NCBI GenBank assembly: GCA_040218735.1
Contig: JAVJQW010000047.1
Span: 79,934 to 143,933 of the forward strand
DNA: 64,000 nt
Source of the DNA: Deltaproteobacteria bacterium
GTDB taxonomy: Bacteria > Myxococcota > Kuafuiibacteriia > Kuafuiibacteriales > Kuafuiibacteriaceae
Direction: 5' to 3'
The notes beneath the pieces are model-generated. The model was not told the DNA's origin. It searched no databases and was given only the letters and a program-made list of their open reading frames with translations. How positions within the stretch are numbered: position 1 is the stretch's first letter; every line of letters begins with the position of its first letter. This document shows, piece by piece, positions 1-64,000 of this stretch. The translations under genes were made by a program, and so were the position numbers.

Positions 1-1
1 G

Positions 2-355
2 ATGGACCTGGTCCTCCTTCACGACGGCGCGTTCGCCGGGCTCGCCTCGCTCGTCGACATCTCGTCCGCGAACCGCCGCGCGATGATCGGCTACTGGATC
101 TCGAGCGGCCGCGAAGGGCGCGGCCTCGTCACCCGGGCGGTGCAGCGGCTCCTCGCCCACGGCTTCGACACCCTCGGCCTCGAACGCATCGGCCTGTACG
201 CGGCGACCGACAACACACGCAGCCGCGCCGTCGCGGAGCGCTGCGGCCTCACGTTGGAGGGCGTGCTGCGCCACCACGAATTCGTCGACGACCGCTTCGT
301 CGACCACGCCGTCTACGCGATCCTCGCCGAGGAGTGGCGCGATGCTCGGGGCTGA
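2..355 (+). CDS. RimJ/RimL-type GNAT N-acetyltransferase (5' partial)
   Basis: IGYWI...GRGLVTRAV and N.RSRAVAERCG...EGVLR motifs; truncated by window start. Confidence 0.85.
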   Translation: MDLVLLHDGAFAGLASLVDISSANRRAMIGYWISSGREGRGLVTRAVQRLLAHGFDTLGLERIGLYAATDNTRSRAVAERCGLTLEGVLRHHEFVDDRFVDHAVYAILAEEWRDARG

Positions 356-1706
356 TCGGGTCGAGACGATCCGCGCCGCGCACGCGCTCTCCGAGCACCG
401 CGCCGAACGCCCCGCGCGCGCCCCCGCGCCACAGGACTGGTCGACGTGTGTCCCGCCGCTACACTTCCCCGGCGCGGAGCTGCTCCCGGCGACCGCGCGC
501 CACCGAAACATCTCCGTCGCCGACACCCTCGCCGGGCGCTGCCCGCAAGCGCCGATCGACATCGGAACGATCGCCCTGCGCACCCTCGGCGTGACGGTCG
601 AACGGCGCCGCGGCTCGAGTCGCTGGTTCTGCCACGCCAACCCGTCGAGCGGGAACCTCCACCCCACCGAGCTGTACGTCCTCGACGGTCGCGACGTCCT
701 GCATTTCGCAGCGCGCGAAGGCGCGTTCGCGCGCATCGGCCGCCTCGAAGACGAAGCCCCCACGACGTTCGTCCTCACGCAGATCGCCGAGCGCCAGTGC
801 TGGAAGTACGGCGACCGCGGCGTGCGCTACGCCGAGCTGGACCTCGGGCACGCCGTCGCGGGGCTGCGTCTCGCCGCCGCGAGTCACGGGCACGAACTGA
901 GACCGATCGACGGCCTCTTCCTACGCGATGTCCTGGGACTCGACGGTCGCGAAGGCGAGACGATCGGCGCTGCGTTCACGACGGGGGCGCTCGACGCGAT
1001 CACCGTCGAGCATCTCCTCCCCGCGTCGAAGCTGCGTGGCTTCGACTGGCCCGGCGCACGGAGCACGGCGCGCGCGATCGAACGTGCGCCGTTCACGACC
1101 TCGCGCGGGCACGCCCCTTCGGTCCGGATCGACGGTGACTTCGACGCGGTCGTCACCGCACGCCGCAGCGCCGCCGCTTTCGCCGACGCGCCGATCTCCC
1201 GCGACACCTTCGACCGCCTCCTGGAGTCCACGCTCGGGGGCAGCGCCTTCCTCGGGGCGGCGTCGGTCGACCTCCTCCTCTTCGTCCACCGCGTCGAAGG
1301 CCTCACGCCCGGCGCCTACCTCTTCCGTCGCAGCGACGCCGATCACTCGAACGCCTTCGACCCCGACTTCGGCTACACCCCGGTCGGACCGCGACTGTAC
1401 CGGCTCGACGAAGACGACGTCCGCGCCCACGCCCGCGCGGTGCACGTCGACCAAGCGGTCGCGAGCGACGGCGCGTTCTGCCTGACGATGCTCGCGCCGC
1501 TCGACGAAACCCTCGCGACCGAAGGCGCCGGCGCCTACCGACGCCTCCACCTCGAAGCCGGCGCGATCGGCCACGTGCTCTACCTCGGAGCGACCGCCCT
1601 CGGCCTCGGCGCCACGGGCATCGGCGCGTTCTACGACGTCGCGTTGAAACAGATGCTCGGGACCGAGCTCACGCCGCTGTACGGCTTCGCGGTGGGTGCG
1701 ACCTGA
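342..1706 (+). CDS. SagB/ThcOx-type FMN-dependent nitroreductase family protein (two domains)
   Basis: NPSSGNLHPTE, WKYG.RG.RY..LDLGH, RRSA and EAG.IGH.LYL...GIGAFYD motifs. Confidence 0.8.
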   Translation: MLGADRVETIRAAHALSEHRAERPARAPAPQDWSTCVPPLHFPGAELLPATARHRNISVADTLAGRCPQAPIDIGTIALRTLGVTVERRRGSSRWFCHANPSSGNLHPTELYVLDGRDVLHFAAREGAFARIGRLEDEAPTTFVLTQIAERQCWKYGDRGVRYAELDLGHAVAGLRLAAASHGHELRPIDGLFLRDVLGLDGREGETIGAAFTTGALDAITVEHLLPASKLRGFDWPGARSTARAIERAPFTTSRGHAPSVRIDGDFDAVVTARRSAAAFADAPISRDTFDRLLESTLGGSAFLGAASVDLLLFVHRVEGLTPGAYLFRRSDADHSNAFDPDFGYTPVGPRLYRLDEDDVRAHARAVHVDQAVASDGAFCLTMLAPLDETLATEGAGAYRRLHLEAGAIGHVLYLGATALGLGATGIGAFYDVALKQMLGTELTPLYGFAVGAT

Positions 1707-1713
1707 GGTCGGC

Positions 1714-2109
1714 TCAACGACCGTTGCCGGTGTCGTTCCCCGAGTCGCGCACCCCGGCGTCCGGGCAGCCCGTGCCCCACGCCGCGAGGACCATGTTCAG
1801 GTCGCGCACGTCGACGACGCCGTCTTCGTTGGCGTCGCCTTCGGGCCCTGGCTCGCCCCACAGCTCCTGCACGAGATCGAGATCCACGCTGTCGACGCAG
1901 CCGTCGCTGTTGATGTCCGCGGCGTGGGACGGCCCGCCATCGCGGCGCGCGAACCCGCCGTCACGTGTGCCCGCATCGAGGAACCCCGCGTCGACTTCGT
2001 TGCCCGCGTCGCGCGCTTCGTCGAGCTCCTCGATTCGAGGATCCGGCTCGAGCACGATCGGCCCGCACCCGGCCGTGAAGAGCAGCGCGACGATCAGAGC
2101 TCGAACCAC
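1714..2109 (-). CDS. lipoprotein with one dockerin-like (paired Ca-loop) module
   Basis: GTG start overlapping the fecR-like stop; lipobox TAGC; DINSDGCVDSVDL..WG / DANEDGVVDVRDL..WGTGC. Confidence 0.7.
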   Translation of the reverse strand: MVRALIVALLFTAGCGPIVLEPDPRIEELDEARDAGNEVDAGFLDAGTRDGGFARRDGGPSHAADINSDGCVDSVDLDLVQELWGEPGPEGDANEDGVVDVRDLNMVLAAWGTGCPDAGVRDSGNDTGNGR

Positions 2110-2861
2110 TTCGTGAGCTCCTGCGCACGCGCGGTGCCGGGTTGGCGCGCGACGAGCTCGCGCGCAATGACACGTCCGCGCTCCACACGATTCATGCGCG
2201 CGTAGCAGACGGCGAGGTAGTAGAGCGCTTCTTCTTGCAGGACCCCGCGAGGGAACGTGCGCCGGTAGCGCTCCAGCAGCTGCGCGGCGCGCTGCAGGTC
2301 TTCGCCCGCCGCGACGAGTGGAACGGCCTCCGAGATCCACGCCTCGCCTTCACTCGCGTCTTCGGGGAGACATCGCGTCGCGGACTGGCCCGCGGTCAGG
2401 AGCACAGCGTCGTAGCCCTCCGCTTCGACGCGCACCATGCCGTGGCGAACTTCGACGTCGGTGCAGAGTCCTTCGGTCTGCACTGTGAAACCCGTGCCGA
2501 CGACCTCCACCAGCGCGGACGGTGTCCGCACGCGGAAGGGCGAGCGGTGCTTGCGCTTCGGCACCTCGAAGCTCGCCCGACCGCGCGCGAGGTAGAGCTC
2601 GGTCGCGACGGCGTCGTCGCGTTCGACGGTCAGCTCGCTTCCCGGGGCCTCTTCGATCGTGGGCGCCACCGCGACCGGCGCTGCGACGCGCGGCGCGGGC
2701 ACGAGCTGCCAGCACACCACGGCGGCCGCCATGGCGGTGGCGAGACCGAGCACCAGCGGCCCCGACCGCCGACGACGACGGGCGTGGATGCGTTCGAGGG
2801 AGCCGCGCACGATTCGGTCATGCACGTCGGGGCGCGGCGCGAGGCGAGCGAGGTGCCTCAT
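2094..2861 (-). CDS. FecR-domain anti-sigma factor with C-terminal TPR-like helices
   Basis: TM helix followed by L.RG.A.FEV.K, PFRVRTP...VEVVGT.F.V, V.HG.V.V; ATGA overlap with the sigma factor gene. Confidence 0.8.
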   Translation of the reverse strand: MRHLARLAPRPDVHDRIVRGSLERIHARRRRRSGPLVLGLATAMAAAVVCWQLVPAPRVAAPVAVAPTIEEAPGSELTVERDDAVATELYLARGRASFEVPKRKHRSPFRVRTPSALVEVVGTGFTVQTEGLCTDVEVRHGMVRVEAEGYDAVLLTAGQSATRCLPEDASEGEAWISEAVPLVAAGEDLQRAAQLLERYRRTFPRGVLQEEALYYLAVCYARMNRVERGRVIARELVARQPGTARAQELTKWFEL

Positions 2862-3403
2862 GCGCCCGACTCCAGCTCCGCGATCCCGTTCGTGGGCCGA
2901 TACGCCGCGCGGAACGCTTCACGCGCGCGGCGCAGCCTGCTCGCGACGGCGGGCTCGGCGAGGCCGAGGATCTGTGCGGCTTCGCGACGCGTGAACCCTT
3001 CGATGTCCATGAGCACGAGCACCTCGACGTGCCGTATCGGCAGGCGCTCCAAGACCGCGCGGACCTCGAGATCGTCGTCGATGTTCTGTCCGGCGAGCGA
3101 CGGGACGGTGCTCTCGTCCTCCAGGAAGAAGACACGTTTGCACCACGCGAGCCGACGACGGTTCGCCGCGTGCCTTCGGGCGATCTGGTACAGCCAGGAC
3201 CCGAGCACTTCGTCGCAGCTGCAGGTGTGGATTCGCGCGGCGGCGGTGGCCAGAACATCCTGCACGGCGTCCTCCGCGTCTCGCGAGGAGAGGCCCAGCA
3301 GGACGCACCACCGGTACACGGCGCTCGCCCACGCATCGACCAATCGTCGCCAAGCCCACGCTTCGTCGGCCTGGCAGCCCTCCACCAAAGACATCGGTTT
3401 CAC
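2858..3403 (-). CDS. ECF RNA polymerase sigma factor
   Basis: DAEDAVQDV, WLYQIAR, EG..REAA.ILG....V.SRL.RAR; GTG start overlaps the upstream stop. Confidence 0.88.
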   Translation of the reverse strand: MKPMSLVEGCQADEAWAWRRLVDAWASAVYRWCVLLGLSSRDAEDAVQDVLATAAARIHTCSCDEVLGSWLYQIARRHAANRRRLAWCKRVFFLEDESTVPSLAGQNIDDDLEVRAVLERLPIRHVEVLVLMDIEGFTRREAAQILGLAEPAVASRLRRAREAFRAAYRPTNGIAELESGA

Positions 3404-4467
3404 GGTGCTGATGTCTCCGTGCGGCGGTTCTGATCCTCGCCCCGCTCGATTTTCGTCGCCGAACCGAAGAACGACCACGCGACCTGCAGGCCGACGCGCG
3501 CGCCCCAGCGGTTCACCCGCGCCGAGGGGCCATCCGGGATGACGATGTCCCGTGCGGTGGGGAAGACGAGCCCTTCGGCGAAGAGCGCGATCGCGAGCGC
3601 GTCGGCCCGGACCGTCGCCCCGACGCCCGCGACGCCTCCGATATCCACCGACGTGTGGTCGGCGGCGTCCGCGATGTCGTCCCGCGTGACGCGCAGCGTC
3701 TCGGCGCTGAGGCCGGCGCTCCAGGCGAGCTCGACGTAGCGACCCAGCTCGACCCCTCCGCGATACCCACCGGTCGCGCCGAACGCCGCGAGCCGGATCG
3801 GTCGGCCGTCGAGCGCCCACGTCGCCGTCGGCGCCCCGCTCGCCCGAACGAACCAGCCGTCGCGGGAGAGCTCGGCGGCGAGCTCCCACGTCGCGACGCC
3901 GGGCGTGCGGTAACGCAGCCAGGACTGCACGCCGACCGCGTAGCGCGACTGCGCCCACTGCGGCGCACGAACGGCGCTGGCGACCGCGCGGGTCTGCGGA
4001 TGGATCGGCGGCCACGGAGGCGTCGGCGCCGGCTCGGACTCGGGCGCGACCTCGACGACGGGCGCGGGTCGACGACGACGACGTTTCGCGGGGCGCGGCG
4101 CGACGGGCATCGACGCGACGGAGGGAGGCGGGAGGAGACCGGCGACCGGCTCGAGCGCGAGCGCTTCGATCATCACGGACAGCTCCGACAGCCGCCCCTG
4201 CCCCGCCGCCGAGCGCAGCGGTCCTTCGGGATCCAGGCGCCACGGGAGCTTCCGCCGGCGCGCTGTGCCGTCGGGTCGTTCGAAGGTCAGCGTCGTCGCG
4301 GTGATTCGAATCCGCGCGACCCCCTCGCCGCACCGCGGGTCGATCCGAAGCGTTCGAAGATAGCGCCCGAGCCGCTCCAAGACGGGAGCGGGGGCCCGCT
4401 CCTCGACACACACGCGCGTGTCGAGCGCGGCGCCGAGGAGCAGAGGAACGAGGAGCAGCGGGCCCAC
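3400..4467 (-). CDS. exported protein, Pro-rich linker and possible C-terminal beta-barrel
   Basis: Signal-like N-terminus; alternating amphipathic beta strands in C-terminal half; coupled to the ECF gene. Confidence 0.55.
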   Translation of the reverse strand: MGPLLLVPLLLGAALDTRVCVEERAPAPVLERLGRYLRTLRIDPRCGEGVARIRITATTLTFERPDGTARRRKLPWRLDPEGPLRSAAGQGRLSELSVMIEALALEPVAGLLPPPSVASMPVAPRPAKRRRRRPAPVVEVAPESEPAPTPPWPPIHPQTRAVASAVRAPQWAQSRYAVGVQSWLRYRTPGVATWELAAELSRDGWFVRASGAPTATWALDGRPIRLAAFGATGGYRGGVELGRYVELAWSAGLSAETLRVTRDDIADAADHTSVDIGGVAGVGATVRADALAIALFAEGLVFPTARDIVIPDGPSARVNRWGARVGLQVAWSFFGSATKIERGEDQNRRTETSAP

Positions 4468-4570
4468 GTCGACACGGTGAGCAAGTGCTGTTCCTCACGC
4501 GGTCACTGCGCGCGGCAAGCCCCGTTGCACTTCGTGTGCATTGCGCAACACGTGATGCGCAAACCCGAGG

Positions 4571-5224
4571 TCAGCTGCAGCCCCGACCCCACGCGGCGAG
4601 GAGGATGTTGAGATCGACGGTGTCGACCGTGCCGTCCCCGTTGATGTCGCCGGCGCCGGAGCCGCCCCAGTTCGCGAGGAGGCCGTCGAGGTCGTCTTCG
4701 TCGACGCAGCCGTCGCCGTTCAGGTCCGGAGTCCCGCTCGCGAGGCATCCGGTGCCCCAGTTCGCGAGGACGATGTTCAGGTCCTGCACATTCACCGTGC
4801 CGTCTCCGTTGATGTCCGCCGGGTCCGGCGTCGTGCCCGTCGAGACACCCCACGCCGCGATGACGGCGTCGAGGTCGTCCTGGTCGACGCACCCGTCGCC
4901 GTTCACGTCGCCGTAGACGCCACAACCGGTGCCCCAGTTCGCGAGGACGATGTTCAAATCCTGCACGTCCACGGTGCCGTTGCCGTCGATGTCTTCGGCG
5001 AGGTTGCGACCGGTCGCGCCCCACGCCGCGAGGACCGCGTCGAGGTCGTCTTGATCGACGCAGCCGTCTCCGGTCGCGTCGCCGCGGACACCGGCGCTGG
5101 TGCCCGTGGAGACCTCGGACTCGGAGGTCTCCACGGCGGAGGTCTCGTTGCCCACCGGGCCGCCGCACGCGATCAAGAGGAAGGTGAGCGCGCTCGAGGC
5201 GCACGTGTGCACTGCTTTGTTCAT
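4571..5224 (-). CDS. lipoprotein made of six dockerin-like Ca-binding repeats (three modules)
   Basis: Lipobox LIAC; six D-x-[N/D/T]-G-[D/N]-G-x-V-x-x-x-D-L...W-G repeats; GGGAG RBS. Confidence 0.8.
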   Translation of the reverse strand: MNKAVHTCASSALTFLLIACGGPVGNETSAVETSESEVSTGTSAGVRGDATGDGCVDQDDLDAVLAAWGATGRNLAEDIDGNGTVDVQDLNIVLANWGTGCGVYGDVNGDGCVDQDDLDAVIAAWGVSTGTTPDPADINGDGTVNVQDLNIVLANWGTGCLASGTPDLNGDGCVDEDDLDGLLANWGGSGAGDINGDGTVDTVDLNILLAAWGRGCS

Positions 5225-5351
5225 TTCATGGCTCCCTAAGAGATGGATTGGGAGGCGCCTTGCCTCTCCTGGGGGTGCCAATGTGATGAGGACGCGGAGT
5301 TGATCCGCGGCGCGTGAAAAAAGTCAGCTTTCGGGGAGCTCGGACCGACCG

Positions 5352-7157
5352 TCAGAGCTTGTGCTCCATCAGGTTGCTCTGCAGGAGATTCGAAGCCTGA
5401 GCGCGCGTCATCTTCCCGTCAGCCACCAGCTTCTTCAGGAAAGCGTGTGGACCGATCGGGCTCTTGGTCGCCGACAGCCGCAACCGGTTGTAGTCCGCGC
5501 CATACGGGCCGGGGAGCGTCGAACAAGCCGCGCAGAAGTCACGCATCGTACCGATCAAGTCGGTCAACGTGATCTGCACGTCCTCCGCGCCCACGACGCC
5601 GAACCGCTCACTCGTCGCCGTCGGGTCGTTGCCGTCGAAGATCTCGCCGACGTGCTCGACGAAATTCGAAAGGTAGGTTGCGTTGTCCGTGATCCGCGCA
5701 TGCGCGATGTCGGCGTTGGCATCGAGCAAGTCACAGGTCAGCTCCCCCCAACGGAACTCGTCGTTCGAGGTGACGACGCCCTGCCCCCAACGATCCGCCG
5801 TCGCGGTCAGCGCCGCCAGCCGCCCGACACGTTTCGTCCAGTCCGAGGTGGCGCGCGAATCCTCCGTCACCCCACGCTTCCTCAAGTGGAACCGCACGTG
5901 GTGGAAGCCACATCCGTCGGACGCATCACACGACGCATCGGCGCTCCACAGGTTGCCCCGGAAGGGGACCGCGCCGCCGAGCGGGCGAGCCGCCCAACCC
6001 CGCCAGTCGCTACACGCGTTCAGAAGATACTGGCCCAGCCCGTTTGCGACGCCCTCCGTGTACTCGACGCCGAGCTCCGCATACTGCCCGGCGTAATGTC
6101 CCCAGTCGTACGATGTCCCGTCGGCGCGCATCATCGCGTTGCCAAACTCGTAGTGATAGAGCCGCGAGCCCGGCGCGAGGGAGCCGTGGATGCTGTGACC
6201 GAACTCGTGCGCCAGCGTATCGGTGTCGGAGAGGTGGCGGAGCGCCGGGCCGATACCACGCGTGGAGAACACGGCCTTGTCGGGTCGGAACAAAGACATC
6301 CAACCGCCACCCGCGCTGGCCCACTGCGTGTTGAACGCGATGAGGTAGGTCGGCTGGCCTCTGTACAGCTCGCTCTTCGGGAGCATCTTCTCGAACAGGT
6401 CCGGCATGTCGCGTGTGTTCGCCTCCAGGCGGTCGAACAGGGCGACCACGTTTGTGTAACCGTTCAGCACCTGGCGCATGTAGCCGAACCGATCGTGGGC
6501 GCTGCCCGCCGTGAAGACTTGGGTCCCGACGTTCAAGAACGCCCTCCCCTGGGCGTCCTTCACCGGCTCGAGCCCCACCCACCGAAAGACGAACGTCGGC
6601 GTCGCGTAGGGGACGCCGTCGTGTTCGAACGCCGGGACGAGACGATGCTCCGGCTCCGAGCCCAGCAGGTCAGCGGCGTGCGTGGAGGTCCATGCGGCGC
6701 GGATCCACCCAGGCTCGATCGGCGAGCGCGCGCTCGGGTGCCACGCCGGCGCCTCCAGCGCGACCCGCCCCTCGACCAGTACACGTTTGTCGCGACCACA
6801 CGACCGCGGGAGGCGGATGTCGAAGACGCCATCGCGATCGACGACGAACGTCCCGCCGCCGCAACGCCGCTTCGACGTGGGGAGGATCTCGTAGTACGTC
6901 AACGACAGGCGTCCCGGTAGCGGTCGCAACGAACCGACCGTCGCGGTGTCCGTCGTGACGAGGGCGCCAGTCGCAGCGCTGAAGCGCCGCTTGAAGGCGT
7001 GGCACTCCTTCCAACCGACACTCTGACTCCACACCGGCGAAACGCAGCCCGTGTCGTCCGGGAACGCGAGCCGACCGACGATCTGAACCTCGTACGTGCA
7101 GGCGGTCGACAGCCCGCAGAACAGAACGATCCACGCAAGAGCATCCGGGCGCTTCAT
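5352..7157 (-). CDS. lipoprotein, putative zinc metallopeptidase
   Basis: Lipobox STAC; HEFGH motif with downstream EGVA third-ligand-like motif; ATGA overlap with upstream gene. Confidence 0.6.
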   Translation of the reverse strand: MKRPDALAWIVLFCGLSTACTYEVQIVGRLAFPDDTGCVSPVWSQSVGWKECHAFKRRFSAATGALVTTDTATVGSLRPLPGRLSLTYYEILPTSKRRCGGGTFVVDRDGVFDIRLPRSCGRDKRVLVEGRVALEAPAWHPSARSPIEPGWIRAAWTSTHAADLLGSEPEHRLVPAFEHDGVPYATPTFVFRWVGLEPVKDAQGRAFLNVGTQVFTAGSAHDRFGYMRQVLNGYTNVVALFDRLEANTRDMPDLFEKMLPKSELYRGQPTYLIAFNTQWASAGGGWMSLFRPDKAVFSTRGIGPALRHLSDTDTLAHEFGHSIHGSLAPGSRLYHYEFGNAMMRADGTSYDWGHYAGQYAELGVEYTEGVANGLGQYLLNACSDWRGWAARPLGGAVPFRGNLWSADASCDASDGCGFHHVRFHLRKRGVTEDSRATSDWTKRVGRLAALTATADRWGQGVVTSNDEFRWGELTCDLLDANADIAHARITDNATYLSNFVEHVGEIFDGNDPTATSERFGVVGAEDVQITLTDLIGTMRDFCAACSTLPGPYGADYNRLRLSATKSPIGPHAFLKKLVADGKMTRAQASNLLQSNLMEHKL

Positions 7158-7777
7158 CGCGCGTCCTCCACCGAAAGCACCTCGCTCGGTCCTCTCAGGT
7201 GCTCCAGCCGGAAGGGGAGCTGCTTCGTCGCCTCGAGCTCTCTCCTCAGCCGTCGCGGATTCTTGCTGAGCGCCCGCCACTGCGCGGAGACGATCTCCAG
7301 CTCGGACGCGACGCGAACGCGGTCGGTGTCATCGATGACAAACGTCGCTTCGGTCCGTTCCGCACGCGAGCGCGGCCCCCAGACCTCGCAACGCACGCCC
7401 GCTCCGTAGCGTCCGAGGAGCACGAGCTCGATTGGAACGCGAACCTCGGTCGCCCCGGGGAGGCTCGACACCATCAGCTCGACGGCGCCGGAGCGTTCGC
7501 TGTCCGTGGCGAGGGCCCGGGCATGTCGCGCGCCGACCACCCGCGGCTCTGCGTCGAGTCCGAGGCACCGGACGCGCGCTGCGCCCTCGGCCAGCGCGAA
7601 ACGCAGCTCGAGCTGGAGAGGTTGCGCGCGGGTGAGCAGCTTGTCGTTCGAGGCGACGACGATGTGCGCGCCAAAGGGACCAGGTAAGTCTGAGGGAGGG
7701 GTTGCGGTAGCGACTTCAGGCCAACCGACCCACACGAGGAGGACGATCGAAACCAGCCGTGTGATCACGGCCGTCAA
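7154..7777 (-). CDS. hypothetical secreted protein
   Basis: Signal-peptide-like N-terminus (..EVATA); stop overlaps the next start. Confidence 0.5.
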   Translation of the reverse strand: MTAVITRLVSIVLLVWVGWPEVATATPPSDLPGPFGAHIVVASNDKLLTRAQPLQLELRFALAEGAARVRCLGLDAEPRVVGARHARALATDSERSGAVELMVSSLPGATEVRVPIELVLLGRYGAGVRCEVWGPRSRAERTEATFVIDDTDRVRVASELEIVSAQWRALSKNPRRLRRELEATKQLPFRLEHLRGPSEVLSVEDAR

Positions 7778-7828
7778 CTGTGCGCCGCGCTAGGATCTGC
7801 AGCATCCTCGCATCGACGTATGGCGCGC

Positions 7829-8515
7829 TCAGGGGCGATCGCGATCGCGGATCTCTTCGTTCGCGTGGAGTGACTTCGGCTCGAGGACGTCCTTCGGCAC
7901 CGGCACCTTCGACCACGCGTCCGTCATGAGATCGAAGAGCTCGCGCTTGCGCTCGATCGGCGTGTCGACCTTCCGCAGCTCCTCGTACCAGTCGCGCGTG
8001 TCCTTCTGGACCTTCAGCGACATCGCGGTGTGGAACTGCAGCTCCCACTCCATCCCCGACGGGTGTTTCATCACGCCGTTCACGCCGGAGTAGTTGTCGT
8101 CCTGCGGCCAGTAGTTCTTGAGCCGCACCACCGTGTGCCCCTGGCCCTCCAGCGCCTGGAGCACCTTGCGCACCGACTCGACGTAGTGCCCGGCGGGCTC
8201 GTCCTCGAAGCGCATCGTGTAGCGGAGGGTGTCGTCGAGCTCCATCTCGGCGATCGGGATCGACGGGTCCTCCAAGTGCTCCTTGTTGAGCTTGCGCTTC
8301 GTCGACTTCAGCGTCTTGAGGCGGTGCTCGATCTTGTACATCTCGCCGCCGAGCCCCTCCGCGAGGCTGACGAGCGCCGGCGTGACCGTCGGCTCGAGCT
8401 TGGCGGCGCGGTCGACGAGCTGCTGCGCTCGCTGATCGATCGTGACGGTCGGCGTCGTCTTGCACGCGACGAGCGCGAGCAGCAGAGGCGCCAAATATAT
8501 CGAATGCATTCTCAT
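7829..8515 (-). CDS. lipoprotein with RelA/SpoT-type synthetase domain (exported alarmone synthetase / nucleotide 3'-pyrophosphokinase-like)
   Basis: Lipobox LVAC; RLKT.KS..RK, D.LRYT, KNYW, YSGVN and ELQFHT motifs. Confidence 0.7.
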   Translation of the reverse strand: MRMHSIYLAPLLLALVACKTTPTVTIDQRAQQLVDRAAKLEPTVTPALVSLAEGLGGEMYKIEHRLKTLKSTKRKLNKEHLEDPSIPIAEMELDDTLRYTMRFEDEPAGHYVESVRKVLQALEGQGHTVVRLKNYWPQDDNYSGVNGVMKHPSGMEWELQFHTAMSLKVQKDTRDWYEELRKVDTPIERKRELFDLMTDAWSKVPVPKDVLEPKSLHANEEIRDRDRP

Positions 8516-9696
8516 GAGTAGATCAGGTGCGGTCGGCGGCGGTCACGGAAGCGGGCTTCGTCCTCGGCGAACGACCGGATGATCTCGTCCGTCGTGGCAC
8601 CTGCCTCCAGGGCACGTCGCGGTCCCTCGGATCCGAACAGAAGATCGATCGCGAGTCGATCGGAGATGAACTCGTAGCGCTCGCGCCGCCAGTCGAACCC
8701 CTCCGACTGCCGCATCGCCGCGCGCATCAACGCCACCGTGAGGCGGACCGAGCGCGCCGCCCAGCGATCCGTGACGTGGACCTGCACGGCGCCGCAGTGT
8801 TTCCCGCCGTGTTTCTGGAACATCGGCTTGATCACCGTCGGCCGCAGGACGAACCCCGGGCCGACGTCCGAACGCGCCTCCGCCGCCCACGCCTCGCCGT
8901 CGAGGTAGGGCGCACCACACAGCTCGAACGGCCGCGTCGTCCCACGCCCCTCGCTCAGGTTCGTACCTTCGAGGATGCACTGCCCGGGGTAGATCCACGC
9001 GGCGTCGTTGGTCGGCATGTTCGGCGACGGCATCACCCACGGCAGGCCCGTCGCCTCGAAGTCCATGTCGCGACGCCACCCCTCCATCCGCACGATCTCG
9101 AAGTCGACGTCCCAGCCCTCCTCGGCCGCGACGAGGTTCGCGTACTCGCCGATCGTGAGCCCGTGCCGCATCGCGAGATCGAACGCACCGACGAAGGACC
9201 GGAACGCATCTTCGACCGCCGGCCCCTCGACGTCCTCCTCGCGCCCGCCGAGCGGGTTCGGGCGGTCGAGCACCAACACCCGCACCCCGGCCTCCCCCGC
9301 GACGCGCATCGCGTACGCCATCGTCGCGGCGTAGGTGTAGTAGCGCGCGCCGACGTCCTGCAGATCGATCACCAGCACGTCGAGCCCGGCGAGCATCTCG
9401 ACGGTCGGCGCGAGCGATGCCTCGTCGTCGCCATACAGTGAATAGATCTTGGCCCCGGTGCGTGCGTCCACGGGGGTCTCTTCGACCACCGTCTCCATGT
9501 CCTGCGCCGCCCCCGTGATCCCGTGCTCGGGACCGAACAGCGCGACGAGGTTCAGCTCCGCTGCCACCATCAGGTCGACGACGTGCGTCAACGTGCGGTC
9601 GACCGAGGGCGCGTGCGCGAGCAGGCCGACCTTGGCGCCTTTCAGACGAGCGAAGGACTCCTGCACCAGCACGTCGAGCCCGGTTCGAACGGTCAT
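8512..9696 (-). CDS. namZ: exo-beta-N-acetylmuramidase NamZ family (DUF1343)
   Basis: LFGPEHG, DLQDVGARYYTY, LDRPNP, RHG.TIGE, PSPNMP and EGTNLSEGRGT.RPFE motifs. Confidence 0.88.
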   Translation of the reverse strand: MTVRTGLDVLVQESFARLKGAKVGLLAHAPSVDRTLTHVVDLMVAAELNLVALFGPEHGITGAAQDMETVVEETPVDARTGAKIYSLYGDDEASLAPTVEMLAGLDVLVIDLQDVGARYYTYAATMAYAMRVAGEAGVRVLVLDRPNPLGGREEDVEGPAVEDAFRSFVGAFDLAMRHGLTIGEYANLVAAEEGWDVDFEIVRMEGWRRDMDFEATGLPWVMPSPNMPTNDAAWIYPGQCILEGTNLSEGRGTTRPFELCGAPYLDGEAWAAEARSDVGPGFVLRPTVIKPMFQKHGGKHCGAVQVHVTDRWAARSVRLTVALMRAAMRQSEGFDWRRERYEFISDRLAIDLLFGSEGPRRALEAGATTDEIIRSFAEDEARFRDRRRPHLIYS

Positions 9697-9756
9697 CGGC
9701 ACGGCTGTAACACGACCGCTTTTCGCGGGCGACATGCGCTAGACTCGACGCGTCGA

Positions 9757-12183
9757 ATGCGCGTTCCCTCCTGCGTCGCGTTACTCGCGCTGACGGCGTG
9801 TACGTCGGTCGACCCGCTGCCGTTCGAGGTGGACGGCGTGCCGGGCGACCTCGTCGTGGTCGTGACCGTCGCGGACGACGTCGTCACCTCGCGTCGCGTG
9901 ACACGCTGGGAGGACGCCCCGATCCTCACGGTCGCGGACGACGAGGCGCTGCACTTGTCGCTCATCCGCGCGGGGGGCCTCGTCGACGCGGCGGGTGTCC
10001 CGCTCGCCGACGAACGACTCGACGCCGTCGCCGTCCGCCCCGCCGAGCGCGGCGCGTGTCGCGGCGCCACCACGACGGCGCCGCAGATCGTGTACCCCGG
10101 CGACGTCTGCCCGCTGCCGCCGTTCGCGGAGCACTTCGCCGATCCCCCCGACGCTCCGCGCCCCGCGCTCTCGCTGGTGTGGCCGGGGTCGACGACCTGC
10201 GACCTCGACACCAACGATCCACCGACGTCCGTGACCTGGTCGCTCCAAGCCCCCGACCCGAGCTTCTGGCCGCACGCGGTCTACGCCGTCGTGCCCGGTA
10301 CGAACACGATCGGCGCGTTCGGGGAGCACCACGCGATCGCCGTCCCGAGCGGCGCCACCGCGACGCCGCCGTTCGTGAACAGCGTCATCTCCGCGGTCGG
10401 GGTCGCGGACGGCTTCGTCGTCGCGTCGCACAACCCCGCGCGTGTGTTGCGCACCGACGTCACCCACTTCGATCCCAACCTCGGCGTCCTGCGCGGACCG
10501 CGCGACGTCGGCTTCCGCCCCGAGCGCATGCGCCGTCACGGCGACGCGCTGATCGTGGCCGGCGAGGGCCCGCAGCTGCGCCAACCGAAGGCACGCATCT
10601 GCGACACGTCGCTCGACACGTGCAGCAACCTGAACCCGGACGAGCTCGGGTTCCTCGGACGCGCGATGCTCGACGCGACCCCCCTCGCCGACGGCGCGCT
10701 CCTCGCGATCGGCGACCACGGGCTCCTCGTCGTCGAACGCATCCCCGGCGCCGACGAGGTCCTCGACGTCACCACCGATCTCCTCGAGGGCAGCCAGGCG
10801 CGCGGCACGTTGTCCACGACGACCGGCACCGTCGCGTGGAACGCGTTCGCCAAGGTCTTCGCAGGGCGCGACGAGGCGTTCGTGCGCGACTACCGGATGC
10901 TGCGCGTCGCGCAGCTCGCGGACGGACGCGTGTTGTTCTGCGCGAGCGCCGCCGACACGCTCGTCCTGACGGGAGACATCGGCCGACGCCACGCCCTCGC
11001 CCGCCCCGACCCACTGACGATCGTGGCGCAGGTCCCCGGTCGTTGCAGCGGCGTCTCCGTGGACGGCGAAGCGCTGCGTGTCACCACCGACGTCGGCGCG
11101 AACGTCGTCGTCGGCGTCGACGTCGAAACGACACCTCGAGTGGTGCTCCCGAACGTCGGCGTCCCGGCGTACCTCGACACCCTCGAAGACGTCACGATCG
11201 CGGCGCGCGCGGACGGCGCGGTGTTCGAGCGCAGCGGCGAAACCTTCGCGCCACGGTACGTCCCCGCGATGGCTCTGCCCGGAGCGCCGGTCGAGATCTT
11301 CGAGGCGTTCGCGCTCTTCGCCGACGGCGCGATCCAGAACTTCGACGGAGTCGATCGCACGCTCGTCACCACCGCCACGGTCGTCGCCGCCGCCGAGAGC
11401 GCCGACGGCTTCGTCATCGTGCTCGCGGACGACGACGGCCTCGCGCTGCGCCGCACGGACGGCACCGACTGGACCTCCGCGCCCGAACCCTTGGCGGTCG
11501 ACGACGTACGCGATCTCGCCGTCGTCGCCTCCGGCGCGGTGGTCCTCGCCGACGCCCGCGGACGGCTCCACCTGCACGACGGGACGACCCGCACGATCGC
11601 CATCGACTGGGACGACCCGCTCACCGAGGTAGTCGAAACCGCACCCGGCCAACCGTTCGGGTGCGGCTTCAGCACGCACCCCGACGACGTGCTGCGCGCG
11701 GTCGCCGCGTGGGGCGGGACGGCCTGGGCTGCGGGCTGCGACGGCGCGCTCCTCCGCGTCGCCGCGTACGCGGAGCCGCCGACCGCGACACGCGTCGCGT
11801 TCGTCTCGGATGCGCTCGGCACACGTTCGTTCTCTGCTGCGCTCGCCACCTGCCCTGACGAGCTCCTGCTCGGCACCGGGACCGACGGAAGCGACGACCC
11901 GCGCGTGTGGCGCTTCGCGGACTGCGAAGGTGTCCTCTGCGGGACCGACGCCGACCGCTTCATGCGGGCGCCGTCTGCGAGCCCCGCCGGCCTCGGCGGT
12001 GTCCTCGACCTCGCGCTTCGCGACGGACGAACACTCGTCGTGCACGAACGCGGCGTACACTTCCTCGGGAGCGACGCGCTGTTCCGCATCGAAGACCGGC
12101 CGTGGCGCGGCGGCTACCTCCCCGACGGCACCGCCGTGTTCACGACGTTCAACGGACGCTCGTTCTTCGGGCGGTCGGAGTAG
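9757..12183 (+). CDS. large hypothetical lipoprotein (beta-rich, possibly propeller)
   Basis: Lipobox LTAC; about 808 aa with host-like codon usage. Confidence 0.6.
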   Translation: MRVPSCVALLALTACTSVDPLPFEVDGVPGDLVVVVTVADDVVTSRRVTRWEDAPILTVADDEALHLSLIRAGGLVDAAGVPLADERLDAVAVRPAERGACRGATTTAPQIVYPGDVCPLPPFAEHFADPPDAPRPALSLVWPGSTTCDLDTNDPPTSVTWSLQAPDPSFWPHAVYAVVPGTNTIGAFGEHHAIAVPSGATATPPFVNSVISAVGVADGFVVASHNPARVLRTDVTHFDPNLGVLRGPRDVGFRPERMRRHGDALIVAGEGPQLRQPKARICDTSLDTCSNLNPDELGFLGRAMLDATPLADGALLAIGDHGLLVVERIPGADEVLDVTTDLLEGSQARGTLSTTTGTVAWNAFAKVFAGRDEAFVRDYRMLRVAQLADGRVLFCASAADTLVLTGDIGRRHALARPDPLTIVAQVPGRCSGVSVDGEALRVTTDVGANVVVGVDVETTPRVVLPNVGVPAYLDTLEDVTIAARADGAVFERSGETFAPRYVPAMALPGAPVEIFEAFALFADGAIQNFDGVDRTLVTTATVVAAAESADGFVIVLADDDGLALRRTDGTDWTSAPEPLAVDDVRDLAVVASGAVVLADARGRLHLHDGTTRTIAIDWDDPLTEVVETAPGQPFGCGFSTHPDDVLRAVAAWGGTAWAAGCDGALLRVAAYAEPPTATRVAFVSDALGTRSFSAALATCPDELLLGTGTDGSDDPRVWRFADCEGVLCGTDADRFMRAPSASPAGLGGVLDLALRDGRTLVVHERGVHFLGSDALFRIEDRPWRGGYLPDGTAVFTTFNGRSFFGRSE

Positions 12184-12205
12184 GGTCGGAGTAGGATCGG
12201 TCCGA

Positions 12206-13861
12206 ATGCGCCACGAGGACGAAACCGAGCGCACCCTCGATCGCTCGCAGTTCGAAGCCCAGCAGGATCGCGGACGCCGACTGCGCCTCGTCGTCATCGG
12301 CGACGACCTCGTCACCACGCACCCGATCCCCACGCGCGGCACACTGCTCATCGGTCGCGACGCCGCGTGCGACGTCTTCGTCGACCACGCGTTGATCTCA
12401 AGAGAGCACGCGCGCGTCACCGCGTCCGAGGGGAGCGTCACCGTCGAGGACCTCGGCAGCCGCAACGGCACGCGCGTCGACGGACGTGCGTTGGAGCCGG
12501 GCCGCCCCGTCGAGATCTCCTCCGGGCAGTTGTTCGAAGTCGGCGAGACGTCCTGTCTGGTGCAGGCCTCCCACGCCGCCCCCCGGGCGCGTCGCCTCGC
12601 GACACACGGCTACTTCGAAGCACGCGTCGAAGCGTTGTGCGCGAGCGCCGCGGGCGGCTTCTCGGTGCTGCGCGTGCACCTCGGTGACGACGTCGACGCG
12701 GGCACCGCGCTCGCCGCGTTGAGCGAAGCCGACCTCGTCGGCAACTACGCCACCGGTGAGCTCGAAGCGCTCCTGCGGAGCCCCGACGCACGCGAGCGAG
12801 CGGAGACCCGGCTCACCGCATTGGAGGGGACGCGGTGCGGCGCTGCGGTCTTTCCGAGCGACGGCCGCACGGTGGACGAGCTCCTCGAGACGGCGTGTCG
12901 CCGAGTGCTCGGTCCGAGTCGAACGGCGCCGGCGGGGCGGATCGTCGCCGACCCGCGGATGAAGGATCTGTACCGCGTCGTGGAGCGCGTCGCGCGCGGG
13001 ACGATCAGCGTCCTTCTGCTCGGCGAGACGGGCGTCGGCAAGGAGGTCGTCGCGGAAGCGATTCACCGCGCCTCGCCGCGACGCCACCGCCCGTTCCTCC
13101 GCCTCAACTGCGCGGCGCTCTCCGACACACTCCTCGAGAGCGAGCTGTTCGGGCACGAGAAGGGAGCGTTCACCGGAGCGAGCGAGCAGCGCGCCGGCCT
13201 GCTGGAGTCGGCGCAGGGCGGGACGGTGATGCTCGACGAGCTCGGCGAGATGCCGTTGCCGACGCAAGCCAAGTTGCTCCGCGTCCTCGAGCAGCGGCAG
13301 GTGATGCGCGTGGGCGGGCGCGAGCCGATCGCGATCGACGTGCGCTTCGTCTCCGCGACGAACCGCGACCTGGAGGCCGAAGTGCTGAGGGGGACGTTCC
13401 GGCAGGACGTCTACTTCCGCCTCAACGGCGCGGCGCTGACCGTGCCGCCGCTACGCGAGCGTCCGTTGGAGATCGACGCGCTCGCGGAGCAGTTCCTCGG
13501 GCAGGCGTCGGCGGACCTCGATCTGGATCCGCCGCTCGAGCTCTCCGACGCCGCGCGCGAGCTGTTGAAGGCCTACGCGTGGCCGGGCAACGTGCGCGAG
13601 CTGAAGAACGCGATCGAACGTGCGGCGCTGCTGACGACGGGCGACGCCGTGGAGCCGGAGCACCTCCCGATGGAGAAGATGTCGCTACCGCAGATCGGCG
13701 ACGCGTCCTCCGCCGAACAGGCCGAGCGTCAGCGCATCCTCGACGCGCTCGAGAAGACCGCGGGCAACCAGACCCGGGCCGCCGCGTTGCTCGGGATCGG
13801 GCGTCGCACGTTGACGACCAAGCTGACGAAGTACGGCATTCGCCGCCCGCGTAAGCGTTAG
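12206..13861 (+). CDS. FHA-domain sigma54-dependent transcriptional activator
   Basis: FHA (IGR..SR.HA..DLGS.NGT); GETGVGKE; GAFTGA; WPGNVREL; C-terminal HTH. Confidence 0.93.
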   Translation: MRHEDETERTLDRSQFEAQQDRGRRLRLVVIGDDLVTTHPIPTRGTLLIGRDAACDVFVDHALISREHARVTASEGSVTVEDLGSRNGTRVDGRALEPGRPVEISSGQLFEVGETSCLVQASHAAPRARRLATHGYFEARVEALCASAAGGFSVLRVHLGDDVDAGTALAALSEADLVGNYATGELEALLRSPDARERAETRLTALEGTRCGAAVFPSDGRTVDELLETACRRVLGPSRTAPAGRIVADPRMKDLYRVVERVARGTISVLLLGETGVGKEVVAEAIHRASPRRHRPFLRLNCAALSDTLLESELFGHEKGAFTGASEQRAGLLESAQGGTVMLDELGEMPLPTQAKLLRVLEQRQVMRVGGREPIAIDVRFVSATNRDLEAEVLRGTFRQDVYFRLNGAALTVPPLRERPLEIDALAEQFLGQASADLDLDPPLELSDAARELLKAYAWPGNVRELKNAIERAALLTTGDAVEPEHLPMEKMSLPQIGDASSAEQAERQRILDALEKTAGNQTRAAALLGIGRRTLTTKLTKYGIRRPRKR

Positions 13862-15357
13862 CGCGCTTGCTCGTAGCGTTCGATGCAGTCGGCGAGCTCC
13901 GAGGCGTCGGCGCGGAAGCCCGCGAGGGAAGCGCAGCGCGCGACGGAGGTGCGGTCTTCGTCGGACGGGAGGCGCTGCGCCGCGCGCTCGAGCGCCTTGG
14001 CCGCAGCGACCACCGACGCAGGATCCGACGGGTCGAAGTTGAACGCCGGAGCGGGAGGGGGCGGCGGGGGCGAGCCGACGTCGGCGCGGCGCGGTCGGAG
14101 CGGTCGGCGCGGGCTGAGCGGTCGGAGCGAGCGAGCGGGCCGGGCGTCCGCGGAGGGCGCCTCAACGGCGCGGTCGTCGGCGGGTCGGGCCACCGCCCCC
14201 GGCTCCGGAGCGACCCGCTCGACCGGGTCCGCGATCGGACCCGGCGCGCGCGACGCGACGACGGCGGCGACGCCCACGACGACCGCGAGCAGGAAGCCGA
14301 TCAGCGCGGCGGAGCGCGGGCGCGGCGGAGCGACGGGTCGCGTGGGCACGGGCGTCGCGGACGTGAGGTCGCGCGGGAGGACCGCGGTGAGCGCGGGGGT
14401 TTCGATCGAACGCGTCAGCGAGTCGACCGCCACCCCCGTCTCGGCGCGGACGGGCGCGGGAGCGCGGAGGGCCTCGACGAGCGCGATGCGGAACGCTTCA
14501 CACGAATCGAAGCGCTCCTTCGCCGAGAACGCGAGGGCACGGTGCACGGCGTCGTCGAACGCGCGGGAGAGCTCGGGGCGAAACGGTGCTGCGCGCGGCC
14601 TCGGTTCGAAGACGATGCGGCGCACGACGTCGGCGTGTGCGTTGGCGCCTTCGCTCGAGATCGCGCCGGACTGGATCGAAGCCGGTCGTCCGTCCACGCC
14701 GTGCGCGAACGGCCTTCGCAGCGTCGCGAGCTCGTACGCGATGACCGCGAGGGCGAACTGGTCGGCGCGTTCGTCGGCCGGGTCGCCGCGGATCTGCTCG
14801 GGCGACATGTACATCAGCGTGCCCATCATGCGTCCGACGGTGGTCTGGTCCGACGCGTCGACCTGGACCTTGGCGATCCCGAGGTCGAGGAGGCACACCC
14901 GGTCCACGGCGCCGTCGACCTCGGTGACCATGACGTTCGTGGGTTTGAGATCCCGGTGCACGGCGCCCTCGGCGTGCACGGCCGCAAGGGCTGCGGTGAG
15001 ACGATCGATCACGTGAACGATCTCGTCCTGCGTAAAACGGGACCCCGACGAAGCGCGGGCCCACATGAGCTCCCGGAGCGTCACGCCGGGAGCGAGCTCC
15101 ATGGCGAGGTAGAGGGGCGCCCGTTCGGTGCTCGCGGCGACGACGCGCACCACGTTTTCGTTGTCGATCGCCCGGAGGACTTCGACTTCGCGCGCGAAGC
15201 GTTCGACGGCTTTCTGCCGCGCCGCGACCTCGGGTTTGAGGAGCTTGAGCGCGACGTCGTCGCCCCCTTCGAGATCCTCGGCGAGCCACACCTCGCCGAA
15301 CGCCCCCGCGCCGAGGGCCTTGCGCAATCGAAAGCGCCCGTCGACCGTCCGTTCCAA
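13858..15357 (-). CDS. membrane-anchored Ser/Thr protein kinase
   Basis: GAGAFG, VALK, HRDLKPTN, DLG, GT..YMSPE; TM helix. Confidence 0.92.
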   Translation of the reverse strand: MERTVDGRFRLRKALGAGAFGEVWLAEDLEGGDDVALKLLKPEVAARQKAVERFAREVEVLRAIDNENVVRVVAASTERAPLYLAMELAPGVTLRELMWARASSGSRFTQDEIVHVIDRLTAALAAVHAEGAVHRDLKPTNVMVTEVDGAVDRVCLLDLGIAKVQVDASDQTTVGRMMGTLMYMSPEQIRGDPADERADQFALAVIAYELATLRRPFAHGVDGRPASIQSGAISSEGANAHADVVRRIVFEPRPRAAPFRPELSRAFDDAVHRALAFSAKERFDSCEAFRIALVEALRAPAPVRAETGVAVDSLTRSIETPALTAVLPRDLTSATPVPTRPVAPPRPRSAALIGFLLAVVVGVAAVVASRAPGPIADPVERVAPEPGAVARPADDRAVEAPSADARPARSLRPLSPRRPLRPRRADVGSPPPPPPAPAFNFDPSDPASVVAAAKALERAAQRLPSDEDRTSVARCASLAGFRADASELADCIERYEQAR

Positions 15358-15390
15358 GCGGGAGGATCATAGCTGCTAACATCGGCCCTC

Positions 15391-16431
15391 GTGTCGCCCC
15401 TGTGGCTGATCGCCCTCGTGCCGCCCCTCGTCGCGGATCCGGCGCCGCCGCTCATCGTGGCGTCGGCGAGCCCGCGCGGCGTGACCCCGGCGCTCTCGAG
15501 CGCGGCGCTGCTGTCGGCGGTGGAGCGCGCGACGCCCTCACCGCTGGTGGTGCGAACGCCCGAACAGGTCGGTCTGGACGTCAACGCGCTGCTGGAGTGC
15601 CCGCTGGATCGCCGCCTCCTGTGCTGGACGGAGCGCACCGCGGCCGCGGCGGCGGACGCCGTATTACTCGTCGTATCGATGGTGGAGGGCGCCGAGGGGA
15701 CGACGTACACCGGCGTCCTCGTGGACGTTCGCATCGAGGCCACCTCGTCCGACCGCAGCGAAAACGCAATCTACGCAAGGGCCCCTCGCTTCGACCGAAG
15801 CGGCGTACGAAGTGACGGGCTCGCGGCCGCGCTCCAAGCCGACGTCGCGCGAGCGCTCGCGACGCTGGTCGCGCAGCGCGACGACCTCGTGCCCTGGGGT
15901 GAGGTCGAGCTCGCCGCCCGCGCGGGTCGCACCGTGCGCGTGGACGGCCGAGCCGTCGGCGTCACGCGGGACACCACCGCGATCCGCCTTCGTCCCGGCT
16001 CGCGACGCATCGCGCTCGACGAAGGTGAGATCGAGCGGGTCGTCGAGGTCCCCTCCGCGGGCCGCGTCCACCTCGACCTGACCCAGACGGCGAGCCACCC
16101 GCTCCACCCCGTGAGCGCCTGGGCCGGCGTCGGCGTCGGGGCGCTGGGCGCCGCCGTCCTGGTCACCGCGGCCGCGACCAACTCCGGACGTCAGTACTCC
16201 TGGGGGGCCCCGCCCGCCGCGAACGGCTGGACGGACTCCTGTGATCTCTTCGGCGGCTGCAACGATGGCGTCCCCCTCGCCCCGCTCGGCGCGGCGCTGC
16301 TCGGCGCGGGCGCGACGGCGGCGCTGACCTACGGCTTCGTCGCCGACGGTGAGGACTACGAATGGTGGTGGTCCGCGCTCGCCGCGGGCCTCGGCGTCGT
16401 CACCTACGGCGTCATGGCGGTCGCGAACTGA
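15391..16431 (+). CDS. hypothetical exported protein, PEGA-like segment and C-terminal TMs
   Basis: Signal-like start; V.VDGR.VG.T...L.PG motif; hydrophobic C-terminus. Confidence 0.5.
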   Translation: MSPLWLIALVPPLVADPAPPLIVASASPRGVTPALSSAALLSAVERATPSPLVVRTPEQVGLDVNALLECPLDRRLLCWTERTAAAAADAVLLVVSMVEGAEGTTYTGVLVDVRIEATSSDRSENAIYARAPRFDRSGVRSDGLAAALQADVARALATLVAQRDDLVPWGEVELAARAGRTVRVDGRAVGVTRDTTAIRLRPGSRRIALDEGEIERVVEVPSAGRVHLDLTQTASHPLHPVSAWAGVGVGALGAAVLVTAAATNSGRQYSWGAPPAANGWTDSCDLFGGCNDGVPLAPLGAALLGAGATAALTYGFVADGEDYEWWWSALAAGLGVVTYGVMAVAN

Positions 16432-16437
16432 CCCGCT

Positions 16438-17994
16438 TCAGTAGGAGAAGCGGTACGCGACGTAGACCTGGTCGGTGTTGGTGTACGCGCCGCCGATGCT
16501 CGTGGCGGTCCCCTCCAGCGCGAAGCCGCCAAGGGTCAGCTGATGGTGGTCGTCGACACGCCAGGTCACGGCGGGCGCGATCCCGAAGTCACCGCGGGTG
16601 AAGGTGGCGAGCAAGCCGAGCTCGAACCTCAACTCGCCGTCGAACGCGGAGAAGAACATCGCGGCGACGGCGCCCGGCAGCACGACGTCGCGGTCGCCGT
16701 CCGGGAGCGTCGACGGCGGCGGGTCGCGCGGCTCGAAGAAGTTGAGGCGTTTGTTGTTCAGGACGTCGCGCACGACGATCGCAAACGCCTCGACGATGAT
16801 CTGCAGACGATCCGTCCAGTAGTACTCGAGACCCACCACCGCGTTGAGCCACGGGAGGCGGAACGGATCGAAGTTCTGATCGTAGACGGTGCGCGCGAGG
16901 GTGTACGCGACGTCCGCCTTGATGACGAACGGATCCACGGCCCAGCTCGCGTCCACGCCGAACACGGTGCGCCGCAGGACCTCGCCGCGGAACAACGTCT
17001 GACCCATCTCGCTCTTGTCCTGCAACCGCGCGACGGCGGAGAGCACCTCCGGGTCGGCGAACGGGGGCGCCGCGTCCATCGCGTTGGCCTCGGCGAACTT
17101 CGATGCGACGAACGCGAGATCGTCGTCGAGCACCAGCCGCGGTACCGAGTCCCAGCCGTGCACCGCGGTGAAGGAGACGTCGAGGTCGTCCAGCGCGAGC
17201 GTCGCGCGTCCGCCGAGCGTCGCGTTGTCCAACCGCTGACTCGGGCGGTCCGTCAGCAGCACCTGATCGCCGCCCGCGTCGACGTACGCGGGTGAGAACG
17301 CCGAGTCGACGGTCTCCTGCGGGAGCCCGATCAGCGGGCGCCCGGACAGCACCGAGAAGTCCCACGACGTGAGATGAAAACGCGACGCGGTGAAGAACGG
17401 CGCGATGACGCCACGGAACGTGACCGGGCCGGTCGTCACCACCGCCTCCGCGCCGACGACGGGGATCTTCGTCCCTCCGGCCAGTGTCAACGCACCTTGC
17501 CGGTAGTCGACCGGGTTGAGGTTGTCGTTCGGCGAAACGAGGTCGCTGGAACCCCAGGCCCAGGTCATCGCACCGACCCGCAGCGAGAGCGCCCCTTCGG
17601 CGTACCGGACCCAAGCCTCCGGCGTGAGGAAGTAGAGGATGGCGCGGTCGTCGCCTTCGCGATCGAGCGCAGCGACGTACGAGAACCTCGGCGCCGCGTA
17701 GGCGGAGAGCGACGAGGTGAAGTCCGCGTCGATCTCCAACGCACCGCCGAGGAGCAGCTCCGCGACCTGCTCGTTCGCGCGGTCGAAGCTCGTGTCGATC
17801 GACAACCGCGAGTCGAAGCGGGTGCTCACTCGCGCGCGCACATCGAACAGGGCGAGTGGTTCGTGCTCCTCCGACGCGTCGATGACGATCGCGTCGTCGC
17901 TCCCGTCGTCGATGATGATGATCTCGTCTTCCGCCGCGCTCGACGTCGCGACGGTCGCGGTCAGCACGAGGAGGCTGAGGAGGGTGGCGTCCAA
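16438..17994 (-). CDS. outer-membrane beta-barrel protein (DUF1302-like)
   Basis: Signal peptide; WG..D..SP.D.LNP.D motif; C-terminal Y-R-F-S-Y. Confidence 0.65.
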   Translation of the reverse strand: MDATLLSLLVLTATVATSSAAEDEIIIIDDGSDDAIVIDASEEHEPLALFDVRARVSTRFDSRLSIDTSFDRANEQVAELLLGGALEIDADFTSSLSAYAAPRFSYVAALDREGDDRAILYFLTPEAWVRYAEGALSLRVGAMTWAWGSSDLVSPNDNLNPVDYRQGALTLAGGTKIPVVGAEAVVTTGPVTFRGVIAPFFTASRFHLTSWDFSVLSGRPLIGLPQETVDSAFSPAYVDAGGDQVLLTDRPSQRLDNATLGGRATLALDDLDVSFTAVHGWDSVPRLVLDDDLAFVASKFAEANAMDAAPPFADPEVLSAVARLQDKSEMGQTLFRGEVLRRTVFGVDASWAVDPFVIKADVAYTLARTVYDQNFDPFRLPWLNAVVGLEYYWTDRLQIIVEAFAIVVRDVLNNKRLNFFEPRDPPPSTLPDGDRDVVLPGAVAAMFFSAFDGELRFELGLLATFTRGDFGIAPAVTWRVDDHHQLTLGGFALEGTATSIGGAYTNTDQVYVAYRFSY

Positions 17995-17995
17995 C

Positions 17996-18760
17996 TCAGC
18001 GCTCGAGCGCCTGTCGCGTCAGGTCGGCGGGATCGATCGCCTGGTCGAAGTCGACCTTCACGAGGACCAGCTGCGTCGCGGTGGATCTCGACAGCGTCGC
18101 CATCTTCGAGTCCGTGGCGACCCAGCGGCCGTCCTTCTTCTCGAGGCGCCGGACCGTGAAGCGCTTCTTCACGGTGGCGCCCTTCTTCCCGTAGAAGTCG
18201 ATCCGCATCGGGATGAGGTGTTTCTTGTGCACCCACACCACGCTCTTTCCGTAGTCCTCGTTCTGCGGGTGTTTGGGCGTCGCCTCCAGCACGTAGCAGT
18301 CCTGGCCGCCGATCTTCTCGTCCGCGAGGCGTTTGTAGGTCGCCGAGTCCGGGTCGCGGCCGTCGAGGTCCGCGTAGGAGAAGTCGGTGCCCATGAAGCT
18401 CCGCGTCCGTTGCGATCCGACGACGCGCTTCACCTTCTTGAAGGCCGGCAGGTAGATGTACTGGTCGGCGTCGCCGCCCTTCTCCTCCACCGAGAGGAAG
18501 CGCGTCCCCGCGACGTCCGACGGCGAAGTGAACTCCACGAAGCTCCGCACCTCGCCGTCGACGCGCAGCACCTTCGTGATGATGCGTCGCTCGCGAACGA
18601 CCTTCCCGTTCTTCGACATCGTCAGGTTGACGTCGGCCTGCGCGTTCGCCGTCGAGAACATGTTGTTGTTCAGCGCCTGCTTCGCGATCTGTTCGGCCGT
18701 GAGCTCCGCCGAAGCGGCGGGCGCCATCGCCATCACGGCGACGAGAACGAGCTGGTTCAT
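17996..18760 (-). CDS. LolA-like outer-membrane lipoprotein-sorting protein
   Basis: F.SP.DV.GT.FL, Q.IYLPA...V.R and SFMGTDFSY.D motifs. Confidence 0.82.
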   Translation of the reverse strand: MNQLVLVAVMAMAPAASAELTAEQIAKQALNNNMFSTANAQADVNLTMSKNGKVVRERRIITKVLRVDGEVRSFVEFTSPSDVAGTRFLSVEEKGGDADQYIYLPAFKKVKRVVGSQRTRSFMGTDFSYADLDGRDPDSATYKRLADEKIGGQDCYVLEATPKHPQNEDYGKSVVWVHKKHLIPMRIDFYGKKGATVKKRFTVRRLEKKDGRWVATDSKMATLSRSTATQLVLVKVDFDQAIDPADLTRQALER

Positions 18761-18761
18761 C

Positions 18762-20483
18762 TCACTCTTCCTCCTCCAAGGTCGCGCCGAGGTCCAGGAT
18801 GTCGGTGTCCCCGATGTACGGGATGCGTTTGTAGCGGGTCAGCTGACCGAGTCGACGCACGCTCTCCGCCATCCGATCGGCCTCCGCAAGCAGCGTCTCC
18901 AGGTACGGGCTCGCCACGTTGTCCGCCTCGACCTTGCGCATCATCAACTCGACGGTCCCCATGATCGACGTCAGCGGTTGGTTGAGCTCGTGCGCCGCGG
19001 CGCCGGCGAGCTCCATCACCGCGGACTGGCGCTCCGACAGCGCGATCTTCTCCTGCGCCTTCTCGAGCTGGGCTTCGAGGTCGAGGCGCTCCCGCAGGTC
19101 CGCGAAGATCCCCACCGTCGCGACCTCGCGACCCTGGTCGTAGACGATCGCCGCCGCGAGGTTGACCGGGACGACCTCGCCACACTTGGTCATCAGGTTC
19201 TGCCGCCGCTCCTGGAGCTTTCCGTGACCGCCGAAGTCCGCGGAGCGCAGCTCTTCGAGGATCCGCCGCGCCTGCTTCTGCGGATACATCCGAGCGACGT
19301 CGGCACCGATCATCTCCTCCGCCGTCCACCCGGTGATCTGCTCCGCGATGGGGTTGAAGATGATGATGCGGCCGTTCATGTCGGCGGCCACGATCGCGTC
19401 CGCGCTCGAAGCGATCAGGTTGGTGAGGAAGTCCTTCGTGCGACGGAGCTCGTCCTCCATCGCACGGGTCGTGGTGACGTCGCGGAACGAAACGATCGCG
19501 GTGGCCGTGCGCCGGTTCACGCCCGAGGACGAGGGGCGACGCGAACGATCGACGATGTCCGGGAGGTCGTCGTCGCCGGCGGCGTCGGCGAGCGGAGCGC
19601 TCGTCATGGACAGCACAGCGTTTTCGCCGTCGGCCTTGAGCACGACGAGGTCCTGGTCGCGCACGTGCCGGCCCTCGAAGATCGCCTGCATGATGCCGTC
19701 GAGATCTTCGCGCGACTGCTCCTGCACGATGTCGCCGAGGCGAATCCGAGACATGTCGTCGGCGCCGAACCCCAGAATCGCGCGCGCCGCGCGGTTCGCG
19801 AACAGCATGCGCCCCGACCCGTCGACGATCATCAGACCGTCCCCCGCGAAGTCGAAGAAACGTTGGTACTTCTCGATCTGCTCGAGCCGGCGCTCGGCTC
19901 GGAGGCGCTCCGACACGTTTCGTTGGCTGCGGTTGCGCACCGTCTCGTAGAGGCGCGCGTTGCGGAGCGCGATGCTCGCGACGTTGGCGACGATGCGACC
20001 GAAGCGAATCTCGCGCGGGGCGAGCTGACGCTCCCGCGTGTTCTCGGTGCGGAGGTGCAAGACACCTTGCACGCGCCGATCGAGGACGACCGGGAAGAGC
20101 ACCGTGCTGCCGACGGGTTTGTTGGCGATCTTCTCGCGCACCGAATCGAAGATCGGCGCGCGGTGTACGTCGTCGACGATGAACGGCGCGTACATCCGTA
20201 TCGTCTCGCGGATCTCCGGGTAGTCGTCGAGGTCGATCGCGAGGTGGGTGACCGACGGATCGTCAGAGCTCGCCACGATGAACCCCGCGCGGTGATCGTC
20301 GTCGAGGACGATGATCGAACATCGGTCGGAGCCCAGGACGTCGGCCATCAGCTCCGAGATGGAGAAGAGCGTCCCCTCGATCTTCGACGTGGCGGTCAGG
20401 GCCTCGGAGAGGTCGAGGAGCTTGTCGAGGTCGCGCTCGGCGCGATCCAGGCGGTCCTCGACATGACGCTCCGAGCGGTCCAT
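18762..20483 (-). CDS. GAF-PAS-PAS sensor with HisKA dimerisation domain but no HATPase
   Basis: GAF, two PAS (N.AA..I.G / N..AE.ITG), AHELNQPL H-box; ends about 65 aa later. Confidence 0.8.
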   Translation of the reverse strand: MDRSERHVEDRLDRAERDLDKLLDLSEALTATSKIEGTLFSISELMADVLGSDRCSIIVLDDDHRAGFIVASSDDPSVTHLAIDLDDYPEIRETIRMYAPFIVDDVHRAPIFDSVREKIANKPVGSTVLFPVVLDRRVQGVLHLRTENTRERQLAPREIRFGRIVANVASIALRNARLYETVRNRSQRNVSERLRAERRLEQIEKYQRFFDFAGDGLMIVDGSGRMLFANRAARAILGFGADDMSRIRLGDIVQEQSREDLDGIMQAIFEGRHVRDQDLVVLKADGENAVLSMTSAPLADAAGDDDLPDIVDRSRRPSSSGVNRRTATAIVSFRDVTTTRAMEDELRRTKDFLTNLIASSADAIVAADMNGRIIIFNPIAEQITGWTAEEMIGADVARMYPQKQARRILEELRSADFGGHGKLQERRQNLMTKCGEVVPVNLAAAIVYDQGREVATVGIFADLRERLDLEAQLEKAQEKIALSERQSAVMELAGAAAHELNQPLTSIMGTVELMMRKVEADNVASPYLETLLAEADRMAESVRRLGQLTRYKRIPYIGDTDILDLGATLEEEE

Positions 20484-20556
20484 CCGCGGCGCGGACCTTA
20501 ACCCAGGATGCCCCCGTGCCCCCACCCCGGTGGGACGGTCGGGGCGGCCGTTCACT

Positions 20557-21963
20557 TCATTCGTCGGCGAGCGCGGCCGAGATCGCGGCGGTATGGACCA
20601 CGCGGACCGCCACGCCGTGCTCGGCTGCGAGGCGTGCGACGTCGTCGTACTCGGGCGCGACGAGCGGCAAACCGCGACGCGGCGAGACCTTCACGCGCAC
20701 GGCGCCGTACGGGGTGTCGACCGACTTCACGGTGCGCGGCGCCAGGTGTCGCTGCACTTCGTAGGCGCGAACGCCCAGCGTCGTGCTGTGTTCGAGGAAC
20801 GCTTCGACGATCGCGTCCTGCTCCGCACGCCGGACGAGCGCGTGCACCGTGACGCCGGCGCGGCCCTTCTTCATGAAGGCGGTCGTGGTCCACACGTCGT
20901 AGGCGCCCGCCGCGAACAGCGCGGCCTCGAGCGGTGCGAAGTGTTCGGGCGACATGTCGTCGATGTTGGCTTCGACGACGAGGTCCTCCTGCGTGGTCGT
21001 CGCGGCGACGCGGGCCGTGCCGACGAGCGCACGTACGATGTTGGGGCGGTCGGGCCAGCTCTTGTGTCCGGCGCCCACGCCGACGGCCGTGATGGTCATC
21101 GACGGAATCGAACCCCAGCGATCGGCGAGCGCGGTGAGGAGCGCGGCGCCGGTCGGTGTCACGGTCTCGCCCTTCAGCGATGTCTCGGTGGTCGGGCAGC
21201 CCCGGAGGAGGTGGAGCGTCGCGGGGCCGGGGAGCGGAATGGGCCCGTGCGCGCCGCGCGTCAGGCCGCGACCGAGCGGCGCGGGCGACACGACGACCTC
21301 GTCGACCTCGAGCGCGGCGAACGCGGTGGCCGCGCCGACGATGTCGGCGATGGCGTCGTCGGCGCCGACCTCGTGGAACTCGACTTCATCGATCGGGACG
21401 CCGTGGGCCTCGGACTCCGCTTCGGCGAGGCGGCGGAACGCGTCGAGCGCGATCGACTTCGCGCGTTCGTCGAGCTCGGCCTTCGTGATCTGCTTCTTGA
21501 TGTCGCGGTACGGCCGGTGGTGCGCGTGGTCGTGGTGCGCCGAGGTCACCGGCGGGGTCGGCACCGCGCCGTGGCGAACGGTCGTCGCGGGCCCGTCGGC
21601 GTTCTGCGCGACGGCGGCGTCGCCCTTGGCGCGCGATGGCCCGGGATCGAAGTGCGGCGGGTGGTGATGGTGATGGTGGGCGTCGTGGGGATCGGACGTG
21701 CGATCCGCCGTGTGGATGTGCGGCGCCCCTTCGGCCGCGTGGCTGTCACCGAGCACGCCGTCGATGTAGACCTCGATCTGTTTCGCGCGAAGGCCGGCCG
21801 GGTGGACCTCGTTCTCCTGGAGCGTGACGTTCTCGAGGCCCATCGCGTCGATGGCGGCGCGCACACCTTCGATGGGGGCCCCGGCGTCGACGAGGGCGGA
21901 GAGGAGCATGTCCCCGGCGGCGCCGCCGACGAGGTCGAGGAAGAGGACGCGGCGTTCGCTCAT
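20557..21963 (-). CDS. larC: nickel-pincer cofactor Ni insertase LarC
   Basis: G.AGDM.L.AL, His-rich linker, FHEVG..D, TPTGAA, N.DD, MKK.R and PEYDD motifs. Confidence 0.92.
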   Translation of the reverse strand: MSERRVLFLDLVGGAAGDMLLSALVDAGAPIEGVRAAIDAMGLENVTLQENEVHPAGLRAKQIEVYIDGVLGDSHAAEGAPHIHTADRTSDPHDAHHHHHHPPHFDPGPSRAKGDAAVAQNADGPATTVRHGAVPTPPVTSAHHDHAHHRPYRDIKKQITKAELDERAKSIALDAFRRLAEAESEAHGVPIDEVEFHEVGADDAIADIVGAATAFAALEVDEVVVSPAPLGRGLTRGAHGPIPLPGPATLHLLRGCPTTETSLKGETVTPTGAALLTALADRWGSIPSMTITAVGVGAGHKSWPDRPNIVRALVGTARVAATTTQEDLVVEANIDDMSPEHFAPLEAALFAAGAYDVWTTTAFMKKGRAGVTVHALVRRAEQDAIVEAFLEHSTTLGVRAYEVQRHLAPRTVKSVDTPYGAVRVKVSPRRGLPLVAPEYDDVARLAAEHGVAVRVVHTAAISAALADE

Positions 21964-22733
21964 TTGTCGGTCCTGCGGCGGTTGATCAGCGACGCGGCGT
22001 AGCCGGCGCCGAAGCCGTTGTCGATGTTCACGACGGTGATGCCCGCGCTGCAGCTCGAAAGCATGCCGAGGAGCGCGGCGATGCCGCCGAGGCTCGCGCC
22101 GAAGCCGACGCTGGTCGGGACGGCGATGACGGGGCGCGAGATCATGCCCTTCACGACGCTCGGGAGCGCCCCCTCCATGCCCGCGACGACGATGACGACC
22201 TCGGCGTCTTCGAGACGCTCGCGCGTGGGGAGGAGCCGGTGCAGACCCGCGACGCCGACGTCGGTGATGCGCTCGACGACGTTGCCGAGGAGGTGCGCGG
22301 TCTGGGCCGCCTCCTCGGCGACGGGGAGGTCGGAGGTGCCGGCGGCGACGACGAGGATCTTTCCGCGGCCGGCGTCGGCCATCGCTTCGCCGACGACGAA
22401 CAGACGCGACGTCGGGTCGTACTTCAGGTCCGCGCGGTGCTCGGGGGCGAGGAGGGACTCGGCGGTCTCGGCCTTTGCGGTGTCGACGCGCGTGACGATC
22501 GCGGTCTGGCCGTTCTTTCGAATGGAATCGACGATGTGGGCGATCTGCTCCGGGGTCTTGCCCGGGCCGTAGACGACCTCGGGGTAGCCCGTGCGTACGT
22601 GCCGGTGGTGGTCGATGCGCGCGAAGCCGAGGTCCTCGAAGGGGAGGCGCGACAGGCGCGTGCTCGCATCGTCGACGGACACATCACCGGCTTTGACGGC
22701 GGTGAGGAGCTTCGTCAGGTCCTCGGGGCTCAT
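21960..22733 (-). CDS. larB: nickel-pincer cofactor biosynthesis carboxylase LarB
   Basis: AGTSDLPVAEEA, DVGVAGLHRL, AGMEGALPSV and VVNIDNGFGA motifs. Confidence 0.93.
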   Translation of the reverse strand: MSPEDLTKLLTAVKAGDVSVDDASTRLSRLPFEDLGFARIDHHRHVRTGYPEVVYGPGKTPEQIAHIVDSIRKNGQTAIVTRVDTAKAETAESLLAPEHRADLKYDPTSRLFVVGEAMADAGRGKILVVAAGTSDLPVAEEAAQTAHLLGNVVERITDVGVAGLHRLLPTRERLEDAEVVIVVAGMEGALPSVVKGMISRPVIAVPTSVGFGASLGGIAALLGMLSSCSAGITVVNIDNGFGAGYAASLINRRRTDK

Positions 22734-22758
22734 GGCCGGAACATAGAGGAAGCGGCGC

Positions 22759-23124
22759 TCAGGTCGATAGTAGTTCTTCGATCTCGGCGAGCAGCTCTTC
22801 GGCCTCGACGGGCTTTCCCACGATGCAGGTCAGCCCGATCCGGAGCGCCTCGGCCTGAACGCTAGGCTGGAGGAGCCCGGTGACCGCGATGATCCGAGCC
22901 TCGGGATCGATCTCGAGGATCCGCTGCGCGGCTTCGGTTCCACTGAGGAACGGGAGGACGAGATCGAGCGTGACGATGTCGGGCCGCAGGACTTCGAACT
23001 GCTCGACGGCCTCGAGCCCGGTCGCGGCGACACCGGCGATCTGATGCCCGCCCTTGATCAGGAGATCGCAGACGACCTGACGCTCGTAGATCGAGTCGTC
23101 GACGACGAGCACCCGCACCCCCAT
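22759..23124 (-). CDS. single-domain CheY-like response regulator
   Basis: VLVVDD, D..TLD, T and KP receiver motifs. Confidence 0.85.
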   Translation of the reverse strand: MGVRVLVVDDSIYERQVVCDLLIKGGHQIAGVAATGLEAVEQFEVLRPDIVTLDLVLPFLSGTEAAQRILEIDPEARIIAVTGLLQPSVQAEALRIGLTCIVGKPVEAEELLAEIEELLST

Positions 23125-23173
23125 CGGCTGCGCAGCCTCGCACTTCGAGGGGGGCGGCGTCGAGTTGGTGATG

Positions 23174-23752
23174 TCAGTGCGCGACGACGGAGTACGCGAG
23201 GTTGGACAGCTCGAAGAGACCGTCGAGGCGCCAGACCGTGCCGGGCGCGAGGCCATCGATTCCCATCGCACCGTCTGCAGCGGTTGCGACGTCGAAGCGC
23301 ACGCCGGCCAGCTCGATGGGCCGGATCGCTCGCGGGGCGCCGCTGCGGTCGAGGACCGACCAGCGAATCGTGAGATCGGCGAGACCTTCACCGGCAGGCA
23401 CGAAGGTGAGCCGCGGGTCGACGATGTCGAGGCCGCGGGGCGGGAGGAGCTCGGCGCCGATGTGGATGTCGGCGAGCTCGAGCTCCACGCGCTCGACGGC
23501 GTCGTCGACGAGGTGGATCGCGCCGCCCCGAACGCTCAGCTCCGGCTCGGCGCTGCGCTCGCCGTCCGTGGCTTCGAGCGTCAGCCAGGAGCCCGCGGCG
23601 TCTACCGCGAGGGCGCGAACGACCGGAGCCTTCGGAGCCGGCGGCGTCACCGGCGCCTCGGGCGTGAGCGGCGGCGGGGTGGGGACGGGCGCCTCGGGAC
23701 CGCACGCGGCCAGCGAGGCGAGGAGCAGCAGAGGGCGTACACGGTCGCACAT
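23174..23752 (-). CDS. hypothetical lipoprotein
   Basis: Lipobox LAAC followed by a Pro-rich linker. Confidence 0.55.
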   Translation of the reverse strand: MCDRVRPLLLLASLAACGPEAPVPTPPPLTPEAPVTPPAPKAPVVRALAVDAAGSWLTLEATDGERSAEPELSVRGGAIHLVDDAVERVELELADIHIGAELLPPRGLDIVDPRLTFVPAGEGLADLTIRWSVLDRSGAPRAIRPIELAGVRFDVATAADGAMGIDGLAPGTVWRLDGLFELSNLAYSVVAH

Positions 23753-23814
23753 GAGTCGGCGGGTACACCCGCCAACACAGCGCGTCAATCATTTCCGACC
23801 TATTCGTCGGATTT

Positions 23815-24834
23815 TCAACTACTGGGTCGGTAGTGCTCGAATCCCGAAGGGAGCTCGATGACCTCGCCGCTCGGGAGGCGGACCTCGATGTCGGGTCGCG
23901 CGGTCACGACGCCGACGCGCGCGACGGGGGTCCCGGCGTTGGCGCAGAGCTGGGCGATCTGTTCTTCGGCGTTCGGGTCTGCGGTGAAGAGGAGCTCGTA
24001 GTCCTCGCCGCCGGCGAGCGCGATCGGGATGGGGTCGCGTTGGGTGGCGTCGGCGTAGCTCGCGAGCGCCTCGGAGACGGGGATCGCGCCGCCTTCGATT
24101 CGGGCGCCGAGGCCCTCGGGCTCGAGGAGGCGGCGGAGGTCGCGGGAGAATCCGTCGGACACGTCGCACATCGCGTGCGCGAGCTGGGTCTCGCCGAGCT
24201 TGCGACCGGCGCGGGGGCGGACGACCGGATCGATCAGCGCGCTGAACAACGGGTACCGCGGATCGTCGTGCTCGGGAGGCGGGCCCGCCCGGGCGACCTC
24301 GAGTCCGGCGCGGGCGTCGCCGAGGTGTCCGGTCACGTAGATGGCGTCGCCCACGAGGGTGCCGCGGCGGCGGACGAGCTGCGACGGCTCGGCGCGACCG
24401 ATGAGCGTGATGGTGAGGACGATCGGTCCGTCGATGGTGGTGGTGTTGCCGCCGATGATCGCGACGCCGTTGGCCTTGCAGACGTCGCGGATGCCGAGCG
24501 CGATGCGCTTCGCGGTCTCGACGGTGGTGCTCGGAGGGATGCTGACGGCGAGCAGCGCGTAGCGCGAGGTCGCGCCCATCGCGGCGATGTCGGAGACGTT
24601 CACCGAGACGAGCTTCCGGCCCACGACGTTCGGGGGCGTGTACGCGAGGTCGAAGTGCACACCTTCGACCTGCGAGTCCGTCGTCACCACCGTGACGTAC
24701 TTCGGCTCCACGAAGTAGGCCGCGGCGTCGTCGCCGTTGGGCACGATGACCTTGCCGCCGAGGGATCCGGCTTCAATCGCGAAGAGCTCGATCAGGCCGT
24801 CTTCGCCGATGCTGTCGACCGTCGCTTCTGTCAC
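23815..24834 (-). CDS. thiL: thiamine-monophosphate kinase
   Basis: GDDAA, D..VEGVHF, N.SDIAAMG, GGNT, DVSDG and GGEDYELLFT motifs. Confidence 0.93.
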   Translation of the reverse strand: MTEATVDSIGEDGLIELFAIEAGSLGGKVIVPNGDDAAAYFVEPKYVTVVTTDSQVEGVHFDLAYTPPNVVGRKLVSVNVSDIAAMGATSRYALLAVSIPPSTTVETAKRIALGIRDVCKANGVAIIGGNTTTIDGPIVLTITLIGRAEPSQLVRRRGTLVGDAIYVTGHLGDARAGLEVARAGPPPEHDDPRYPLFSALIDPVVRPRAGRKLGETQLAHAMCDVSDGFSRDLRRLLEPEGLGARIEGGAIPVSEALASYADATQRDPIPIALAGGEDYELLFTADPNAEEQIAQLCANAGTPVARVGVVTARPDIEVRLPSGEVIELPSGFEHYRPSS

Positions 24835-24884
24835 GGGCGGGAGGTTAACAAATGCGCGCACGCGTTGCGGGGGTGCGCGACGGT

Positions 24885-27800
24885 TCAATGGCCCTCGTCC
24901 TGCGCTGGCGCGTTCTGCCAGTCCTTCCACCACTGCGCGTTGTCGGGGTGCTCCTCGACGAGCTTCGCCCACACCTCGTTCACGCGGACGAGCAGCGCCC
25001 GGTCGCTCCGTGCGCGCGCCAACGCGCCGGCCGCGTGGGCCCAGTCCGCCCGAGCCTGTCCGGCCTCGCGGTCGATGCCGAGGAGCTCCTCCCCTTCCTC
25101 GTGGGCCTGCGCGAACCAGTCGTCCGCTTCGTCGAAACGCCCCACCGCCTCGAGCGCACGCGCGTAGAGCAGCGAGACGCGCACCGCCATCGGCGCGCGG
25201 TCCGGGTAAGGCTTCGGTGCCCGCGCGTGGATCGCGACGGGCTCCAACAACACCAACGCGGCGGTGAGATCTCCGTTTGCGAGCGCGGCCGCGCCCAGAC
25301 GCCATGCGGTACGCGCGACGTCGTGGGTGAAGCCCTCCGGCTCGACCCGAGTCGTGATCGCGACCGACTCCATCGCGGCCTCGTGCGCGAGCCGCCGGCG
25401 GCCGTGCTCCACGAAGAGCTCGGCCTGCCGCAGCCGCACGTTGACGAGGTGTTGTTTGTACAGCTCGACGTCGCCGAAGCGCTCGATCGATCTGCGCGCC
25501 ATCGACTCGGCGATTTCGAGCGCCTTGGCCGCCTCGTCCACGTTCCCCGCGCCGGTGTGCACGTCCGCAAGATCCACCGCGCGCCACAGCTCGGCCCGGA
25601 GCATCCTGAGCCCGTCACCCTTCGTTCGGTGAAGATTGCAGCCGAGCGCGTGGTAGGCGATCGCCTCCGCGGTCTCGCCGAGCCGTCGGTGCAGACGGAC
25701 ACGCATCAACAACAAGTGCGACAGGCGCCGATCGTCGGCGCCCGCTCGCCGCGCAACTTCGGTTGCGCGATCCAACGCCGCGAGCCCCTTGGTCGTGTTG
25801 CCGAGGTCGCGGTGGTAGCGAACCAGATTCAGGAGCTGGTCCGTGTACGTCTGCGCGATCTCGGTGTCGGTGGTACGTGCGGCGTACAGCTTCGAGAACC
25901 GCTCGACCGAGTCCTCCACCGCGGCGCGGACCTGCGCGACGTCGGCGCGACCGATCCAGATGAACTCGTCGATGACGTCGGCGAGCCGAAGCATCGGCTC
26001 GCGATCCTCGGGCGCAGCATCGACCAGCGCGATCGCACGCCGGTACGCGTCGCGTATCAGGCGATTGGCCTCGTCCACTTCGCCGTGTTGATTCGCGAGG
26101 CTCGCGCGACGAACGATCGCGTCGACCTTCAGACCCTCCACACGATCCCCGTCGATCCCCTCGACGAGATCCGCGCTCGACTGCGCCAGCGTACGGCGGA
26201 TGTCCTCCCGATCCTCTGGGCTCGCGCCCGCCTCCGCGACCAAGCGCTTCGCGACGCGCATCGCGCGCTCCTCGACCTCGGCCTGCTGCGCGCGTTCCAC
26301 GACGACCCAGGTGAGGAGCGCCGCGACCCCCGACGCCACCGCCGCCAACATGACCGCGCGCCGCCGACGCTGCGACGCCGCCTCGTCCTCCGCGCGGCGG
26401 CGGGCCCGCTCCGACGCGGCGAGGTACGCGTGCGCAGCGTCCGAGGCATCCTCGGACGTGGACAGGTAGGCGAGCTGTCGGCCGCGCGCGAGCCCCTCGT
26501 CGGGGCGACCGGCGGCGGCCCACGCCACCGCGGCCGACTCGAGATCCTGCCGCGCGCGCAGCGTATGTCGCCGCTCCGCGAGCCACCCGCGGAGGCGCGG
26601 CCAATCCGTGCACAGGCGCTCGTGCGCGAGCTCGACGACCGGTGTGCTCCCTTCGACACGCCCCACGACGAGGCCGGCCGGTCCCGCCCCGAGCGCGTTC
26701 AACACCCGGCGCGCGAGGTCGTCTCCCCCCGCGAGGCGCTCCGCCTCCTCGCGGGGACGGAGGCGCCGCGTGACGGCGTCGCCGTCGAGATCCACGAGGC
26801 CGATCAGCACGCGCCTCGCGCGCCGCTCTCCCTCCTCGCCGAGGTCGTGGAGCACACGATCCGCGGCCTCGACGAACGCGACCGTCGGACCGCCCATCGC
26901 CTCGTAGTCCTCGACGGAACAGCGGCCGTCGCTGGTGGTCCAGAGGCGATGCAGCGCGTACGCGATCATCGGGAGCGACGCACCGCGCGCCGCCTCGGCG
27001 ACGAAGCGCGCGACCGTGTCCTCGGGGAGCGGCCACCCCGCGAGCAGCGCGGGTGCGGTGACCGCGCGACGCACGCCGTCGGTGCGGAGCGGGCCGAGCT
27101 CGAAGCGCTCCGCGTCGGCGTTCATCCGCTCCGCAAAGCCCGGGACGAGCGCGAGGCGCCCGAGGAGATCGGAGCGCGCCGAGGTCACGAGCCAGGCCCC
27201 GTTCGCCTCGTCGAGGTACGCCGCAATCGCCGAGACGAATTCGCCGAGCCCCTCCGGCGCGCCGCCGAGTGTCACGACCTCTTCGAGCTGATCGATGACG
27301 AGGATCGTCGGTCGCCGCGCGAGGACCTCCCGCAGCGCGGCCACGGGATCGGCGCCCGGCCGGATCACCACCGGCGCGTCCGTCACCACGCCCAGCGCAC
27401 CGTGCGCGAGCAGCGGCAGCACCCCCGCCGCGACGAAGGACGACTTGCCGACTCCGCTCGGCCCCTCCACCGCGAGCCAGCGACGCCCCGACGCCGCGAG
27501 CCGCTCGAACGCGAGCGCGACCTCGGCGTCGCGACCGAAGAACGAAGAAGCGTCAGCCGCCGTGAACGCACGAAGGCCGGGGAACGGACACGCCGGTGCT
27601 GCGTCGTGGTTGCGCGCGGGGCGCTGCGACACCGCGCGCAGCGTACGCGCTACGACCAGCGCCGACTCCGGCCGTTCATCCGGCGCGATCGCGAGGCAGC
27701 GCCCGATCAGCTCGTCGAGCACGGGTGAGGCCTGGGGCCGCCGAGCGATCAGCCGCGCGGGACGCGGAGCTCCGGTGGGATCGACGTCGTCGGCGAAGGG

Positions 27801-28526
27801 GCGTGCACCGGTGAGGAGCTCGTAGGCGACGACGCCGAGCGCGAACACGTCGGTGCGCGCGTCCTGCGGCTCACCGCGCCACTGCTCCGGCGCCATGTAC
27901 CCGGGGGTGCCCGCGATGGGTGTCTGCAGCGCACGACCGAGGGAGTGCGCGAGGCCGAAGTCGAGCACCCGCGCGTGCCCCGCTTCGTCGACGAGGACGT
28001 TCTCGGGTTTGAGGTCGCGGTGAATCACGCCGCGCGCGTGTGCATAGGCGAGCGCCTCCGCCACATCTGCGAGCGCGGCGAGGATGCGATCCGCGGTCGC
28101 GACGGAGCGCAACGGAACACCGTCGACCCACTCGCTCACGATGTACGGCGTGCTGATCAGCTCCGCGCCCGAATCGTCGAGGGACTCGACCGCGGAGACG
28201 TCGTAGACCGTCACGGTCAGCGGGTGCCGAAGCGCAGCGGAGGTCTGCGCCTCCCGCGCGAAGTCCAACGCGACGCTCACCGGCACTCGGCTGAACCGGG
28301 CGCCGAAGGTCTGCGGCCCCATCAACTTGATGGCGACGTCGCGCTCCAGCCGAAGGTCGCGCGCGCGATACACGACGCCGAACCCGCCGCGTCCGATGAG
28401 CGCCTCGATCACGTAGCGTTCGTCCAACGTCCGCCCGGCGAGGCGTTCGATCACCCGCACCTGCGCGCGCTCCGCGAAGAAGTCGAGGAAGGCGTCCGGC
28501 AGCGCCTCTTCCTCGAGCGACGTCAC
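24885..28526 (-). CDS. Ser/Thr kinase fused to nSTAND1-type NTPase, TM helix and TPR-like region
   Basis: HRDLKPEN/DFG kinase; PFPGL..F...D...FFGR, GPSGVGKSS, IDQLEE and LAHE NTPase motifs. Confidence 0.85.
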   Translation of the reverse strand: MTSLEEEALPDAFLDFFAERAQVRVIERLAGRTLDERYVIEALIGRGGFGVVYRARDLRLERDVAIKLMGPQTFGARFSRVPVSVALDFAREAQTSAALRHPLTVTVYDVSAVESLDDSGAELISTPYIVSEWVDGVPLRSVATADRILAALADVAEALAYAHARGVIHRDLKPENVLVDEAGHARVLDFGLAHSLGRALQTPIAGTPGYMAPEQWRGEPQDARTDVFALGVVAYELLTGARPFADDVDPTGAPRPARLIARRPQASPVLDELIGRCLAIAPDERPESALVVARTLRAVSQRPARNHDAAPACPFPGLRAFTAADASSFFGRDAEVALAFERLAASGRRWLAVEGPSGVGKSSFVAAGVLPLLAHGALGVVTDAPVVIRPGADPVAALREVLARRPTILVIDQLEEVVTLGGAPEGLGEFVSAIAAYLDEANGAWLVTSARSDLLGRLALVPGFAERMNADAERFELGPLRTDGVRRAVTAPALLAGWPLPEDTVARFVAEAARGASLPMIAYALHRLWTTSDGRCSVEDYEAMGGPTVAFVEAADRVLHDLGEEGERRARRVLIGLVDLDGDAVTRRLRPREEAERLAGGDDLARRVLNALGAGPAGLVVGRVEGSTPVVELAHERLCTDWPRLRGWLAERRHTLRARQDLESAAVAWAAAGRPDEGLARGRQLAYLSTSEDASDAAHAYLAASERARRRAEDEAASQRRRRAVMLAAVASGVAALLTWVVVERAQQAEVEERAMRVAKRLVAEAGASPEDREDIRRTLAQSSADLVEGIDGDRVEGLKVDAIVRRASLANQHGEVDEANRLIRDAYRRAIALVDAAPEDREPMLRLADVIDEFIWIGRADVAQVRAAVEDSVERFSKLYAARTTDTEIAQTYTDQLLNLVRYHRDLGNTTKGLAALDRATEVARRAGADDRRLSHLLLMRVRLHRRLGETAEAIAYHALGCNLHRTKGDGLRMLRAELWRAVDLADVHTGAGNVDEAAKALEIAESMARRSIERFGDVELYKQHLVNVRLRQAELFVEHGRRRLAHEAAMESVAITTRVEPEGFTHDVARTAWRLGAAALANGDLTAALVLLEPVAIHARAPKPYPDRAPMAVRVSLLYARALEAVGRFDEADDWFAQAHEEGEELLGIDREAGQARADWAHAAGALARARSDRALLVRVNEVWAKLVEEHPDNAQWWKDWQNAPAQDEGH

Positions 28527-29080
28527 GGCGTCGAGAGGTCCTCGAGCCCCGAGGCCCGCGCGTGCTCGCGGAGGCGCTGCGTCAACCGCGAGAGTCGCTT
28601 CCGCACGGCGGCGGGCGTGACGGGCGCGTCGGGCGTCGAGAGGCGCTCCGCGATCTCGGGGTGCTGCAGCCCCTCCTGGAACCGGAGCACGAGGAGCGCG
28701 CCGTCTTCGTCTTCGAGCTGTTCGAGGATCGCGGCGACGCCCTCACGGAGGCGATGGATCCGATCCGACTCGCGGAGCTGCGTCGAAGGGCCGGGCCCCT
28801 CGCCGCCGAGCACCGACGCGTCCCGGGTGCGGAGCGCGACCTCGCGTTGGCTGATGCGCGCGCGTCGTTGGAGGAGGCGATGCGCTTCGTTGCGGGCGAT
28901 CTGGAAGACCCACGCGCGGAGGGAACGATCCGAGTCGCCGCGGTAGGTAGCGAAGCCGGTGAGGATGCGTTCGCTCGCGGCGGACCAGGCGTCGTCGACG
29001 TCGGCGTCGTCGCGGAGGAGCCGCCCGAGCCACGCCGTCACTTCGGCGCGGTGCCGCGTGATGACCTGGGCGCCGTCCAC
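28523..29080 (-). CDS. ECF sigma factor
   Basis: W.FQIARN region 2; LRF.EGL...EIA...AVRKRLSR region 4; GTGA overlap with the kinase gene. Confidence 0.8.
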   Translation of the reverse strand: MDGAQVITRHRAEVTAWLGRLLRDDADVDDAWSAASERILTGFATYRGDSDRSLRAWVFQIARNEAHRLLQRRARISQREVALRTRDASVLGGEGPGPSTQLRESDRIHRLREGVAAILEQLEDEDGALLVLRFQEGLQHPEIAERLSTPDAPVTPAAVRKRLSRLTQRLREHARASGLEDLSTP

Positions 29081-29117
29081 GCCCCGAATGTTGGCGCGGA
29101 CGGCGTTGGTGTCAACG

Positions 29118-31400
29118 TCACGGCGACGCTAGGTACGAGCCCATGATCGTCTGGTAGTCGGTACCGCTCATCGCGTTGCGGTGGATGTAGAAGAACCGTC
29201 GCTCGTCGTTCGGATCGACGGAGGTGATCAGCGCGTCCACGGCGTCGATACGAGTCTCAGGGACGTCCCAGAAGGACGCGCCGACGTGCAGCGCGGTGTC
29301 GTTGTACGTCGTCATCGACGTGTTCGCGTAGTCGCGACGGACGATCCACGGCATGTTGTAGTCGCCGAACTTCTTGCCGAAGACGACCGAGACGACCCCG
29401 TCGACGTTGATCATCGGCATCGGCTCCACCTCGAACTGCCCCAGGGCGTGGCTGTTCCCCGTGGACTGTCCGTAGGCGTAGACACCGCCGTTGCTCAGCG
29501 GGATCAAGTTCGCCTTGTAATGCCTCAGGCCCCACGTGCCGCTGTTGATGTCGTAGAAGTGCTGCACCGTCACCAGCACGCCGTTGCGGAGCACGGAGCG
29601 CTCCGGCTCGAAGTGGTCGTGGTTCGGGTGAGCGCCCAGCGCGATGGGCCGCAACATCGACGGGAACTCCTGCAGGACGGCGGGGCGTCGTCCGTAGGGC
29701 TGGGTCGGGTGCGGGATCGTGTAGATCGCGTAGCGGTCGATATCGCCGGAGACGAGGACCGTGCGATCCCACGTGGTGTCGAGGTGCTGCGCGGGCTCCA
29801 CGTAGCGGGGCTTCTGCCCGTTCGTGTAGACCGGGAGGTCCTTCTGGTCGTAGCGCACGTACGCCGGCTGAGCGCGCCCCGCGCGCAGGTCGGCGAGCGA
29901 GACGAGGGTGGCGATCGTCCCCTTCTCGTGACCTTGCGTCGAAGGATCGCGGTGGCTGAGCACGAGCCAGTCCCCGTTGATCGCCGCGTGCGGCCAGTCC
30001 TTCACGATGTTGTGCGCGTAGACGTACGTGTCCCAGCCTTCGCGCGGGTCCTCGGTCCTGGAGATCGCAAACGCGAGGACACGTCGTGTCTCCTTGCCGA
30101 TGTTGTTCCGGAGCAAGATCGAGGGCGTGCCGCGGTAGTACGAAGTCCACGGCGGGATCGCGTCCGGCGTCTCCGGGCTGTACTTCTGATCCGGATACTT
30201 CGAGAAGTGGCGCGTCCACAGCTGGTTTCGCAGCTGCGCGACGACGACGTGGCGGCGTCCCACGCGATCGTAGAGCACCCGGGTGTCGTAGGGACCGCCC
30301 ATCCCGCGCCCGTAGGTCTGGTTGCCGACGCAGATACCGAAGCCGTTGGGGACGAAGTTCGGGTCCGTGGAGGTCGGCGTCCACTCGCAGTCGTCGTTCA
30401 GACCGTTGCGCATGCCCAGGTAGTTGTTGACGTCGAGCCAGCTCCTCGGCGTCGAAGCGTTGTTGCGCACGAAGGGATCGAACATCTCCTTGATGTCGAG
30501 CACCCCGCCCGGATCGATCGAGCCACCGGACAACGGCGAACCGTCGCGGTCGTAGAAGCGCACGCCAGCGTTGAGCGCGACGCCGATGTAGCGGTGCCCA
30601 GCCGCGACGCTCGCGTCGTTGGTGTCGGGCACGGTCGTCTGCTGCACCACGGGCGGCATCGGAGGTGTGGTGAGCGTGTCGTTCGGGTTCGGATCGTAGA
30701 GGCCCTTCAGGATGTCCTGGTCGACGTAGAACTCATCGGAGAGCCACAGCCCCGGTTGTGGGTACGGGCCGCGTCCGTACGTACCGTCGCGATACCAAGT
30801 GACGAGTACGCCGTTTCGGTCGAAGTCGAGGCCCACGATCTGCGACGCCGGTTTGTCGGGGTAGAAGTTGTAGAGGTTCGACCCGAGGTTCGTCACCGTA
30901 CCGTACGAGTATTTGCCGTCCTTCCAGAACGCGAAGACACGGTTGTCACTCTTCCGGATCGCGACGTCGAGCAGCTGGGACGCATGCCGACCCGGCGGGA
31001 GCGTTACGTACGGCAGGTACGAGCTGTAGCGGGTGAGGTCCGTGTTCGATCCGGTGCCGACGCGCACGTACCCGTTGTTGTCGACGAAGTACGTCTTCAG
31101 GTAGCCGCCGCTGTCCGCCGCGATCCCCCGGGTCTGCGACCAGCCGTACGGGGAGGCGTAGCGATAGGGAGGCAGGACGTCGGCGAGGTGATAGTTGTGC
31201 CCTGCGCTCGCCACGTTGTCCGGCTTGAACGCGTACACCTTCCCGGACGCGCCCGAGATCGCGACGCCGACGAACCTCGGCTTGATCGTGTTGGTGGGTG
31301 GCACCGGAACACCGGGGCCGATCACGACCTGCGCGCCCGCGAGCGAGGGCACCGCGAGCACGGAAGTGAGCAGAGCGAGGGCGAATGTCTTGGTCTTCAT
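29118..31400 (-). CDS. secreted beta-rich hypothetical protein
   Basis: Sec signal (..SLAGA-Q); repeated G-x-Y/W strands; DASVAAG and DTRVLYD motifs. Confidence 0.6.
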   Translation of the reverse strand: MKTKTFALALLTSVLAVPSLAGAQVVIGPGVPVPPTNTIKPRFVGVAISGASGKVYAFKPDNVASAGHNYHLADVLPPYRYASPYGWSQTRGIAADSGGYLKTYFVDNNGYVRVGTGSNTDLTRYSSYLPYVTLPPGRHASQLLDVAIRKSDNRVFAFWKDGKYSYGTVTNLGSNLYNFYPDKPASQIVGLDFDRNGVLVTWYRDGTYGRGPYPQPGLWLSDEFYVDQDILKGLYDPNPNDTLTTPPMPPVVQQTTVPDTNDASVAAGHRYIGVALNAGVRFYDRDGSPLSGGSIDPGGVLDIKEMFDPFVRNNASTPRSWLDVNNYLGMRNGLNDDCEWTPTSTDPNFVPNGFGICVGNQTYGRGMGGPYDTRVLYDRVGRRHVVVAQLRNQLWTRHFSKYPDQKYSPETPDAIPPWTSYYRGTPSILLRNNIGKETRRVLAFAISRTEDPREGWDTYVYAHNIVKDWPHAAINGDWLVLSHRDPSTQGHEKGTIATLVSLADLRAGRAQPAYVRYDQKDLPVYTNGQKPRYVEPAQHLDTTWDRTVLVSGDIDRYAIYTIPHPTQPYGRRPAVLQEFPSMLRPIALGAHPNHDHFEPERSVLRNGVLVTVQHFYDINSGTWGLRHYKANLIPLSNGGVYAYGQSTGNSHALGQFEVEPMPMINVDGVVSVVFGKKFGDYNMPWIVRRDYANTSMTTYNDTALHVGASFWDVPETRIDAVDALITSVDPNDERRFFYIHRNAMSGTDYQTIMGSYLASP

Positions 31401-31468
31401 GCAATGGGTCTCCGAGGTGGAGACCCACGCCGCGCTCGGGTGTGACCGACTTTTTCGCCGTGCGCCCG

Positions 31469-32779
31469 ATGGCCGGCGGAGCGGCGCGCGTGGCACCGTT
31501 TCGTCGCGTGCACCGGGCTCGGTCGCTTCTGTGGCTCGCCGTCCTCTACGGCTGCGGCCCCGACGGGCCCTCGATCGAATCCGCGCGCTCCAACCTGACA
31601 CCTTCTGAGCGGCGGGCACGCGCCGCAGTCATCCGCGACGTGGCTGCGGAGGCGGGGCTGACGAACGGCGCGCTCCTCGGCGGCATCGCCGAAGCCGAGA
31701 CCGGGCTCGCGCACTGCTGGTCGGAGGCGACGTGGGCCTGCCAGGGTCCGCACTCCGCCTCCTGCGACGGCCCGGTCATCGCGGGCGCGGGCGACGGCCC
31801 GTGTGCGCTGCGCGAAGGCGGGCTCGGGATGTTCCAGTTCGACGGCGGCACGTTCGAGGAGACCATCGCGCGCGACGGTGAGGCGATCCTCCTGCTCGAA
31901 GGCAACGTGCGGCGCGCGGTCGACTTCGTGATCGACATGGTCGTGCGCTCCACCCACGTCGACATCACGACGCGGCAGGCCGCGCTCGCGTGGATCAACA
32001 CGATCCCCGTCGCGCCGGGGAACGCGGACTACGACGCGTGGATCGACACCGTCACGCACCACTACAACGGGTGCCGGCCGACGTCGTCGTGTTGGCCCGA
32101 GCGACGCGCGCGCTACGACGGGCTCACGGTGCAGATGGCGACCGAGTTCGGTGACGACTTCTGGGGCGAGCCCGCGCCGCCGCCGGTGTGTGAAGCGCTG
32201 CCCTTCGCGGGCGGAACCGTGGAGGAGGCGAGCGCGTGTTACGCGGACGCCGGCGGCGCGAGCGGGTGGCGGGTCGTGGACGACGCTGGCCACGAGGGCC
32301 TGCGCTGGACGTTCGCGTGGGACGGCGACGCACCGGACAACTACGCGGTGTGGACGCTCCCGGTGTCCGCGCCGGGTACCTATGTCGTGGAGGTGTACGG
32401 CGACGGGAGCATGTACTTCGCGTCGCGGCAGGCGCGCTACACGATTCGGCACGCGGGGACGACGAGCTCGTTCGTCGTGGACCAGACGACGCTCGACGGT
32501 TTTACACCGATCGCCGAGGTCGACTTCGCCGCCGACGGCGACGAACACCTGCGCCTCGACGACAACGCCGGCGAACCGCTCGACGCGCAGCGAAGGATCG
32601 GCTTCGACGCGGTGCGTGTGCGACGCGTCGAGGACGGCGAAGTGCCGACGGAGGACCCGCCCGAAGTCGACACGTCGACCGTCGCCACTCAGATGGGTGG
32701 CTGCACCTCGACGGGGTACCCGTCCCTCGGCGCGCTGGTCGTGGTGCTCGGCGCCGTGGTGCTGCGACGGCTTCGTTAG
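31469..32779 (+). CDS. surface protein: lysozyme-like N-domain, golvesin/CBM-like domain and MYXO-CTERM-type tail
   Basis: GIAEAETG..GLGMFQFD; W.LP...G.Y.VEVY...A.Y.I.H...DAVR; GGC..TM..RRLR; start uncertain. Confidence 0.6.
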   Translation: MAGGAARVAPFRRVHRARSLLWLAVLYGCGPDGPSIESARSNLTPSERRARAAVIRDVAAEAGLTNGALLGGIAEAETGLAHCWSEATWACQGPHSASCDGPVIAGAGDGPCALREGGLGMFQFDGGTFEETIARDGEAILLLEGNVRRAVDFVIDMVVRSTHVDITTRQAALAWINTIPVAPGNADYDAWIDTVTHHYNGCRPTSSCWPERRARYDGLTVQMATEFGDDFWGEPAPPPVCEALPFAGGTVEEASACYADAGGASGWRVVDDAGHEGLRWTFAWDGDAPDNYAVWTLPVSAPGTYVVEVYGDGSMYFASRQARYTIRHAGTTSSFVVDQTTLDGFTPIAEVDFAADGDEHLRLDDNAGEPLDAQRRIGFDAVRVRRVEDGEVPTEDPPEVDTSTVATQMGGCTSTGYPSLGALVVVLGAVVLRRLR

Positions 32780-32787
32780 GGTGCGCC

Positions 32788-33249
32788 TCAGTTCTTCGGT
32801 CGGGGCGCCCGGCGTCCGCGTCGCGCCGCCGGCTCCAGCCGGCGCCCGACGTTGACCGGGAGGATCGTGCGCAGCGGGATGCCTTCCACCTTGGCGTCGT
32901 GCTGTGGCGCGCGGCGCGTGACCCCCGTGCCCACGAACGACGCGACGAGCGCCGCCTCCGCCTCGGCGTGTTTCGCGAGCGCGCGCAGCGCCGCCTTGGA
33001 GTCGGAGATCGCGCCGAGCAGCTGCTGCGACGCGCGCGGGTAGCCGCCGCGCTCCAAGCCGACGGCGAGGCGCACGAGCGTCCGTAGCGCGTCGACGCCG
33101 CGGTGGTCCTTCACGTACGCGGCGACCTCCACGATCGCGCGCACCTTCGCCATCGCGGGCGGCGGGAACACGAGCGTCTCGCCCTCCGTGACCAGCAGCG
33201 CCGCCACGCGCTGCGCGATGCGACTCGGGTGTTTCTTCGCTTCACGCAT
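32788..33249 (-). CDS. hypothetical protein
   Basis: ATG overlaps the upstream TGA; host-like codons. Confidence 0.5.
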   Translation of the reverse strand: MREAKKHPSRIAQRVAALLVTEGETLVFPPPAMAKVRAIVEVAAYVKDHRGVDALRTLVRLAVGLERGGYPRASQQLLGAISDSKAALRALAKHAEAEAALVASFVGTGVTRRAPQHDAKVEGIPLRTILPVNVGRRLEPAARRGRRAPRPKN

Positions 33250-33965
33250 CAGTCGCCGTCCCCGCCTTCGCCGCCTTCGCCGCCGTCCGCGCCATCGCCG
33301 CCGTCCGCACCGTCCGCTCCGTCGGCCCCTTCCGAGCCCTCGGCCCCCTCGGAGCCCTCCGCTCCCTCGGAGCCCTCTGCGCCGTCCGCGGCGTCCGCGT
33401 CGGAGTCGTCCCCGCCGAACGCGTCGCCCACCGCGTCCGCAACGTCGCCGACCGCGTCCGCCACGCCCCCGAACGCGTCGCCGACCGCGTCCGCCACGCC
33501 ACCGAACGCATCACCGACCGCGTCGGCCACGCCGCCGAACGCGTCACCGACCGCATCGCCGAGACCGTCCGTGAGCCCGCCGACCGCTTCGGAGATCCCG
33601 CCGACCACGCCGTCGACCGCTTCGGAGATGTCCCCGACCACGCCCTCGACCGCGTCCGCGAGATCGCCGAGGCCGATGGAGTCCGCGAGGTCACCGAGGT
33701 CGACGCCGAGCTCGCTCATCGCGTAGCCCGCGAGGCCCACCGGGTTGCCGGTCATCGCGAAGCCCGCGATCGCGCCGAGCAGGCCCTTGTCGATGCCGAG
33801 GCTCGACAGGTCCGCGTTCGCGACCAGGCCCCCGACGACCGCGTTGACGTCGCCGCGTGACACCGCCGCGGCGAAGCCCAGCACCTCTTGGGTCTGGGGA
33901 GAGAGCTGGTCGGTGAAGGCGCCGCGCAGCGCCTGTTCGACCGACACGGATCCGATCGTGGTCAT
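33249..33965 (-). CDS. acidic Gly/Ala/Asp protein with 11-mer repeats
   Basis: AGGAG RBS; GDAFGGVADAV repeats and (G-x-E/D)n tail. Confidence 0.6.
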   Translation of the reverse strand: MTTIGSVSVEQALRGAFTDQLSPQTQEVLGFAAAVSRGDVNAVVGGLVANADLSSLGIDKGLLGAIAGFAMTGNPVGLAGYAMSELGVDLGDLADSIGLGDLADAVEGVVGDISEAVDGVVGGISEAVGGLTDGLGDAVGDAFGGVADAVGDAFGGVADAVGDAFGGVADAVGDVADAVGDAFGGDDSDADAADGAEGSEGAEGSEGAEGSEGADGADGADGGDGADGGEGGEGGDGD

Positions 33966-34140
33966 CGTCTTCTTACTCCTGTCGCGGGCGGCGTTCGTCC
34001 CTTCCTGGACTCGCGCGCCGACGCGGCTGCACGCCCGCCCGACGGGGGAGCCCAACGCAACTTGCGTTCCAAGCGCCAAGACGGAGGCGGCGCGATCGCG
34101 GTGGCGAGCCGCGAAGACAGATCGTCGAGCAGGGCCGACA

Positions 34141-34478
34141 GGCGTCAGCGAAGGCCGGCGTCAGCGAAGGCCGGCGGCAGCGAAGGCCGGCGGCAGCGAA
34201 GGCCGGCGGCGGCGAAGGCCGGCGGCGGCGAAGGCCGGCGGCGGCGAAGGCCGGCGGCGGCGAAGGCCGGCGGCAGCGAAGGCCGGCGGCAGCGAAGGCC
34301 GGCGGCAGCGAAGCCCGGCGGCAGCGAAGCCCCGGGGGCAGCGACGGATGGCGGCAGCGAAGCCCGGCGGCAGCGAAGCCCGGCGGCAGCGAAGCCCGGC
34401 GGCAGCGAAGCCCGGCGGCAGCGAAGCCCGGCGGCAGCGAAGCCCCGGGGGCAGCGACGGATGGCGTCAGCGACGGAT
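34141..34478. repeat. 16-bp tandem minisatellite, about 21 units (GGCGGCAGCGAAGGCC and variants)
   Basis: Directly visible; last unit overlaps the glucosidase stop codon. Confidence 0.93.
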
Positions 34479-35987
34479 GGCGTAGTCGCCCGGGGCCAGC
34501 GTCGATCCCGCCGTCGCCCCCGGCGCCCCCGCGTCGTCCGGCGGAAGCTCCAGCGTCACCGGCGCGTCGGAGAGGTTGAACGCCAGCGTCAGGCCCCCGC
34601 GCGCGAAGCGCAGGACACCGTCCGGTGCGTCCTCGAACGCGAGGTCCCCCTCGCGCAAGTCAGCCTGCGCGCGACGCCAACCGAGGAACGCCCGCACCGC
34701 GTCGAGCAGCGCGCCCCCCTGGTCCACCGCCAGCGCGCGGTGTTCGTCGGGCACCGGGAGCCACGGCTCACCGGTCGTGAACCCGCCGTGTACGGCGGAG
34801 GTCCACGGCATCGGCGTCCGGCAGCCGTCGCGGCCCTTGAATTCTGGCCAGAACGTTCGGCCGTAGGGATCGACGATGCGCTCGTAAGGCACGTCGGCCT
34901 CCGGGAGCCCCAGCTCGTCGCCCTGGTAGAGGCAACACGCGCCCCGCAAGCAGAACGACAGCATCAGGTACGCGCGCATCCGCGCGTCGTCGGCATCCCA
35001 ACGCGTGCGCAGCCGCGGCACGTCGTGGTTGCCGAACGACCAACAGATCCAGCCGTCCTCGATCGCGTCGAGCTGCGCCTGCACACGCTCGCGGATCGAA
35101 GCGGCGCCCCCGTCGCGATCCAACAGCTCGAAGGTGTAGACCATGTGCAGCCGCTGGTTCGTCGTGTAGTCGCGCGCGAGTCGAATCGCATCGCCGCCGC
35201 CGATCTCCCCGACGCTCGTCGCGTCGTACCGATCGAACAGCGTCCGCAGCTCGGCGAGGAAGTCGAGCACCTCCGACCGATTCGATCCGTAGACGTGCTC
35301 CTGGAAGTTGTGCGGGTTCACGCTCTTCGGCCGCTTCTTCGCGGGCGGGTTGTTCCTGAGGAGCGTGTCGTGGAACGCAAAGTTGATCGCGTCCAGCCGA
35401 AACCCATCGACGCCGCGGTCCAGCCAGAACTTCACGTCCGCGACCAACGCCGCGCGCACGTCCGGGTTGTGCAGGTTGAAGTCCGGCTGCTCCGCGAGGA
35501 AGTTGTGCAGGTAGTACTGCTCGCGCCGCGACTCCCAGCGCCACGCCGATCCCCCGAACACACTCAGCCAGTTGTTCGGCGGCGTACCGTCCTCGTTCGC
35601 GTCGGCCCAGACGTACCAGTCCGCCTTCGGCCCTTCGCGCGAACGTCGGCTCTCGAGGAACCACGGGTGCTCGTCCGAGCTGTGGCTCAGCACCTGATCG
35701 ATCAACACCTTCAGGTCGAGTGCGTGCGCGCGCTCCACGAGCCCGTCGAAGTCCGCGAGGGTCCCGAAGATCGGATCCACGTCGCGCGGGTTCGACACGT
35801 CGTACCCGAAGTCCTTCATCGGCGACGTGAAGAACGGCGAGATCCAGATCGCATCCACGCCGAGCGACGCCACGTAGTCGAGCTTCGCGGTGATCCCGTT
35901 CAGGTCACCGACGCCATCCCCATTCGAATCGAAGAAGCTGCGCGGATAGATCTGGTAGATGACCGCGCTTCGGTCCCAGCGCGTCAC
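34467..35987 (-). CDS. GH13 alpha-glucosidase
   Basis: YQIYPRSF, GYDVS, HSS.EHPWF, DGFRLDA, NHD and YQGDELG motifs. Confidence 0.93.
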   Translation of the reverse strand: MTRWDRSAVIYQIYPRSFFDSNGDGVGDLNGITAKLDYVASLGVDAIWISPFFTSPMKDFGYDVSNPRDVDPIFGTLADFDGLVERAHALDLKVLIDQVLSHSSDEHPWFLESRRSREGPKADWYVWADANEDGTPPNNWLSVFGGSAWRWESRREQYYLHNFLAEQPDFNLHNPDVRAALVADVKFWLDRGVDGFRLDAINFAFHDTLLRNNPPAKKRPKSVNPHNFQEHVYGSNRSEVLDFLAELRTLFDRYDATSVGEIGGGDAIRLARDYTTNQRLHMVYTFELLDRDGGAASIRERVQAQLDAIEDGWICWSFGNHDVPRLRTRWDADDARMRAYLMLSFCLRGACCLYQGDELGLPEADVPYERIVDPYGRTFWPEFKGRDGCRTPMPWTSAVHGGFTTGEPWLPVPDEHRALAVDQGGALLDAVRAFLGWRRAQADLREGDLAFEDAPDGVLRFARGGLTLAFNLSDAPVTLELPPDDAGAPGATAGSTLAPGDYAIRR

Positions 35988-37525
35988 GACGTCAGGATGT
36001 CCGCCGTGTTGTTGTGCATGACATCGTGTCCTTCCTCGTCGTCGCGGTGCGGCTTCGTCTCCGCCACGTCCGCGAGCCGCACCGTCTGCGCCGCGCGGCA
36101 GAACACCCGAAGCTCCGGTTTGTCCTCGACGACGAGGTGCGACAGCTTGCACGTGCAAGGCTGGTTGACATCGGTGTGCTCGGGCGCGCCGTCCAACGGC
36201 GGCAGCCAGCACCCGGTGTTCACGTAGAGCTTCCCTTGGCCGATCTCACTCGACCGTCGAACGTGGCTGTGGCCCATCACGACCAACGGCACGTCCATCA
36301 CCTTCGCGATCTTCCGCGCCGCCTCCTGCTGCTTCGGTCCGGGGAGGAAGTACCGCCGCGGCGCGAGCTTGCGATTGATCTGCAGTCCGACGAGCGCGAC
36401 CGTCACGATGCCCGCGAGCTCGAACCACGGGCTCTCGAACACGAGCAGCATCAACATCGCGAGCGTCAGACAGCCGGCGACCAACAGGATGCGGTCCAGG
36501 AACAAGAGCCGCATCAGCTCCGGTAGGTTGCGGTTCACCGGGACGTGCCGCAGCTGATCGATCTCCTGCAGCTTCTCCTTCGACACCCCGTACTTCTTCG
36601 CCTCGAGGCGGAGGTTCTTGTTGTGCTCCTTGCCGTACCGACGCACCCGCCCGAGCGCGAAGTGCCCGGCGTACAGCAGCATGCGGATGCCCGCGCCGAG
36701 CCCCATCTTCGCGGTGTACAGCAGGCCGCTCATGCCCTTGTTCCGCAACCACTCGAAGTAGTCGCGCGGTCCCCACATATCCGCGTTGTGGGGCGCGAAG
36801 TCGGAGAGCATGTTCACGAAGTACCGCATCGCGAACGCAAACAGCGGCGTGTCGATCTTGCGCGGGTTCTGCGGGCTCACCGGGTAGAGCTGTTTGTCAT
36901 AGGAGCAGTACGGGTCGTACTGATGCCCGTGCTCGACGTAGATGCGCCCCGGCTCGACGTACATCCACGGCGAGAACGCGAGCCGCGACTGGAAGTCGGT
37001 GCGTTTGTCGATCGTCTCGTCGATGTCGTACTTCTGCCCGCGGAACGCGAGGTCCGCGAGCCGACGCCGCAACACCTTCTGCACCTTGCGCCAGTACAGC
37101 TCGGTGTCGTGGTTGCCGCGGATGATGACGACCTCGCCGCCCTCGCGGATGAAGTGCGCGAGGCGGACGAAGAGCTTGCTGTGGTACTCGAGCGTCTTGT
37201 CGAGCTTGACGAGCGCGCGCTCCGCTTCGCTGCCGAGCCCGAACTCGCGCTCCTCTTCGCTGATCTCGAACGACAGCTTGAGGTTCAGCGGGCCCTTCGC
37301 GCCGGGCACCACCACGACCTCGACGAAGTCGATCATGTCGCCCGCGAAGATCAGCTTCCACTCCCGCTCGCGCGCGGAGGTGTAGTGATCGAGCATGTCG
37401 ATGAACGCCTGGTCGAACTTGTCGTCCGGGCGTGCGGTGCGATTGAAGCCGGTGATGTCCTTGCAGTCGCGGCCCAAGTGCATGTCGGAAACGACCAGGA
37501 GTCGCCGTTGCCCGACTTCGTCCAT
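35984..37525 (-). CDS. membrane-associated metallophosphoesterase
   Basis: SDMHLG, GD..D, GNHD, HGH, GHSH and N.G.W motifs. Confidence 0.82.
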   Translation of the reverse strand: MDEVGQRRLLVVSDMHLGRDCKDITGFNRTARPDDKFDQAFIDMLDHYTSAREREWKLIFAGDMIDFVEVVVVPGAKGPLNLKLSFEISEEEREFGLGSEAERALVKLDKTLEYHSKLFVRLAHFIREGGEVVIIRGNHDTELYWRKVQKVLRRRLADLAFRGQKYDIDETIDKRTDFQSRLAFSPWMYVEPGRIYVEHGHQYDPYCSYDKQLYPVSPQNPRKIDTPLFAFAMRYFVNMLSDFAPHNADMWGPRDYFEWLRNKGMSGLLYTAKMGLGAGIRMLLYAGHFALGRVRRYGKEHNKNLRLEAKKYGVSKEKLQEIDQLRHVPVNRNLPELMRLLFLDRILLVAGCLTLAMLMLLVFESPWFELAGIVTVALVGLQINRKLAPRRYFLPGPKQQEAARKIAKVMDVPLVVMGHSHVRRSSEIGQGKLYVNTGCWLPPLDGAPEHTDVNQPCTCKLSHLVVEDKPELRVFCRAAQTVRLADVAETKPHRDDEEGHDVMHNNTADILTS

Positions 37526-37532
37526 ATTCAGC

Positions 37533-39575
37533 TCATTCCTCGACGACACAAAGATAGAACTTGTTGTTCGAGTGATCCAGAATTTGCAGCTTGTCGCGTT
37601 TATCCGGGGACAGGACGCTCTTGAGCGTGTGGAACCGCGACTGCTCCGTGATGATGAACTCCCGGCCGGGCTTGTCCACCAGGGCCCGGATGCGCTCGTT
37701 CGCGCCCGCCTCCTTCACCTGTAGCACCCGATTTCGGCTGTAGAACGTCTCTCCGCGCCAGTTGAGCTGGTACGCGTAGATCGGCTCGTCGCCCTGCCTC
37801 TCATCGAAGTACGTCTCGAACAGGTAAGCCTGCCCCCAGTGCGGCGACAGGTAGTTGAAGTGGTGGTGGGACACCCAGGCGCCGAACACGGCCGCCAAGG
37901 CCGCGAACGCCAGCATCGTCTGGCCCCGGCGCCGCAGCAGGAAGGTCAGGCCCATGGCCACGCTCGCGACGGTCACCAGCGTGGACAGGAACGGCCGCGC
38001 GTTCACCGTCCGCGGGTAGGCCCGGGTGTAGTCGTACGTGAAGAGGTTCACGAGGTGCTGCGGGGTGTTGATCAGGTCCCGCGCCACCACCGCGAAGATC
38101 GCCGCGACGATGACGATCCCGTAGCCCGCGAAGCGCTCGTCCGGGTCCTCGGCGGCCCAGACGAACCAGTAACCCACCATGATCGCGAGCGGCGGGAGCG
38201 CCGGCAGGATGTAGTGGTGGAACTTCGTCTGCGACATCGTCATCAGCACGAAGGTCAGCAGCGCCCACAGCAGCACGAACAGCCGCGTGCGCTTGGCGGA
38301 GAGGGTCTCGTCGGTGTCGGCGCCGCGCGCAGCGAGGCCCAGCGAAGCCGGGATCACCGCGACCCACGGGAACATCCCGTACGCGATCTGCTCGATGTAG
38401 TAGCCGATCCCGCCGCGATCGCCGTGCACGCCGACGCCGATGCGCCCGAAGACGTCGTGCAGCCAGAAGCGCTGGACGAACGTCTTCCCCTCGGAGTCCC
38501 GCCCGCCGAAGAACGACATCGTCAGGTACCAGGGCGACGCGATCAGCAGGTAGAGGAACGCGCCCGCGTAGACCTTGCTCCTCAGCAGCACACGCCAGTC
38601 GCCCGAGAACACCATGTACAGGACGACCGTCGCCCCCACGATGCCGAGCGGCAGCGGCCCCTTCGCGAGGCTCGCCAACCCCACCAGCACGTAGAAGCCA
38701 GCGAGGTAGGTGTCGCGCTTCGAGCCGAGGACCGCGATGTAGAAGACAAACGCCAGCCCTAGGATGCCCGCGACCACCAGCCCGACGATGTACATCCCGG
38801 CGGACTGCTCGCGCCCAATCGCGATGAGCTGCGGCACGAGCGCGAGGATGATCCCGCCCGCCGCGAGGCCCCGCTCACGCATCGTCGCGGGGCGGTCCTC
38901 GTCGGGGTCGAACACCGCAAGGCAGAACAGCGCCATCCCGGCGGTCATCGGGCCGACGAAGGCCATGTCGACCATCGCCTGCTTGCCGATGAAGATGAAC
39001 TGCGCCGACGAGCCGAGCACCAGCGCGCCCATCACGCCGGAGACCTTGTCGCGCATCTGGCGGCCGACCACGTAGACGCCCCACATCCCCGCGATCGCGC
39101 ACAGCGCGAAGGGCGTGCGCACGCCCCACTCCACGAGGCTACCGAGCGGCGCGCCGACCGGGCCGGAGTCGGCGCCGACCACCCACATGCCGAACGCCAT
39201 CATCCACATCGGGAGCGCGGGCTTGGAGAAGAAGTACGCGCTCTCCCAGTGCGGGTAGACGAAGTCGTCGCGGACGAGCATCTCGCGGGCGACCTCGGCG
39301 TAGTGCGTCTCCCACGGGTCCCAGAGGCTGACGGAGCCCAGGAACGGGATGAACACGAGGAACCCGAGGGTCAGCGCGGCGAGGAGGCCGTGCCGCTCGG
39401 TGGGGAGCTTGGCGCGCAGGAACACGAGCCAGTCCGCGGGGTTCGGGGACGCGGGGTTCGGCGCCGCGGGGGCCTTCGCCTCCGGAGCCTTTTCCTCCGC
39501 GGCCTCGGGCTTCGATTCCGTCTCGTCGGCCGCATCGGCGGCGGTTGCCTTGTTCGACTTCTTCGCCTTCGCCAC
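37533..39575 (-). CDS. ArnT/GT39-family polytopic glycosyltransferase
   Basis: WE..YAEVAREM, KP.L..W, LAKG and K..HYILP motifs; many TM helices. Confidence 0.85.
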   Translation of the reverse strand: MAKAKKSNKATAADAADETESKPEAAEEKAPEAKAPAAPNPASPNPADWLVFLRAKLPTERHGLLAALTLGFLVFIPFLGSVSLWDPWETHYAEVAREMLVRDDFVYPHWESAYFFSKPALPMWMMAFGMWVVGADSGPVGAPLGSLVEWGVRTPFALCAIAGMWGVYVVGRQMRDKVSGVMGALVLGSSAQFIFIGKQAMVDMAFVGPMTAGMALFCLAVFDPDEDRPATMRERGLAAGGIILALVPQLIAIGREQSAGMYIVGLVVAGILGLAFVFYIAVLGSKRDTYLAGFYVLVGLASLAKGPLPLGIVGATVVLYMVFSGDWRVLLRSKVYAGAFLYLLIASPWYLTMSFFGGRDSEGKTFVQRFWLHDVFGRIGVGVHGDRGGIGYYIEQIAYGMFPWVAVIPASLGLAARGADTDETLSAKRTRLFVLLWALLTFVLMTMSQTKFHHYILPALPPLAIMVGYWFVWAAEDPDERFAGYGIVIVAAIFAVVARDLINTPQHLVNLFTYDYTRAYPRTVNARPFLSTLVTVASVAMGLTFLLRRRGQTMLAFAALAAVFGAWVSHHHFNYLSPHWGQAYLFETYFDERQGDEPIYAYQLNWRGETFYSRNRVLQVKEAGANERIRALVDKPGREFIITEQSRFHTLKSVLSPDKRDKLQILDHSNNKFYLCVVEE

Positions 39576-39679
39576 GGCCGCTCCGCCCTGATGCGATGTA
39601 CGCGCATATCCGCGTATCGGGCCGGCGGAAGTTAGGTTTTGGCCCGAGAGGTGTCAATGTCAGTATCATTTGGCGCTTT

Positions 39680-42600
39680 ATGAACCGCGCCGCCACTGGG
39701 GGCCTCGCCCTCGCGCTCCTCACACTCCTCGGGTGCGGCCGAGACGTGCTCGGCACCGGGGGCCAGAAGACCAACGAGCTGCGCATCCGGCCGGGGACGT
39801 TCGACCTCTACATCGGACAATCCTTCACGTTCGACGTGCTGCGCGTGAACGGCGCCGAGGAGACGAGCCTCCTCGGGGCCGAAGACCTCGCGCTGACCTC
39901 CAAGACCGAGGTCGTCACCGTCGGTAAGGATGGGAAGGGCACCGCGGTCGGCGCGGGCACGAGCTCCATCGCGGCGAGTTACCTCGGCCTCACCGGCGTC
40001 GCCTCCGCCACGGTCCGCAACGCGACACTCGACGCGATCGCGGTGACGCCGCCGATGGCCACCGTGGAAGTCGGCGGCACGCAGGCGCTGCAGGTCGTCG
40101 GCACGCTGAGCGACGGGAGCACGATCGACCTGACCGCCGCGGCGACCGGAACGCAGTACACCTCGTCGAGCCCCGAGGTCGCGACGGTGTCGGCGGGCGG
40201 CATCGTCACCGGCGTCGCGGGCGGCGAAGCGACGATCCAGGTCACCCACGACGGCCTCACGGCGCTCGCGACGATCCAGGTGCCGGGCGAGACGCAGAAG
40301 CTCGTCGCGATCGAGATTCGTCCGGCTTCGCTGCAGATGGCGGTCGGCGAAAACGCGCAGCTCGAGGTGATCGGTACGTTCGAGAGCGGCGGGACGTTCA
40401 ACCTGTTGCTCGACCCCGCGACCTACCCGCTCGCGCTGAGCGCTTCGGATCCGAACGTCGCGTCGATCAATATCGAAGGCGTCGTGCAGGCGCGCGCGCC
40501 GGGCATCTCGATCGTGCAGGCGCAGATCGACGGGCTGGTGGCGGTCGCGGACGTCGAGGTGCGCAGCGACGCGGAGCTGATCGACCTGATCGTCCCGCGC
40601 TCCGTCGTGGTGGCCCCCGGCGAGTCGGCGCCCGTGCGGGTCATCGGCCTGTTCTCGGACGGCTCCACCGCCGACATCACGATCGGCGCGGGGACCGGCT
40701 ACCAGATCATCGACACCCGCTTCGCGACCGTGACCGCGGCGGGCGTCGTCACGGGCGTGCGCGAGGGTCGGACAACGTTGATCGTCACGAACGGTCCGCT
40801 GACGCGCGACGTGCTCGTGGAGATCGACGAGGGTCGTGTGCTCGAGCGGCTGCTCGTCACGCCGCCGGCCATCACGATGCAGGTCAACGACGTCGTCCGA
40901 CTGCAGGTCACGGCGGTCTACTCGGACGGCTCGCAGACCGACGTCACCGGGTCGGCGATGTACCGGACCTCGCCCAACGCACCGGTCGCGGTGTCGACGA
41001 ACGGGTTCGTGCTCGGCCTGACGCCCGGCACCGGGAACATCGAGGTCTCCTTCGGCGGCATCGCGACGAACGTTCGCGTGGTCGTCGGTACGGCGCAGGT
41101 CATCGCCATCGAGATCAACCCGCCGGTCATCGACGTCCCCGAGGGCGACATCTTCCCGGTCGTCGTCGTCGCGTTCTTCGCGGACGGCACGGCGATGGAC
41201 GTCACCTTCGATCCCGGCACGCAGTACATCGTCGACGACCCGATGATCGCGCAGCACGACGGTGCCGCTGCGATCCTCGGGCTCAGCGCCGGCGAGACCA
41301 CACTCCGCGTGACCTTCGGCGGCGTCACGGGGACCGCGCCGATCATCGTGCTGCCGTCGATGCAGCAGCTCGTCGGCATCACGCTCAACGCGCCCAACAC
41401 GATCCCGCTCGGCCAGCGGCGGCCCTACACCGTGACCGCGCAGTTCTCGGACGGGAGCACGCAGAACGTGACGTCGATGGCATCCGTGCAGTCCTCGGCG
41501 CCGTCCATCGTCCGCGCGACGACCGGTGTCCTCACCGCGCTGAACCCGGGCAGCGCGACGATCAGCGTGTTCTTCATGGGCTTCGGCGACACCCGCGTCG
41601 TGCAGGTGACGTCGGTGAACGACCCGGTGGTGTCGATCTTCTGGTCGGTGCCGTCCGTGACGGTGCCCGTGAACGGCTCCGAGTTCGTCGAGCTGCTCGG
41701 CACGACGGCGTCGGGTGCGACGGTGAACCTGTCGAACGACCCGGCGGTGGTCATTGGCATCTCCGGCGGCATCAACGTCGCGCCGGCGCCGAACGCGTTC
41801 CTGATCACCGGCGTGACGAACGGACCGGCGCAGGTCACGGCGACGTTCAACGGCCTCGTCGCGACGCTCCCTGTCACGGTGACCGGCGGGACGACGGTGA
41901 TCGGTTTGCAGATCATCGCGCCCGCCACGCTGCCGGCGGGGACGACGGGGCAGCTGTTCGTGTTGGCGTTCTTCTCGGACGGCAACGTCCAGGACGTCAC
42001 GAACGATCCGGGCCTCACCATCACGACGATGGGCGGCGCGGTCGCGACGATGGGCTCGCTCATCATCGCGGTGCAGCCGGGGACGGGCACGATCCAGGCG
42101 TCCTTCGGCGGGGAGACGAGCTCCGTTCAGATCATCGTCACGATGGGCAACGACCCGGTCGTCTCGCTCGAGTTCGTGCCTCCGTCGCTGTCCCTCGGCG
42201 TCGGTGAGTCGGCGACGGTGCAGCTGTTCGCGACGCTGATGTCGGGCGCGGTCGTCGACGTCACGTTCGATCCGAACGTCAACTACAACGCGATGGGCCC
42301 GATCGACGGTATCCCGCAGGGCGGTGCCCTCCTGATCACCGGCCTGAGCCCGGGCATGGCGCAGCTGACGGCGTCGCTCGGCGGCCAGACGGCGCAGCTG
42401 CCGATCACGATCAGCAACTCGAACCCCACGGTCGTCGGCCTCATCCTGAACGCGCCGCCGAACCTCGACATGGGGATCCCGGCGACCTACCGGGTCATCG
42501 CGCAGTTCTCGGACGGCACGTCGGCGGACGTCACGAACGATCCGGGCGTGATGGTGTTCGTGCAGAACCCGATGATCTTCACCGCGGCGAACGGCGTGCT

Positions 42601-44710
42601 GACGCCGGTGTCGGTGGGGACGACGGGGCTCGGCGTCACGTTCATGGGTTTCGCGGCGATGCGGCAGATCACCGTGAACCCCAACAACAACCCGGTCATC
42701 GGGCTGCAGTGGGTGCCGGGGTCGCTGAACATCCCGGTCGGCCAGACGCAGAGCGCGCAGCTGTTTGGCGTGCGGATGGCGGGGCCGCCGATCGACCTGT
42801 CGCAGAACCCGGGCACCTCGTACACGACGACCGGCCCGATCACGATCGCCCCCGCGGTCGCGTTCGGCATGGACGTCACCGGCAACGCGTCGGGCGCCGC
42901 GACGGTGGAAGCTTCGTTCGGCGGGTTCTCCGCGACGCTGCAGGTCACGGTCGGCGCGGGCCGTACGTTGGTCGGCATCCGCGTCGAGCCCGCGACGAAC
43001 CTCAACCTCAACGTCGGCCAGACGCAGCAGCTCACGGTGATCGGTCTGTACAGCGACGGTACCGAGGAGACGGAGACCGGCGCGATCTTCCTGAGCTCGG
43101 ATCCGGGCATCGCTTCGGTGAGCCCGACGGGTCTGGTCACAGCCGTGTCCGGCGGTCAGGCGGGTGTGCTCGTGCAGCTCGGCGCGTTCGCGGACGTGGT
43201 GACGGTGAACGTCTCCTCGCCGGCGCCGATCATCATGTCGGTCAACCCGGACACGATCGCGACGGGTTCACCGACGACGCCGATCGCCGTGCTCGGCGCG
43301 AACTTCTCGCCGAGTGACACGATTCGCTTCAATGGATCGCCGCGACCCACCACGTTCGTGAACCCCGGGCGGCTGAACGGCGCCGTGCCCGCGGGCCTTC
43401 TCGCGAACCCGGGCACCATCACCGTGGACGTCTCGGGCCCGAACGGCGTGTCGAACGCGGTGACGATCCAGGTCGGCGACGCACCGAACATCACCAGCTT
43501 CTCACCGTCGAGTGTGATCGCGGGGAGCTCCGTCGAGGTCATCGCGGTGGGCTCGGGTCTGACCGGGCTGTCGTTCAACGCACCCGCGGGCCTCACGGTC
43601 ACGCTGATCAGCAGCGCGCCCGACGGCTCGTCGGCGCGGTTCCTCGTCGCGGCCGCGTCGAACATGATGGAGGGTGGGTACTCGATCGGCGTGTCGAACG
43701 CGTTCGGCACGGACACGATCATCATGGTGGTCCGCGCGCAGACGGGCCTGCCGAACCTCACCGTGACGAACGGGCAGACGATCACGCTCTCCGGCACCAA
43801 CGCGTTCAACACGATCACGGTGCAGACCGGCGGGCGCATCAACGGCGTCGGCAACGAGCCGCTGGCGCTCATCGCGTCGGGCGGCATCACGATCCGCGGC
43901 ACGATCGACGTCTCGGGCAACGACGGCGGCCCCGGCTTCACGGACCCGGCGGCGGGCGGCTCGGCCGGCCCCGGCGGCGCGGGTGGCGGCGGCGGCGGCG
44001 ACGGCAACGCACCCACCGGCGGCGTAGGCGGCGCGGGTGCGCCCACCGGCTTCAACGGCAGCGGCGGAAGCGGCGCGGGCACGCCGGCCGGTGACGGCGG
44101 TGGCGCCGGCGGCGGCGTGGGCGCCGCGGGCGGCTGCGGCGAAGGCGGCGGCGGCGGCGCGCTCGGTGGCGCGGGCGGCGACGGCGGCGGCGACATGGGC
44201 AACGGCAGCGGCGCGCCCGGCGGCATCCCCGGTCAGGGCTCGACGTTCTTCGCCGGCACCGGCGGCGGCGGCGCGACGACGTGCGGCAACAACTCCGGCG
44301 GCGGCGGCGGCGGCGGTGGCGGCTCGCTCATCCTGCAGTCGGCGTTCGGCGGGACGATCCTCGTCGACGGCGCGATCATCGCGGACGGCGGCGACGGCGG
44401 CGACGGGTTCTCCGGCACCGGCGGCGGCGGCGGCGGGTCCGGCGGTCGCGTGGAGATCCGCGCGCCCGGCGGCAACATCATCGTCAACGACACGATCGCG
44501 GCGCGCGGCGGAAGCGGCGGCAACGCCGACTTCGGCGACACCGGCGGCGGCGGTGGCGGTGGCGTGATCATCGTGACGGCGGTGCCCGGTGGCACGGTAA
44601 GCGCGGCGCTCGGGTTGTTGCAGACGTCGGGTGGCGCGTCCGGCATGTCGCTCGGCGGCGGGTTCTCCGGGACGGCCGGCGGCGCGGGTGTGGAGCAGGT
44701 GCTCCCCTGA
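39680..44710 (+). CDS. large lipoprotein adhesin: tandem Big_2-type Ig domains, IPT-like domains and Gly-rich C-terminus
   Basis: Lipobox LLGC; more than 10 repeats of about 90 aa with FSDG...DVT and SS.P.VA.V motifs. Confidence 0.8.
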   Translation: MNRAATGGLALALLTLLGCGRDVLGTGGQKTNELRIRPGTFDLYIGQSFTFDVLRVNGAEETSLLGAEDLALTSKTEVVTVGKDGKGTAVGAGTSSIAASYLGLTGVASATVRNATLDAIAVTPPMATVEVGGTQALQVVGTLSDGSTIDLTAAATGTQYTSSSPEVATVSAGGIVTGVAGGEATIQVTHDGLTALATIQVPGETQKLVAIEIRPASLQMAVGENAQLEVIGTFESGGTFNLLLDPATYPLALSASDPNVASINIEGVVQARAPGISIVQAQIDGLVAVADVEVRSDAELIDLIVPRSVVVAPGESAPVRVIGLFSDGSTADITIGAGTGYQIIDTRFATVTAAGVVTGVREGRTTLIVTNGPLTRDVLVEIDEGRVLERLLVTPPAITMQVNDVVRLQVTAVYSDGSQTDVTGSAMYRTSPNAPVAVSTNGFVLGLTPGTGNIEVSFGGIATNVRVVVGTAQVIAIEINPPVIDVPEGDIFPVVVVAFFADGTAMDVTFDPGTQYIVDDPMIAQHDGAAAILGLSAGETTLRVTFGGVTGTAPIIVLPSMQQLVGITLNAPNTIPLGQRRPYTVTAQFSDGSTQNVTSMASVQSSAPSIVRATTGVLTALNPGSATISVFFMGFGDTRVVQVTSVNDPVVSIFWSVPSVTVPVNGSEFVELLGTTASGATVNLSNDPAVVIGISGGINVAPAPNAFLITGVTNGPAQVTATFNGLVATLPVTVTGGTTVIGLQIIAPATLPAGTTGQLFVLAFFSDGNVQDVTNDPGLTITTMGGAVATMGSLIIAVQPGTGTIQASFGGETSSVQIIVTMGNDPVVSLEFVPPSLSLGVGESATVQLFATLMSGAVVDVTFDPNVNYNAMGPIDGIPQGGALLITGLSPGMAQLTASLGGQTAQLPITISNSNPTVVGLILNAPPNLDMGIPATYRVIAQFSDGTSADVTNDPGVMVFVQNPMIFTAANGVLTPVSVGTTGLGVTFMGFAAMRQITVNPNNNPVIGLQWVPGSLNIPVGQTQSAQLFGVRMAGPPIDLSQNPGTSYTTTGPITIAPAVAFGMDVTGNASGAATVEASFGGFSATLQVTVGAGRTLVGIRVEPATNLNLNVGQTQQLTVIGLYSDGTEETETGAIFLSSDPGIASVSPTGLVTAVSGGQAGVLVQLGAFADVVTVNVSSPAPIIMSVNPDTIATGSPTTPIAVLGANFSPSDTIRFNGSPRPTTFVNPGRLNGAVPAGLLANPGTITVDVSGPNGVSNAVTIQVGDAPNITSFSPSSVIAGSSVEVIAVGSGLTGLSFNAPAGLTVTLISSAPDGSSARFLVAAASNMMEGGYSIGVSNAFGTDTIIMVVRAQTGLPNLTVTNGQTITLSGTNAFNTITVQTGGRINGVGNEPLALIASGGITIRGTIDVSGNDGGPGFTDPAAGGSAGPGGAGGGGGGDGNAPTGGVGGAGAPTGFNGSGGSGAGTPAGDGGGAGGGVGAAGGCGEGGGGGALGGAGGDGGGDMGNGSGAPGGIPGQGSTFFAGTGGGGATTCGNNSGGGGGGGGGSLILQSAFGGTILVDGAIIADGGDGGDGFSGTGGGGGGSGGRVEIRAPGGNIIVNDTIAARGGSGGNADFGDTGGGGGGGVIIVTAVPGGTVSAALGLLQTSGGASGMSLGGGFSGTAGGAGVEQVLP

Positions 44711-46348
44711 TCACAGGCGCCGCATCAAGTTGAACGCGCCGAGCGGCTCGGCTGCCGCGGCGCACAACACACCGCCCATCATCGCGCCGATCACCCCGAC
44801 CGTCGCGACCTCGCTCCCGGACATGAACAGCCCGTCGATCGGCGAGCGCGGTCGAAGCCACGGGTTCTCGAAGCGCTCCGGCGTCGGCTCCAACCCGTAG
44901 ATCGATCCGGCCATCGGGCGGACGAAGTGATCCGTCGACAGCGGCGTCGAGAGCTCGGCGTAGTCGATCATCGGCTCGAGCTCGGGCATGTGTTCGAGGA
45001 GCTGTCGCTTCAACCGCTCCGCGAGGACGTCCTTGAAGGCGTCGTAGTCCTCGCCGCGTTTCTTCCAGTCGGTGTCCTTCCAGCGCTCGAAGTCCTCCCA
45101 CGGGATGAAGGTGACGACCTCGCCGGTGTGGCGCAGCTCGGGGCCGGGGTCGTGCGTCGGATCCTTCAGGGACGGGAAGCTCGTGTAGAGGATCGGCGCG
45201 GGCCCGGGGTTCATCGGGTCTTCTATGCGCCACGTCTCCGCCTCGGAGCTCCATACCTCGTAGAACCACTTGTTCGCGGCGGTGGCGCCGGCCTCCCGGA
45301 TGTCGCCCTTGAAGCCGAGGTACAGGCACACGTGCGCGGGCGCGGGCGGGAGCTTCTCGATCCCGCGGCTCCACTGCGCGTCGCGGTGTTCGGGGGGGAG
45401 CAGTCGCGTGACGGTCGACTGCACGCCCGCCGCGCTCACGACGCGCTTGGCGCGCGCGGTGCGGCCGTCGGTGAGGCGAACGCCGACGGCGCGTCCGCCC
45501 TCGATCAGGATCTGCTCGACGTCGCCGTTGACGACGGTCCACCCGCCGGCGTCCGCGACGGTCTTCAGGAGGCCGCGCGCGATCTCCTGCGAACCACCGA
45601 CCGGATAGTAACCGCCCCACATGAAGTGCTTCGCGACGAGCGCCTGCATCGCGAACGAAGAACGCGCCGGCGGCGAGCCGTAGTAGCCCCACTGCGACGT
45701 GAGGATGATGCGGAGACGTTCGTCGTCGGTGAGGCCGTCGACGATCTCCTTCGTCGACTGCGTGAGGTACTTCTGCGCGCGCCGCGCGATCGTGCGATCG
45801 AGGAGCGGCGCGAGGCGGTTCGGGGTCGTGCGCGCGACGTAGTAGTTCTTCATCGCCGCGGCGACGTCGCGCACGACGTCGAGGTAGCGATCGATCGACG
45901 CCTCCTGATCCGGGAACGCTTCGATCAAGTTCGCGCGGAACTGTTGCGGCGAGTCGGGGAAGTCGATTCGAAACCCTTCGGGGTAGTGGAACTCGTCGTA
46001 GACCGGGCCGAGCGAGCGCCACTCGAGGCCGCCGGTCAGCTGGGCGAGGAGGCGCCCGGTCATCGAGTGCGGCGTGACCTCACCGACCGCGTGTACGCCG
46101 ACGTCCCATCTGTACCCCTTTCGTCGGAAGGTGTGGGTGAAGCCGCCCGGGACGTAGTGCTGTTCGAGCACGAGGACGCGACGGCCGAGCTTCGCGAGGA
46201 ATGCGGCCGTGGTCATGCCCCCCATTCCAGATCCGATGACGATGTCGTCGTAGGCGCCATCCGGGAGCGTCTTGCTCCAGAACTGCGGTCGTTTGCCTTG
46301 GTGTCGTCGCAGATCGCTCATCGCGTGGGGTGTGCCTTTGTCCCGCAT
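44711..46348 (-). CDS. phytoene desaturase / retinol saturase family FAD oxidoreductase
   Basis: IGSGMGG, LEQH..PGG..H.F, D.GVH and STPLS...GSIYG motifs. Confidence 0.85.
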   Translation of the reverse strand: MRDKGTPHAMSDLRRHQGKRPQFWSKTLPDGAYDDIVIGSGMGGMTTAAFLAKLGRRVLVLEQHYVPGGFTHTFRRKGYRWDVGVHAVGEVTPHSMTGRLLAQLTGGLEWRSLGPVYDEFHYPEGFRIDFPDSPQQFRANLIEAFPDQEASIDRYLDVVRDVAAAMKNYYVARTTPNRLAPLLDRTIARRAQKYLTQSTKEIVDGLTDDERLRIILTSQWGYYGSPPARSSFAMQALVAKHFMWGGYYPVGGSQEIARGLLKTVADAGGWTVVNGDVEQILIEGGRAVGVRLTDGRTARAKRVVSAAGVQSTVTRLLPPEHRDAQWSRGIEKLPPAPAHVCLYLGFKGDIREAGATAANKWFYEVWSSEAETWRIEDPMNPGPAPILYTSFPSLKDPTHDPGPELRHTGEVVTFIPWEDFERWKDTDWKKRGEDYDAFKDVLAERLKRQLLEHMPELEPMIDYAELSTPLSTDHFVRPMAGSIYGLEPTPERFENPWLRPRSPIDGLFMSGSEVATVGVIGAMMGGVLCAAAAEPLGAFNLMRRL

Positions 46349-46505
46349 GGCGCACGTCCCGCCAAGCGGATCGCGGGTCGGAAAAATGCGCGAGGGGGGC
46401 AGATGCCGAATCGGGAGGCGTAGTAGGTTTCAGCCCGAGGCGACCAACGACGGTCGCGCTCGAACGAGGCGGCCCCGGGGGGCGCGCCGGGGAGGAACGA
46501 ATCAT

Positions 46506-46859
46506 ATGAACGACGGCGGCGGAGGCATCGCGGCAGCCATTGGTGGACTCATCTACCTCGCAATCATCATCGGGGTGATCGCGGGGATGTGGAAGATCTT
46601 CGCGAAGGCTGGGAAGCCCGGTTGGGCGGCGATCGTCCCGATCTACAACATCATCGTGATGCTGGAGATCACCGAGAAGCCCATCTGGTGGGTCGTCCTC
46701 TTCCTGATCCCGATCGTGAGCATCGTCGCCGCGGTCCTGATCATGATCGGACTCGCCGAGAAGTTCGGTAAGGGTGCAGGCTTCGGGATCGGAATGGCGT
46801 TCCTACCCTTCATCTTCATCCCGATGCTCGGCTTCGGGTCGGCCCAGTACCAGGGCTGA
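46506..46859 (+). CDS. small membrane protein (DUF5684-like)
   Basis: WKIF.KAG.PGWAAIVPIYN...FGK..GF motif; GGAGG upstream. Confidence 0.82.
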   Translation: MNDGGGGIAAAIGGLIYLAIIIGVIAGMWKIFAKAGKPGWAAIVPIYNIIVMLEITEKPIWWVVLFLIPIVSIVAAVLIMIGLAEKFGKGAGFGIGMAFLPFIFIPMLGFGSAQYQG

Positions 46860-46867
46860 ATCGAGAC

Positions 46868-46893
46868 GCGCTCCCGCGGCCCCGCGGGAGCGC
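46868..46893. terminator. GC hairpin between convergent genes
   Basis: GCGCTCCCGCG-gccc-CGCGGGAGCGC, 11-bp stem; no U-tract. Confidence 0.45.
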
Positions 46894-46910
46894 TGCGCTC
46901 AGAGCACCGC

Positions 46911-48467
46911 TCAGAGCGACCTCAAGAACGCGACCAAGTCGACCTTGTCCTGTCGGGCGAGGTCGCAGGTCATTTCGTGCCCCGCCGTCGATAGCGCATC
47001 CGCGGTCGTCGAAGTGCGTGGGCCATCCAAACAGAACAGCTCGTCGAGTGAGCCGAGGCTTCCGTTGTGGAGGAACCGACCGTGCGCCCAGATCCCCGCG
47101 AGCCGCGGCGACTTGATCGCGTGCGTGAGCTCGGTGCTCCCGTCACCGAGGCCGCAGCAAGGCTGACCCGTCAGCTCCGGATCGCCCCAGTACATCATCG
47201 CGTCGTCCGTCCCGATCTCCTCGAAGGTGTACGTCGTCGTCCCGGAGCCGCGCGGTCCCGAGTGACAGTCGGCGCAGCCGTGCGTGGCGAACGCATCGCG
47301 ACCGCGGCGCACCGCGGAGGCGTCCGGCGGCGTGAGCGGCTCGGGCGAGCGCAACGAGAAGATGTAATCGCGGAGCGGTTCGAGGCGTTCGGGCGGCCAG
47401 TCTTCGGGCGGACCGCCGCCGATCTTCACGAAGCCGTCGAGGAACGACTCGAGCGACTGCGCCCCGCCGGTCCACGCGAGCATCGCGTGCGGCATCCCGT
47501 AGGCCTGTTGCTCCGCGGGCTCCGGCAGATCCCACAGCGGGAGGATCTTGCTGACGGTGTGCACGCCGTCGTCGAGCGGGAGCGGCGCGATGAGGAAGTC
47601 CATCGTCCCGGCCGGCCAGCTCGCGTACCAGCCCTCCATCTCGTAGGTGAACGTGGGTTGGTTCGCCTGGCCGAGGAGCGGGAGGAGCTCGAGCAGCAGG
47701 CGGATGCGGAGCGCGCGATCGGCTTCGAGGCGATCCACCATCGGCTGCACCTTCGCGAGCGCCGCGGGGTGGTGCTCCGCCGGGTCGAAGCTCGGGCTGA
47801 CCGTCTGGGGCATCACGGCGATCGCGAGGATCTGCTTCCCATACTCGAAGCGGTGATTGGCGGCGCCGACGGCGTAGCGACCGTCGGGGAGCTGGCCGAA
47901 GTGGCACGCGGCGCACGTGTAGACGAGCGACTCGACGCTCCCGAGCGGCGGGCCGGGCGAGAGGCCGAGCGGACGCGACTCGGTGGAGTAGGGATCGGGG
48001 ACCATCCCGAGGCGCTCGAACCCGGCGCCGATCTCGTTCGGGAAGTTCTGCGTCGCGAAGTCGACGAGCGGCGCGGGGACCCCGCCGGTGTCGAAGTCCT
48101 CGTAGAAGAACATCGACTTGCCGCACATCAGCTTCTTGCGGCGGTCGGTCGGGTCCGCTTCCCAACGATCACATGCGCCGTCGAGCGCGCCGTTCTCGAG
48201 GAGCGCTTCGATGTCGGCGGAGACGTTGGTGAGGCCCTCCGAGGTGTCGGGGAGCTCGGCGAACGGATCGAGCGCGACCCCCGCGTCGTCTGGGGCGTCA
48301 CCGCCGTCGGCGACCTCGTTGGGACCGGCGTCGCGATCCGCAGCGACCTCCGACCCCGCGTCGCGACCCGAAGGAATTTCGAACCCCGCGTCTCGGTCGG
48401 CGGTGGAAGTGGGGCTCGCCCCACTGCAGGCCGACAGAAGTCCCAGGAAAACCAGCGCGCGCCTCAA
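46911..48467 (-). CDS. di-heme c-type cytochrome lipoprotein (CCP/MauG/RoxA-like)
   Basis: Lipobox LSAC; CAACH and CADCH; P.L.GIW...FLHNGS...L. Confidence 0.78.
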   Translation of the reverse strand: MRRALVFLGLLSACSGASPTSTADRDAGFEIPSGRDAGSEVAADRDAGPNEVADGGDAPDDAGVALDPFAELPDTSEGLTNVSADIEALLENGALDGACDRWEADPTDRRKKLMCGKSMFFYEDFDTGGVPAPLVDFATQNFPNEIGAGFERLGMVPDPYSTESRPLGLSPGPPLGSVESLVYTCAACHFGQLPDGRYAVGAANHRFEYGKQILAIAVMPQTVSPSFDPAEHHPAALAKVQPMVDRLEADRALRIRLLLELLPLLGQANQPTFTYEMEGWYASWPAGTMDFLIAPLPLDDGVHTVSKILPLWDLPEPAEQQAYGMPHAMLAWTGGAQSLESFLDGFVKIGGGPPEDWPPERLEPLRDYIFSLRSPEPLTPPDASAVRRGRDAFATHGCADCHSGPRGSGTTTYTFEEIGTDDAMMYWGDPELTGQPCCGLGDGSTELTHAIKSPRLAGIWAHGRFLHNGSLGSLDELFCLDGPRTSTTADALSTAGHEMTCDLARQDKVDLVAFLRSL

Positions 48468-48654
48468 AGCGCCGCGACCGTAGCGAACACCGGATGGCGA
48501 AGTGAATACGACGACTTACGCGCCCGGAGCGGGGAGCCTGTCCACGGGTATGTCGCATATCTGACAAAAGCACACATCAACCAAGCAACGCCTGACGATA
48601 AGAACTTCACCTCAGCCACACGTGCTGAGGCAGGCACGAAAGGAATCTGAAGCT

Positions 48655-50724
48655 ATGCCCGTCAACAACCGCAAAGACGAACTCCTCGCCCGTCTCCGCG
48701 CACGCCAGCCCAACGTCGATGCCCCCAGCGTCACCCCGACCCCGACCGATCCGGCGCCGACGACGCCGACCGGCGTCGACAACGTCGACACCCCGCTCCC
48801 GCCGAACGCCGGACAGCCCGCCGACCCGGGTCCGAGCGTCAGCGACACGAACACGCCTCCGCCCGGCACGGTGAGCCCGATCGACGTCCAGGGCCCGGCC
48901 CCGACCGACGACGGCATCCCGAAGACGTCGCTGAACCCGACCGGCAACCCGGTCAAGCTCACGACCGCCATGAAGGTCGTCGTAAAGCCCGCGTCCGAGG
49001 CGCTCGACCTCGACGTCATCAACGCGGAGTTCAACCCCTTCAAGGCGATGATCGGTGAGTTCACCGACCCGGCCGAGATGTACGTCGGCAAGGCGTTCAT
49101 CCCGACGCGTGACCTCATCGGCGGCGTCATCCAGGCCGGTGGCGGCGACCCCGCGGCGATGGCGCCCGTGCTCGCGGCCCTCCCGGAGGCCAGCGTCTAC
49201 AAGGGCGCCGGTCAGCAGTTCGCGATCAACGGCGCGGACAAGGCGCCGGGCAACCGCGTCGTCACCTACGGCGGCGACGTCGGGCACAAGAACCTCGACC
49301 ACCTCGTGCAGGAGCTCGGCAAGCAGGGCATCCGTCTCGCGAAGGTGATGATGCACATCAACAACGAGAGCCAGGGCGGCCCGGTCAGCGCCATCGTCGA
49401 AGACGGTGTCGCGGGCACGACGCACACGGGCGGATTCTCGGCGGGCATGAAGGGCGGGAAGCCGTTCTCGATCCGCAGCGACTGGCCGTCGGACTACGGC
49501 ACCCTCGACGACGGCAACCGCACGTACAACGCGCACCTCGTCGGCGTCGACTACCAGGCGGGCACCTCGAAGCAGGTCCCGAAGCCGACCATTCAGGCGT
49601 GGAAGCAGAACGCGGACATGATCGATGCCTTTGCGGGTGTCGTCGTTCCGTTCGCGAGCGGTGATCTCGATCCCCGCTACACCAACTACAAGTTCAACCC
49701 GCTCGAGGTGCACGACTCGGGTTCGGCGAATGCGGTGATGGCAGACCTCGCGTCGCTCGACCGCGACACGCTGCTCCAGAAGCACGGCGCTTTCTACTGC
49801 GCCGAGGGTCAGTTCTCGGTCGCGAGCATGGGCTGGCAGAGCGGCTGCCTCCTCAAGAAGAGCGCGTTCGAGAACACGGCGGCCGGCAAGCTGATCGAGG
49901 CTTTCCAGGCGGCGCCCGGCCTGGAGCGCGACGGCAACGGCAAGATCACCAACCCGGACGTGGGTTGGCAGCACCTCGAGAACGAGGGGCTCATCGACGC
50001 CAGTCAGCACCGGGCCCTCAAGGACACGGGTCGCGACGCCATCGCGCTCGAGTGGGTCCCCGAGGACATCCAGGGTGTGCAGTCGTACGAGCCGCACAAC
50101 GCCGAGGGCATGGTGGCCGAGCCGATGAGCGTCGCGACGATGGCGTGGTCGCTCCTCCGTACGTACATGCCGCGAGAGGGCATGGCGCGTGCGATGGCCG
50201 CCGACATCGCCAAGGCGTTTGCGACGGGTGACGCGACCGTGCAGGCCGGAATCTCCGGTCTGATCGGTGGCGCGAACCCGACGACGCCTCAGGGTCAGCA
50301 GGCGCTCGGCGCGCTCTGCATGAAGGCGGCGAGCGGCCTCCTGTTGAAGGTGCTGGGTTCGGATGACTTCCGCGACAAGCTGCTGCAGAAGGCGGGCTTC
50401 GAGGAGATCACGAACGACGCCGACAAGGCCAAGGTCATGGGGCTCTACCAGGAGTTCGTGGGCACGCTGCAGAGCGCGGACCTGTCGGACCAGGCTGCGC
50501 TGGACAAGGCGGTGAAGGACATCGACACGAAGTTCAAGAACCTCGAGGTCGAGCGCAACGACTTCGACCCGCTGACCGGCGACACCACGGGCCAGCGCAT
50601 GGGCGTCATGATGTACGCGGCGCCGCAGTGCTTCACGTTCTGGACGCAGCAGCCGGAGCTGACCGGCAACAGCGGCGCGCTTCGCTACGTCGCGACCGCG
50701 CAGCACGCCGAGCAGGGCGTCTAG
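48655..50724 (+). CDS. hypothetical protein with Pro/Thr-rich N-terminus
   Basis: 689-aa ORF with strong GC3 bias; no recognised family. Confidence 0.7.
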   Translation: MPVNNRKDELLARLRARQPNVDAPSVTPTPTDPAPTTPTGVDNVDTPLPPNAGQPADPGPSVSDTNTPPPGTVSPIDVQGPAPTDDGIPKTSLNPTGNPVKLTTAMKVVVKPASEALDLDVINAEFNPFKAMIGEFTDPAEMYVGKAFIPTRDLIGGVIQAGGGDPAAMAPVLAALPEASVYKGAGQQFAINGADKAPGNRVVTYGGDVGHKNLDHLVQELGKQGIRLAKVMMHINNESQGGPVSAIVEDGVAGTTHTGGFSAGMKGGKPFSIRSDWPSDYGTLDDGNRTYNAHLVGVDYQAGTSKQVPKPTIQAWKQNADMIDAFAGVVVPFASGDLDPRYTNYKFNPLEVHDSGSANAVMADLASLDRDTLLQKHGAFYCAEGQFSVASMGWQSGCLLKKSAFENTAAGKLIEAFQAAPGLERDGNGKITNPDVGWQHLENEGLIDASQHRALKDTGRDAIALEWVPEDIQGVQSYEPHNAEGMVAEPMSVATMAWSLLRTYMPREGMARAMAADIAKAFATGDATVQAGISGLIGGANPTTPQGQQALGALCMKAASGLLLKVLGSDDFRDKLLQKAGFEEITNDADKAKVMGLYQEFVGTLQSADLSDQAALDKAVKDIDTKFKNLEVERNDFDPLTGDTTGQRMGVMMYAAPQCFTFWTQQPELTGNSGALRYVATAQHAEQGV

Positions 50725-50753
50725 CCCATCCAGCGAGCGTCTCCGCGTTCGGG

Positions 50754-50776
50754 CGGGCCCCGTGCTCCGGGGCCCG
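50754..50776. terminator. GC hairpin between convergent genes
   Basis: CGGGCCCC-7nt-GGGGCCCG. Confidence 0.4.
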
Positions 50777-51307
50777 TCAGTTCGATTCGACGAGCACCAT
50801 CCGAAACTGAATCTCCCCGTCGTCGGTCTGCTCGTAGAGCACCGGCGCTCCCGGGCGTGACTTCGCAAAGTAGAAATTCTTGATGCGGACGACCTTCGCG
50901 TCGGGGTCACGCACCTCGTAGCGCCAGGCCTCGAAGCGCCCGGCGGGGGTGTCGACTTCGACGTCCAAGATCTTGGTGTGCGCGGCGGGGAACGTCGCGT
51001 GGGCTTCCAGCTCGGTCCACGTGGCGGTGCTGGTCTTCGTGCCGCCGAGGGCCTCGCCGCCCGCGTTGAACGAGTCGACGGCGAACGTTACGCGGGACGC
51101 GTCGGCTTTGACGACGCGGGTCACTTGGCGAACGGGAGGCTCGCGGAGCTTGCGCATCTCGTAGGTCCAGGTGGTGCCCTGGGGCGTCGCGTCGCGGATC
51201 TGCGCCGCAGTGAAGGGCCGCGGGGCGTGGTCGCTGGTCGCTGCGGGGTTCGTGGGTGCGGTCTTGCAGGCGGTGAGGGCGAGGAGCGTGAAGAGGGCGC
51301 GACGCAT
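50777..51307 (-). CDS. hypothetical lipoprotein
   Basis: Lipobox LTAC; V.TPAG.F motif. Confidence 0.65.
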   Translation of the reverse strand: MRRALFTLLALTACKTAPTNPAATSDHAPRPFTAAQIRDATPQGTTWTYEMRKLREPPVRQVTRVVKADASRVTFAVDSFNAGGEALGGTKTSTATWTELEAHATFPAAHTKILDVEVDTPAGRFEAWRYEVRDPDAKVVRIKNFYFAKSRPGAPVLYEQTDDGEIQFRMVLVESN

Positions 51308-51389
51308 CGGGCCGGGAGGGTGGTGCGGCGCGCGGCGCAGGTCAACGCCGCCGGTACACGAGCGCCCCGTTGCTGTACCGTGCGTGGCC

Positions 51390-53507
51390 ATGGCGCGAGT
51401 GCACCACCGAACCTGCCATCTCTGCGAAGCGATGTGCGGTGTGACGATCTCGATCGACGACGACGAGAACATCACGCGGATCACCGGCGACGAGGACGAC
51501 CCGTTCTCGTTGGGTCACATCTGCCCGAAGGCAGCGGCGCTCAAGGACGTGCACGAGGACCCGGATCGTCTGAAGACGCCGATGCGTCGGGAGGGTGACC
51601 GGTGGCTCCCGATGGATTGGGACGAGGCGTTCGATCGTGTGGCGACGGAGCTCCGTTCCATTCAGAAGAAGTACGGTCGGAGCGCGGTGGGCCTCTACCA
51701 GGGCAACCCGTCGGTCCACAACTTGGGTTCGATGACGCACGGGCAGGTGTTCGCGCGGGCGTTGCGGACGCCGAACAAGTTCTCTGCGACGTCGCTGGAT
51801 CAGCTCCCGCACATGCTCGCGGGGCTGATGATGTTCGGGCACCAACTCATGCTGCCGGTGCCGGATGTGGATCGGACGGACTACTTCCTGGTGCTGGGGG
51901 CCAATCCGCTGATCTCGAACGGGTCGCTGATGACGGCGCCGGGGATCAAGAAGCGGCTCGAGGCGTTGCGGGCGCGCGGTGGTCGTCTGGTCGTGGTGGA
52001 CCCGCGGCGCACGGAGACGGCCGAGATGGCCGATACCCACGTGCCGATTCAGCCGGGTGGGGATGCGTACTTCCTGCTGGGGTTGTTGCACGTGGTGCTA
52101 CGGGACCGCGGGGCGCAGCTCGGGCGCCTGGCGCGGCACGCGGTGGGTTTGGCGGAGGTCGAGCGGTTGGCGCGGGCGTATCCGCCATCGCGGGTGGCGG
52201 AGCGGTGCGGTGTTCCGGCGGAGCAGATCGAGTCGATCGCCTTGGCCTTCGCGGATGCTCCGACGGCGGTGGCCTACGGGCGCGTGGGGGTGTGTACCCA
52301 AGAGTTCGGTGGGCTGAACGCGTGGTTGATCAACGTGCTCTGCGCGGTGACGGGGAACTTGGATCGGGCGGGTGGAGCGATGTTCACGTCGCCCGCCGTG
52401 GACCCGATGAGCGCGGAACAGTTCGTGGGTTTGCGCGGGCACTTCGGACGACGTCGCTCGCGGGTGCGTGGGCTGCCTGAGTTCGGGGGTGAGTTCCCGT
52501 CGTCGGCGTTGGCGGAGGAGATCGACACCCCCGGCGAGGGCCAGATTCGTGCGCTGGTGACTTCGTGTGGGAACCCAGTGTTGTCGGCGCCGAACGGACG
52601 ACGGCTCGATGAGGCGCTGGCTTCGTTGGAGCTGATGGTTTCAGTCGACATCTACCTGAACGAGACGACGCGGCATGCGCACTACGTGTTGCCGCCGACG
52701 TTCGGGTTGGAGCGGGACCACTACGATCTGATCTTCCACCTGCTCGCGGTGCGGAACACGGCGAAGTTCAGCGGTCCGACGTTCGAGCGCGCGGCGAACC
52801 AGCGGCACGACTGGGAGATTTGGCAGGAGCTCGCGTGGCGGTTGGAGAAGCCGTCGCTGGTGCGCACGGCGAAGAAGGCGGTGCTGAACCGGTTGACGCC
52901 ACGCCACGTGATCGACCTGGGGTTGCGGACGGGCGCGTATGAGTTGTCCGTGAAGAAGCTGTTGGAGCTGCCGCACGGCGTCGATCTGGGGCCGCTGAAG
53001 CCGGTGCTGCCGGATCGGTTGTTCACGCGGGATCATCGAGTCGACCTGGCGCCGGCGTTGTTCCTCGACGACGTGGAGCGGCTGGAGAAGCGGCTCGTGT
53101 CGGATTCGTCGGGCGGCATGTCGTTGATTGGGCGGCGTGAGCTGCGCACGAACAACTCGTGGATGCACAACAGCGAGCGGCTCGTGAAGGGACGTGAGCG
53201 TTGCACGCTGCGGATTCACCCGTCCGATGCGGAGCGGCTGTCGTTGGCGGACGGCGATGCGGCGCGGATTGCTTCGGCGGTGGGTGAGATCTCGGCGCCC
53301 GTCGAGGTCACGGACGAGATGCGGCCGGGGGTGGTGAGTTTGCCTCACGGTTGGGGGCACAATCGAGATGGGGTGCGGCTGCGCGTGGCGTCGTCGCGCC
53401 CGGGCGTGAGTATCAATGATCTCACGGATGATGGTTTGTTGGATGAGTTGTCGGGGACGGTGCGGTTCTCCGATGTCCCCGTGACGATAACGCGGGTGGA
53501 GGGCTGA
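51390..53507 (+). CDS. molybdopterin-dependent oxidoreductase
   Basis: C.LCEA.CG...GHICPK 4Fe-4S motif, GANP..SNGS, D.YLNETT and C-terminal IHP.DA...SLPHGWG. Confidence 0.92.
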   Translation: MARVHHRTCHLCEAMCGVTISIDDDENITRITGDEDDPFSLGHICPKAAALKDVHEDPDRLKTPMRREGDRWLPMDWDEAFDRVATELRSIQKKYGRSAVGLYQGNPSVHNLGSMTHGQVFARALRTPNKFSATSLDQLPHMLAGLMMFGHQLMLPVPDVDRTDYFLVLGANPLISNGSLMTAPGIKKRLEALRARGGRLVVVDPRRTETAEMADTHVPIQPGGDAYFLLGLLHVVLRDRGAQLGRLARHAVGLAEVERLARAYPPSRVAERCGVPAEQIESIALAFADAPTAVAYGRVGVCTQEFGGLNAWLINVLCAVTGNLDRAGGAMFTSPAVDPMSAEQFVGLRGHFGRRRSRVRGLPEFGGEFPSSALAEEIDTPGEGQIRALVTSCGNPVLSAPNGRRLDEALASLELMVSVDIYLNETTRHAHYVLPPTFGLERDHYDLIFHLLAVRNTAKFSGPTFERAANQRHDWEIWQELAWRLEKPSLVRTAKKAVLNRLTPRHVIDLGLRTGAYELSVKKLLELPHGVDLGPLKPVLPDRLFTRDHRVDLAPALFLDDVERLEKRLVSDSSGGMSLIGRRELRTNNSWMHNSERLVKGRERCTLRIHPSDAERLSLADGDAARIASAVGEISAPVEVTDEMRPGVVSLPHGWGHNRDGVRLRVASSRPGVSINDLTDDGLLDELSGTVRFSDVPVTITRVEG

Positions 53508-53512
53508 TTTCG

Positions 53513-54175
53513 ATGTCACCGAGAACGATCAAAATGGACGACGAGGTCTACTCGTACTTCCTCGACATTTCGGTTCGAGAGCACGACGTGCTGCGAAGGC
53601 TCCGCGAGGAGACGCAGGCGATGGAGCACGCGCGGATGCAGATCGCGCCGGAGCAGGGGCAATTCATGCGCCTGCTGGTAGAGCTGCTCGACGCCCGGCG
53701 AACGATCGAGGTGGGTACGTTCACGGGTTACAGCGCGCTCGCGACGGCGCTTGCGCTGCCGGAGGACGGGAAGGTGATCGCGTGTGACGTGAGTGAGGAG
53801 TGGACTTCGATCGGGCGTCGGTACTGGGAGGAAGCGGGGGTGGCTTCGAAGATCGACCTGCGGATTGGGCCGGCGAACGACACCTTGGATTCGCTCATCG
53901 CAGAGGGCGGCGCCGGTGAGTTCGACTTCATGTTCATCGACGCGGATAAATCGGGGTACCCGAGCTACTACGAGAAGGGTCTGGCTTTGCTACGCAAGGG
54001 TGGGTTGATCGGAATCGATAATGCGCTGTGGGGAGGTTCGATTGCCGACGCCTCCGACACGGGCGCAGACACCGAGGCGATTCGTGAGATCGATCGGCGC
54101 GTGCGCGATGACGACCGCGTCACTTCGAGCCTCGTCCCCATCGGGGATGGGTTGTTGCTCGCCCGAAAACGCTGA
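53513..54175 (+). CDS. class I SAM O-methyltransferase (COMT/CCoAOMT-like)
   Basis: [20 protein letters not shown] and PIGDG motifs. Confidence 0.92.
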
Positions 54176-54233
54176 GTTTCCGCAACGAATTTCAAACCCT
54201 TTCCTGTTGCATTCCAGGCTGGCCCCCCGCCAA

Positions 54234-54250
54234 CCTGAACACATGAACAC
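54234..54250. promoter_or_regulatory. putative Myxococcus-type LexA box at the intI promoter
   Basis: CCTGAACACATGAACAC matches 15/17 positions of the reverse complement of the M. xanthus LexA consensus as recalled; TTGCAT-N18-CAACCT promoter candidate overlaps it. Confidence 0.5.
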
Positions 54251-55295
54251 GATGCCTCCCCTGGCCCGCGGCAAGCGCGAGAGCGCCCCCACCGCGGCTC
54301 CGCTCCCGGACGACTCGGATCGCCCGCTCATGAAACAAGTGCGCGGAGCGATCCGCGTACGTCACTTCAGTCGACGAACAGAGGACGCGTACACCCGGTG
54401 GATTCGACGTTTCATTCGCTTCTCGGGCATGCGCCACCCCCGAGAGCTCGGGGCGGAGGACGTCGAGAGGTTCCTCACGTCGTTGGCGGAGGACCGTGGC
54501 GTCGCGGCGTCGACGCAGAACCAGGCGCTGTCGGCGCTCCTGTTCCTCTACGGCGAAGTGCTTCGGGTCGACCTGCCGTGGATGCACGAGATCGTCCGCG
54601 CCAAGCGGCCGCTCCGTTTGCCTGTGGTGCTGACGCGTTCGGAGGTGGAGCGAGTCCTGAAGGAGCTCCCGGATCCGGCGCGTCTGGCGTCGCACCTGAT
54701 GTATGGCGCGGGGCTCCGCTTGCTCGAGTGTCTGCGTTTGCGTGTGAAGGACCTCGACTTCGAGCGAAGCACGTTGGTGATTCGAGAGGGCAAGGGCGCG
54801 CGCGATCGGCGCACGGTCTTGCCGATGTCCTTGGCTGCGCCCCTTCGAAACCACCTGGTCACGGTGCAGGCGCAGCATGACGTCGACCTGGAGCGAGGTG
54901 CGGGTCATGTGGAGCTCCCAACGGCGCTCGCGAAGAAGTTCCCGAATGCCTCGCGCGACTGGAAGTGGCAGTGGGTCTTCCCGGCCACGCGAACTTACCG
55001 CCACCGAGAGTCCGGCGAGCACCGTCGCCACCACCTCCACGAGACGGTCGTCCAGCGCGCAGTCACCGCCGCCGGCCGAGCGGCCCACCTGGAAAAGCGC
55101 GTCACCTGCCACACCTTCCGCCACAGCTTCGCCACCCACCTCCTCGAGGACGGCTACGACATCCGCACCGTCCAGGAGCTCCTCGGCCACCGAGACGTCC
55201 GCACCACGATGATCTACACCCACGTCCTCAACCGAGGCCCCGGCGCCGTCAAGAGCCCCGCCGACCGCCTCGCCCCCTTCGAAAGCAAGGAGTAG
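54243..55295 (+). CDS. intI: integron integrase (tyrosine recombinase)
   Basis: S.STQNQAL.AL.FLY, YGAGLR..E, GKG..DR, IntI-specific patch (L.KK.P.A...W.WQWVFP...RRHH), [14 protein letters not shown]....TT.IY; start could be 54252 or 54330. Confidence 0.96.
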
Positions 55296-55395
55296 CCGAA
55301 CCCAAGACCAAGCCAGCGCGAGGGTGCGCACAGGCCCGGGATATCCCAGACCGCAAGAACACAGTACGCTAGACTCGCAGACACCCGCCCCCGGC

Positions 55396-55438
55396 CTTGG
55401 ATCCCGCGATCTCCAAGACCGCCGACTTGGTGTTGGAC
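55396..55438 (+). other. putative attI site (core GTTGGAC 55432-55438)
   Basis: Core is the exact complement of R'' in the first attC; no attC hairpin upstream; short CCAAG/CTTGG inverted repeats; left boundary uncertain. Confidence 0.65.
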
Positions 55439-55452
55439 GGACGAGTCGACGA

Positions 55453-55869
55453 ATGTGGAATCCGACGCCATACCTGCTTGCCGTTGTCGTCCGGCTCAGG
55501 CAGTCCGCGCGGCTCCTTCTGCGATTCATCGTCGCCGCGACAGGCGTCACGGCTCTGGCCCTTTCGTGCATTCTCCTGCTGCGCGTCATCGTGTTCGATG
55601 CGGCTCTGGATGAGCCCCGCGCGTGCGCGCTCGCGAAGGAGCACGTCTCTGCCAGAGGTTTGCTTCCGGCGCGCTGCGGTCGCTTTGGTACAACGGATTC
55701 GGTCGGGAGCATCTGCGTCTACGATTCGCGTGGCAAACCCATCTTCCACGCGATGCTGTTCGGAGGGGCGCTACCATTTGAGGAGTGGCACGTCGACAAG
55801 TCGTGGGGCACTGGCGACTCGACAGTCACGAGCCACGAGTTTGCTCGTGGGATGTGCTCACCGGAGTAG
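55453..55869 (+). CDS. cassette 1: hypothetical membrane-anchored protein
   Basis: ATG 21 nt after the core; one TM; fills the cassette. Confidence 0.5.
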   Translation: MWNPTPYLLAVVVRLRQSARLLLRFIVAATGVTALALSCILLLRVIVFDAALDEPRACALAKEHVSARGLLPARCGRFGTTDSVGSICVYDSRGKPIFHAMLFGGALPFEEWHVDKSWGTGDSTVTSHEFARGMCSPE

Positions 55870-55963
55870 CTCTTGCGTTGGCGACGAACCGAGGTCGCGA
55901 TGGCTGCGCGTGCTTCGGTGCTTCGACCGGGCGTTCTAGCCAACCCAGTTGCCAAAGCGCGCC

Positions 55964-56027
55964 GTCCAACATGATGATGAAGACGGACAGGGGCTTCGCC
56001 CCTGCCGCTTATCATCGGGTGTTGGAC
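55964..56027 (+). repeat. attC 1
   Basis: GTCCAAC...hairpin with TTC loop...GTTGGAC. Confidence 0.92.
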
Positions 56028-56112
56028 GGACCAGAGGACGGATGTTGACAGCCCGACCTCGCTGCGCCGATCCTGTCCTGTCGCTCCGATTGGGCGACGA
56101 AAGGCAGGCCCA

Positions 56113-56688
56113 GTGTTCGTCTCAGATTCCAACGGAGCAATCTTGCACACCGGCGGCGGACTCTTCGATCTCCACCGTGTCTATCGAGACGCAGGCGTGG
56201 CGCTTCTATCGGATCTCCAAGTCCGAGTGCGAAACTCTGCTCCCGGAGTGCCGCGCCAGATCGTGACCGCGTTTAGCGGCCAGCAGTGCATTCCTATCCT
56301 CTTCCTCATGAGGCATTCGCTCGAACTGCAGCTCAAGATGATTCTCGCGCTCCTCGACGAACTCGATGGGGTCTCTCCGAAGAAGCGCGGCGAGCATCTC
56401 CTCAGCCTATACTGGGGCGAGGTGCAGCGACGCGCCGCCAGACACTTTCGAGACGACGAGCTCAAGAAGTACCTTTCACCCGAGTTCGAGTACATTACTG
56501 AGCAGTTGCGACCGCTCACGGACATCGACGACCGCGGCACCACCTTCCGGTACGAGGACCACGACCAGGCTATGCCATCCCTTGATATCGATGTGTTTGC
56601 AGACAGTTCAGCGGAGGTCTTCCAGACCCTCGACTACCTTGTCGATGCACTAGGGACATTTTGTGACCACAAGGCCGGACGCATATAG
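56113..56688 (+). CDS. cassette 2: HEPN-like domain protein
   Basis: P..F..RH.LEL.LK...H.L...W...D....FRY pattern. Confidence 0.6.
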   Translation: MFVSDSNGAILHTGGGLFDLHRVYRDAGVALLSDLQVRVRNSAPGVPRQIVTAFSGQQCIPILFLMRHSLELQLKMILALLDELDGVSPKKRGEHLLSLYWGEVQRRAARHFRDDELKKYLSPEFEYITEQLRPLTDIDDRGTTFRYEDHDQAMPSLDIDVFADSSAEVFQTLDYLVDALGTFCDHKAGRI

Positions 56689-56699
56689 TGACGCGGGCC

Positions 56700-56761
56700 G
56701 TCCAACAGGATGATGAAGACGGACGGGGCTTCGCCCCGCCGCTTATCATCGGGTGTTGGAT
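56700..56761 (+). repeat. attC 2
   Basis: GTCCAAC...GTTGGAT. Confidence 0.92.
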
Positions 56762-56862
56762 GGACCTGGCTATGGAGGGGATCGTGCCCCGACCTGCGTC
56801 AAGGTACAGGTGGGGCTGTTCCGAGTCTTCGCTTCGAGACGCTTCCGCGGTAACCAGGCACA

Positions 56863-57303
56863 GTGCGCCCGCTACTGCTCCTCGTGCTTCCCACGTTCCT
56901 CCTATGCTGCCAGATACCAACGAAGACTCAAGCCGTCGTTCTTAAGTTCGACCCTCCCGCAAGCGACCCGGTGTTTCGCGACTGTACGATCACGCTCAAC
57001 TGGACGGCGGTGGAACTCCTAAACCAATGCGGACCGCCAATCGACTCCTATCGCAGCGCGAAGGGAAGCGACGTCGTTTGTGTAGCCTACAAGAGCTACG
57101 CGCACTCGATCGCAGCGTCATCGGCGGTGGCTCCCTACTACGTCGTCTGCCTACGGCCCTGGTCGTACCCACGGAAATCCACGGAGACCACTCCGTTCTT
57201 GATACCTCTGATTCCGCCCGAGCAACTCCGCAACTACGTCGTCGAGTCGGTCTACGGGCTGCAGTCGATCCCGGGTACATTGACCTCCTCGACCCCGCGC
57301 TGA
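56863..57303 (+). CDS. cassette 3: putative lipoprotein
   Basis: Hydrophobic signal ending LLCC; stop just before attC. Confidence 0.55.
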   Translation: MRPLLLLVLPTFLLCCQIPTKTQAVVLKFDPPASDPVFRDCTITLNWTAVELLNQCGPPIDSYRSAKGSDVVCVAYKSYAHSIAASSAVAPYYVVCLRPWSYPRKSTETTPFLIPLIPPEQLRNYVVESVYGLQSIPGTLTSSTPR

Positions 57304-57317
57304 GATGATGCGCGGCC

Positions 57318-57381
57318 ATCCAACATGATGATGAAGACGGACGGGGGCTTCGCCCCCGCCGCTTATCATCGGGTGTTGGAT
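57318..57381 (+). repeat. attC 3
   Basis: ATCCAAC...GTTGGAT. Confidence 0.92.
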
Positions 57382-57733
57382 GGACGCGCCGCAGGGTGCG
57401 TACCCTCGAACCACCCCATCAACTTTGCGCAGAAGGGCTGCCGCTTGGGCCGTGCTGATGCGAACTCATCGTCTCGATCGACTCGCCGAGGACGCGCGAG
57501 CGCCCGGGAGGGCAGCGAACGCTGCTCGAGCCCGGAGCGCCGGCACAGCCAGCGCGCGCGGCGGCCGGACACTTCGTGCCTAATGGCGATAACTTGTGCC
57601 CGGCCTACGCGGGCAGGAACTCGGCGTCGCCTGGCGCCTTGCCCCGACCGCTCACGCTTGCGACTATGCGTGCGCCATCCAACAGGATGATGAAGACGGA
57701 CGGGGCTACGCCCCGCCGCTTATCATCATAGTG
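57376..57733 (+). other. cassette 4: apparently ORF-less, family A (near-duplicate of cassette 15)
   Basis: 358 bp; no convincing ORF; TTGCCC-N17-GACTAT at the 3' end. Confidence 0.65.
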
Positions 57734-57739
57734 TTGGGC
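57677..57739 (+). repeat. attC 4
   Basis: ATCCAAC...TAC loop...GTTGGGC. Confidence 0.9.
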
Positions 57740-57765
57740 GGACGAAGCGCGTGAGGAGTCGATCG

Positions 57766-58176
57766 ATGCACGCCGAGGTTGAGTATCTATTCCAACTGGT
57801 CAACGCGGGACTCCTGACCCACGCCGAACTACCCTCGAAGTTGCTCCACCTCGCCGCGACCAAGGAGCCTGAGGACGTCCTCCGAGGCGTTCCCGTGTGG
57901 GTCGCCGAACGTCTCCGCGACATCTGCTCGCGAGGGAGCGGGGACTCTCTTCGGTTCTATCCGACATGGGGGTGCGGAGTTGATCCCGACGAAGCCATGG
58001 ACCGCTACGACGCGGAAGCCGAGGCAGGCCTTCAAAGGCTGCGGGGCTACTTCGCGATTCGTGCAGTTGATGAGACGATGGACGAATCCGCTTCCGCGCG
58101 ACAGCCCGCCACGAACGAGGGACCATTCCGCAATCCCGAGCTTATGCGCGCCGCCCAACAGGATGATGAAGACTGA
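57766..58176 (+). CDS. cassette 5: hypothetical protein
   Basis: GAGGAG RBS; ORF ends inside attC 5. Confidence 0.5.
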   Translation: MHAEVEYLFQLVNAGLLTHAELPSKLLHLAATKEPEDVLRGVPVWVAERLRDICSRGSGDSLRFYPTWGCGVDPDEAMDRYDAEAEAGLQRLRGYFAIRAVDETMDESASARQPATNEGPFRNPELMRAAQQDDED

Positions 58177-58214
58177 CGGGGCTTCGCCCCGCAGCTTATC
58201 ATCGGGTGTTGGGT
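58153..58214 (+). repeat. attC 5
   Basis: GCCCAAC...GTTGGGT; compensatory CTG/CAG pair. Confidence 0.92.
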
Positions 58215-58228
58215 GGACGAGGACGAGG

Positions 58229-58705
58229 ATGACTGCCAGGAGACAAGCTCGGAAACGTTTCCACGACTTCTTTGCCAACTCCTCTATCGTTCAACGCGCG
58301 GGATTTGTCAGGGTCGCCACACCGCGCGGACTCGGCGGTTCCCGCTTCTTCACGCGGAGCTTGGGCACCGGATTCCTTCACCTCGAGATCCAGATCGACG
58401 ATCTTGTCGTCATCGCGCGTGCTGCTATCTCCGAGAAACAAGTACGCGACATCGATCCAATTGCTGCAGGGATCCCTGAGCCCTGGCCGCCGAAGCAGCC
58501 ATGCGACTACTTCTTCCATTTCCATGCCCTCACGTCGAACACCACCAGCCCCTGGAGGATCGGCCTCGCCTTGCTCGACGACCGATCGTTACAGCGGCTC
58601 TCCTCGCGGATTATCGAGGCCGTGAACAACATCGTTCTCCCCGAAGCAAAGCGTCTGCTTGAGCCATCTATCGATGCTCCCTCCGTAGCCCCCGAGGAGC
58701 CATAG
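58229..58705 (+). CDS. cassette 6: hypothetical protein
   Basis: GAGG RBS; ORF fills the cassette. Confidence 0.5.
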   Translation: MTARRQARKRFHDFFANSSIVQRAGFVRVATPRGLGGSRFFTRSLGTGFLHLEIQIDDLVVIARAAISEKQVRDIDPIAAGIPEPWPPKQPCDYFFHFHALTSNTTSPWRIGLALLDDRSLQRLSSRIIEAVNNIVLPEAKRLLEPSIDAPSVAPEEP

Positions 58706-58790
58706 GCTGTCCGAGAGACCTCCGAGCACGATGCCTTCAAGGACCTGGGAGTGAGGCAACCAAACCCCAACGCTTGCGCTCGTGCGCGCC

Positions 58791-58854
58791 ACCCAACATG
58801 ATGATGAAGACGGACAGGGGCTTCGCCCCTGCCGCTTATCATCGGGTGTTGGGC
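58791..58854 (+). repeat. attC 6
   Basis: ACCCAAC...GTTGGGC. Confidence 0.92.
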
Positions 58855-58929
58855 AGACGGACCGAGACCTCTAGCCCATTCCAATTCCAATGGTTGACGT
58901 GAGCGATCTCTCGGGAAGGAACGCGATGT

Positions 58930-59337
58930 ATGGGAGATACGATTTGGGTCCAGACCAACGACAACGGACTCGCCGACGGCGACGACTACGATCACAGCTT
59001 CATGGTTCGCCTCGAGAAACCCCTTGAGCGCATCGCGAAGGACGCGGGACTCGATCCTCTTTCGGTGTTCTACGATGGCACAGCCATGGAGGAAGCCTAC
59101 GCGGACGAGTTCGGAGACGATCTGCCGCGTTCCGAACCCAATTGGTCTGATGCGAAGGTCGGCCTTGCGGTGATTACTAAGCTGTCAAAGGTGATCTCCG
59201 ACGACCCGGCGAAGCTGGGCGCATCCGTCGACCAGCCGTCGGTTTCGCGACTGGTCGAAGAACTTGAGCACGCGAAGAAGGTATTGAGGAGCGCAGTAAG
59301 GAAGAAGCGACAGTTCCGACTCCTGCTTGTCCCGTGA
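58930..59337 (+). CDS. cassette 7: acidic hypothetical protein
   Basis: AAGGA RBS; globular composition. Confidence 0.65.
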   Translation: MGDTIWVQTNDNGLADGDDYDHSFMVRLEKPLERIAKDAGLDPLSVFYDGTAMEEAYADEFGDDLPRSEPNWSDAKVGLAVITKLSKVISDDPAKLGASVDQPSVSRLVEELEHAKKVLRSAVRKKRQFRLLLVP

Positions 59338-59391
59338 CGACCTCAAGGCCTCCAAGTGTACTCCGCTCCGAGGTGGTTGCCGATGCGCGCT

Positions 59392-59453
59392 GCCCAACAG
59401 GATGATGAAGACGGACGGGGCTTCGCCCCGCCGCTTATCATCGGGTGTTGGGT
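59392..59453 (+). repeat. attC 7
   Basis: GCCCAAC...GTTGGGT. Confidence 0.92.
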
Positions 59454-59936
59454 GGACAACCTCGAGCCGCCGGAAGGAATGGCCCCGCTTTTTCATCTTG
59501 CGCGAGGTCGAGTTTGCTTGCTGCTCGACCTATCCCAGAGTGCAGCTCCCATTCTGACGGCGGACCTCGTCGAGCGAATGTCTCGGGCCCGCTCACCGAA
59601 CGCCGAGAAGAAGCCGCACGGCCCGACCTCGCCGTTGAGCCATCCTCGGCGAGCACAGTGCACCACCACGGCCCATCTCCCATGATGGTCCAAACCGCCG
59701 AGGCGCGCGCGCGGAGCACAGCGCCAACTGCCACCGCGAAGCCACGAGCGAACGCCGACAGCGCGCATTCCCCACGAGGATGAGGCCCAAGTACCTGAGC
59801 TCGAAGACGGCGAGCTCCAGGGAGGAGCTTTTCGTAGCGGACCTCGACCGACCCGAGCTGCTATCATCCACCGCCGAGCCACCCAACAGAATGATGAAGA
59901 CGGACGGGGCTTCGCCCCGCCGCTTATCATCTGGTG
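59448..59936 (+). other. cassette 8: apparently ORF-less, family B
   Basis: Ends homologous to cassettes 10 and 12; TGcTATCAT at 59859-59867. Confidence 0.55.
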
Positions 59937-59942
59937 TTCGGC
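59881..59942 (+). repeat. attC 8
   Basis: ACCCAAC...GTTCGGC. Confidence 0.9.
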
Positions 59943-60003
59943 GGACGAACCGGGGCCCCTCGCCCATTCCATCTCGGCTCACGGCGCGAGCCGCAGTATA
60001 GTA

Positions 60004-60360
60004 ATGACCATGCGAGGCGACCTGAACTACTACCTCATCATCAGGAACCTGGTTCTCGGCCTCGCTCTCTTCCTCGGCGTGCCGCTGATCCTCAATCTCG
60101 GCGGACTCTTTGTCTGGACGGTCTTCTTCGGCAATCCGCCCTCGTTCTTCTCCGGGCTGACCTTTGCCGTTGCCGGACTGTCATACATCGTAGCTTTCGG
60201 GGGATTCTCGTTCGCCTGGGTCCTCAACGAAGACCAGCAGCGTAGAGACTTCCGTATCAACGAACTCGAATCGAAGATCGTACTGCTCGAGTCTGCGCTT
60301 GAGAAGATAGAACGGGCGTCGGAGGCTAGCTCGAGCGGAAGCCGCATCGTTCCCCTGTAG
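60004..60360 (+). CDS. cassette 9: two-TM membrane protein with coiled-coil tail
   Basis: Two hydrophobic helices; INELESKI..LE heptads. Confidence 0.65.
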   Translation: MTMRGDLNYYLIIRNLVLGLALFLGVPLILNLGGLFVWTVFFGNPPSFFSGLTFAVAGLSYIVAFGGFSFAWVLNEDQQRRDFRINELESKIVLLESALEKIERASEASSSGSRIVPL

Positions 60361-60422
60361 AGACCCGTCGAGGACCGGGAAACGTGATAGGAGACATGTC
60401 GAATGCGGTGCCAATGCGCGCC

Positions 60423-60485
60423 GCCGAACAAGATGCTCAAGGCTGACGGGGGCTTCGCCCCGCAGCTTAGCATCGCGTGTTGGGT
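60423..60485 (+). repeat. attC 9 (divergent, compensatory L-box changes)
   Basis: GCCGAAC...GCTCAAG/CTTAGC...GTTGGGT. Confidence 0.9.
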
Positions 60486-61001
60486 AGACAACCTCCAACG
60501 GCCCGTGAAGATGTCATGGTTTTCGGGAACACGAGTGTCCGAGCTTCCTGGCCAGAACGTGGCCCGACAGGGCAGTGCGAACACTGGTGAGCGAGGTGCC
60601 GACCAGTCCCGCGCGAGACGCCCCGTGCAGCCCGAACGCCGCACCCCGAAGGACGGACATCCCCGGCGAACGTCCATCCAGCGCGCGACCGAATCTCGGA
60701 TCCAACTTCGCCCCGCCGCATCTCCCGCGCGCGACAACCAGCCCACTCCAACCCACAAGCCACGCGCAACCGCCGCAGCGCACGCGGCCTCGCAGAGCAC
60801 CAACTCGCATAGGGCCTCAAAGAATCGCGCTGCAGACCCACTCGACGCCGCGGACCACGAATCAATCCTAAAGTGGAACGACGTGAAGAGCTCATCGGTG
60901 CAGACCTCGAGCCACCGCACCTGCTATCATCCACCGCAGAGCTACCCAACAGGATGATGAAGACGGACAGGGGCTTCGCCCCTGCCGCTTATCATCGGGT
61001 G
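60480..61001 (+). other. cassette 10: family B (only a low-complexity ORF, 60511-60957)
   Basis: Ends homologous to cassettes 8 and 12; TGcTATCAT at 60922-60930. Confidence 0.5.
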
Positions 61002-61007
61002 TTGGGT
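60944..61007 (+). repeat. attC 10
   Basis: ACCCAAC...GTTGGGT. Confidence 0.92.
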
Positions 61008-61080
61008 GGACCTACCGCCGTAGAACCGCATCTTTCAACGATGTCGTTGACATCTGGTCGTCAAAGAACAGAATAGAAGC

Positions 61081-61617
61081 ATGAATGCAAGCGGATATTT
61101 CAAGACATGGGCTGTAACGCTCCTAATTGCAGTCGTGTATGCTGTCTTTCTGATCCCGGTCGCGCTCCTTCCCCTGGATTCGGCATTTGCTAGCCAGAGC
61201 GAAATCTCAAAGGACCAAGTCATTGCGATCGCCCGCATCATAGTATTTGTCTCCGTCTTGCCAATCGTTCCACTGATTGCTGTCCTCTTTGGCGGCGCAG
61301 GCGGTGTCATCGCCGGTACCGCTGCCGAAGGCATCGGGGCGAAAGCAGAGCGCCGGGCGAGGCTTTGGTCTGGCAGATATGGCATCGTTCGGTCGCTCGC
61401 TCTGAGCCTATTCTTCTTCGTCTTCACTCCTCTCAAGTCCGAAAGTCTCTCACATGACTGGGGAACGATGACGGCCCCGCACATCTTGGGGTACCTGGTC
61501 CTCTTGACGTCCGTTATCCCCTTCGCTGCCTGGTACTTCGCAAGACCCGAAGGCTCGACCGGCTTCTGGTATAGTTCTGTGCGAAATGGAGTAGATTCAT
61601 CCGGCCACCCAACATGA
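61081..61617 (+). CDS. cassette 11: four-TM membrane protein
   Basis: Lower GC; four hydrophobic segments; stop inside attC 11. Confidence 0.6.
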   Translation: MNASGYFKTWAVTLLIAVVYAVFLIPVALLPLDSAFASQSEISKDQVIAIARIIVFVSVLPIVPLIAVLFGGAGGVIAGTAAEGIGAKAERRARLWSGRYGIVRSLALSLFFFVFTPLKSESLSHDWGTMTAPHILGYLVLLTSVIPFAAWYFARPEGSTGFWYSSVRNGVDSSGHPT

Positions 61618-61668
61618 TGATGAAGACTGACGGGGCTTCGCCCCGCAGCTTATCATCGGGTGTTGGGC
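61607..61668 (+). repeat. attC 11
   Basis: ACCCAAC...GTTGGGC. Confidence 0.92.
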
Positions 61669-62117
61669 CGACTGCCTCGAACCTCCGATATTGATGGACC
61701 TTCTTGGAGAATGCGCGACGCGTCGTCGTCGGGAGATCATTCCGGGACTGAAATTGCCGTTCAGCTACTGCCGTTGGGAGCCCCGTCGTGGGGCCATGCC
61801 GCCGTGCCGCGGTCTCAGCGAGCTGCCCACTCGAGCGAACCCCGAGGCGAGCAAGGTCCACGCCGCCGTTGCGTGCCCTCATGCGAGCGCACAGACCCTC
61901 CTCTCTCGAACGCCCCCAGCAGCCTCTCCCAACGCATCGCCACGGCACGACCGCCACCCTGAGCCAAAGACACCGCCGTGCGGGGCCGCGCAGCGTCCCA
62001 AAGGACCAACTTGCGGAAGACCTCGACCAACCGAATCCGCGATCATCCAACGCAGAGCGGCCCAACATGATGATGAAGACGGACAGGGGCTTCGCCCCTG
62101 CCGCTTATCATCGGGTG
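61663..62117 (+). other. cassette 12: apparently ORF-less, family B
   Basis: Ends homologous to cassettes 8 and 10; the only long ORF runs through the attC. Confidence 0.5.
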
Positions 62118-62123
62118 TTGGGC
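62060..62123 (+). repeat. attC 12
   Basis: GCCCAAC...GTTGGGC. Confidence 0.92.
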
Positions 62124-62173
62124 AGACCAATGCGGAGAGCGTGTTCTCCACCTCGAAGCGCGGTAGGTAGGGC

Positions 62174-62644
62174 ATGGGCCTTCGCGAAGGGAGTTTCGGT
62201 CGGATGAGGGCAAAATATGTCGAGTTACAAATCGTCTCGCGCTCCGACGAACAACGCATCGGATCGGACTTCCGCGTCGGCCGCATCCTGCTCGCCAAGC
62301 ATTTTCGCGCCTCCCAAATTGCATCGATCGACGTGGATCCTAGATTCGCACGCCAGCTCTTGCTTCGGGAGGAATCCGACTTCGCCTCGGGGAGAGTGCC
62401 CCTGTTCGTATGCGAGTGTTGTGCGGATCTCGAATGCGGTGCGCTCACCGTCGCGGTTGAGCGGAGAGACCAAGCGATCCTCTGGAGGGACTTTGGCTAT
62501 GAAGGTCACGACGGACGGACGCCCACCGCGAGCGATGAGATAACGCGAACCGGCCCGTTCGTGTTCGACCGCGTACAGTACGACTCCGTCCTCACTACGT
62601 ATGCGAAAACGAGAAAGAGTTGCTCAGGGACTGGCCAACGATGA
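62174..62644 (+). CDS. cassette 13: Cys-cluster hypothetical protein
   Basis: R.PLFVC.CC.D..CG...V.......W.DF...GPF.FD..QY pattern; start uncertain. Confidence 0.6.
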   Translation: MGLREGSFGRMRAKYVELQIVSRSDEQRIGSDFRVGRILLAKHFRASQIASIDVDPRFARQLLLREESDFASGRVPLFVCECCADLECGALTVAVERRDQAILWRDFGYEGHDGRTPTASDEITRTGPFVFDRVQYDSVLTTYAKTRKSCSGTGQR

Positions 62645-62657
62645 GATGATGCGGGCT

Positions 62658-62719
62658 GCCCAACATGATGATGAAGACGGACGGGGCTTCGCCCCGCCGC
62701 TTATCATCGGGTGTTCGGC
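62658..62719 (+). repeat. attC 13
   Basis: GCCCAAC...GTTCGGC. Confidence 0.92.
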
Positions 62720-62771
62720 GGGCCAGAGTCACAGCCAAAGAGCTTTGAAGTTCCGGGTCCTCGGCGTGCCT

Positions 62772-63353
62772 CTATGGGTTTACGACCACGAGATCGGCTC
62801 CAGGAGTGCCCGGGCACTGCCGAACCTTGATAATCCACGTGACGTAGTACGTTGCTGGTCGCGATCTGTGGTTGTGGCTTCCGGACCACTTAACAGGATG
62901 GCTGTGGTAATCGCCTTGCGATCCGAACTGGGCGCGCTCCCGTCCATTGCTCTCCTTCCCGACGTCGGAGGTGGCTCGAACATCAATGTTCACCTTGGTA
63001 TCTTCGGTGCGCGGCTGGCCTTCGAATCGCCCAGTCAGCGGAATGGGAGGACTACTCTGCAATCTTCTCCATCCAGCGAGGTATCGCGCATTCTGCTTTC
63101 CTCGGTTGAGATTAGGGACGATTACATTGTAGGCAGGCGTAGCACCTTGCGCGGGGATTCTAACTGTCTGACCATTCGCTCGTACCCAGCAATCACCACG
63201 AAATCTCGAGGCGGCGTTAAGGGTTCCCCGATGACCGCTGTAGATCGCCTCATCCCAGGCCATAATGGAACCCACAGGCGGAGCTTCGGCAAGCACCGGA
63301 GAGGAATGAGCGAGGACGCCAAACAGGATGATGTAAGCGAAGGATCGATTCAT
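62772..63353 (-). CDS. cassette 14 (antisense): secreted protein with phage tail-collar-like domain
   Basis: Signal ..SPVLA; PVGSIMAW...W..ANGQ...PNL...RP....V.WIIK. Confidence 0.6.
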   Translation of the reverse strand: MNRSFAYIILFGVLAHSSPVLAEAPPVGSIMAWDEAIYSGHRGTLNAASRFRGDCWVRANGQTVRIPAQGATPAYNVIVPNLNRGKQNARYLAGWRRLQSSPPIPLTGRFEGQPRTEDTKVNIDVRATSDVGKESNGRERAQFGSQGDYHSHPVKWSGSHNHRSRPATYYVTWIIKVRQCPGTPGADLVVVNP

Positions 63354-63483
63354 AGTGGAGTTACTACCCGCGGACCAACATATCTGCAAGGGATGGGCAC
63401 GATCGCGCGATGAGCAGTGGTATGTGTCAACAATCCTTAGACCTCAGGAGACCCGATCTGGGGCATTTGCGAGAGCGACGGCC

Positions 63484-63544
63484 GCCGAACATGATGATGA
63501 AGACGGACGGGCTTCGCCCTGCCGCTTATCATCGGGTGTTGGAT
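63484..63544 (+). repeat. attC 14
   Basis: GCCGAAC...GTTGGAT. Confidence 0.9.
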
Positions 63545-63896
63545 GGACGCGCCGCAGGGTGCGTACCCTCGAACAACCCCATTAACTTTGCGCAGAAGGG
63601 CTGCTGGTTTGGCCGTGCTGGTGCGAACTCATCGTCTCGATCGACTCGCCGAGGACGCGCGGGCGCCCGGGGGGGCAGCGAACGCTGCTCGAGCCCGGAG
63701 CGCCGGCACAGCCAGCGCGCGCGGCGGCCGGACACTTCGTGCCTAATGGCGATAACTTGTGCCCGGCCTACGCGGGCAGGAGCTCGGCGTCGCCTGGCGC
63801 CTTGCCCCGCCCGCTCACGCTTGCGATTATGCGTGCGCCATCCAACAGGATGATGAAGCCGGACGGGGCTACGCCCCGCCGCTTATCATCATAGTG
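63539..63896 (+). other. cassette 15: apparently ORF-less, family A (near-duplicate of cassette 4)
   Basis: 358 bp; about a dozen substitutions versus cassette 4; TTGCCC-N17-GATTAT. Confidence 0.65.
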
Positions 63897-63902
63897 TTGG
63901 AT
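63840..63902 (+). repeat. attC 15
   Basis: ATCCAAC...TAC loop...GTTGGAT. Confidence 0.9.
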
Positions 63903-64000
63903 GGACAGGGGCCCGAGTCGATCTTCGATTCCGAAACTGAGATAGCGTGAGCGTCGATGTGTGTACTGCGTGTTGCCGGAGACGACCTCCGTCCTGACGA

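Follow-up and report, generated by a model that had tools for sequence, protein, structure and literature searches.

On the minus strand of a 64-kb window (the whole stretch of DNA analysed here), positions 7829..8515 encode what appears to be a small alarmone synthetase behind a lipoprotein-type export signal, which raises the question of where such an enzyme would find its substrates and on whom it would act. The gene, a complete CDS of 228 aa plus stop, is placed in the family of exported alarmone synthetases (EAS) by its ORF, its third-position GC and its homology. The codon-position GC of 0.64/0.37/0.94, in a window of 68.3% GC, establishes that the ORF is a real gene. Its ATG shares 4 nt (ATGA) with the stop of the upstream NamZ gene. 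A promoter and terminator scan of positions 6800-10400 returned no promoter and, within the NamZ gene, two overlapping terminator-like sites, a number no greater than the shuffle expectation. Neither a second copy of the synthetase gene nor any tRNA gene was found in the 64-kb window.

Homologues were collected through a word-index search, which yielded 48, and we aligned 45 sequences, the window protein and 44 homologues; homologue P0001 is 97% identical to the window protein. Using phmmer against all PDB sequences, we obtained a single match, 8vx3 (‘SaSAS’; E 2e-16), and the profile of the 45 sequences recovered 8vx3 at 2.9e-31 and Tas1 at 1.1e-3. The match to 8vx3 is far beyond chance. This structure is SaEAS, the exported alarmone synthetase of Streptomyces albidoflavus (Ahmad et al., mBio, November 2025; PMC12691689). 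By phmmer, profile and Foldseek alike it is the nearest characterised relative, in line with the first-pass annotation, which had likened the protein to exported Streptomyces synthetases; Tas1, also named there, is a relative by structure and sequence, at a greater distance (Foldseek E 2.5e-5; profile 1.1e-3).

Routine domain models recognised the protein poorly. Pfam RelA_SpoT (PF04607; gathering cut-off 27 bits) left it unmatched even at E 10, a result that we count against assignment to the EAS family, and matched 7 of the 45 homologues weakly (best E 0.0026). The NCBIfam model NF041399, which describes the XopAD/skwp (RipS) type III effectors, aligned its profile positions 1932-2127 of 2133 with residues 18-211 at E 3.8e-32. 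Since the score, 110.7 bits, falls far short of the 2000 that the family requires, the protein is not a full-length member and has only the C-terminal domain in common with these effectors; the SKWP repeats are lacking, and no type III secretion context was found among the scanned ORFs of the window. XopAD-type proteins are themselves counted among EAS (PMC12691689). A phage origin was considered and set aside, as PHROGs matches were confined to the end domains of MuF-type head proteins, which are phage-fused synthetases and no evidence of phage origin.

To the fold we applied an AlphaFold2 model built on the homologue alignment (mean pLDDT 93, pTM 0.85). Foldseek searches with this model ranked 8vx3 at the top (E 1.7e-13, TM 0.73/0.81, 30% identity), followed by Tas1 (6ox6), CapRel (7ztb), Bacillus subtilis SAS1/RelQ, RelP, Rel, SpoT and RelA, including 5ded and 6ewz, with 29 PDB matches at E<=0.001. 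Given this order, with SaEAS first and Tas1, CapRel and other RSH synthetases behind it, the modelled fold is that of a RelA/SpoT synthetase; the comparison with an exported synthetase, Tas1 and RelQ therefore yielded a RelA/SpoT match, even though Pfam misses the protein.

The catalytic SYNTH (RelA/SpoT nucleotidyltransferase) domain, delimited from the model and Foldseek, is predicted to span approximately residues 26-212 (7880..8440, minus strand; pLDDT 93-99). Within it, on the same strand, lie R65-x-K67-x3-S71-x2-R74-K75 (RLKTLKSTKRK, residues 65-75; 8291..8323), which aligns with RLKSPDSLKRK of SaEAS and is presumably the motif that binds the ATP triphosphate in RSH synthetases; D95-T-L-R98 (8222..8233), part of DDTLRY (94-99); R131-L-K133-N-Y-W136 ... 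Y142-S-G-V-N146 (8078..8125), containing KNYW (133-136) and YSGVN (142-146); and E158-L-Q160-F-H-T163 (ELQFHT, 158-163; 8027..8044), whose codons were checked against the DNA. All of the ordered synthetase motifs listed in the first-pass annotation were thus recovered. Across the 45 aligned sequences, K67, S71, R74, K75, D95, R98, K133, N134, Y135, W136, N146, E158, Q160 and T163 are invariant, and R65 is conserved in at least 90%.

Subsequently, the active site was compared with that of SaEAS, for which the residues D121, R124, K154, N169, E182 and Q184 have been named, D121 being the one mutated to inactivate the enzyme (D121A; PMC12691689). We derived the SaEAS numbering by adding 35 to the 8vx3 chain number in the phmmer alignment and verified it at L83M and D121A. 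Five of the six residues are identical and invariant in the window protein, namely D95 (SaEAS D121), R98 (R124), N146 (N169), E158 (E182) and Q160 (Q184). The sixth, K154, pairs with an arginine, R131; this mismatch, which we judged conservative, is counted against assignment to the EAS family, and the invariant K133 lies two residues along the same strand (128-134 in the AlphaFold2 model). By residue conservation the active site is intact, and the enzyme looks catalytically competent.

We then considered the N-terminus, which reads MRMHSIYLAPLLLALVA followed by CKTTPT. From the sequence pattern, residues 1-17 (MRMHSIYLAPLLLALVA; 8465..8515, minus strand) form a predicted signal peptide comprising M1-R2, with one basic residue, and a ten-residue hydrophobic core, L8-A17, at the end of which stands the L-V-A of a lipobox. 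This LVA-C element, reported at first pass, is present in the translated ORF as L15-V16-A17-C18. Cys18, the predicted lipidation site (+1), and Lys19, at the +2 sorting position, occupy 8459..8464 on the minus strand (codons TGC and AAG), the cysteine codon being read from the DNA at 8462-8464. We assessed the signal by pattern and by conservation across homologues. A strict lipobox pattern matched 30 of the 45 sequences, and the cysteine was instead counted on its alignment column, where it is present in 41 of 45; the other four begin at or after the column and look N-terminally incomplete. Position -1 in the 41 Cys-bearing sequences is A in 24, G in 13 and S in 4, and the +2 residue is G in 12, C in 6, K, S and Q in 5 each, A and P in 3 each, and R and T in 1 each, with lysine shared by the window protein (K19) and its three closest homologues. 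On these grounds, the protein is judged to bear a predicted export signal of the lipoprotein (type II) kind. The arrangement set out in the first-pass annotation, a stand-alone RelA/SpoT-type synthetase domain following a lipoprotein signal, is thereby borne out by homology, fold and signal pattern.

To place the lipobox-bearing form within its relatives, we turned to an exhaustive search of 1.84 billion cluster representatives, which returned 3237 clusters at E<=1e-3, 1736 at <=1e-10 and 49 at <=1e-30. Among the best 150 of these, 80 were longer than 330 aa and 23 were short and matched a crude lipobox pattern. A domain tree (FastTree, LG+gamma, midpoint-rooted) was inferred from 189 of 195 sequences, six that covered fewer than 130 profile positions being left out; since clusters made at 90% and at 50% identity are combined in it, its tips are not independent. 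One clade of 80 tips, with support of 0.998, united the window protein with 63 of the 64 lipobox-bearing sequences, along with 3 long sequences and 14 short ones in which no lipobox was recognised. PD40 beta-propeller repeats precede the domain in P0052 and P0066, two long relatives that are among the nearest to the window protein. When 18 long relatives were scanned with Pfam, six showed WXG100-like, MuF, deaminase or ADP-ribosyltransferase modules with the synthetase in terminal position, and seven had no match. Furthermore, a scan of species-representative genomes revealed 29 related loci, all in MAGs, which we assigned by record title: 16 from Myxococcota groups (Polyangiaceae, Polyangia, Myxococcales, Kofleriaceae, Myxococcota), 4 labelled ‘Deltaproteobacteria’, 5 from Planctomycetota, 2 of Acidobacteriota type and 2 unclassified. 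From these sequence comparisons, the lipobox-bearing EAS forms appear as one well-supported clade, chiefly of uncultured Myxococcota. Because the cysteine is aligned in 41 of 45 sequences and a single clade holds 63 of the 64 lipobox-bearing ones, the predicted lipid anchor is a conserved trait of that clade and no accident of one ORF.

The surrounding genes were then searched for partners. Immediately upstream, 8512..9735 on the minus strand encodes a homologue of the NamZ/DUF1343 exo-beta-N-acetylmuramidase (Pfam NamZ_N 1.3e-74, NamZ_C 1.3e-44), whose best named matches are Myxococcota MAGs. NamZ stood beside the synthetase in only one of the 29 loci (L001, the closest, with an EAS 83% identical), as a 70-aa C-terminal piece detected with tblastn; the adjacency is context only and is not conserved in the family. 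No signal peptide was visible by eye in the NamZ homologue, and its 4-nt overlap with the gene of an exported enzyme, which membership in the EAS family does not explain, was counted against that membership. The window also encodes an FHA-sigma54 activator, Ser/Thr kinases and an nSTAND1 kinase, a gene content in keeping with Myxococcota.

No candidate for an immunity gene emerged from these comparisons. Tblastn of six window neighbours against the 29 loci detected no relatives apart from the NamZ piece already described, and when the 237 neighbouring ORFs of the 29 loci and the window were compared all-against-all with BLAST, no family common beyond close relatives emerged; local synteny was confined to such relatives (L017/L018/L020/L027, L024/L025 and L016/L029). 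The downstream ORF 7154..7777 was considered for this role and rejected: it has no relative but itself in 5.8 billion proteins and is absent from all 29 loci. Pfam identified no hydrolase, HD-domain or immunity-like gene among 36 window ORFs (positions 342-55295, synthetase included). Since no neighbour is conserved across the 29 related loci, we conclude that the enzyme has no immunity gene. The first-pass annotation had seen no adjacent hydrolase or immunity gene, and the Pfam scan, the 29-locus comparison and the orphan status of the downstream ORF all uphold this. An isolated locus of this kind agrees with published Sec-type EAS (PMC12691689).

[quoted passage not shown] Stripped of their signals, SaEAS, VpEAS and RelV are lethal to E. 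coli or halt its growth, full-length VpEAS and RelV are harmless to it, and all three genes occupy isolated loci with no immunity genes (PMC12691689). The same source ties ~600 EAS to export routes (Sec, T7SS WXG/LXG, XopAD, MuF, DUF4157 and Rhs/PAAR), classes 252 sequences as ‘Sec signal’ and leaves open the role of SaEAS and VpEAS outside the cytoplasm. Like SaEAS, the window protein has a single ~200-aa SYNTH domain after a Sec-type signal (30% identity, TM 0.73-0.81), the same D, R, N, E and Q active-site residues, and an isolated locus without an immunity gene (PMC12691689). The two differ in that a Gram-positive organism releases SaEAS, with its type I signal, to the medium, whereas the window protein has a predicted type II signal in a diderm; moreover, SaEAS has K154 where the window protein has arginine, and kinetics have been measured for SaEAS only. 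VpEAS and RelV of Vibrio, likened to the window protein by description only, are signal-bearing small alarmone synthetases of the Gram-negative periplasm, again without an immunity gene; they are (p)ppGpp-specific, and RelV has no reported lipid anchor (PMC12691689).

Collectively, homology, the modelled fold and the signal pattern make it probable, in our estimate with a comfortable degree of confidence, that the gene product belongs to the EAS family and is a RelA/SpoT-type pyrophosphokinase with a single domain, exported, lipid-anchored and lacking an immunity gene. The precursor would be exported unfolded via Sec, Cys18 would be lipid-modified, and signal peptidase II would then cleave, leaving the mature enzyme tethered by a linker of ~7 residues to a membrane face outside the cytoplasm. 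A potentially lethal enzyme would in this way be kept apart from the cytoplasmic ATP and GTP pools of its producer, and because export separates the two, no immunity gene would be needed. Protection by export had been proposed at first pass, and the same logic has been shown experimentally for SaEAS, VpEAS and RelV (PMC12691689). On meeting ATP and a purine nucleotide acceptor, the enzyme would transfer pyrophosphate to the 3'-OH, giving (p)ppGpp and/or (p)ppApp; the preferred acceptor is not readable from sequence. [quoted passage not shown] Most probably the enzyme acts on nucleotides that arrive in the periplasm or at the cell surface, for instance from lysed neighbours; injection into other cells is less likely. 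As for the membrane that holds the enzyme, Lys19 at +2 suggests the inner one, if the rule described for Myxococcus xanthus applies.

The sorting position also bears on a different explanation, which takes up the speculative delivery to prey or kin proposed at first pass, namely that the protein is an outer-membrane lipoprotein toxin, delivered by vesicles or by outer-membrane exchange to prey or non-kin, which it would kill by turning ATP and GTP into (p)ppApp and (p)ppGpp. EAS enzymes without their signals are lethal in E. coli (PMC12691689), M. xanthus delivers the SitA lipoprotein toxins by outer-membrane exchange (PMC5562445), and the best matches place the organism in Myxococcota. Such delivery would also suit the related domains that end long WXG100-like, MuF, deaminase and ADP-ribosyltransferase proteins (6 of 18 long relatives), as well as the +2 residue of most clade members (G, S, C or Q), with which sorting to the outer membrane would be compatible. 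The window protein and its three closest homologues, however, have the +2 lysine that marks inner-membrane lipoproteins in M. xanthus: 8 of 12 such proteins there have Lys at +2, and a +2 Lys signal put mCherry in the inner membrane, whereas adding a +2 Lys to FibA did not stop its export (PMC3222651). The +2 rule was derived in a distant myxobacterium, in part from correlation, and lysine is absent from +2 in most members of the clade.

The comparison with SitA, which we made by description, further separates the two cases. Both have a lipoprotein signal before a domain expected to be toxic in the cytoplasm, and both come from a myxobacterial host; SitA proteins, however, are of ~60 kDa, share an N-terminal region, have no +2 Lys and are always accompanied by sitI (PMC5562445), and the window protein has none of these traits. 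It has no sitI-like downstream gene and no conserved neighbour at all, it has K19 at +2, and its catalytic domain begins at residue 26. With the cysteine at residue 18 and the first domain helix from 26 in the model, only ~7 residues separate the lipidated cysteine from the first catalytic helix, so there is no N-terminal delivery domain. Transfer of such a toxin to siblings lacking immunity would, moreover, kill kin and be self-defeating. Tas1/Apk1 (6ox6), a type VI (p)ppApp synthetase toxin, has the same fold and active-site layout, but it comes with a PAAR/Rhs-type part for delivery and with Tis1 for immunity, and the window protein has neither. The distribution of the family argues in the same direction, with 5 of the 29 loci in Planctomycetota and 2 of Acidobacteriota type; we know of no outer-membrane exchange in either phylum. 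The +2 lysine, the missing immunity gene and the lack of room for a delivery region lower the vesicle or exchange model for the window protein, and we regard it as improbable.

A pyrophosphokinase acting on the 3' end of tRNA, in the manner of the toxSAS enzymes CapRel, FaRel2 and PhRel2, is very unlikely. CapRel (7ztb, 9erv) does appear among the Foldseek matches at E ~3e-5, but SaEAS, a maker of (p)ppGpp and (p)ppApp, is far more similar by phmmer, profile and Foldseek, and an enzyme outside the cytoplasm would meet no tRNA. The toxSAS and CapRel hallmarks are likewise missing: there is neither an adjacent antitoxin gene nor a fused antitoxin domain, no small neighbour is conserved, and PADLOC gave no match for a defence system. 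Least probable of all, and in our view scarcely credible, is an ordinary cytoplasmic small alarmone synthetase that starts further downstream or leaves its signal unused: no Shine-Dalgarno sequence was recognisable by eye before the ATG and the signal was judged by pattern and conservation, but the Cys-bearing signal region is kept in 41 of 45 homologues and throughout one clade, no in-frame Met follows M3 until M59, which falls inside the folded domain of the AlphaFold2 model, the ATGA overlap is compatible with translational coupling at M1, and related enzymes are toxic in the cytoplasm (PMC12691689).

Returning to a lipid-anchored member of the EAS family, the idea is no longer new, because that family was published in 2025. 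Three members of the clade, A0A7C5N718, A0A661PED1 and A0A7W0Q5U9, are contained in supplementary sequence files 4 and 5 of PMC12691689, and the first of them has the same sequence as homologue P0016. The main text of that source makes no mention of lipoproteins, myxobacteria, Deltaproteobacteria or the outer membrane, and the supplements other than file 2 make none of lipoprotein, Deltaproteobacteria or named myxobacterial groups. The predicted conserved lipid anchor and the Myxococcota-centred clade thus appear undescribed in that text and its supplements, file 2 aside. The clade is invisible to routine annotation, since Pfam finds no domain in the window protein and the homologues carry the label ‘hypothetical protein’.

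As a conceivable, if doubtful, extension, the lipobox clade of 80 tips may be a distinct membrane-tethered form borne by lytic and possibly predatory cells, in which ATP and GTP from lysed neighbours would be turned into extracellular or periplasmic alarmones that serve as a signal of lysis or prey; members without the +2 lysine might instead enter targets on outer-membrane vesicles as an immunity-free toxin. A predicted lipid-anchored clade of diderms, mostly Myxococcota, would place the EAS family in a location and an ecological setting that are new for it, and may offer a handle on where these enzymes find their substrates and on whom they act.

Directly 3′ of the synthetase, the minus strand carries an ORF of 207 codons (window 7154-7777) with a hydrophobic N-terminus and a GC3 of 0.80. 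Because this ORF had no family match and retrieved only itself from among 5.8 billion proteins, it represents either a lineage-specific gene or no gene at all. A large ORF on the same strand (5352-7280) contains an HEFGH metalloprotease-like motif, and its only family match was a weak, sub-threshold one to Peptidase_M3 (E 0.0016). A putative lipoprotein start (MKRPDALAWIVLFCGLSTAC) was noted far within this ORF as listed. Also on the minus strand, the gene at 4571-5281 encodes a small protein of dockerin/EF-hand-like calcium-binding repeats (Dockerin_1, 6.6e-13), the N-terminus of which is lipoprotein-like (…LLIACGG).

Elsewhere in the window, two further gene pairs were identified on the minus strand. 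A nickel-insertion protein gene (Ni_insertion, 5e-125) and a neighbouring AIR-carboxylase-like gene span 20557-22733, a pair that we take to resemble the LarC/LarB cofactor maturation genes. In the second pair, an ECF-type sigma factor gene (28523-29080) precedes, with a 4-nt overlap, a gene for a 1213-residue fusion of a Ser/Thr kinase with a novel STAND NTPase (24885-28526; nSTAND1, 4.7e-73). Toward the window end, a tyrosine recombinase gene was found at 54021-55295 (Phage_integrase, 1.2e-34, together with an N-terminal SAM-like domain), past which the GC content drops from about 0.70 to 0.60-0.62 (56000-64000). The recombinase gene and the GC drop probably mark the boundary of an integrated mobile element. 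Within the 64-kb window, a search for tRNA genes found none.

As for the pairing of the synthetase with the upstream gene for NamZ, an exo-beta-N-acetylmuramidase homologue, the nearest relatives may retain it, given that the synthetase homologues P0004 and P0005 and the NamZ homologues P0198 and P0199 lie on contigs of matching length (83,548 and 45,951 bases). In the closest related locus, L001 (83% identity; positions 661-1893 and 1923-2576), which lies on a low-coverage MAG contig, NamZ is represented beside the synthetase only by its last 70 residues. This NamZ end is in frame with an ORF whose start is unrelated to NamZ; the locus has either been rearranged or was assembled as a chimera.

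Synthetase relatives at 46-49% identity include P0052 (488 residues) and P0066 (620 residues), in both of which the synthetase domain is preceded by PD40 (TolB-like beta-propeller) repeats; the N-terminus of P0066 is also hydrophobic, with a cysteine. This architecture is a fused form of the lipobox-bearing exported synthetase clade, with a predicted envelope location.

What the first reader, a model, noticed from the sequence alone, without database searches (positions are those of the whole stretch)
55432..63906. Extended cassette-end pairing with a conserved bulged base outside the R box
Seen in all 15 complete cassettes: the first 9 nt from GTT are the exact reverse complement of the 9 nt ending in AAC at the same cassette's end (e.g. 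GTTGGGCAG/CTGCCCAAC, GTTGGGCCG/CGGCCCAAC, GTTCGGCGG/CCGCCGAAC). Position 9 is always G, position 10 is unpaired (A in 15 of 16 starts), position 11 is always C pairing with G, and position 12 usually covaries. Known: attC models define 7-bp R boxes with extrahelical bases on the L side. Inference: an extra determinant fully formed only in the excised circle, which could favour integration over excision or be a footprint of cassette creation. I do not know of a description of this.
Basis: partly seen in the sequence, partly recalled or inferred. Interest (0 to 1): 0.72.

Follow-up and report, generated by a model that had tools for sequence, protein, structure and literature searches.

The report
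Integron cassette-end pairing with a bulge
The two ends of each gene cassette in this bacterial integron pair with each other beyond the textbook 7-base box, which is a known general property of integron cassettes; the only unusual part is one conserved unpaired base inside that extra pairing.

Summary
The window holds a chromosomal integron: intI at 54021-55295, the attI crossover at 55432, and 15 complete cassettes. In 15 of 15 cassettes the first 9 nt equal the reverse complement of the 9 nt ending in AAC. Position 10 is unpaired (A in 15 of 16 starts). Position 11 pairs in 15 of 15 and position 12 in 13 of 15. No shuffle of partners out of 100,000 reached these counts.

The claim of novelty mostly fails. 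Bouvier et al. 2009 (PMC2727003) state that self-pairing extends beyond the 7-nt R boxes to 9-11 consecutive nt for most cassettes. I found the same elsewhere:
- 29 of 46 adjacent attC pairs from 14 other genomes pair over 9 nt or more.
- 25 of 31 cassettes of a Gemmatirosa plasmid integron do so, most often over 11 nt.
- Four class 1 resistance cassettes pair over 8-12 nt.

What is particular here is a fixed G-A-C motif. It puts a one-base bulge on the R' arm, giving 9 bp + bulge + 2 bp, or 11 bp in all. I found no description of this bulge. It recurs sporadically in related integrons whose intI points the same way as the cassettes. Its function is untested. I rate it a minor variant of a known feature.

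The parts
54021..55295 (+). intI, the integron integrase gene. The true start is probably downstream of 54021, because the family profile matches residues 104-417. [quoted passage not shown]
   Evidence: TIGR02249 integron integrase, 454.5 bits against a cut-off of 265. Nearest solved structure is 2A3V, VchIntIA, E 3.5e-87.
55432..55443 (+). attI/cassette 1 junction. G at 55432 is the G of GTT at the crossover. The first 12 nt of cassette 1 pair with 55960-55970.
55432..63906 (+). Cassette array: 15 complete cassettes of 308-777 nt and the start of a 16th. The array runs off the window end.
55960..56032 (+). attC 1, including the 11-nt R'' extension (end of cassette 1) and 12 nt of the next cassette's start. 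Bulged A of cassette 2 at 56030.
56696..56766 (+). attC 2 with extensions. Bulged A at 56764.
57314..57386 (+). attC 3 with extensions. Bulged A at 57384.
57673..57744 (+). attC 4 with extensions. Bulged A at 57742.
58149..58219 (+). attC 5 with extensions. Bulged A at 58217.
58787..58859 (+). attC 6 with extensions. Bulged A at 58857.
59388..59458 (+). attC 7 with extensions. Bulged A at 59456.
59877..59947 (+). attC 8 with extensions. Bulged A at 59945. Cassette 8 is one of the two without a pair at position 12.
60419..60490 (+). attC 9 with extensions. It is the most divergent inner sequence. Bulged A at 60488.
60940..61012 (+). attC 10 with extensions. Bulged A at 61010. Cassette 10 lacks the pair at position 12.
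61603..61673 (+). attC 11 with extensions. Bulged A at 61671.
62056..62128 (+). attC 12 with extensions. Bulged A at 62126.
62654..62724 (+). attC 13 with extensions. The unpaired base of cassette 14 at 62722 is G, the only exception to A.
63480..63549 (+). attC 14 with extensions. Bulged A at 63547.
63836..63907 (+). attC 15 with extensions. Bulged A of the 16th, incomplete cassette at 63905.

Best explanation
This is the outer part of the R arm of the attC hairpins of a sedentary chromosomal integron.

Shown:
- IntI exchanges strands at G|TT. Everything from TT outward on the R' side therefore travels with the downstream cassette. The two halves of one R-arm duplex end up at the two ends of the same cassette and meet again only in the excised circle.
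- The duplex is longer than the textbook 7-bp box here, as in most integrons. In this attC family it has 11 base pairs: 9 bp, then one unpaired base (A on the top strand, T on the recombined bottom strand), then 2 bp.
- Positions 4, 6, 7, 8 and 12 are free in sequence but always change together with their partner.
- Positions 9-11 (G-A-C, opposite C-G) are fixed.

Inferred:
- The pairing is kept because the bottom strand of the excised cassette must fold into a stable hairpin that gives the IntI subunit cleaving at the R box a half-site of about 11-12 bp. This is the arm length of the related Xer recombinases, which I recall and did not test.
- The bulge is a family-specific interruption of that arm, on the arm opposite the classical extrahelical bases. 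The invariance of its base and of its neighbours suggests it is tolerated or read by the cognate IntI. No effect on recombination has been shown.
For: - Integron identity: IntI; 15 attCs; inner helix 99.6% paired with 3 compensatory pairs.
- Pairing of a cassette's own ends, and controls.
- Independence of the cassettes.
- Predicted bottom-strand fold of the circle form: 9 bp, position 10 unpaired and pairs 11-12 in 12 of 15. Mean ddG of circle against array is -4.8 kcal/mol.
- A helix of bounded length is general. Among 46 adjacent attC pairs from 14 other loci the perfect run is >=9 in 29, >=11 in 21 and >=13 in 1. The two flanks of one attC reach >=9 in only 3 of 102.
- Gemmatirosa: the run is exactly 11 in 16 of 31 cassettes, >=9 in 25 of 31, and never above 8 across one attC in the array.
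- Class 1 cassettes blaVIM-1, aadB, blaIMP-1 and aac(6')-Ib4: runs of 11, 12, 8 and 12.
- The total of 11 pairs in the window equals the modal 11 of Gemmatirosa.
- Literature: 9-11 consecutive complementary nt for most cassettes (PMC2727003, passage read).
Against: - No experiment or structure bears on positions 8-12 in any integron that I could read.
- The covariation beyond the bulge rests on one variable pair (position 12, 13 of 15, three pair types) in one array of about 13-14 independent cassettes. I could fetch no second array of this attC family.
- Zero mismatches at five variable positions is also what a process that creates cassettes with perfect arms would leave, with no selection on folding.
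- Fixed G-A-C could serve double-stranded attI recognition rather than the hairpin.
- Fold energies are nearest-neighbour predictions for naked DNA.
Confidence: 0.7

Rival explanations
1. Historical footprint only. Each cassette was created with a perfectly complementary outer arm by whatever process makes cassettes. The complementarity has simply not decayed, and no selection acts on the extended helix or the bulge.
For: There are 0 mismatches in 135 cells at positions 1-9. Selection acting through compensatory mutation might be expected to leave some half-changed intermediates. The same clean pattern is seen in Gemmatirosa, with exactly 11 nt in 16 of 31 cassettes.
Against: - The inner attC is about 87% identical across the 15 sites, yet five outer positions differ between cassettes, always on both arms. 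So the arms diverged within one family while keeping their pairing.
- The helix stops at a defined length in unrelated families: >=13 nt in 1 of 46 pairs. This looks like a functional boundary.
- Most differences are transitions that pass through tolerated G-T intermediates. In-array pairs include G-U/U-G types.
Confidence: 0.12
2. The fixed G-A-C at positions 9-11 of every cassette start is a sequence-specific contact for IntI on double-stranded attI. The right arm of attI is supplied anew by whichever cassette is first in the array. The unpaired A in the hairpin is an incidental consequence.
For: - Positions 9-11 are invariant while their neighbours 8 and 12 vary freely. That pattern indicates a sequence constraint, not only a pairing constraint.
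- The attI junction at 55432 is followed by the same motif.
- A conserved A-C also follows the helix at cassette starts in Gemmatirosa.
Against: The opposite arm keeps C and G invariant exactly where they pair with G9 and C11, and position 12 covaries across the bulge. A purely double-stranded reading does not predict either. The two readings are not exclusive.
Confidence: 0.18
3. The bulge with its two outer pairs is a dedicated extra determinant that forms only in the excised circle and biases the system towards integration over excision.
For: Circle-form hairpins are predicted to be more stable, mean -4.8 kcal/mol. Position 10 unpaired with pairs 11-12 formed appears in 12 of 15 circle folds against 5 of 15 array folds.
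Against: - The stability gain comes from own-end complementarity, which is general to integrons. It does not come from the bulge.
- The bulge and its two flanking pairs are invariant, so they are also available in the array.
- Related families manage with an uninterrupted 11-12 bp arm.
Confidence: 0.1
4. Chance or conserved-sequence artefact. The starts and ends look complementary only because all attC flanks share a consensus.
For: Six of the eleven pairs are invariant and would match in any combination.
Against: At the variable positions, a cassette's own partners match in 60 of 60 cells (positions 4-7), 15 of 15 (position 8) and 13 of 15 (position 12). Shuffled means are 42.4, 8.7 and 5.1. 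Of 100,000 shuffles, 0, 16 and 0 reach the observed values.
Confidence: 0.01

Closest known systems
attC (59-base element) R''/R' boxes with extended self-pairing, as stated in Bouvier et al. 2009, PLoS Genet (PMC2727003), citing Rowe-Magnus 2003 and Sundstrom 1991
   Same: RYYYAAC/GTTRRRY boxes, crossover at G|TT, and complementarity of a cassette's own ends running past the 7-nt boxes to 9-11 nt. The window has 9 consecutive nt and 11 pairs in all.
   Different: The helix is interrupted by one conserved unpaired base at position 10 of the R' side, flanked by invariant G-C and C-G pairs. The passage I read speaks only of consecutive complementary nucleotides.
Classical extrahelical bases of attC (G and T on the R''-L'' arm)
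   Same: Single unpaired bases in an otherwise paired hairpin, conserved in identity. The window's attCs also have three classical ones spaced 4 nt apart.
   Different: The position-10 base lies on the opposite arm (R' side, 5' arm of the bottom strand) and outside the R box rather than between the L box and the loop. No role in synapsis is known for such a position.
Integron of Gemmatirosa kalamazoonensis KBS708 plasmid 1 (NZ_CP007129.1; L080)
   Same: IntI is 61% identical. intI is transcribed towards the array. The DNA is G+C-rich. Own-end pairing of 11 nt is the mode. A conserved A-C follows the helix. The first classical extrahelical base is G on the top strand.
   Different: The attCs are 86-90 nt long and of another sequence family. 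The arm is uninterrupted in most cassettes. Only 5 of 31 show 9 bp followed by A-C, with one further pair in all five and a second pair in one.
Treponema-type integrons with intI transcribed towards attI (PMC3607928, passage read)
   Same: intI and the cassettes point the same way.
   Different: The host phylum is different. I did not examine Treponema attC flanks.
Binding arms of Xer-type tyrosine recombinases (about 11 bp; recalled, not from a call)
   Same: The arm length counted outward from the cleavage site is about 11 bp. IntI is a Xer relative (XerC/XerD models match).
   Different: Xer sites are double-stranded and sequence-specific. The attC arm is formed by folding one strand, and its outer part is free in sequence.

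Membership tests
Integron (intI + attI + attC cassette array) | Integron-type tyrosine recombinase | tested here: met
   TIGR02249, 454.5 bits against a cut-off of 265. 2A3V IntI4 is the best solved relative.
Integron (intI + attI + attC cassette array) | Array of attC sites on one strand, each with RYYYAAC ... GTTRRRY boxes enclosing an imperfect hairpin | tested here: met
   15 sites, all on the + strand, 53-56 nt from AAC to GTT. A structural scan recovers 15 of 15, with 1 other hit in 64 kb on both strands. The inner helix is 99.6% paired with 3 compensatory pairs.
Integron (intI + attI + attC cassette array) | Unpaired central spacer and extrahelical bases on the R''-L'' arm | tested here: met
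   Folds show an asymmetric spacer and three single-base bulges spaced 4 nt apart on the 5' arm of the top strand. Single bulges number 41 on that arm against 2 on the other.
Integron (intI + attI + attC cassette array) | Crossover at G|TT, so that the bases after GTT belong to the downstream cassette | tested here: met
   The variable bases after GTT match the end of the same cassette in 15 of 15. They match the adjacent upstream attC in only 6-13 of 15. This is inferred from sequence. No recombination was observed.
Integron (intI + attI + attC cassette array) | intI transcribed divergently from the cassettes (classical layout) | tested here: not met
   intI and the cassettes are on the same strand, with intI pointing at attI. 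This atypical layout is known from Treponema (PMC3607928). It is not a defining feature in current usage.
Extended R''/R' self-pairing of cassettes (Bouvier 2009) | 9-11 consecutive complementary nt between the two ends of one cassette | tested here: met
   9 consecutive nt in 15 of 15.
Classical extrahelical base (EHB) | Located on the R''-L'' arm, between the R box and the terminal loop | tested here: not met
   The position-10 base is on the R' arm and outside the R box. It should not be filed as an EHB.
Classical extrahelical base (EHB) | Contacts an IntI subunit in the synapse | not testable with these tools
   This needs a structure or binding assays with the cognate IntI.

The most novel reading that the evidence does not exclude
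In the clade of integrons whose intI points at the array, a single unpaired base on the R' arm (T on the recombined strand, 9 nt outside the cleavage site, clamped by fixed G-C and C-G pairs) is a fourth structural determinant read by the cognate IntI. It would mark the outer edge of the cleaving subunit's half-site and tune how well excised circles are captured. The window's attC family would be the case where it has become obligatory.
Probability: 0.13. Interest if true: 0.55.

Novelty: new variant of a known kind. Interest (0 to 1): 0.27.

Why it matters
If the bulge is functional, attC recognition would include a feature outside the region that current attC models and detection tools cover, since they stop at the 7-bp R box. 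Synthetic attC design would then have one more parameter. As it stands, the array mainly gives a clean natural example of two known facts: the R arm of attC is about 11-12 bp long, and its outer half is inherited with the cassette's 5' end. That matters for predicting attC folding, because folding an attC as it sits in an array underestimates the stability of the circle form. Here the mean shortfall is about 5 kcal/mol.

Tried and rejected
- Rfam at gathering thresholds gave no match in the window.
- A looser structural attC scan was too noisy and shifted some boundaries. I used it only after conditioning on an own-end match at positions 4-7: 99 of 1396 candidate pairs were kept. I then added an unconditioned count on strict hits.
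- The window's attC core motifs were absent from the 83 fetched loci. Only chance hits with 3 mismatches appeared.
- The attC with its flanks found nothing in the plasmid collection.
- The IntI-based scan of genome contigs returned no close relative. The best was 64% identical, although a 96% identical protein exists (P0002). No second array of this attC family was examined.
- The papers cited for the 9-11 nt statement (Rowe-Magnus 2003, Sundstrom 1991) and Johansson 2004 are not held. I read only the citing sentence.
- Term searches within five attC papers found no passage on an unpaired base outside the R box: PMC5371416, PMC7439510, PMC3053210, PMC2811028, PMC11641012. Neither did the library searches. 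This is not proof of absence from print.
- A start-side bulge is not a general feature: 6 of 98 cassettes paired with their own end, against 29 of 584 start-end pairs taken from different cassettes.
- I considered the register without a bulge and rejected it.
- Pfam found nothing in 10 cassette ORFs.
Full report
WHAT IS THERE

The last 10 kb of the window is a chromosomal integron.
- An ORF at 54021-55295 (+) matches the integron-integrase model TIGR02249 at 454.5 bits, against a cut-off of 265. Its nearest solved relative is VchIntIA, 2A3V.
- 137 nt after its stop codon, at 55432, lies a GTT followed by the same 11-nt motif that opens the cassettes.
- A pattern search on both strands finds 15 attC sites, all on the + strand, 53-56 nt from AAC to GTT.
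- Upstream genes are ordinary chromosomal ones: molybdopterin oxidoreductase, O-methyltransferase, alpha-amylase, kinases.
- intI points towards attI and the cassettes. This is the atypical layout described for Treponema (PMC3607928, passage read).
- Cassette ORFs, the asymmetry of the unpaired spacer and the side on which single-base bulges fall all make + the top strand.

THE OBSERVATION

I compared each cassette's start with the reverse complement of its own end.
- Positions 1-9 are identical in 15 of 15.
- Position 10 has no partner: A in 15 of 16 starts, G in cassette 14.
- Position 11 pairs in 15 of 15.
- Position 12 pairs in 13 of 15, with three pair types.
- Positions 13-16 are at background, 2-5 of 15.
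- Without a bulge, positions 10-16 match in 0, 5, 2, 1, 2, 4 and 2 of 15.

Five positions vary between cassettes (4, 6, 7, 8 and 12). At these, a cassette's own partner matches in 73 of 75 cells. In 100,000 shuffles of partners:
- None reached 15 perfect 9-mers (mean 2.2).
- 16 reached the observed count at position 8.
- None reached the observed count at position 12.

The R'' of an attC against the start of the next cassette, which is the attC as it sits in the array, matches at positions 4, 6, 7, 8 and 12 in 11, 13, 6, 8 and 5 of 15. The cassette bodies are unrelated except 4/15 (96%) and a 48-nt piece of 8/10. The covariation is therefore not inherited through duplicated cassettes.

STRUCTURE

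I aligned the bottom strands of the 15 attCs as they lie in the array.
- The inner helix is 99.6% paired, with three compensatory pairs.
- The outer helix is 87.9% paired counting G-T wobbles. In Watson-Crick terms that is 133 of 165 cells, against 163 of 165 for own ends.

I folded the bottom strand with 14-nt flanks under DNA parameters.
- The circle form gives 9 bp, an unpaired position 10 and pairs 11-12 in 12 of 15 cassettes.
- The circle form is on average 4.8 kcal/mol more stable than the array form, range -11.3 to +2.9.
- On the recombined strand the unpaired base is a T on the 5' (R') arm, two bases outside the RYYYAAC box. The three classical extrahelical bases sit on the other arm.

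IS THE EXTENSION SPECIAL? NO.

Literature. The Introduction of Bouvier et al. [quoted passage not shown] Neither cited paper is held.

Survey. I fetched 79 loci around IntI relatives and located attCs with a structural scan that recovers 15 of 15 window sites.
- Among 46 adjacent strict hits in 14 loci, the perfect own-end run is >=9 in 29, >=11 in 21 and >=13 in 1.
- The two flanks of one attC reach >=9 in only 3 of 102.
- In a larger but conditioned set (98 unique cassettes from 29 loci, kept from 1396 candidate pairs because positions 4-7 matched), own-end identity falls from 79% at position 8 to 41% at position 12 and to about 21% from position 13 on.

Gemmatirosa. The plasmid integron of Gemmatirosa kalamazoonensis has an IntI 61% identical and the same layout. 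It has 32 attCs. The own-end run is exactly 11 in 16 of 31 cassettes and >=9 in 25 of 31, while no attC in the array exceeds 8.

Class 1 cassettes. Four clinical class 1 cassettes give runs of 11, 12, 8 and 12.

The extended arm is thus general and ends at about 11-12 nt.

WHAT IS PARTICULAR

The interruption is the unusual part. In the window the arm is 9 bp + 1 unpaired base + 2 bp. That is 11 pairs, the same total as the modal uninterrupted arm of Gemmatirosa. Positions 9-11 and their partners are invariant while 8 and 12 vary and covary. This indicates a sequence constraint on G-A-C in addition to pairing.

A start-side bulge followed by at least 2 pairs is not general: 6 of 98 own pairs against 29 of 584 non-own pairs. 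It is more frequent on the side of the locus where intI points at the array, 4 of 22, than on the classical side, 1 of 67. Fisher p is 0.012, but the test is post hoc and the set includes some doubtful hits. In three of those four cases the bulged base is A.

In Gemmatirosa all five cassettes with a 9-nt run continue with A-C opposite a base that pairs with the C. Only one has a second pair.

I found no passage on an unpaired base outside the R box. I made term searches within five attC papers and four library searches. This does not prove it is unpublished.

HOW IT MOST LIKELY WORKS

Shown by sequence: the crossover at G|TT splits the R-arm duplex, so its outer R' half rides with the downstream cassette. 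The arm is complete only when a cassette's ends are joined.

Inferred: the arm is the half-site of the IntI subunit that cleaves in the R box. Its length of about 11 bp outward from the cleavage site matches the arms of the related Xer recombinases, which I recall and did not test. Complementarity is kept because the excised circle must fold its bottom strand to be captured at attI.

The bulge is a family-specific variant of that arm. Its fixed identity and fixed neighbours suggest that the cognate IntI tolerates or reads it.

Rivals:
- A footprint of cassette creation with no selection.
- G-A-C as a contact needed in double-stranded attI, whose right arm is always supplied by the first cassette.

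The predicted stability gain of the circle comes from own-end complementarity, which every integron has. It does not come from the bulge. The bulge and its flanking pairs are invariant and so are also available in the array.

VERDICT

The extended pairing is already known and general. The conserved bulge on the R' arm is a small, apparently undescribed variant resting on one array. Interest is modest.

LIMITS

- No second array of this attC family could be fetched.
- Fold energies are predictions.
- The attC scan in other loci misses sites and includes some false ones. This dilutes the own-end signal rather than creating it.

Noticed in passing
window 55968-63898 (all 15 attCs); L080, L002, L019, L027, L001 versus L038, L010, L013, L017: The outermost classical extrahelical base is G on the top strand, hence C on the recombined bottom strand, in 12 of 15 window attCs. 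The same holds for 30 of 32 Gemmatirosa attCs and for most arrays where intI points at the cassettes. In several classical arrays it is C on the top strand, for example 12 of 12 in L038. L009 and L021 are exceptions. Bouvier 2009 says the first extrahelical base is almost exclusively G on the bottom strand, and that replacing it by C costs about 2.7-fold.
   Followed up: partly
window, the 5-8 nt left of each R'' extension (e.g. 58144-58151, 59383-59390, 60414-60421): Many cassette ends carry a conserved motif resembling ATGCGCGC just outside the paired region. It has no complementary partner at the cassette start. Its purpose is unknown.
   Followed up: no
window 57375-57683 and 63538-63846: Cassettes 4 and 15 are duplicates: 96% identical over 274 nt, 308 nt long, with no convincing ORF.
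   Followed up: partly
window 59447-59887, 60479-60950, 61662-62066: By eye, cassettes 8, 10 and 12 share start and 3'-end motifs, but BLAST links only 8 and 10 (48 nt at 77%). They have no ORF with a clear coding signature. Cassettes 8 and 10 are the two that lack the pair at position 12.
   Followed up: partly
window 62772-63353 (-): Cassette 14 has its best ORF on the opposite strand to the array. It is 193 aa with a signal-peptide-like N-terminus and has no Pfam match.
   Followed up: partly
window 55432-64000: None of the 10 cassette ORFs submitted has a Pfam match at E <= 0.01.
   Followed up: yes
window 54021-54330: The intI ORF has about 100 residues upstream of the region matched by the family profile (residues 104-417). 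The 96% identical relative is 350 aa long. The real start is probably internal.
   Followed up: no
L080 21696-40313 (Gemmatirosa plasmid NZ_CP007129.1): Cassette starts carry a conserved A-C(-A-C) directly after the 11-bp arm, often followed by C-A-T a few bases on. One 293-nt cassette occurs three times and a cassette of about 755 nt twice. The record has no annotation in the collection.
   Followed up: partly
window 24885-28526 (-) and 39545-44710 (+): A 1213-aa protein combines a protein kinase domain with an nSTAND1 NTPase domain. A separate 1721-aa protein has Big_2 domains. Neither is related to the integron.
   Followed up: no

Follow-up and report, generated by a model that had tools for sequence, protein, structure and literature searches.

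In large chromosomal integrons, the expression of cassettes that lie far from the platform promoter is a live question. Promoters internal to the array, such as those that toxin-antitoxin cassettes carry for themselves, break the operon-like gradient that begins at Pc. To our knowledge, promoter cassettes have been shown so far only in the AT-rich arrays of Vibrio and Treponema. The window analyzed here, a stretch of 64,000 nucleotides from a deltaproteobacterial genome with a GC content of 68.5%, contains an integron in which members of a non-coding cassette family share a promoter-like stretch next to their recombination sites. Could these cassettes drive their neighbors, or are they decayed genes, small protein genes, RNA genes or transcriptional insulators?

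An integron with movable cassettes of a non-coding family

The integrase encoded in the window matches NCBIfam TIGR02249 over its full length (454.9 bits, with a cut-off of 265) as well as Pfam Phage_integrase and Phage_int_SAM_4, and an atlas search with IntI led solely to integron integrase clusters, from mixed phyla. The gene shares its strand (+) with cassettes 8, 10 and 12 of the chromosomal integron. The first G/TT junction (G at 55432) ends the spacer that follows the integrase gene, and the 5' end of cassette 1 complements its own R''. With an attC profile, 15 attC sites were found on the + strand of the window. The sites of the array display R''/R' and L''/L' arms in an imperfect inverted repeat (R'' RYYYAAC, R' GTTRRRY), and this attC type was absent from all 40 related genomes searched. 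The features that concern us are as follows.

54330..55295 (+): integron integrase gene
55296..55432 (+): intI-to-attI spacer
59448..59936 (+): cassette 8, family A type c8, 489 bp, non-coding, G/TT cut points
59839..59880 (+): c8 conserved 3' block, GGACCT, 17 nt, TGn and TATCAT (59862-59867), CCACCGCCGAGCC
59881..59942 (+): attC of cassette 8, R'' ACCCAAC to R' GTTCGGC
60004..60360 (+): cassette 9 ORF, 118 aa, downstream of c8, GC1/2/3 0.58/0.39/0.76
60480..61001 (+): cassette 10, family A type c10, 522 bp, G/TT cut points
60902..60943 (+): c10 conserved 3' block, AGACCT, 17 nt, TGn and TATCAT (60925-60930), CCACCGCAGAGCT
60944..61007 (+): attC of cassette 10
61081..61617 (+): cassette 11 ORF, 178 aa, its stop a TGA inside attC
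61663..62117 (+): cassette 12, family A type c12, 455 bp, non-coding, G/TT cut points
62018..62059 (+): c12 conserved 3' block, AGACCT, 17 nt, GATCAT (62041-62046), CCAACGCAGAGCG
62060..62123 (+): attC of cassette 12
62174..62644 (+): cassette 13 ORF, 156 aa, downstream of c12

Cassettes 8, 10 and 12 are bounded by attC sites in an array adjoined by an integrase gene and attI, and they occur in varied contexts. Each opens with 9-10 nt that are reverse-complementary to the R'' region of the attC it carries, which validates the cassette boundaries, and the lengths originally given for them (489, 522 and 455 bp) proved exact by the attC profile and G/TT cut points. They are ordinary attC-bounded cassettes, movable by the integrase.

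Together with their relatives in this genome and in a near-identical assembly (G001), these cassettes form family A, with six sequence types (c8, c10, c12, C15, C22 and C101) that were compared in 15 pairs. Family A cassettes are independently placed. At least four copies reside within one array in differing contexts, the c12 type lies upstream of five different cassettes and downstream of four, and contigs from four metagenome runs have cassettes joined in other orders. Pattern scans yielded 19 loci in genome contigs, of which five were true, all in G001, and three loci in metagenome contigs, all of them chance matches.

The coding cassettes expected after 8, 10 and 12 are present, the ORFs of cassettes 9, 11 and 13 showing a coding-type dip in GC2; that of cassette 9 has no Pfam match. 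The strict alternation of the two kinds, part of the original prediction, holds for positions 8-13 of the window (12 of 560 placements, or 0.021, by a post hoc chance check) but not for G001 fragments, in which A cassettes are spaced five to six cassettes apart and one directly follows a cassette of a second family, B. The suggestion that the interiors are captured phage or plasmid DNA was ruled out, as blastn of 59448-62713 against phages and plasmids returned no match.

Conserved ends and drifting interiors

Family A interiors drift freely, whereas the 45 nt directly ahead of attC are kept, as are some 25 nt of the 5' end. The homology claimed for the ends is borne out by identities of 0.74 (0.57 for shuffled sequences) in the 45 nt before attC and 0.61 (0.50 shuffled) at the 5' end, each over the 15 pairs, and the motif RGACCT-N17-(T/G)ATCAT-CCA.CGC.GAGC was found in all three window cassettes, at 59839-59879, 60902-60942 and 62018-62058. 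The claim of dissimilar interiors is correct for global identity, which lies at shuffle level (0.56 compared to 0.55, 15 pairs), but BLAST detects weak, significant homology between the interiors of c8 and c10 (63% over 155 nt, E 6e-6) and of c10 and c12 (60% over 244 nt, E 1e-4). Block identity exceeds interior identity in 15 of 15 type pairs (0.74 and 0.56). Between c8 and its homologue in G001 (86% identical), there are 66 substitutions and seven gap columns, six of these in the body; two differences fall in positions 401-440, compared to 2-12 per 40 nt elsewhere.

Such a pattern could arise if family A cassettes had decayed and had no present function, the gene having been lost, with drift thereafter and ends that seem conserved only through ties to attC function, gene conversion or recent shared ancestry. 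Interiors at shuffle-level identity in which remnants of homology are left are consistent with decay, as is the true-cassette layout that persists in some types, in which the frame starts at +31/32 and stops inside attC. Furthermore, close copies such as c8 and its homologue differ just modestly less in the block than in the interior, and degenerated genes are reported among gene-less cassettes (PMC11014356). However, the other cassettes of the array lack the block, which is therefore not a general requirement of attC, and its excess of identity over the interior recurs in every pair. Nor is the block a degenerate copy of attC, a possibility ruled out by local alignment (z -1.5 to +1.5, six types). 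Useless cassettes are easily excised, and yet at least four copies are retained in one array, in varied contexts. On balance, we regard decay without function as unlikely, although deserving of serious weight.

Other accounts of the ends were rejected. A -10-like motif common to the approach of all attC sites was ruled out, with no common hexamer among 77 distinct 3' ends; ATGCGCGCC is the 3' end of many cassettes of the array. A longer attC stem, formed by pairing of the 3' block with the cassette's own 5' motif, was unconvincing (GAG/CTC only, across a 5-nt bulge). Target duplication as the source of the GAC(NNN)CTCGA direct repeats at both ends was dismissed, copies within a type being no closer than copies between types.

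Coding status

Family A does not look protein-coding. The cassettes consist of stop-poor DNA with ORFs of 99-150 aa, so that the label ORF-poor was wrong to the letter; its substance survives in that these ORFs are without coding signatures. A genome-trained codon-usage score is a weak discriminator for cassettes, and GC1/2/3 was used instead. The values are 0.67/0.63/0.68 for the longest family A ORFs, compared to 0.65/0.50/0.68 for coding cassettes. Comparisons among three c12 copies gave 10/10/10, 7/3/5 and 8/7/8 substitutions per codon position. Close copies are separated by one-base indels that shift the frame, and metagenome variants of the family carry further ones. The block itself has no 3-base periodicity (8/15/14 over all types): an excess at third positions noticed by eye between c8 and c10 (9/14, in one frame of the block) vanished when all types were included. 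The c10 ORF, which runs from the ATG at 60511 to the TGA in attC, lacks a coding signature.

The family might nevertheless encode a fast-evolving small protein, or contain an ORF that is translated whatever its sequence, from a start near +32 to the TGA in attC. The frame is open across the whole cassette in c10 (148 aa), C101 (133 aa), C15 (135 aa) and one c12 copy (125 aa). Shuffled sequences have zero stops in a given frame with a probability of 0.04-0.215, from which we roughly estimate a chance of about 0.03 that at least three of the six types are open. The frame is, however, broken in c8, the c8 homologue and C22, and the single base needed to maintain it is missing from the four other c12 copies that extend across the site. 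There is no excess of third-position substitutions, and in the C-terminal stretch shared by C101 and c12, all seven of seven base differences alter the residue. The GC content is flat over codon positions, R, P, S, C, W and H together account for 0.42 of residues, and the T-poor DNA of family A leaves 14 of 54 frames on both strands free of stops. Searches for homologues were negative: six family A ORFs had no Pfam match, the c10 ORF had no homologue and the C15 ORF had no match among 1.84 billion representatives. A translated product is thus very unlikely.

The ATG predicted 32 nt after the core G is present in all three window cassettes, but is replaced by GTG in the c8 homologue of G001 and is missing from the C15 type, whose in-frame ATG codons begin only at +49. 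In c10, C101, C15 and one c12 copy, the reading frame closed by the TGA of attC stays open from a start located between +31 and +49, a hint of translation or of former coding. Family A probably descends from a once-coding cassette.

RNA structure and base composition

The variable middle and conserved ends could also suit an RNA gene, trans-acting or structured, with conserved terminal helices, an alternative that the original prediction had raised. Family A does not look like a structured RNA. On neither strand do the cassettes fold better than shuffled sequences (+ strand: c8, z -0.96, c10, +1.19, c12, +2.26; - strand: c10, +0.33, c12, +1.34), and indels occur throughout the cassettes. No Rfam match was obtained at the gathering score, and at E<=1 the sole match in 55296-64000 was a chance-level one in family B. 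A candidate hairpin across the 'spacer' of the block was ruled out for lack of covariation, given that its two variable positions occur in all four combinations, one of them a non-pair. The probability of an RNA gene is accordingly minimal.

Base composition bears on another alternative, an insulator or polarity element in which an untranslated, C-rich, G-poor and weakly folded body loads Rho and halts incoming transcripts, whether or not transcription resumes at the 3' block. The T fraction of all six types is below that of all 57 other cassettes (U=0, p=3e-5), the skew of C over G is higher in family A (p=0.005), and c10 and c12 contain 80-nt windows with 41-42 C and 13-14 G. With z scores of +1.19 and +2.26, the RNA of these two types is less folded than shuffles. 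A candidate rut-like stretch (C-rich, G-poor, poorly folded, ~80 nt) is present in five of the six types; the exception is C22, where the skew is reversed (-0.12). Some coding cassettes come close, with similar 80-nt windows (+0.31 to +0.34), and the reporter output of Vibrio gene-less cassettes was unchanged by Rho inhibition (PMC11014356). A role in polarity is improbable on this evidence.

The promoter-like 3' block

There remains the block itself, which is not shared by the other cassettes of the array. A profile of the block searched against the 11.6 Mb genome matched in the integron only (three matches with E<=2e-9, C15 with E 0.13 and two with E>1), ruling out a genome-wide regulatory motif. 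At its core is a -10-like hexamer, TATCAT or TACAAT (GATCAT in the c12 of the window). In an alignment of eight sequences, the hexamer is invariant at A2, A5 and T6, as is the G of TGn, whereas positions 3 and 4 swap (TATCAT to TACAAT). TGn, the mark of an extended -10 that is able to compensate for a weak -35, precedes the hexamer in four of the six types (c8, c10, C15 and C22) and is absent from c12 and C101. The G at 62041, position 1 of the c12 hexamer, is T in all four metagenome runs and in all four G001 copies covering the position, and thereby offers a ready-made natural mutant of the candidate -10. This hierarchy of conservation in the -10-like hexamer is as expected of a -10 element.

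The upstream half is far less suggestive. Only GAC of the putative -35 matches TTGACA (nnGACC, 18 nt), even this GAC is missing in C15 and C22, and no hexamer resembling TTGACA stands in the block at a spacing of 16-18 nt. Promoters of the host's tRNA genes (62 upstream regions, five of which reach >=8/12) have, in the clearest cases, a strong -35 (TTGACA/TTGACG/TTGACT-16-TAGACT/TAGGCT), beside which that of the block is poor. A consensus promoter scan of 55200-64000 returned seven sites, none of them a family A block. The intI-attI spacer contains CAGACC-17-TAGACT at 55346-55374 (coordinates counted from the printed segment). For structural reasons, C(G/T)GACG-18-TATCAT is found inside nearly every attC of the array, and the degree to which the block matches a promoter is therefore cheap here. 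Both strands of 70 distinct cassettes (42,566 nt) together contain seven occurrences of TGNTANNAT. The family A block, at a fixed distance from R'', accounts for five of them, which are homologous, not independent. Finally, the 'spacer' and the 13 nt past the hexamer (C.A.CGC.GAGC) are conserved as strongly as the hexamers, which a promoter alone does not explain.

From these sequence features, we infer that the conserved 3' block serves as a sigma-70-type promoter that faces outward, with a -10 of the form TAYMAT, mostly extended by TGn, and a weak -35. The argument for a function in the array is that cassettes 8, 10 and 12 share a promoter-like stretch just before the recombination site and therefore probably switch on the neighboring cassette. 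Transcription would start ~6-8 nt past the hexamer, that is, ~12-14 nt before the R'' end; the transcript would pass attC into the next cassette, and cassettes distant from the platform promoter could gain expression via A cassettes. Family A would then consist of non-coding, probably ex-coding promoter cassettes, a reading that we favor tentatively and put at somewhat below an even chance. The shuffle-able promoter modules of the original prediction are thus upheld with respect to independent placement, non-coding status and -10-like conservation, but are weakened by the poor -35, the scan that did not flag the blocks, the similar pattern in attC sites and an alternation that is not general.

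A second family with a similar module

Two further cassettes of the window belong to family B.

57376..57733 (+): family B cassette, 358 bp, gene-less, GC 0.69; TTGCCC (57639-57644), 17 nt, GACTAT (57662-57667)
63539..63896 (+): family B cassette, second copy; TTGCCC (63802-63807), 17 nt, GATTAT (63825-63830)

Family B, a sister family to A, has TTGCCN-17-GAYYAT, placed as in family A, and variants with only 71-74% identity retain the 17-nt spacing. In one cassette, the body is unrelated and the likeness to family B is confined to the sequence from the -35 onward. The second copy folds with z of -1.76 on the + strand and -2.64 on the - strand.

Conceivably, the two families serve a reverse integron as dedicated 'expression plugs', in which a ~40-nt host-adapted promoter coupled to attC is joined to a Rho-loading body (C-rich, T-poor, unfolded and untranslated) that ends incoming transcripts. 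The promoter-attC unit could land on unrelated bodies (compare positions 1-277 of G001 contig C101). If so, the array would be split into independently transcribed units, and shuffling would rewire which genes are on. We consider this proposal speculative and improbable.

Comparison with known promoter cassettes

Returning to the preferred reading of family A as promoter cassettes, the idea is not new, having been published for Vibrio (PMC11014356) and for Treponema, together with the 'genetic clutch' (PMC6557892), and family A is probably a further case of the published kind. We see the designation as a plausible annotation, not a discovery.

In Treponema 'reverse' integrons (Tansirichaiya et al., Sci Rep 2019, PMC6557892), ORF-less cassettes display promoter activity and are proposed to drive downstream cassettes pushed away from Pc. 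That system belongs to another phylum and has another attC type, only three cassettes were tested, in E. coli, and the available text of the report mentions no conserved family of cassettes sharing a 3' module (PMC6557892).

Vibrionaceae superintegrons (Blanco et al., Nucleic Acids Res 2024, PMC11014356) likewise contain promoter cassettes, which are gene-less, ~450-650 bp long and scattered in a chromosomal array, and some of which derive from degenerated genes. Most gene-less Vibrio cassettes have sense promoter activity that drives the downstream cassette, with starts possible near or inside attC, and in-silico prediction missed their real promoters (PMC11014356). Their activity was measured, whereas that of family A is deduced from sequence. 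The definition of gene-less used there (no annotated gene, no ORF >210 bp; PMC11014356) does not cover family A, whose ORFs reach 99-150 aa because its DNA is stop-poor; the absence of protein-coding constraint, another mark of gene-less cassettes, does apply to it. The cassettes of Vibrio are rich in AT, and spurious transcription is discussed for them (PMC11014356), whereas the host of family A has 68.5% GC; unlike in Vibrio, the family has one short AT-richer hexamer at a fixed distance from attC, within a conserved family-wide block.

In toxin-antitoxin cassettes, the promoter serves the cassette's own gene, whereas the candidate promoter of family A faces outward from a cassette without a gene. 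The positions of the cassette promoters in Vibrio and Treponema vary, and these promoters are perhaps partly spurious. If active, the family A block would be a conserved promoter module at a fixed position beside attC in a GC-rich host, and would offer a cleaner natural case for asking whether promoter cassettes are selected for that role.

The integron and its cassette borders

The source genome (G000) spans 11.6 Mb in 70 contigs, with a GC content of 68.5% in its first 12 contigs, and the window is the final 64 kb of contig C28. The integron integrase is followed by an array on the same strand that continues past the contig end; the G of the first G|TT junction downstream of the integrase lies at 55432, and an attC profile search places 15 sites on the + strand of the window. 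The three cassettes at issue, which together with their relatives we call family A, were delimited from the cut points, in agreement with the cassette numbering of the original prediction:

54330-55295, + strand, integron integrase (TIGR02249, 454.9 bits against a cut-off of 265; Pfam Phage_integrase and Phage_int_SAM_4)
59448-59936, + strand, cassette 8 (c8), 489 bp
60480-61001, + strand, cassette 10 (c10), 522 bp
61663-62117, + strand, cassette 12 (c12), 455 bp

Each cassette confirms these borders: its opening 9-10 nt are complementary to the R'' region of the attC that it carries.

Further pieces of the array lie on contigs C15 (2.3 kb) and C39 of the same genome. In a second assembly, G001, 11 short contigs (C1, C22, C31, C37, C50, C62, C69, C72, C75, C91 and C101; loci L026-L036) together carry 67 attC sites of this array's type. 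G000:C15 is identical to part of G001:C50 across 2320 bases, and G001 therefore represents this lineage or one very close to it; accordingly, its copies were treated as extra copies, not as independent evidence. G001 is a 4.9-Mb assembly named as another class, and its array contigs, all short, may be mis-binned pieces of this lineage's array; if so, the array would number more than 80 cassettes. The attC of a c8 homologue on G001:C62 (L031, 639-699) differs from that of c8 (59875-59936) by compensatory changes on both sides of the inner arms, with loop and R boxes unchanged, a pattern that we read as attC covariation or attC exchange.

Conserved ends and diverged interiors in family A

Six sequence types make up family A. 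The window contributes c8, c10 and c12, contig C15 another, and the last two are found only in G001 (C22 and C101), which also has close homologues of c8 and c12. Genome and metagenome scans beyond the two assemblies detected no further relatives. All the motifs originally described at the cassette ends were found in place, and conservation is concentrated there.

Table. Mean identity among the 15 pairs of family A types (region; identity; shuffled control)
45 nt before R'' (3' block); 0.74; 0.57
5' end, positions 7-31; 0.61; 0.50
Interior; 0.56; 0.55

The interiors, which had been called dissimilar, are so by global identity, at about the shuffled level, but BLAST detects weak homology among c8, c10, c12 and C101 (60-65% across 140-240 nt, E 1e-4 to 6e-12). 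By these alignments, the four are homologues that have diverged, not unrelated inserts; the likeness of the C15 and C22 types to the rest of the family is confined to the ends.

Family A probably does not code for protein

The description of these cassettes as ORF-poor does not hold literally, given that ORFs of 99-150 amino acids occur in them. Family A DNA contains little T and few stop codons, with 14 of 54 frames stop-free. c8 differs from its G001 homologue (86% identity) by 66 substitutions and seven gap columns, of which six lie within the body, and the peptides read from the start at +32 are unrelated past three residues. Substitutions by codon position in the three full c12 copies number 10/10/10, 7/3/5 and 8/7/8, and metagenome variants add one-base indels in c8 and c12. 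GC1/2/3 is flat in the longest family A ORFs (0.67/0.63/0.68) and shows the usual position-2 dip in other cassettes (0.65/0.50/0.68). Pfam yielded no match for six family A ORFs, a search of proteins of 81-259 residues no relative of the 148-aa c10 ORF, and 1.84 billion representatives none of the 135-aa C15 ORF. Together, these results speak against protein coding in family A.

The frame ending at the attC TGA is open in c10, C101, C15 and one c12 copy, with starts at +31 to +49, and cassette 11, a true coding cassette, likewise ends at its attC TGA. Shuffled sequences keep this frame open with a probability of 0.04-0.215. The observed excess is mild; it is compatible with descent of family A from a coding cassette. 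In the C-terminal stretch common to C101 and c12, all seven base differences alter the residue, and the 3' block lacks three-base periodicity (8/15/14).

RNA structure and base composition

A non-coding RNA family, one of the alternatives raised originally, finds no support: the bodies of the window's family A cassettes are no more stably folded than their dinucleotide shuffles (z-scores of -0.96, +1.19 and +2.26 on the + strand, +0.33 and +1.34 on the - strand), and Rfam returned no match at gathering score. At E<=1, the single Rfam match, at chance level, falls in the second gene-less family described below.

Every one of 57 other cassettes has a higher T fraction than the six family A types (p=3e-5), which also show a stronger C>G skew (p=0.005); c10 and c12 include 80-nt stretches with 41-42 C and 13-14 G. 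This C-rich, G-poor composition and the poor folding resemble a Rho loading site; however, the C22 type is skewed the opposite way, and Blanco et al. (PMC11014356) report that reporter output from Vibrio gene-less cassettes was unchanged under Rho inhibition.

The 3' block as a candidate promoter

When eight sequences are aligned without gaps, positions 2, 5 and 6 of the -10-like hexamer (TATCAT or TACAAT) are invariant, as are the G of the preceding TGn and most of the following C.A.CGC.GAGC; hexamer positions 3 and 4 exchange between types. Cassette 12 of the window has GATCAT, and the hexamer is TATCAT in all four G001 copies covering the position and in four of four metagenome runs at 62041. 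The motif TGNTANNAT occurs seven times on both strands of 70 distinct cassettes (42.6 kb), five of these being the 3' block, and a profile of the block has no match in the genome outside the integron. Derivation of the block from a decayed attC was considered and rejected.

The -35 region of family A matches in GAC only; strong -35 boxes mark the clearest promoters of the host's tRNA genes (TTGACA/TTGACG/TTGACT-16-TAGACT/TAGGCT). Family A blocks are not among the sites listed by a promoter consensus scan. The spacer and the 13 nt downstream of the hexamer are as conserved as the hexamers. Moreover, the hairpin arms of nearly every attC of the array contain, in sense orientation, C(G/T)GACG-18-TATCAT (58173-58202 and 61627-61656, for example; promoter-like in the consensus scan, at 9/12), and such a resemblance thus arises without any promoter role. 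Transcription from the hairpin pattern would begin at the very start of the cassette that follows. We put a functional outward promoter in the family A 3' block at somewhat below an even chance and divide the remainder among four rivals: cassettes that have decayed and are inert, a polarity element, translation of an ORF, and an RNA.

The spacer that separates the intI stop from attI contains CAGACC-17-TAGACT (55346-55374), which may be the platform cassette promoter of a reverse integron, since TAGACT is the -10 of the genome's two best tRNA promoters.

A second gene-less family and other unusual cassettes

Family B consists of gene-less cassettes of 358 bp (GC 0.69) that end, at the matching place before attC, in TTGCCN-17-GAYYAT. 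There are at least three copies in G000 and several more in G001. The G000 copies are listed here together with other cassettes of note:

57376-57733, window, family B copy
63539-63896, window, family B copy
G000:C15 (L040) 1859-2216, reverse strand, family B copy
G001:C101 (L036) 1-277, reverse strand, partial cassette with a body unrelated to family B
62714-63538, window, cassette 14, long ORFs without a clear sense-strand coding signature
62772-63389, - strand, 205-aa ORF in cassette 14 with a signal-peptide-like start
G001:C37 (L029) 3105-3639, reverse strand, 535-bp cassette (GC 0.68) following one c12-type copy

The hexamers and their spacing are preserved in variants only 71-74% identical, and the last ~105 nt of the partial C101 cassette, a stretch that begins with TTGCCC and includes attC, agree with the family B alignment along their whole length; the similarity breaks off where the -35-like hexamer starts. 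Both features fit a candidate promoter module. Folding z-scores for family B are -1.76 (+ strand) and -2.64 (- strand). Families A and B have in common CCTCGAAC near the 5' end and CGACCG...TGC.AT.AT near the 3' end.

Given its signal-peptide-like beginning, the minus-strand ORF of cassette 14 may be a reverse-oriented cassette gene. The C37 cassette lacks the coding-type GC2 dip (0.73/0.71/0.65) and may represent a third kind of gene-less cassette. Many coding cassettes carry (GATG)ATGCGCGCC 9-16 nt before R'' (for instance, 58143-58151 and 59382-59390); its ATG opens a frame that crosses attC (MRAAQQDDEDG...) and enters the following cassette, and in c8 and c10 this ATG shares the frame of the one at +32.

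Mobility and order

Copies of the c12 type precede five different cassettes and follow four, and on metagenome contigs from four runs cassettes are linked in different orders; the cassettes therefore do shuffle independently. The strict alternation claimed for family A and gene cassettes is present in the window as A-gene-A-gene-A-gene (chance 12 in 560, calculated post hoc) but is not general: in the G001 fragments, A cassettes stand five and six cassettes apart, one directly follows a B, and one cassette after an A likewise lacks a coding signature. Taken together, A and B account for 5 of the window's 16 cassettes, none adjacent (chance 0.18).

Comparison with known promoter cassettes

Promoter activity in ORF-less cassettes of Treponema reverse integrons was described by Tansirichaiya et al. 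(PMC6557892), who put forward the 'genetic clutch' idea. Blanco et al. (PMC11014356) reported sense promoter activity in most of 30 gene-less Vibrio cassettes, with starts possible near or in attC, coined the category name 'promoter cassettes', identified degenerated genes among these cassettes, and found that software failed to identify their real promoters. In light of this work, the proposal of shuffled promoter modules is a known idea. The observation behind it was largely right; its promoter interpretation is plausible and precedented, if unproven. The present array is particular in that one of its cassette families carries, beside attC, a module that is conserved and fixed in position, and in that the host is GC-rich and the integrase co-oriented with the array.
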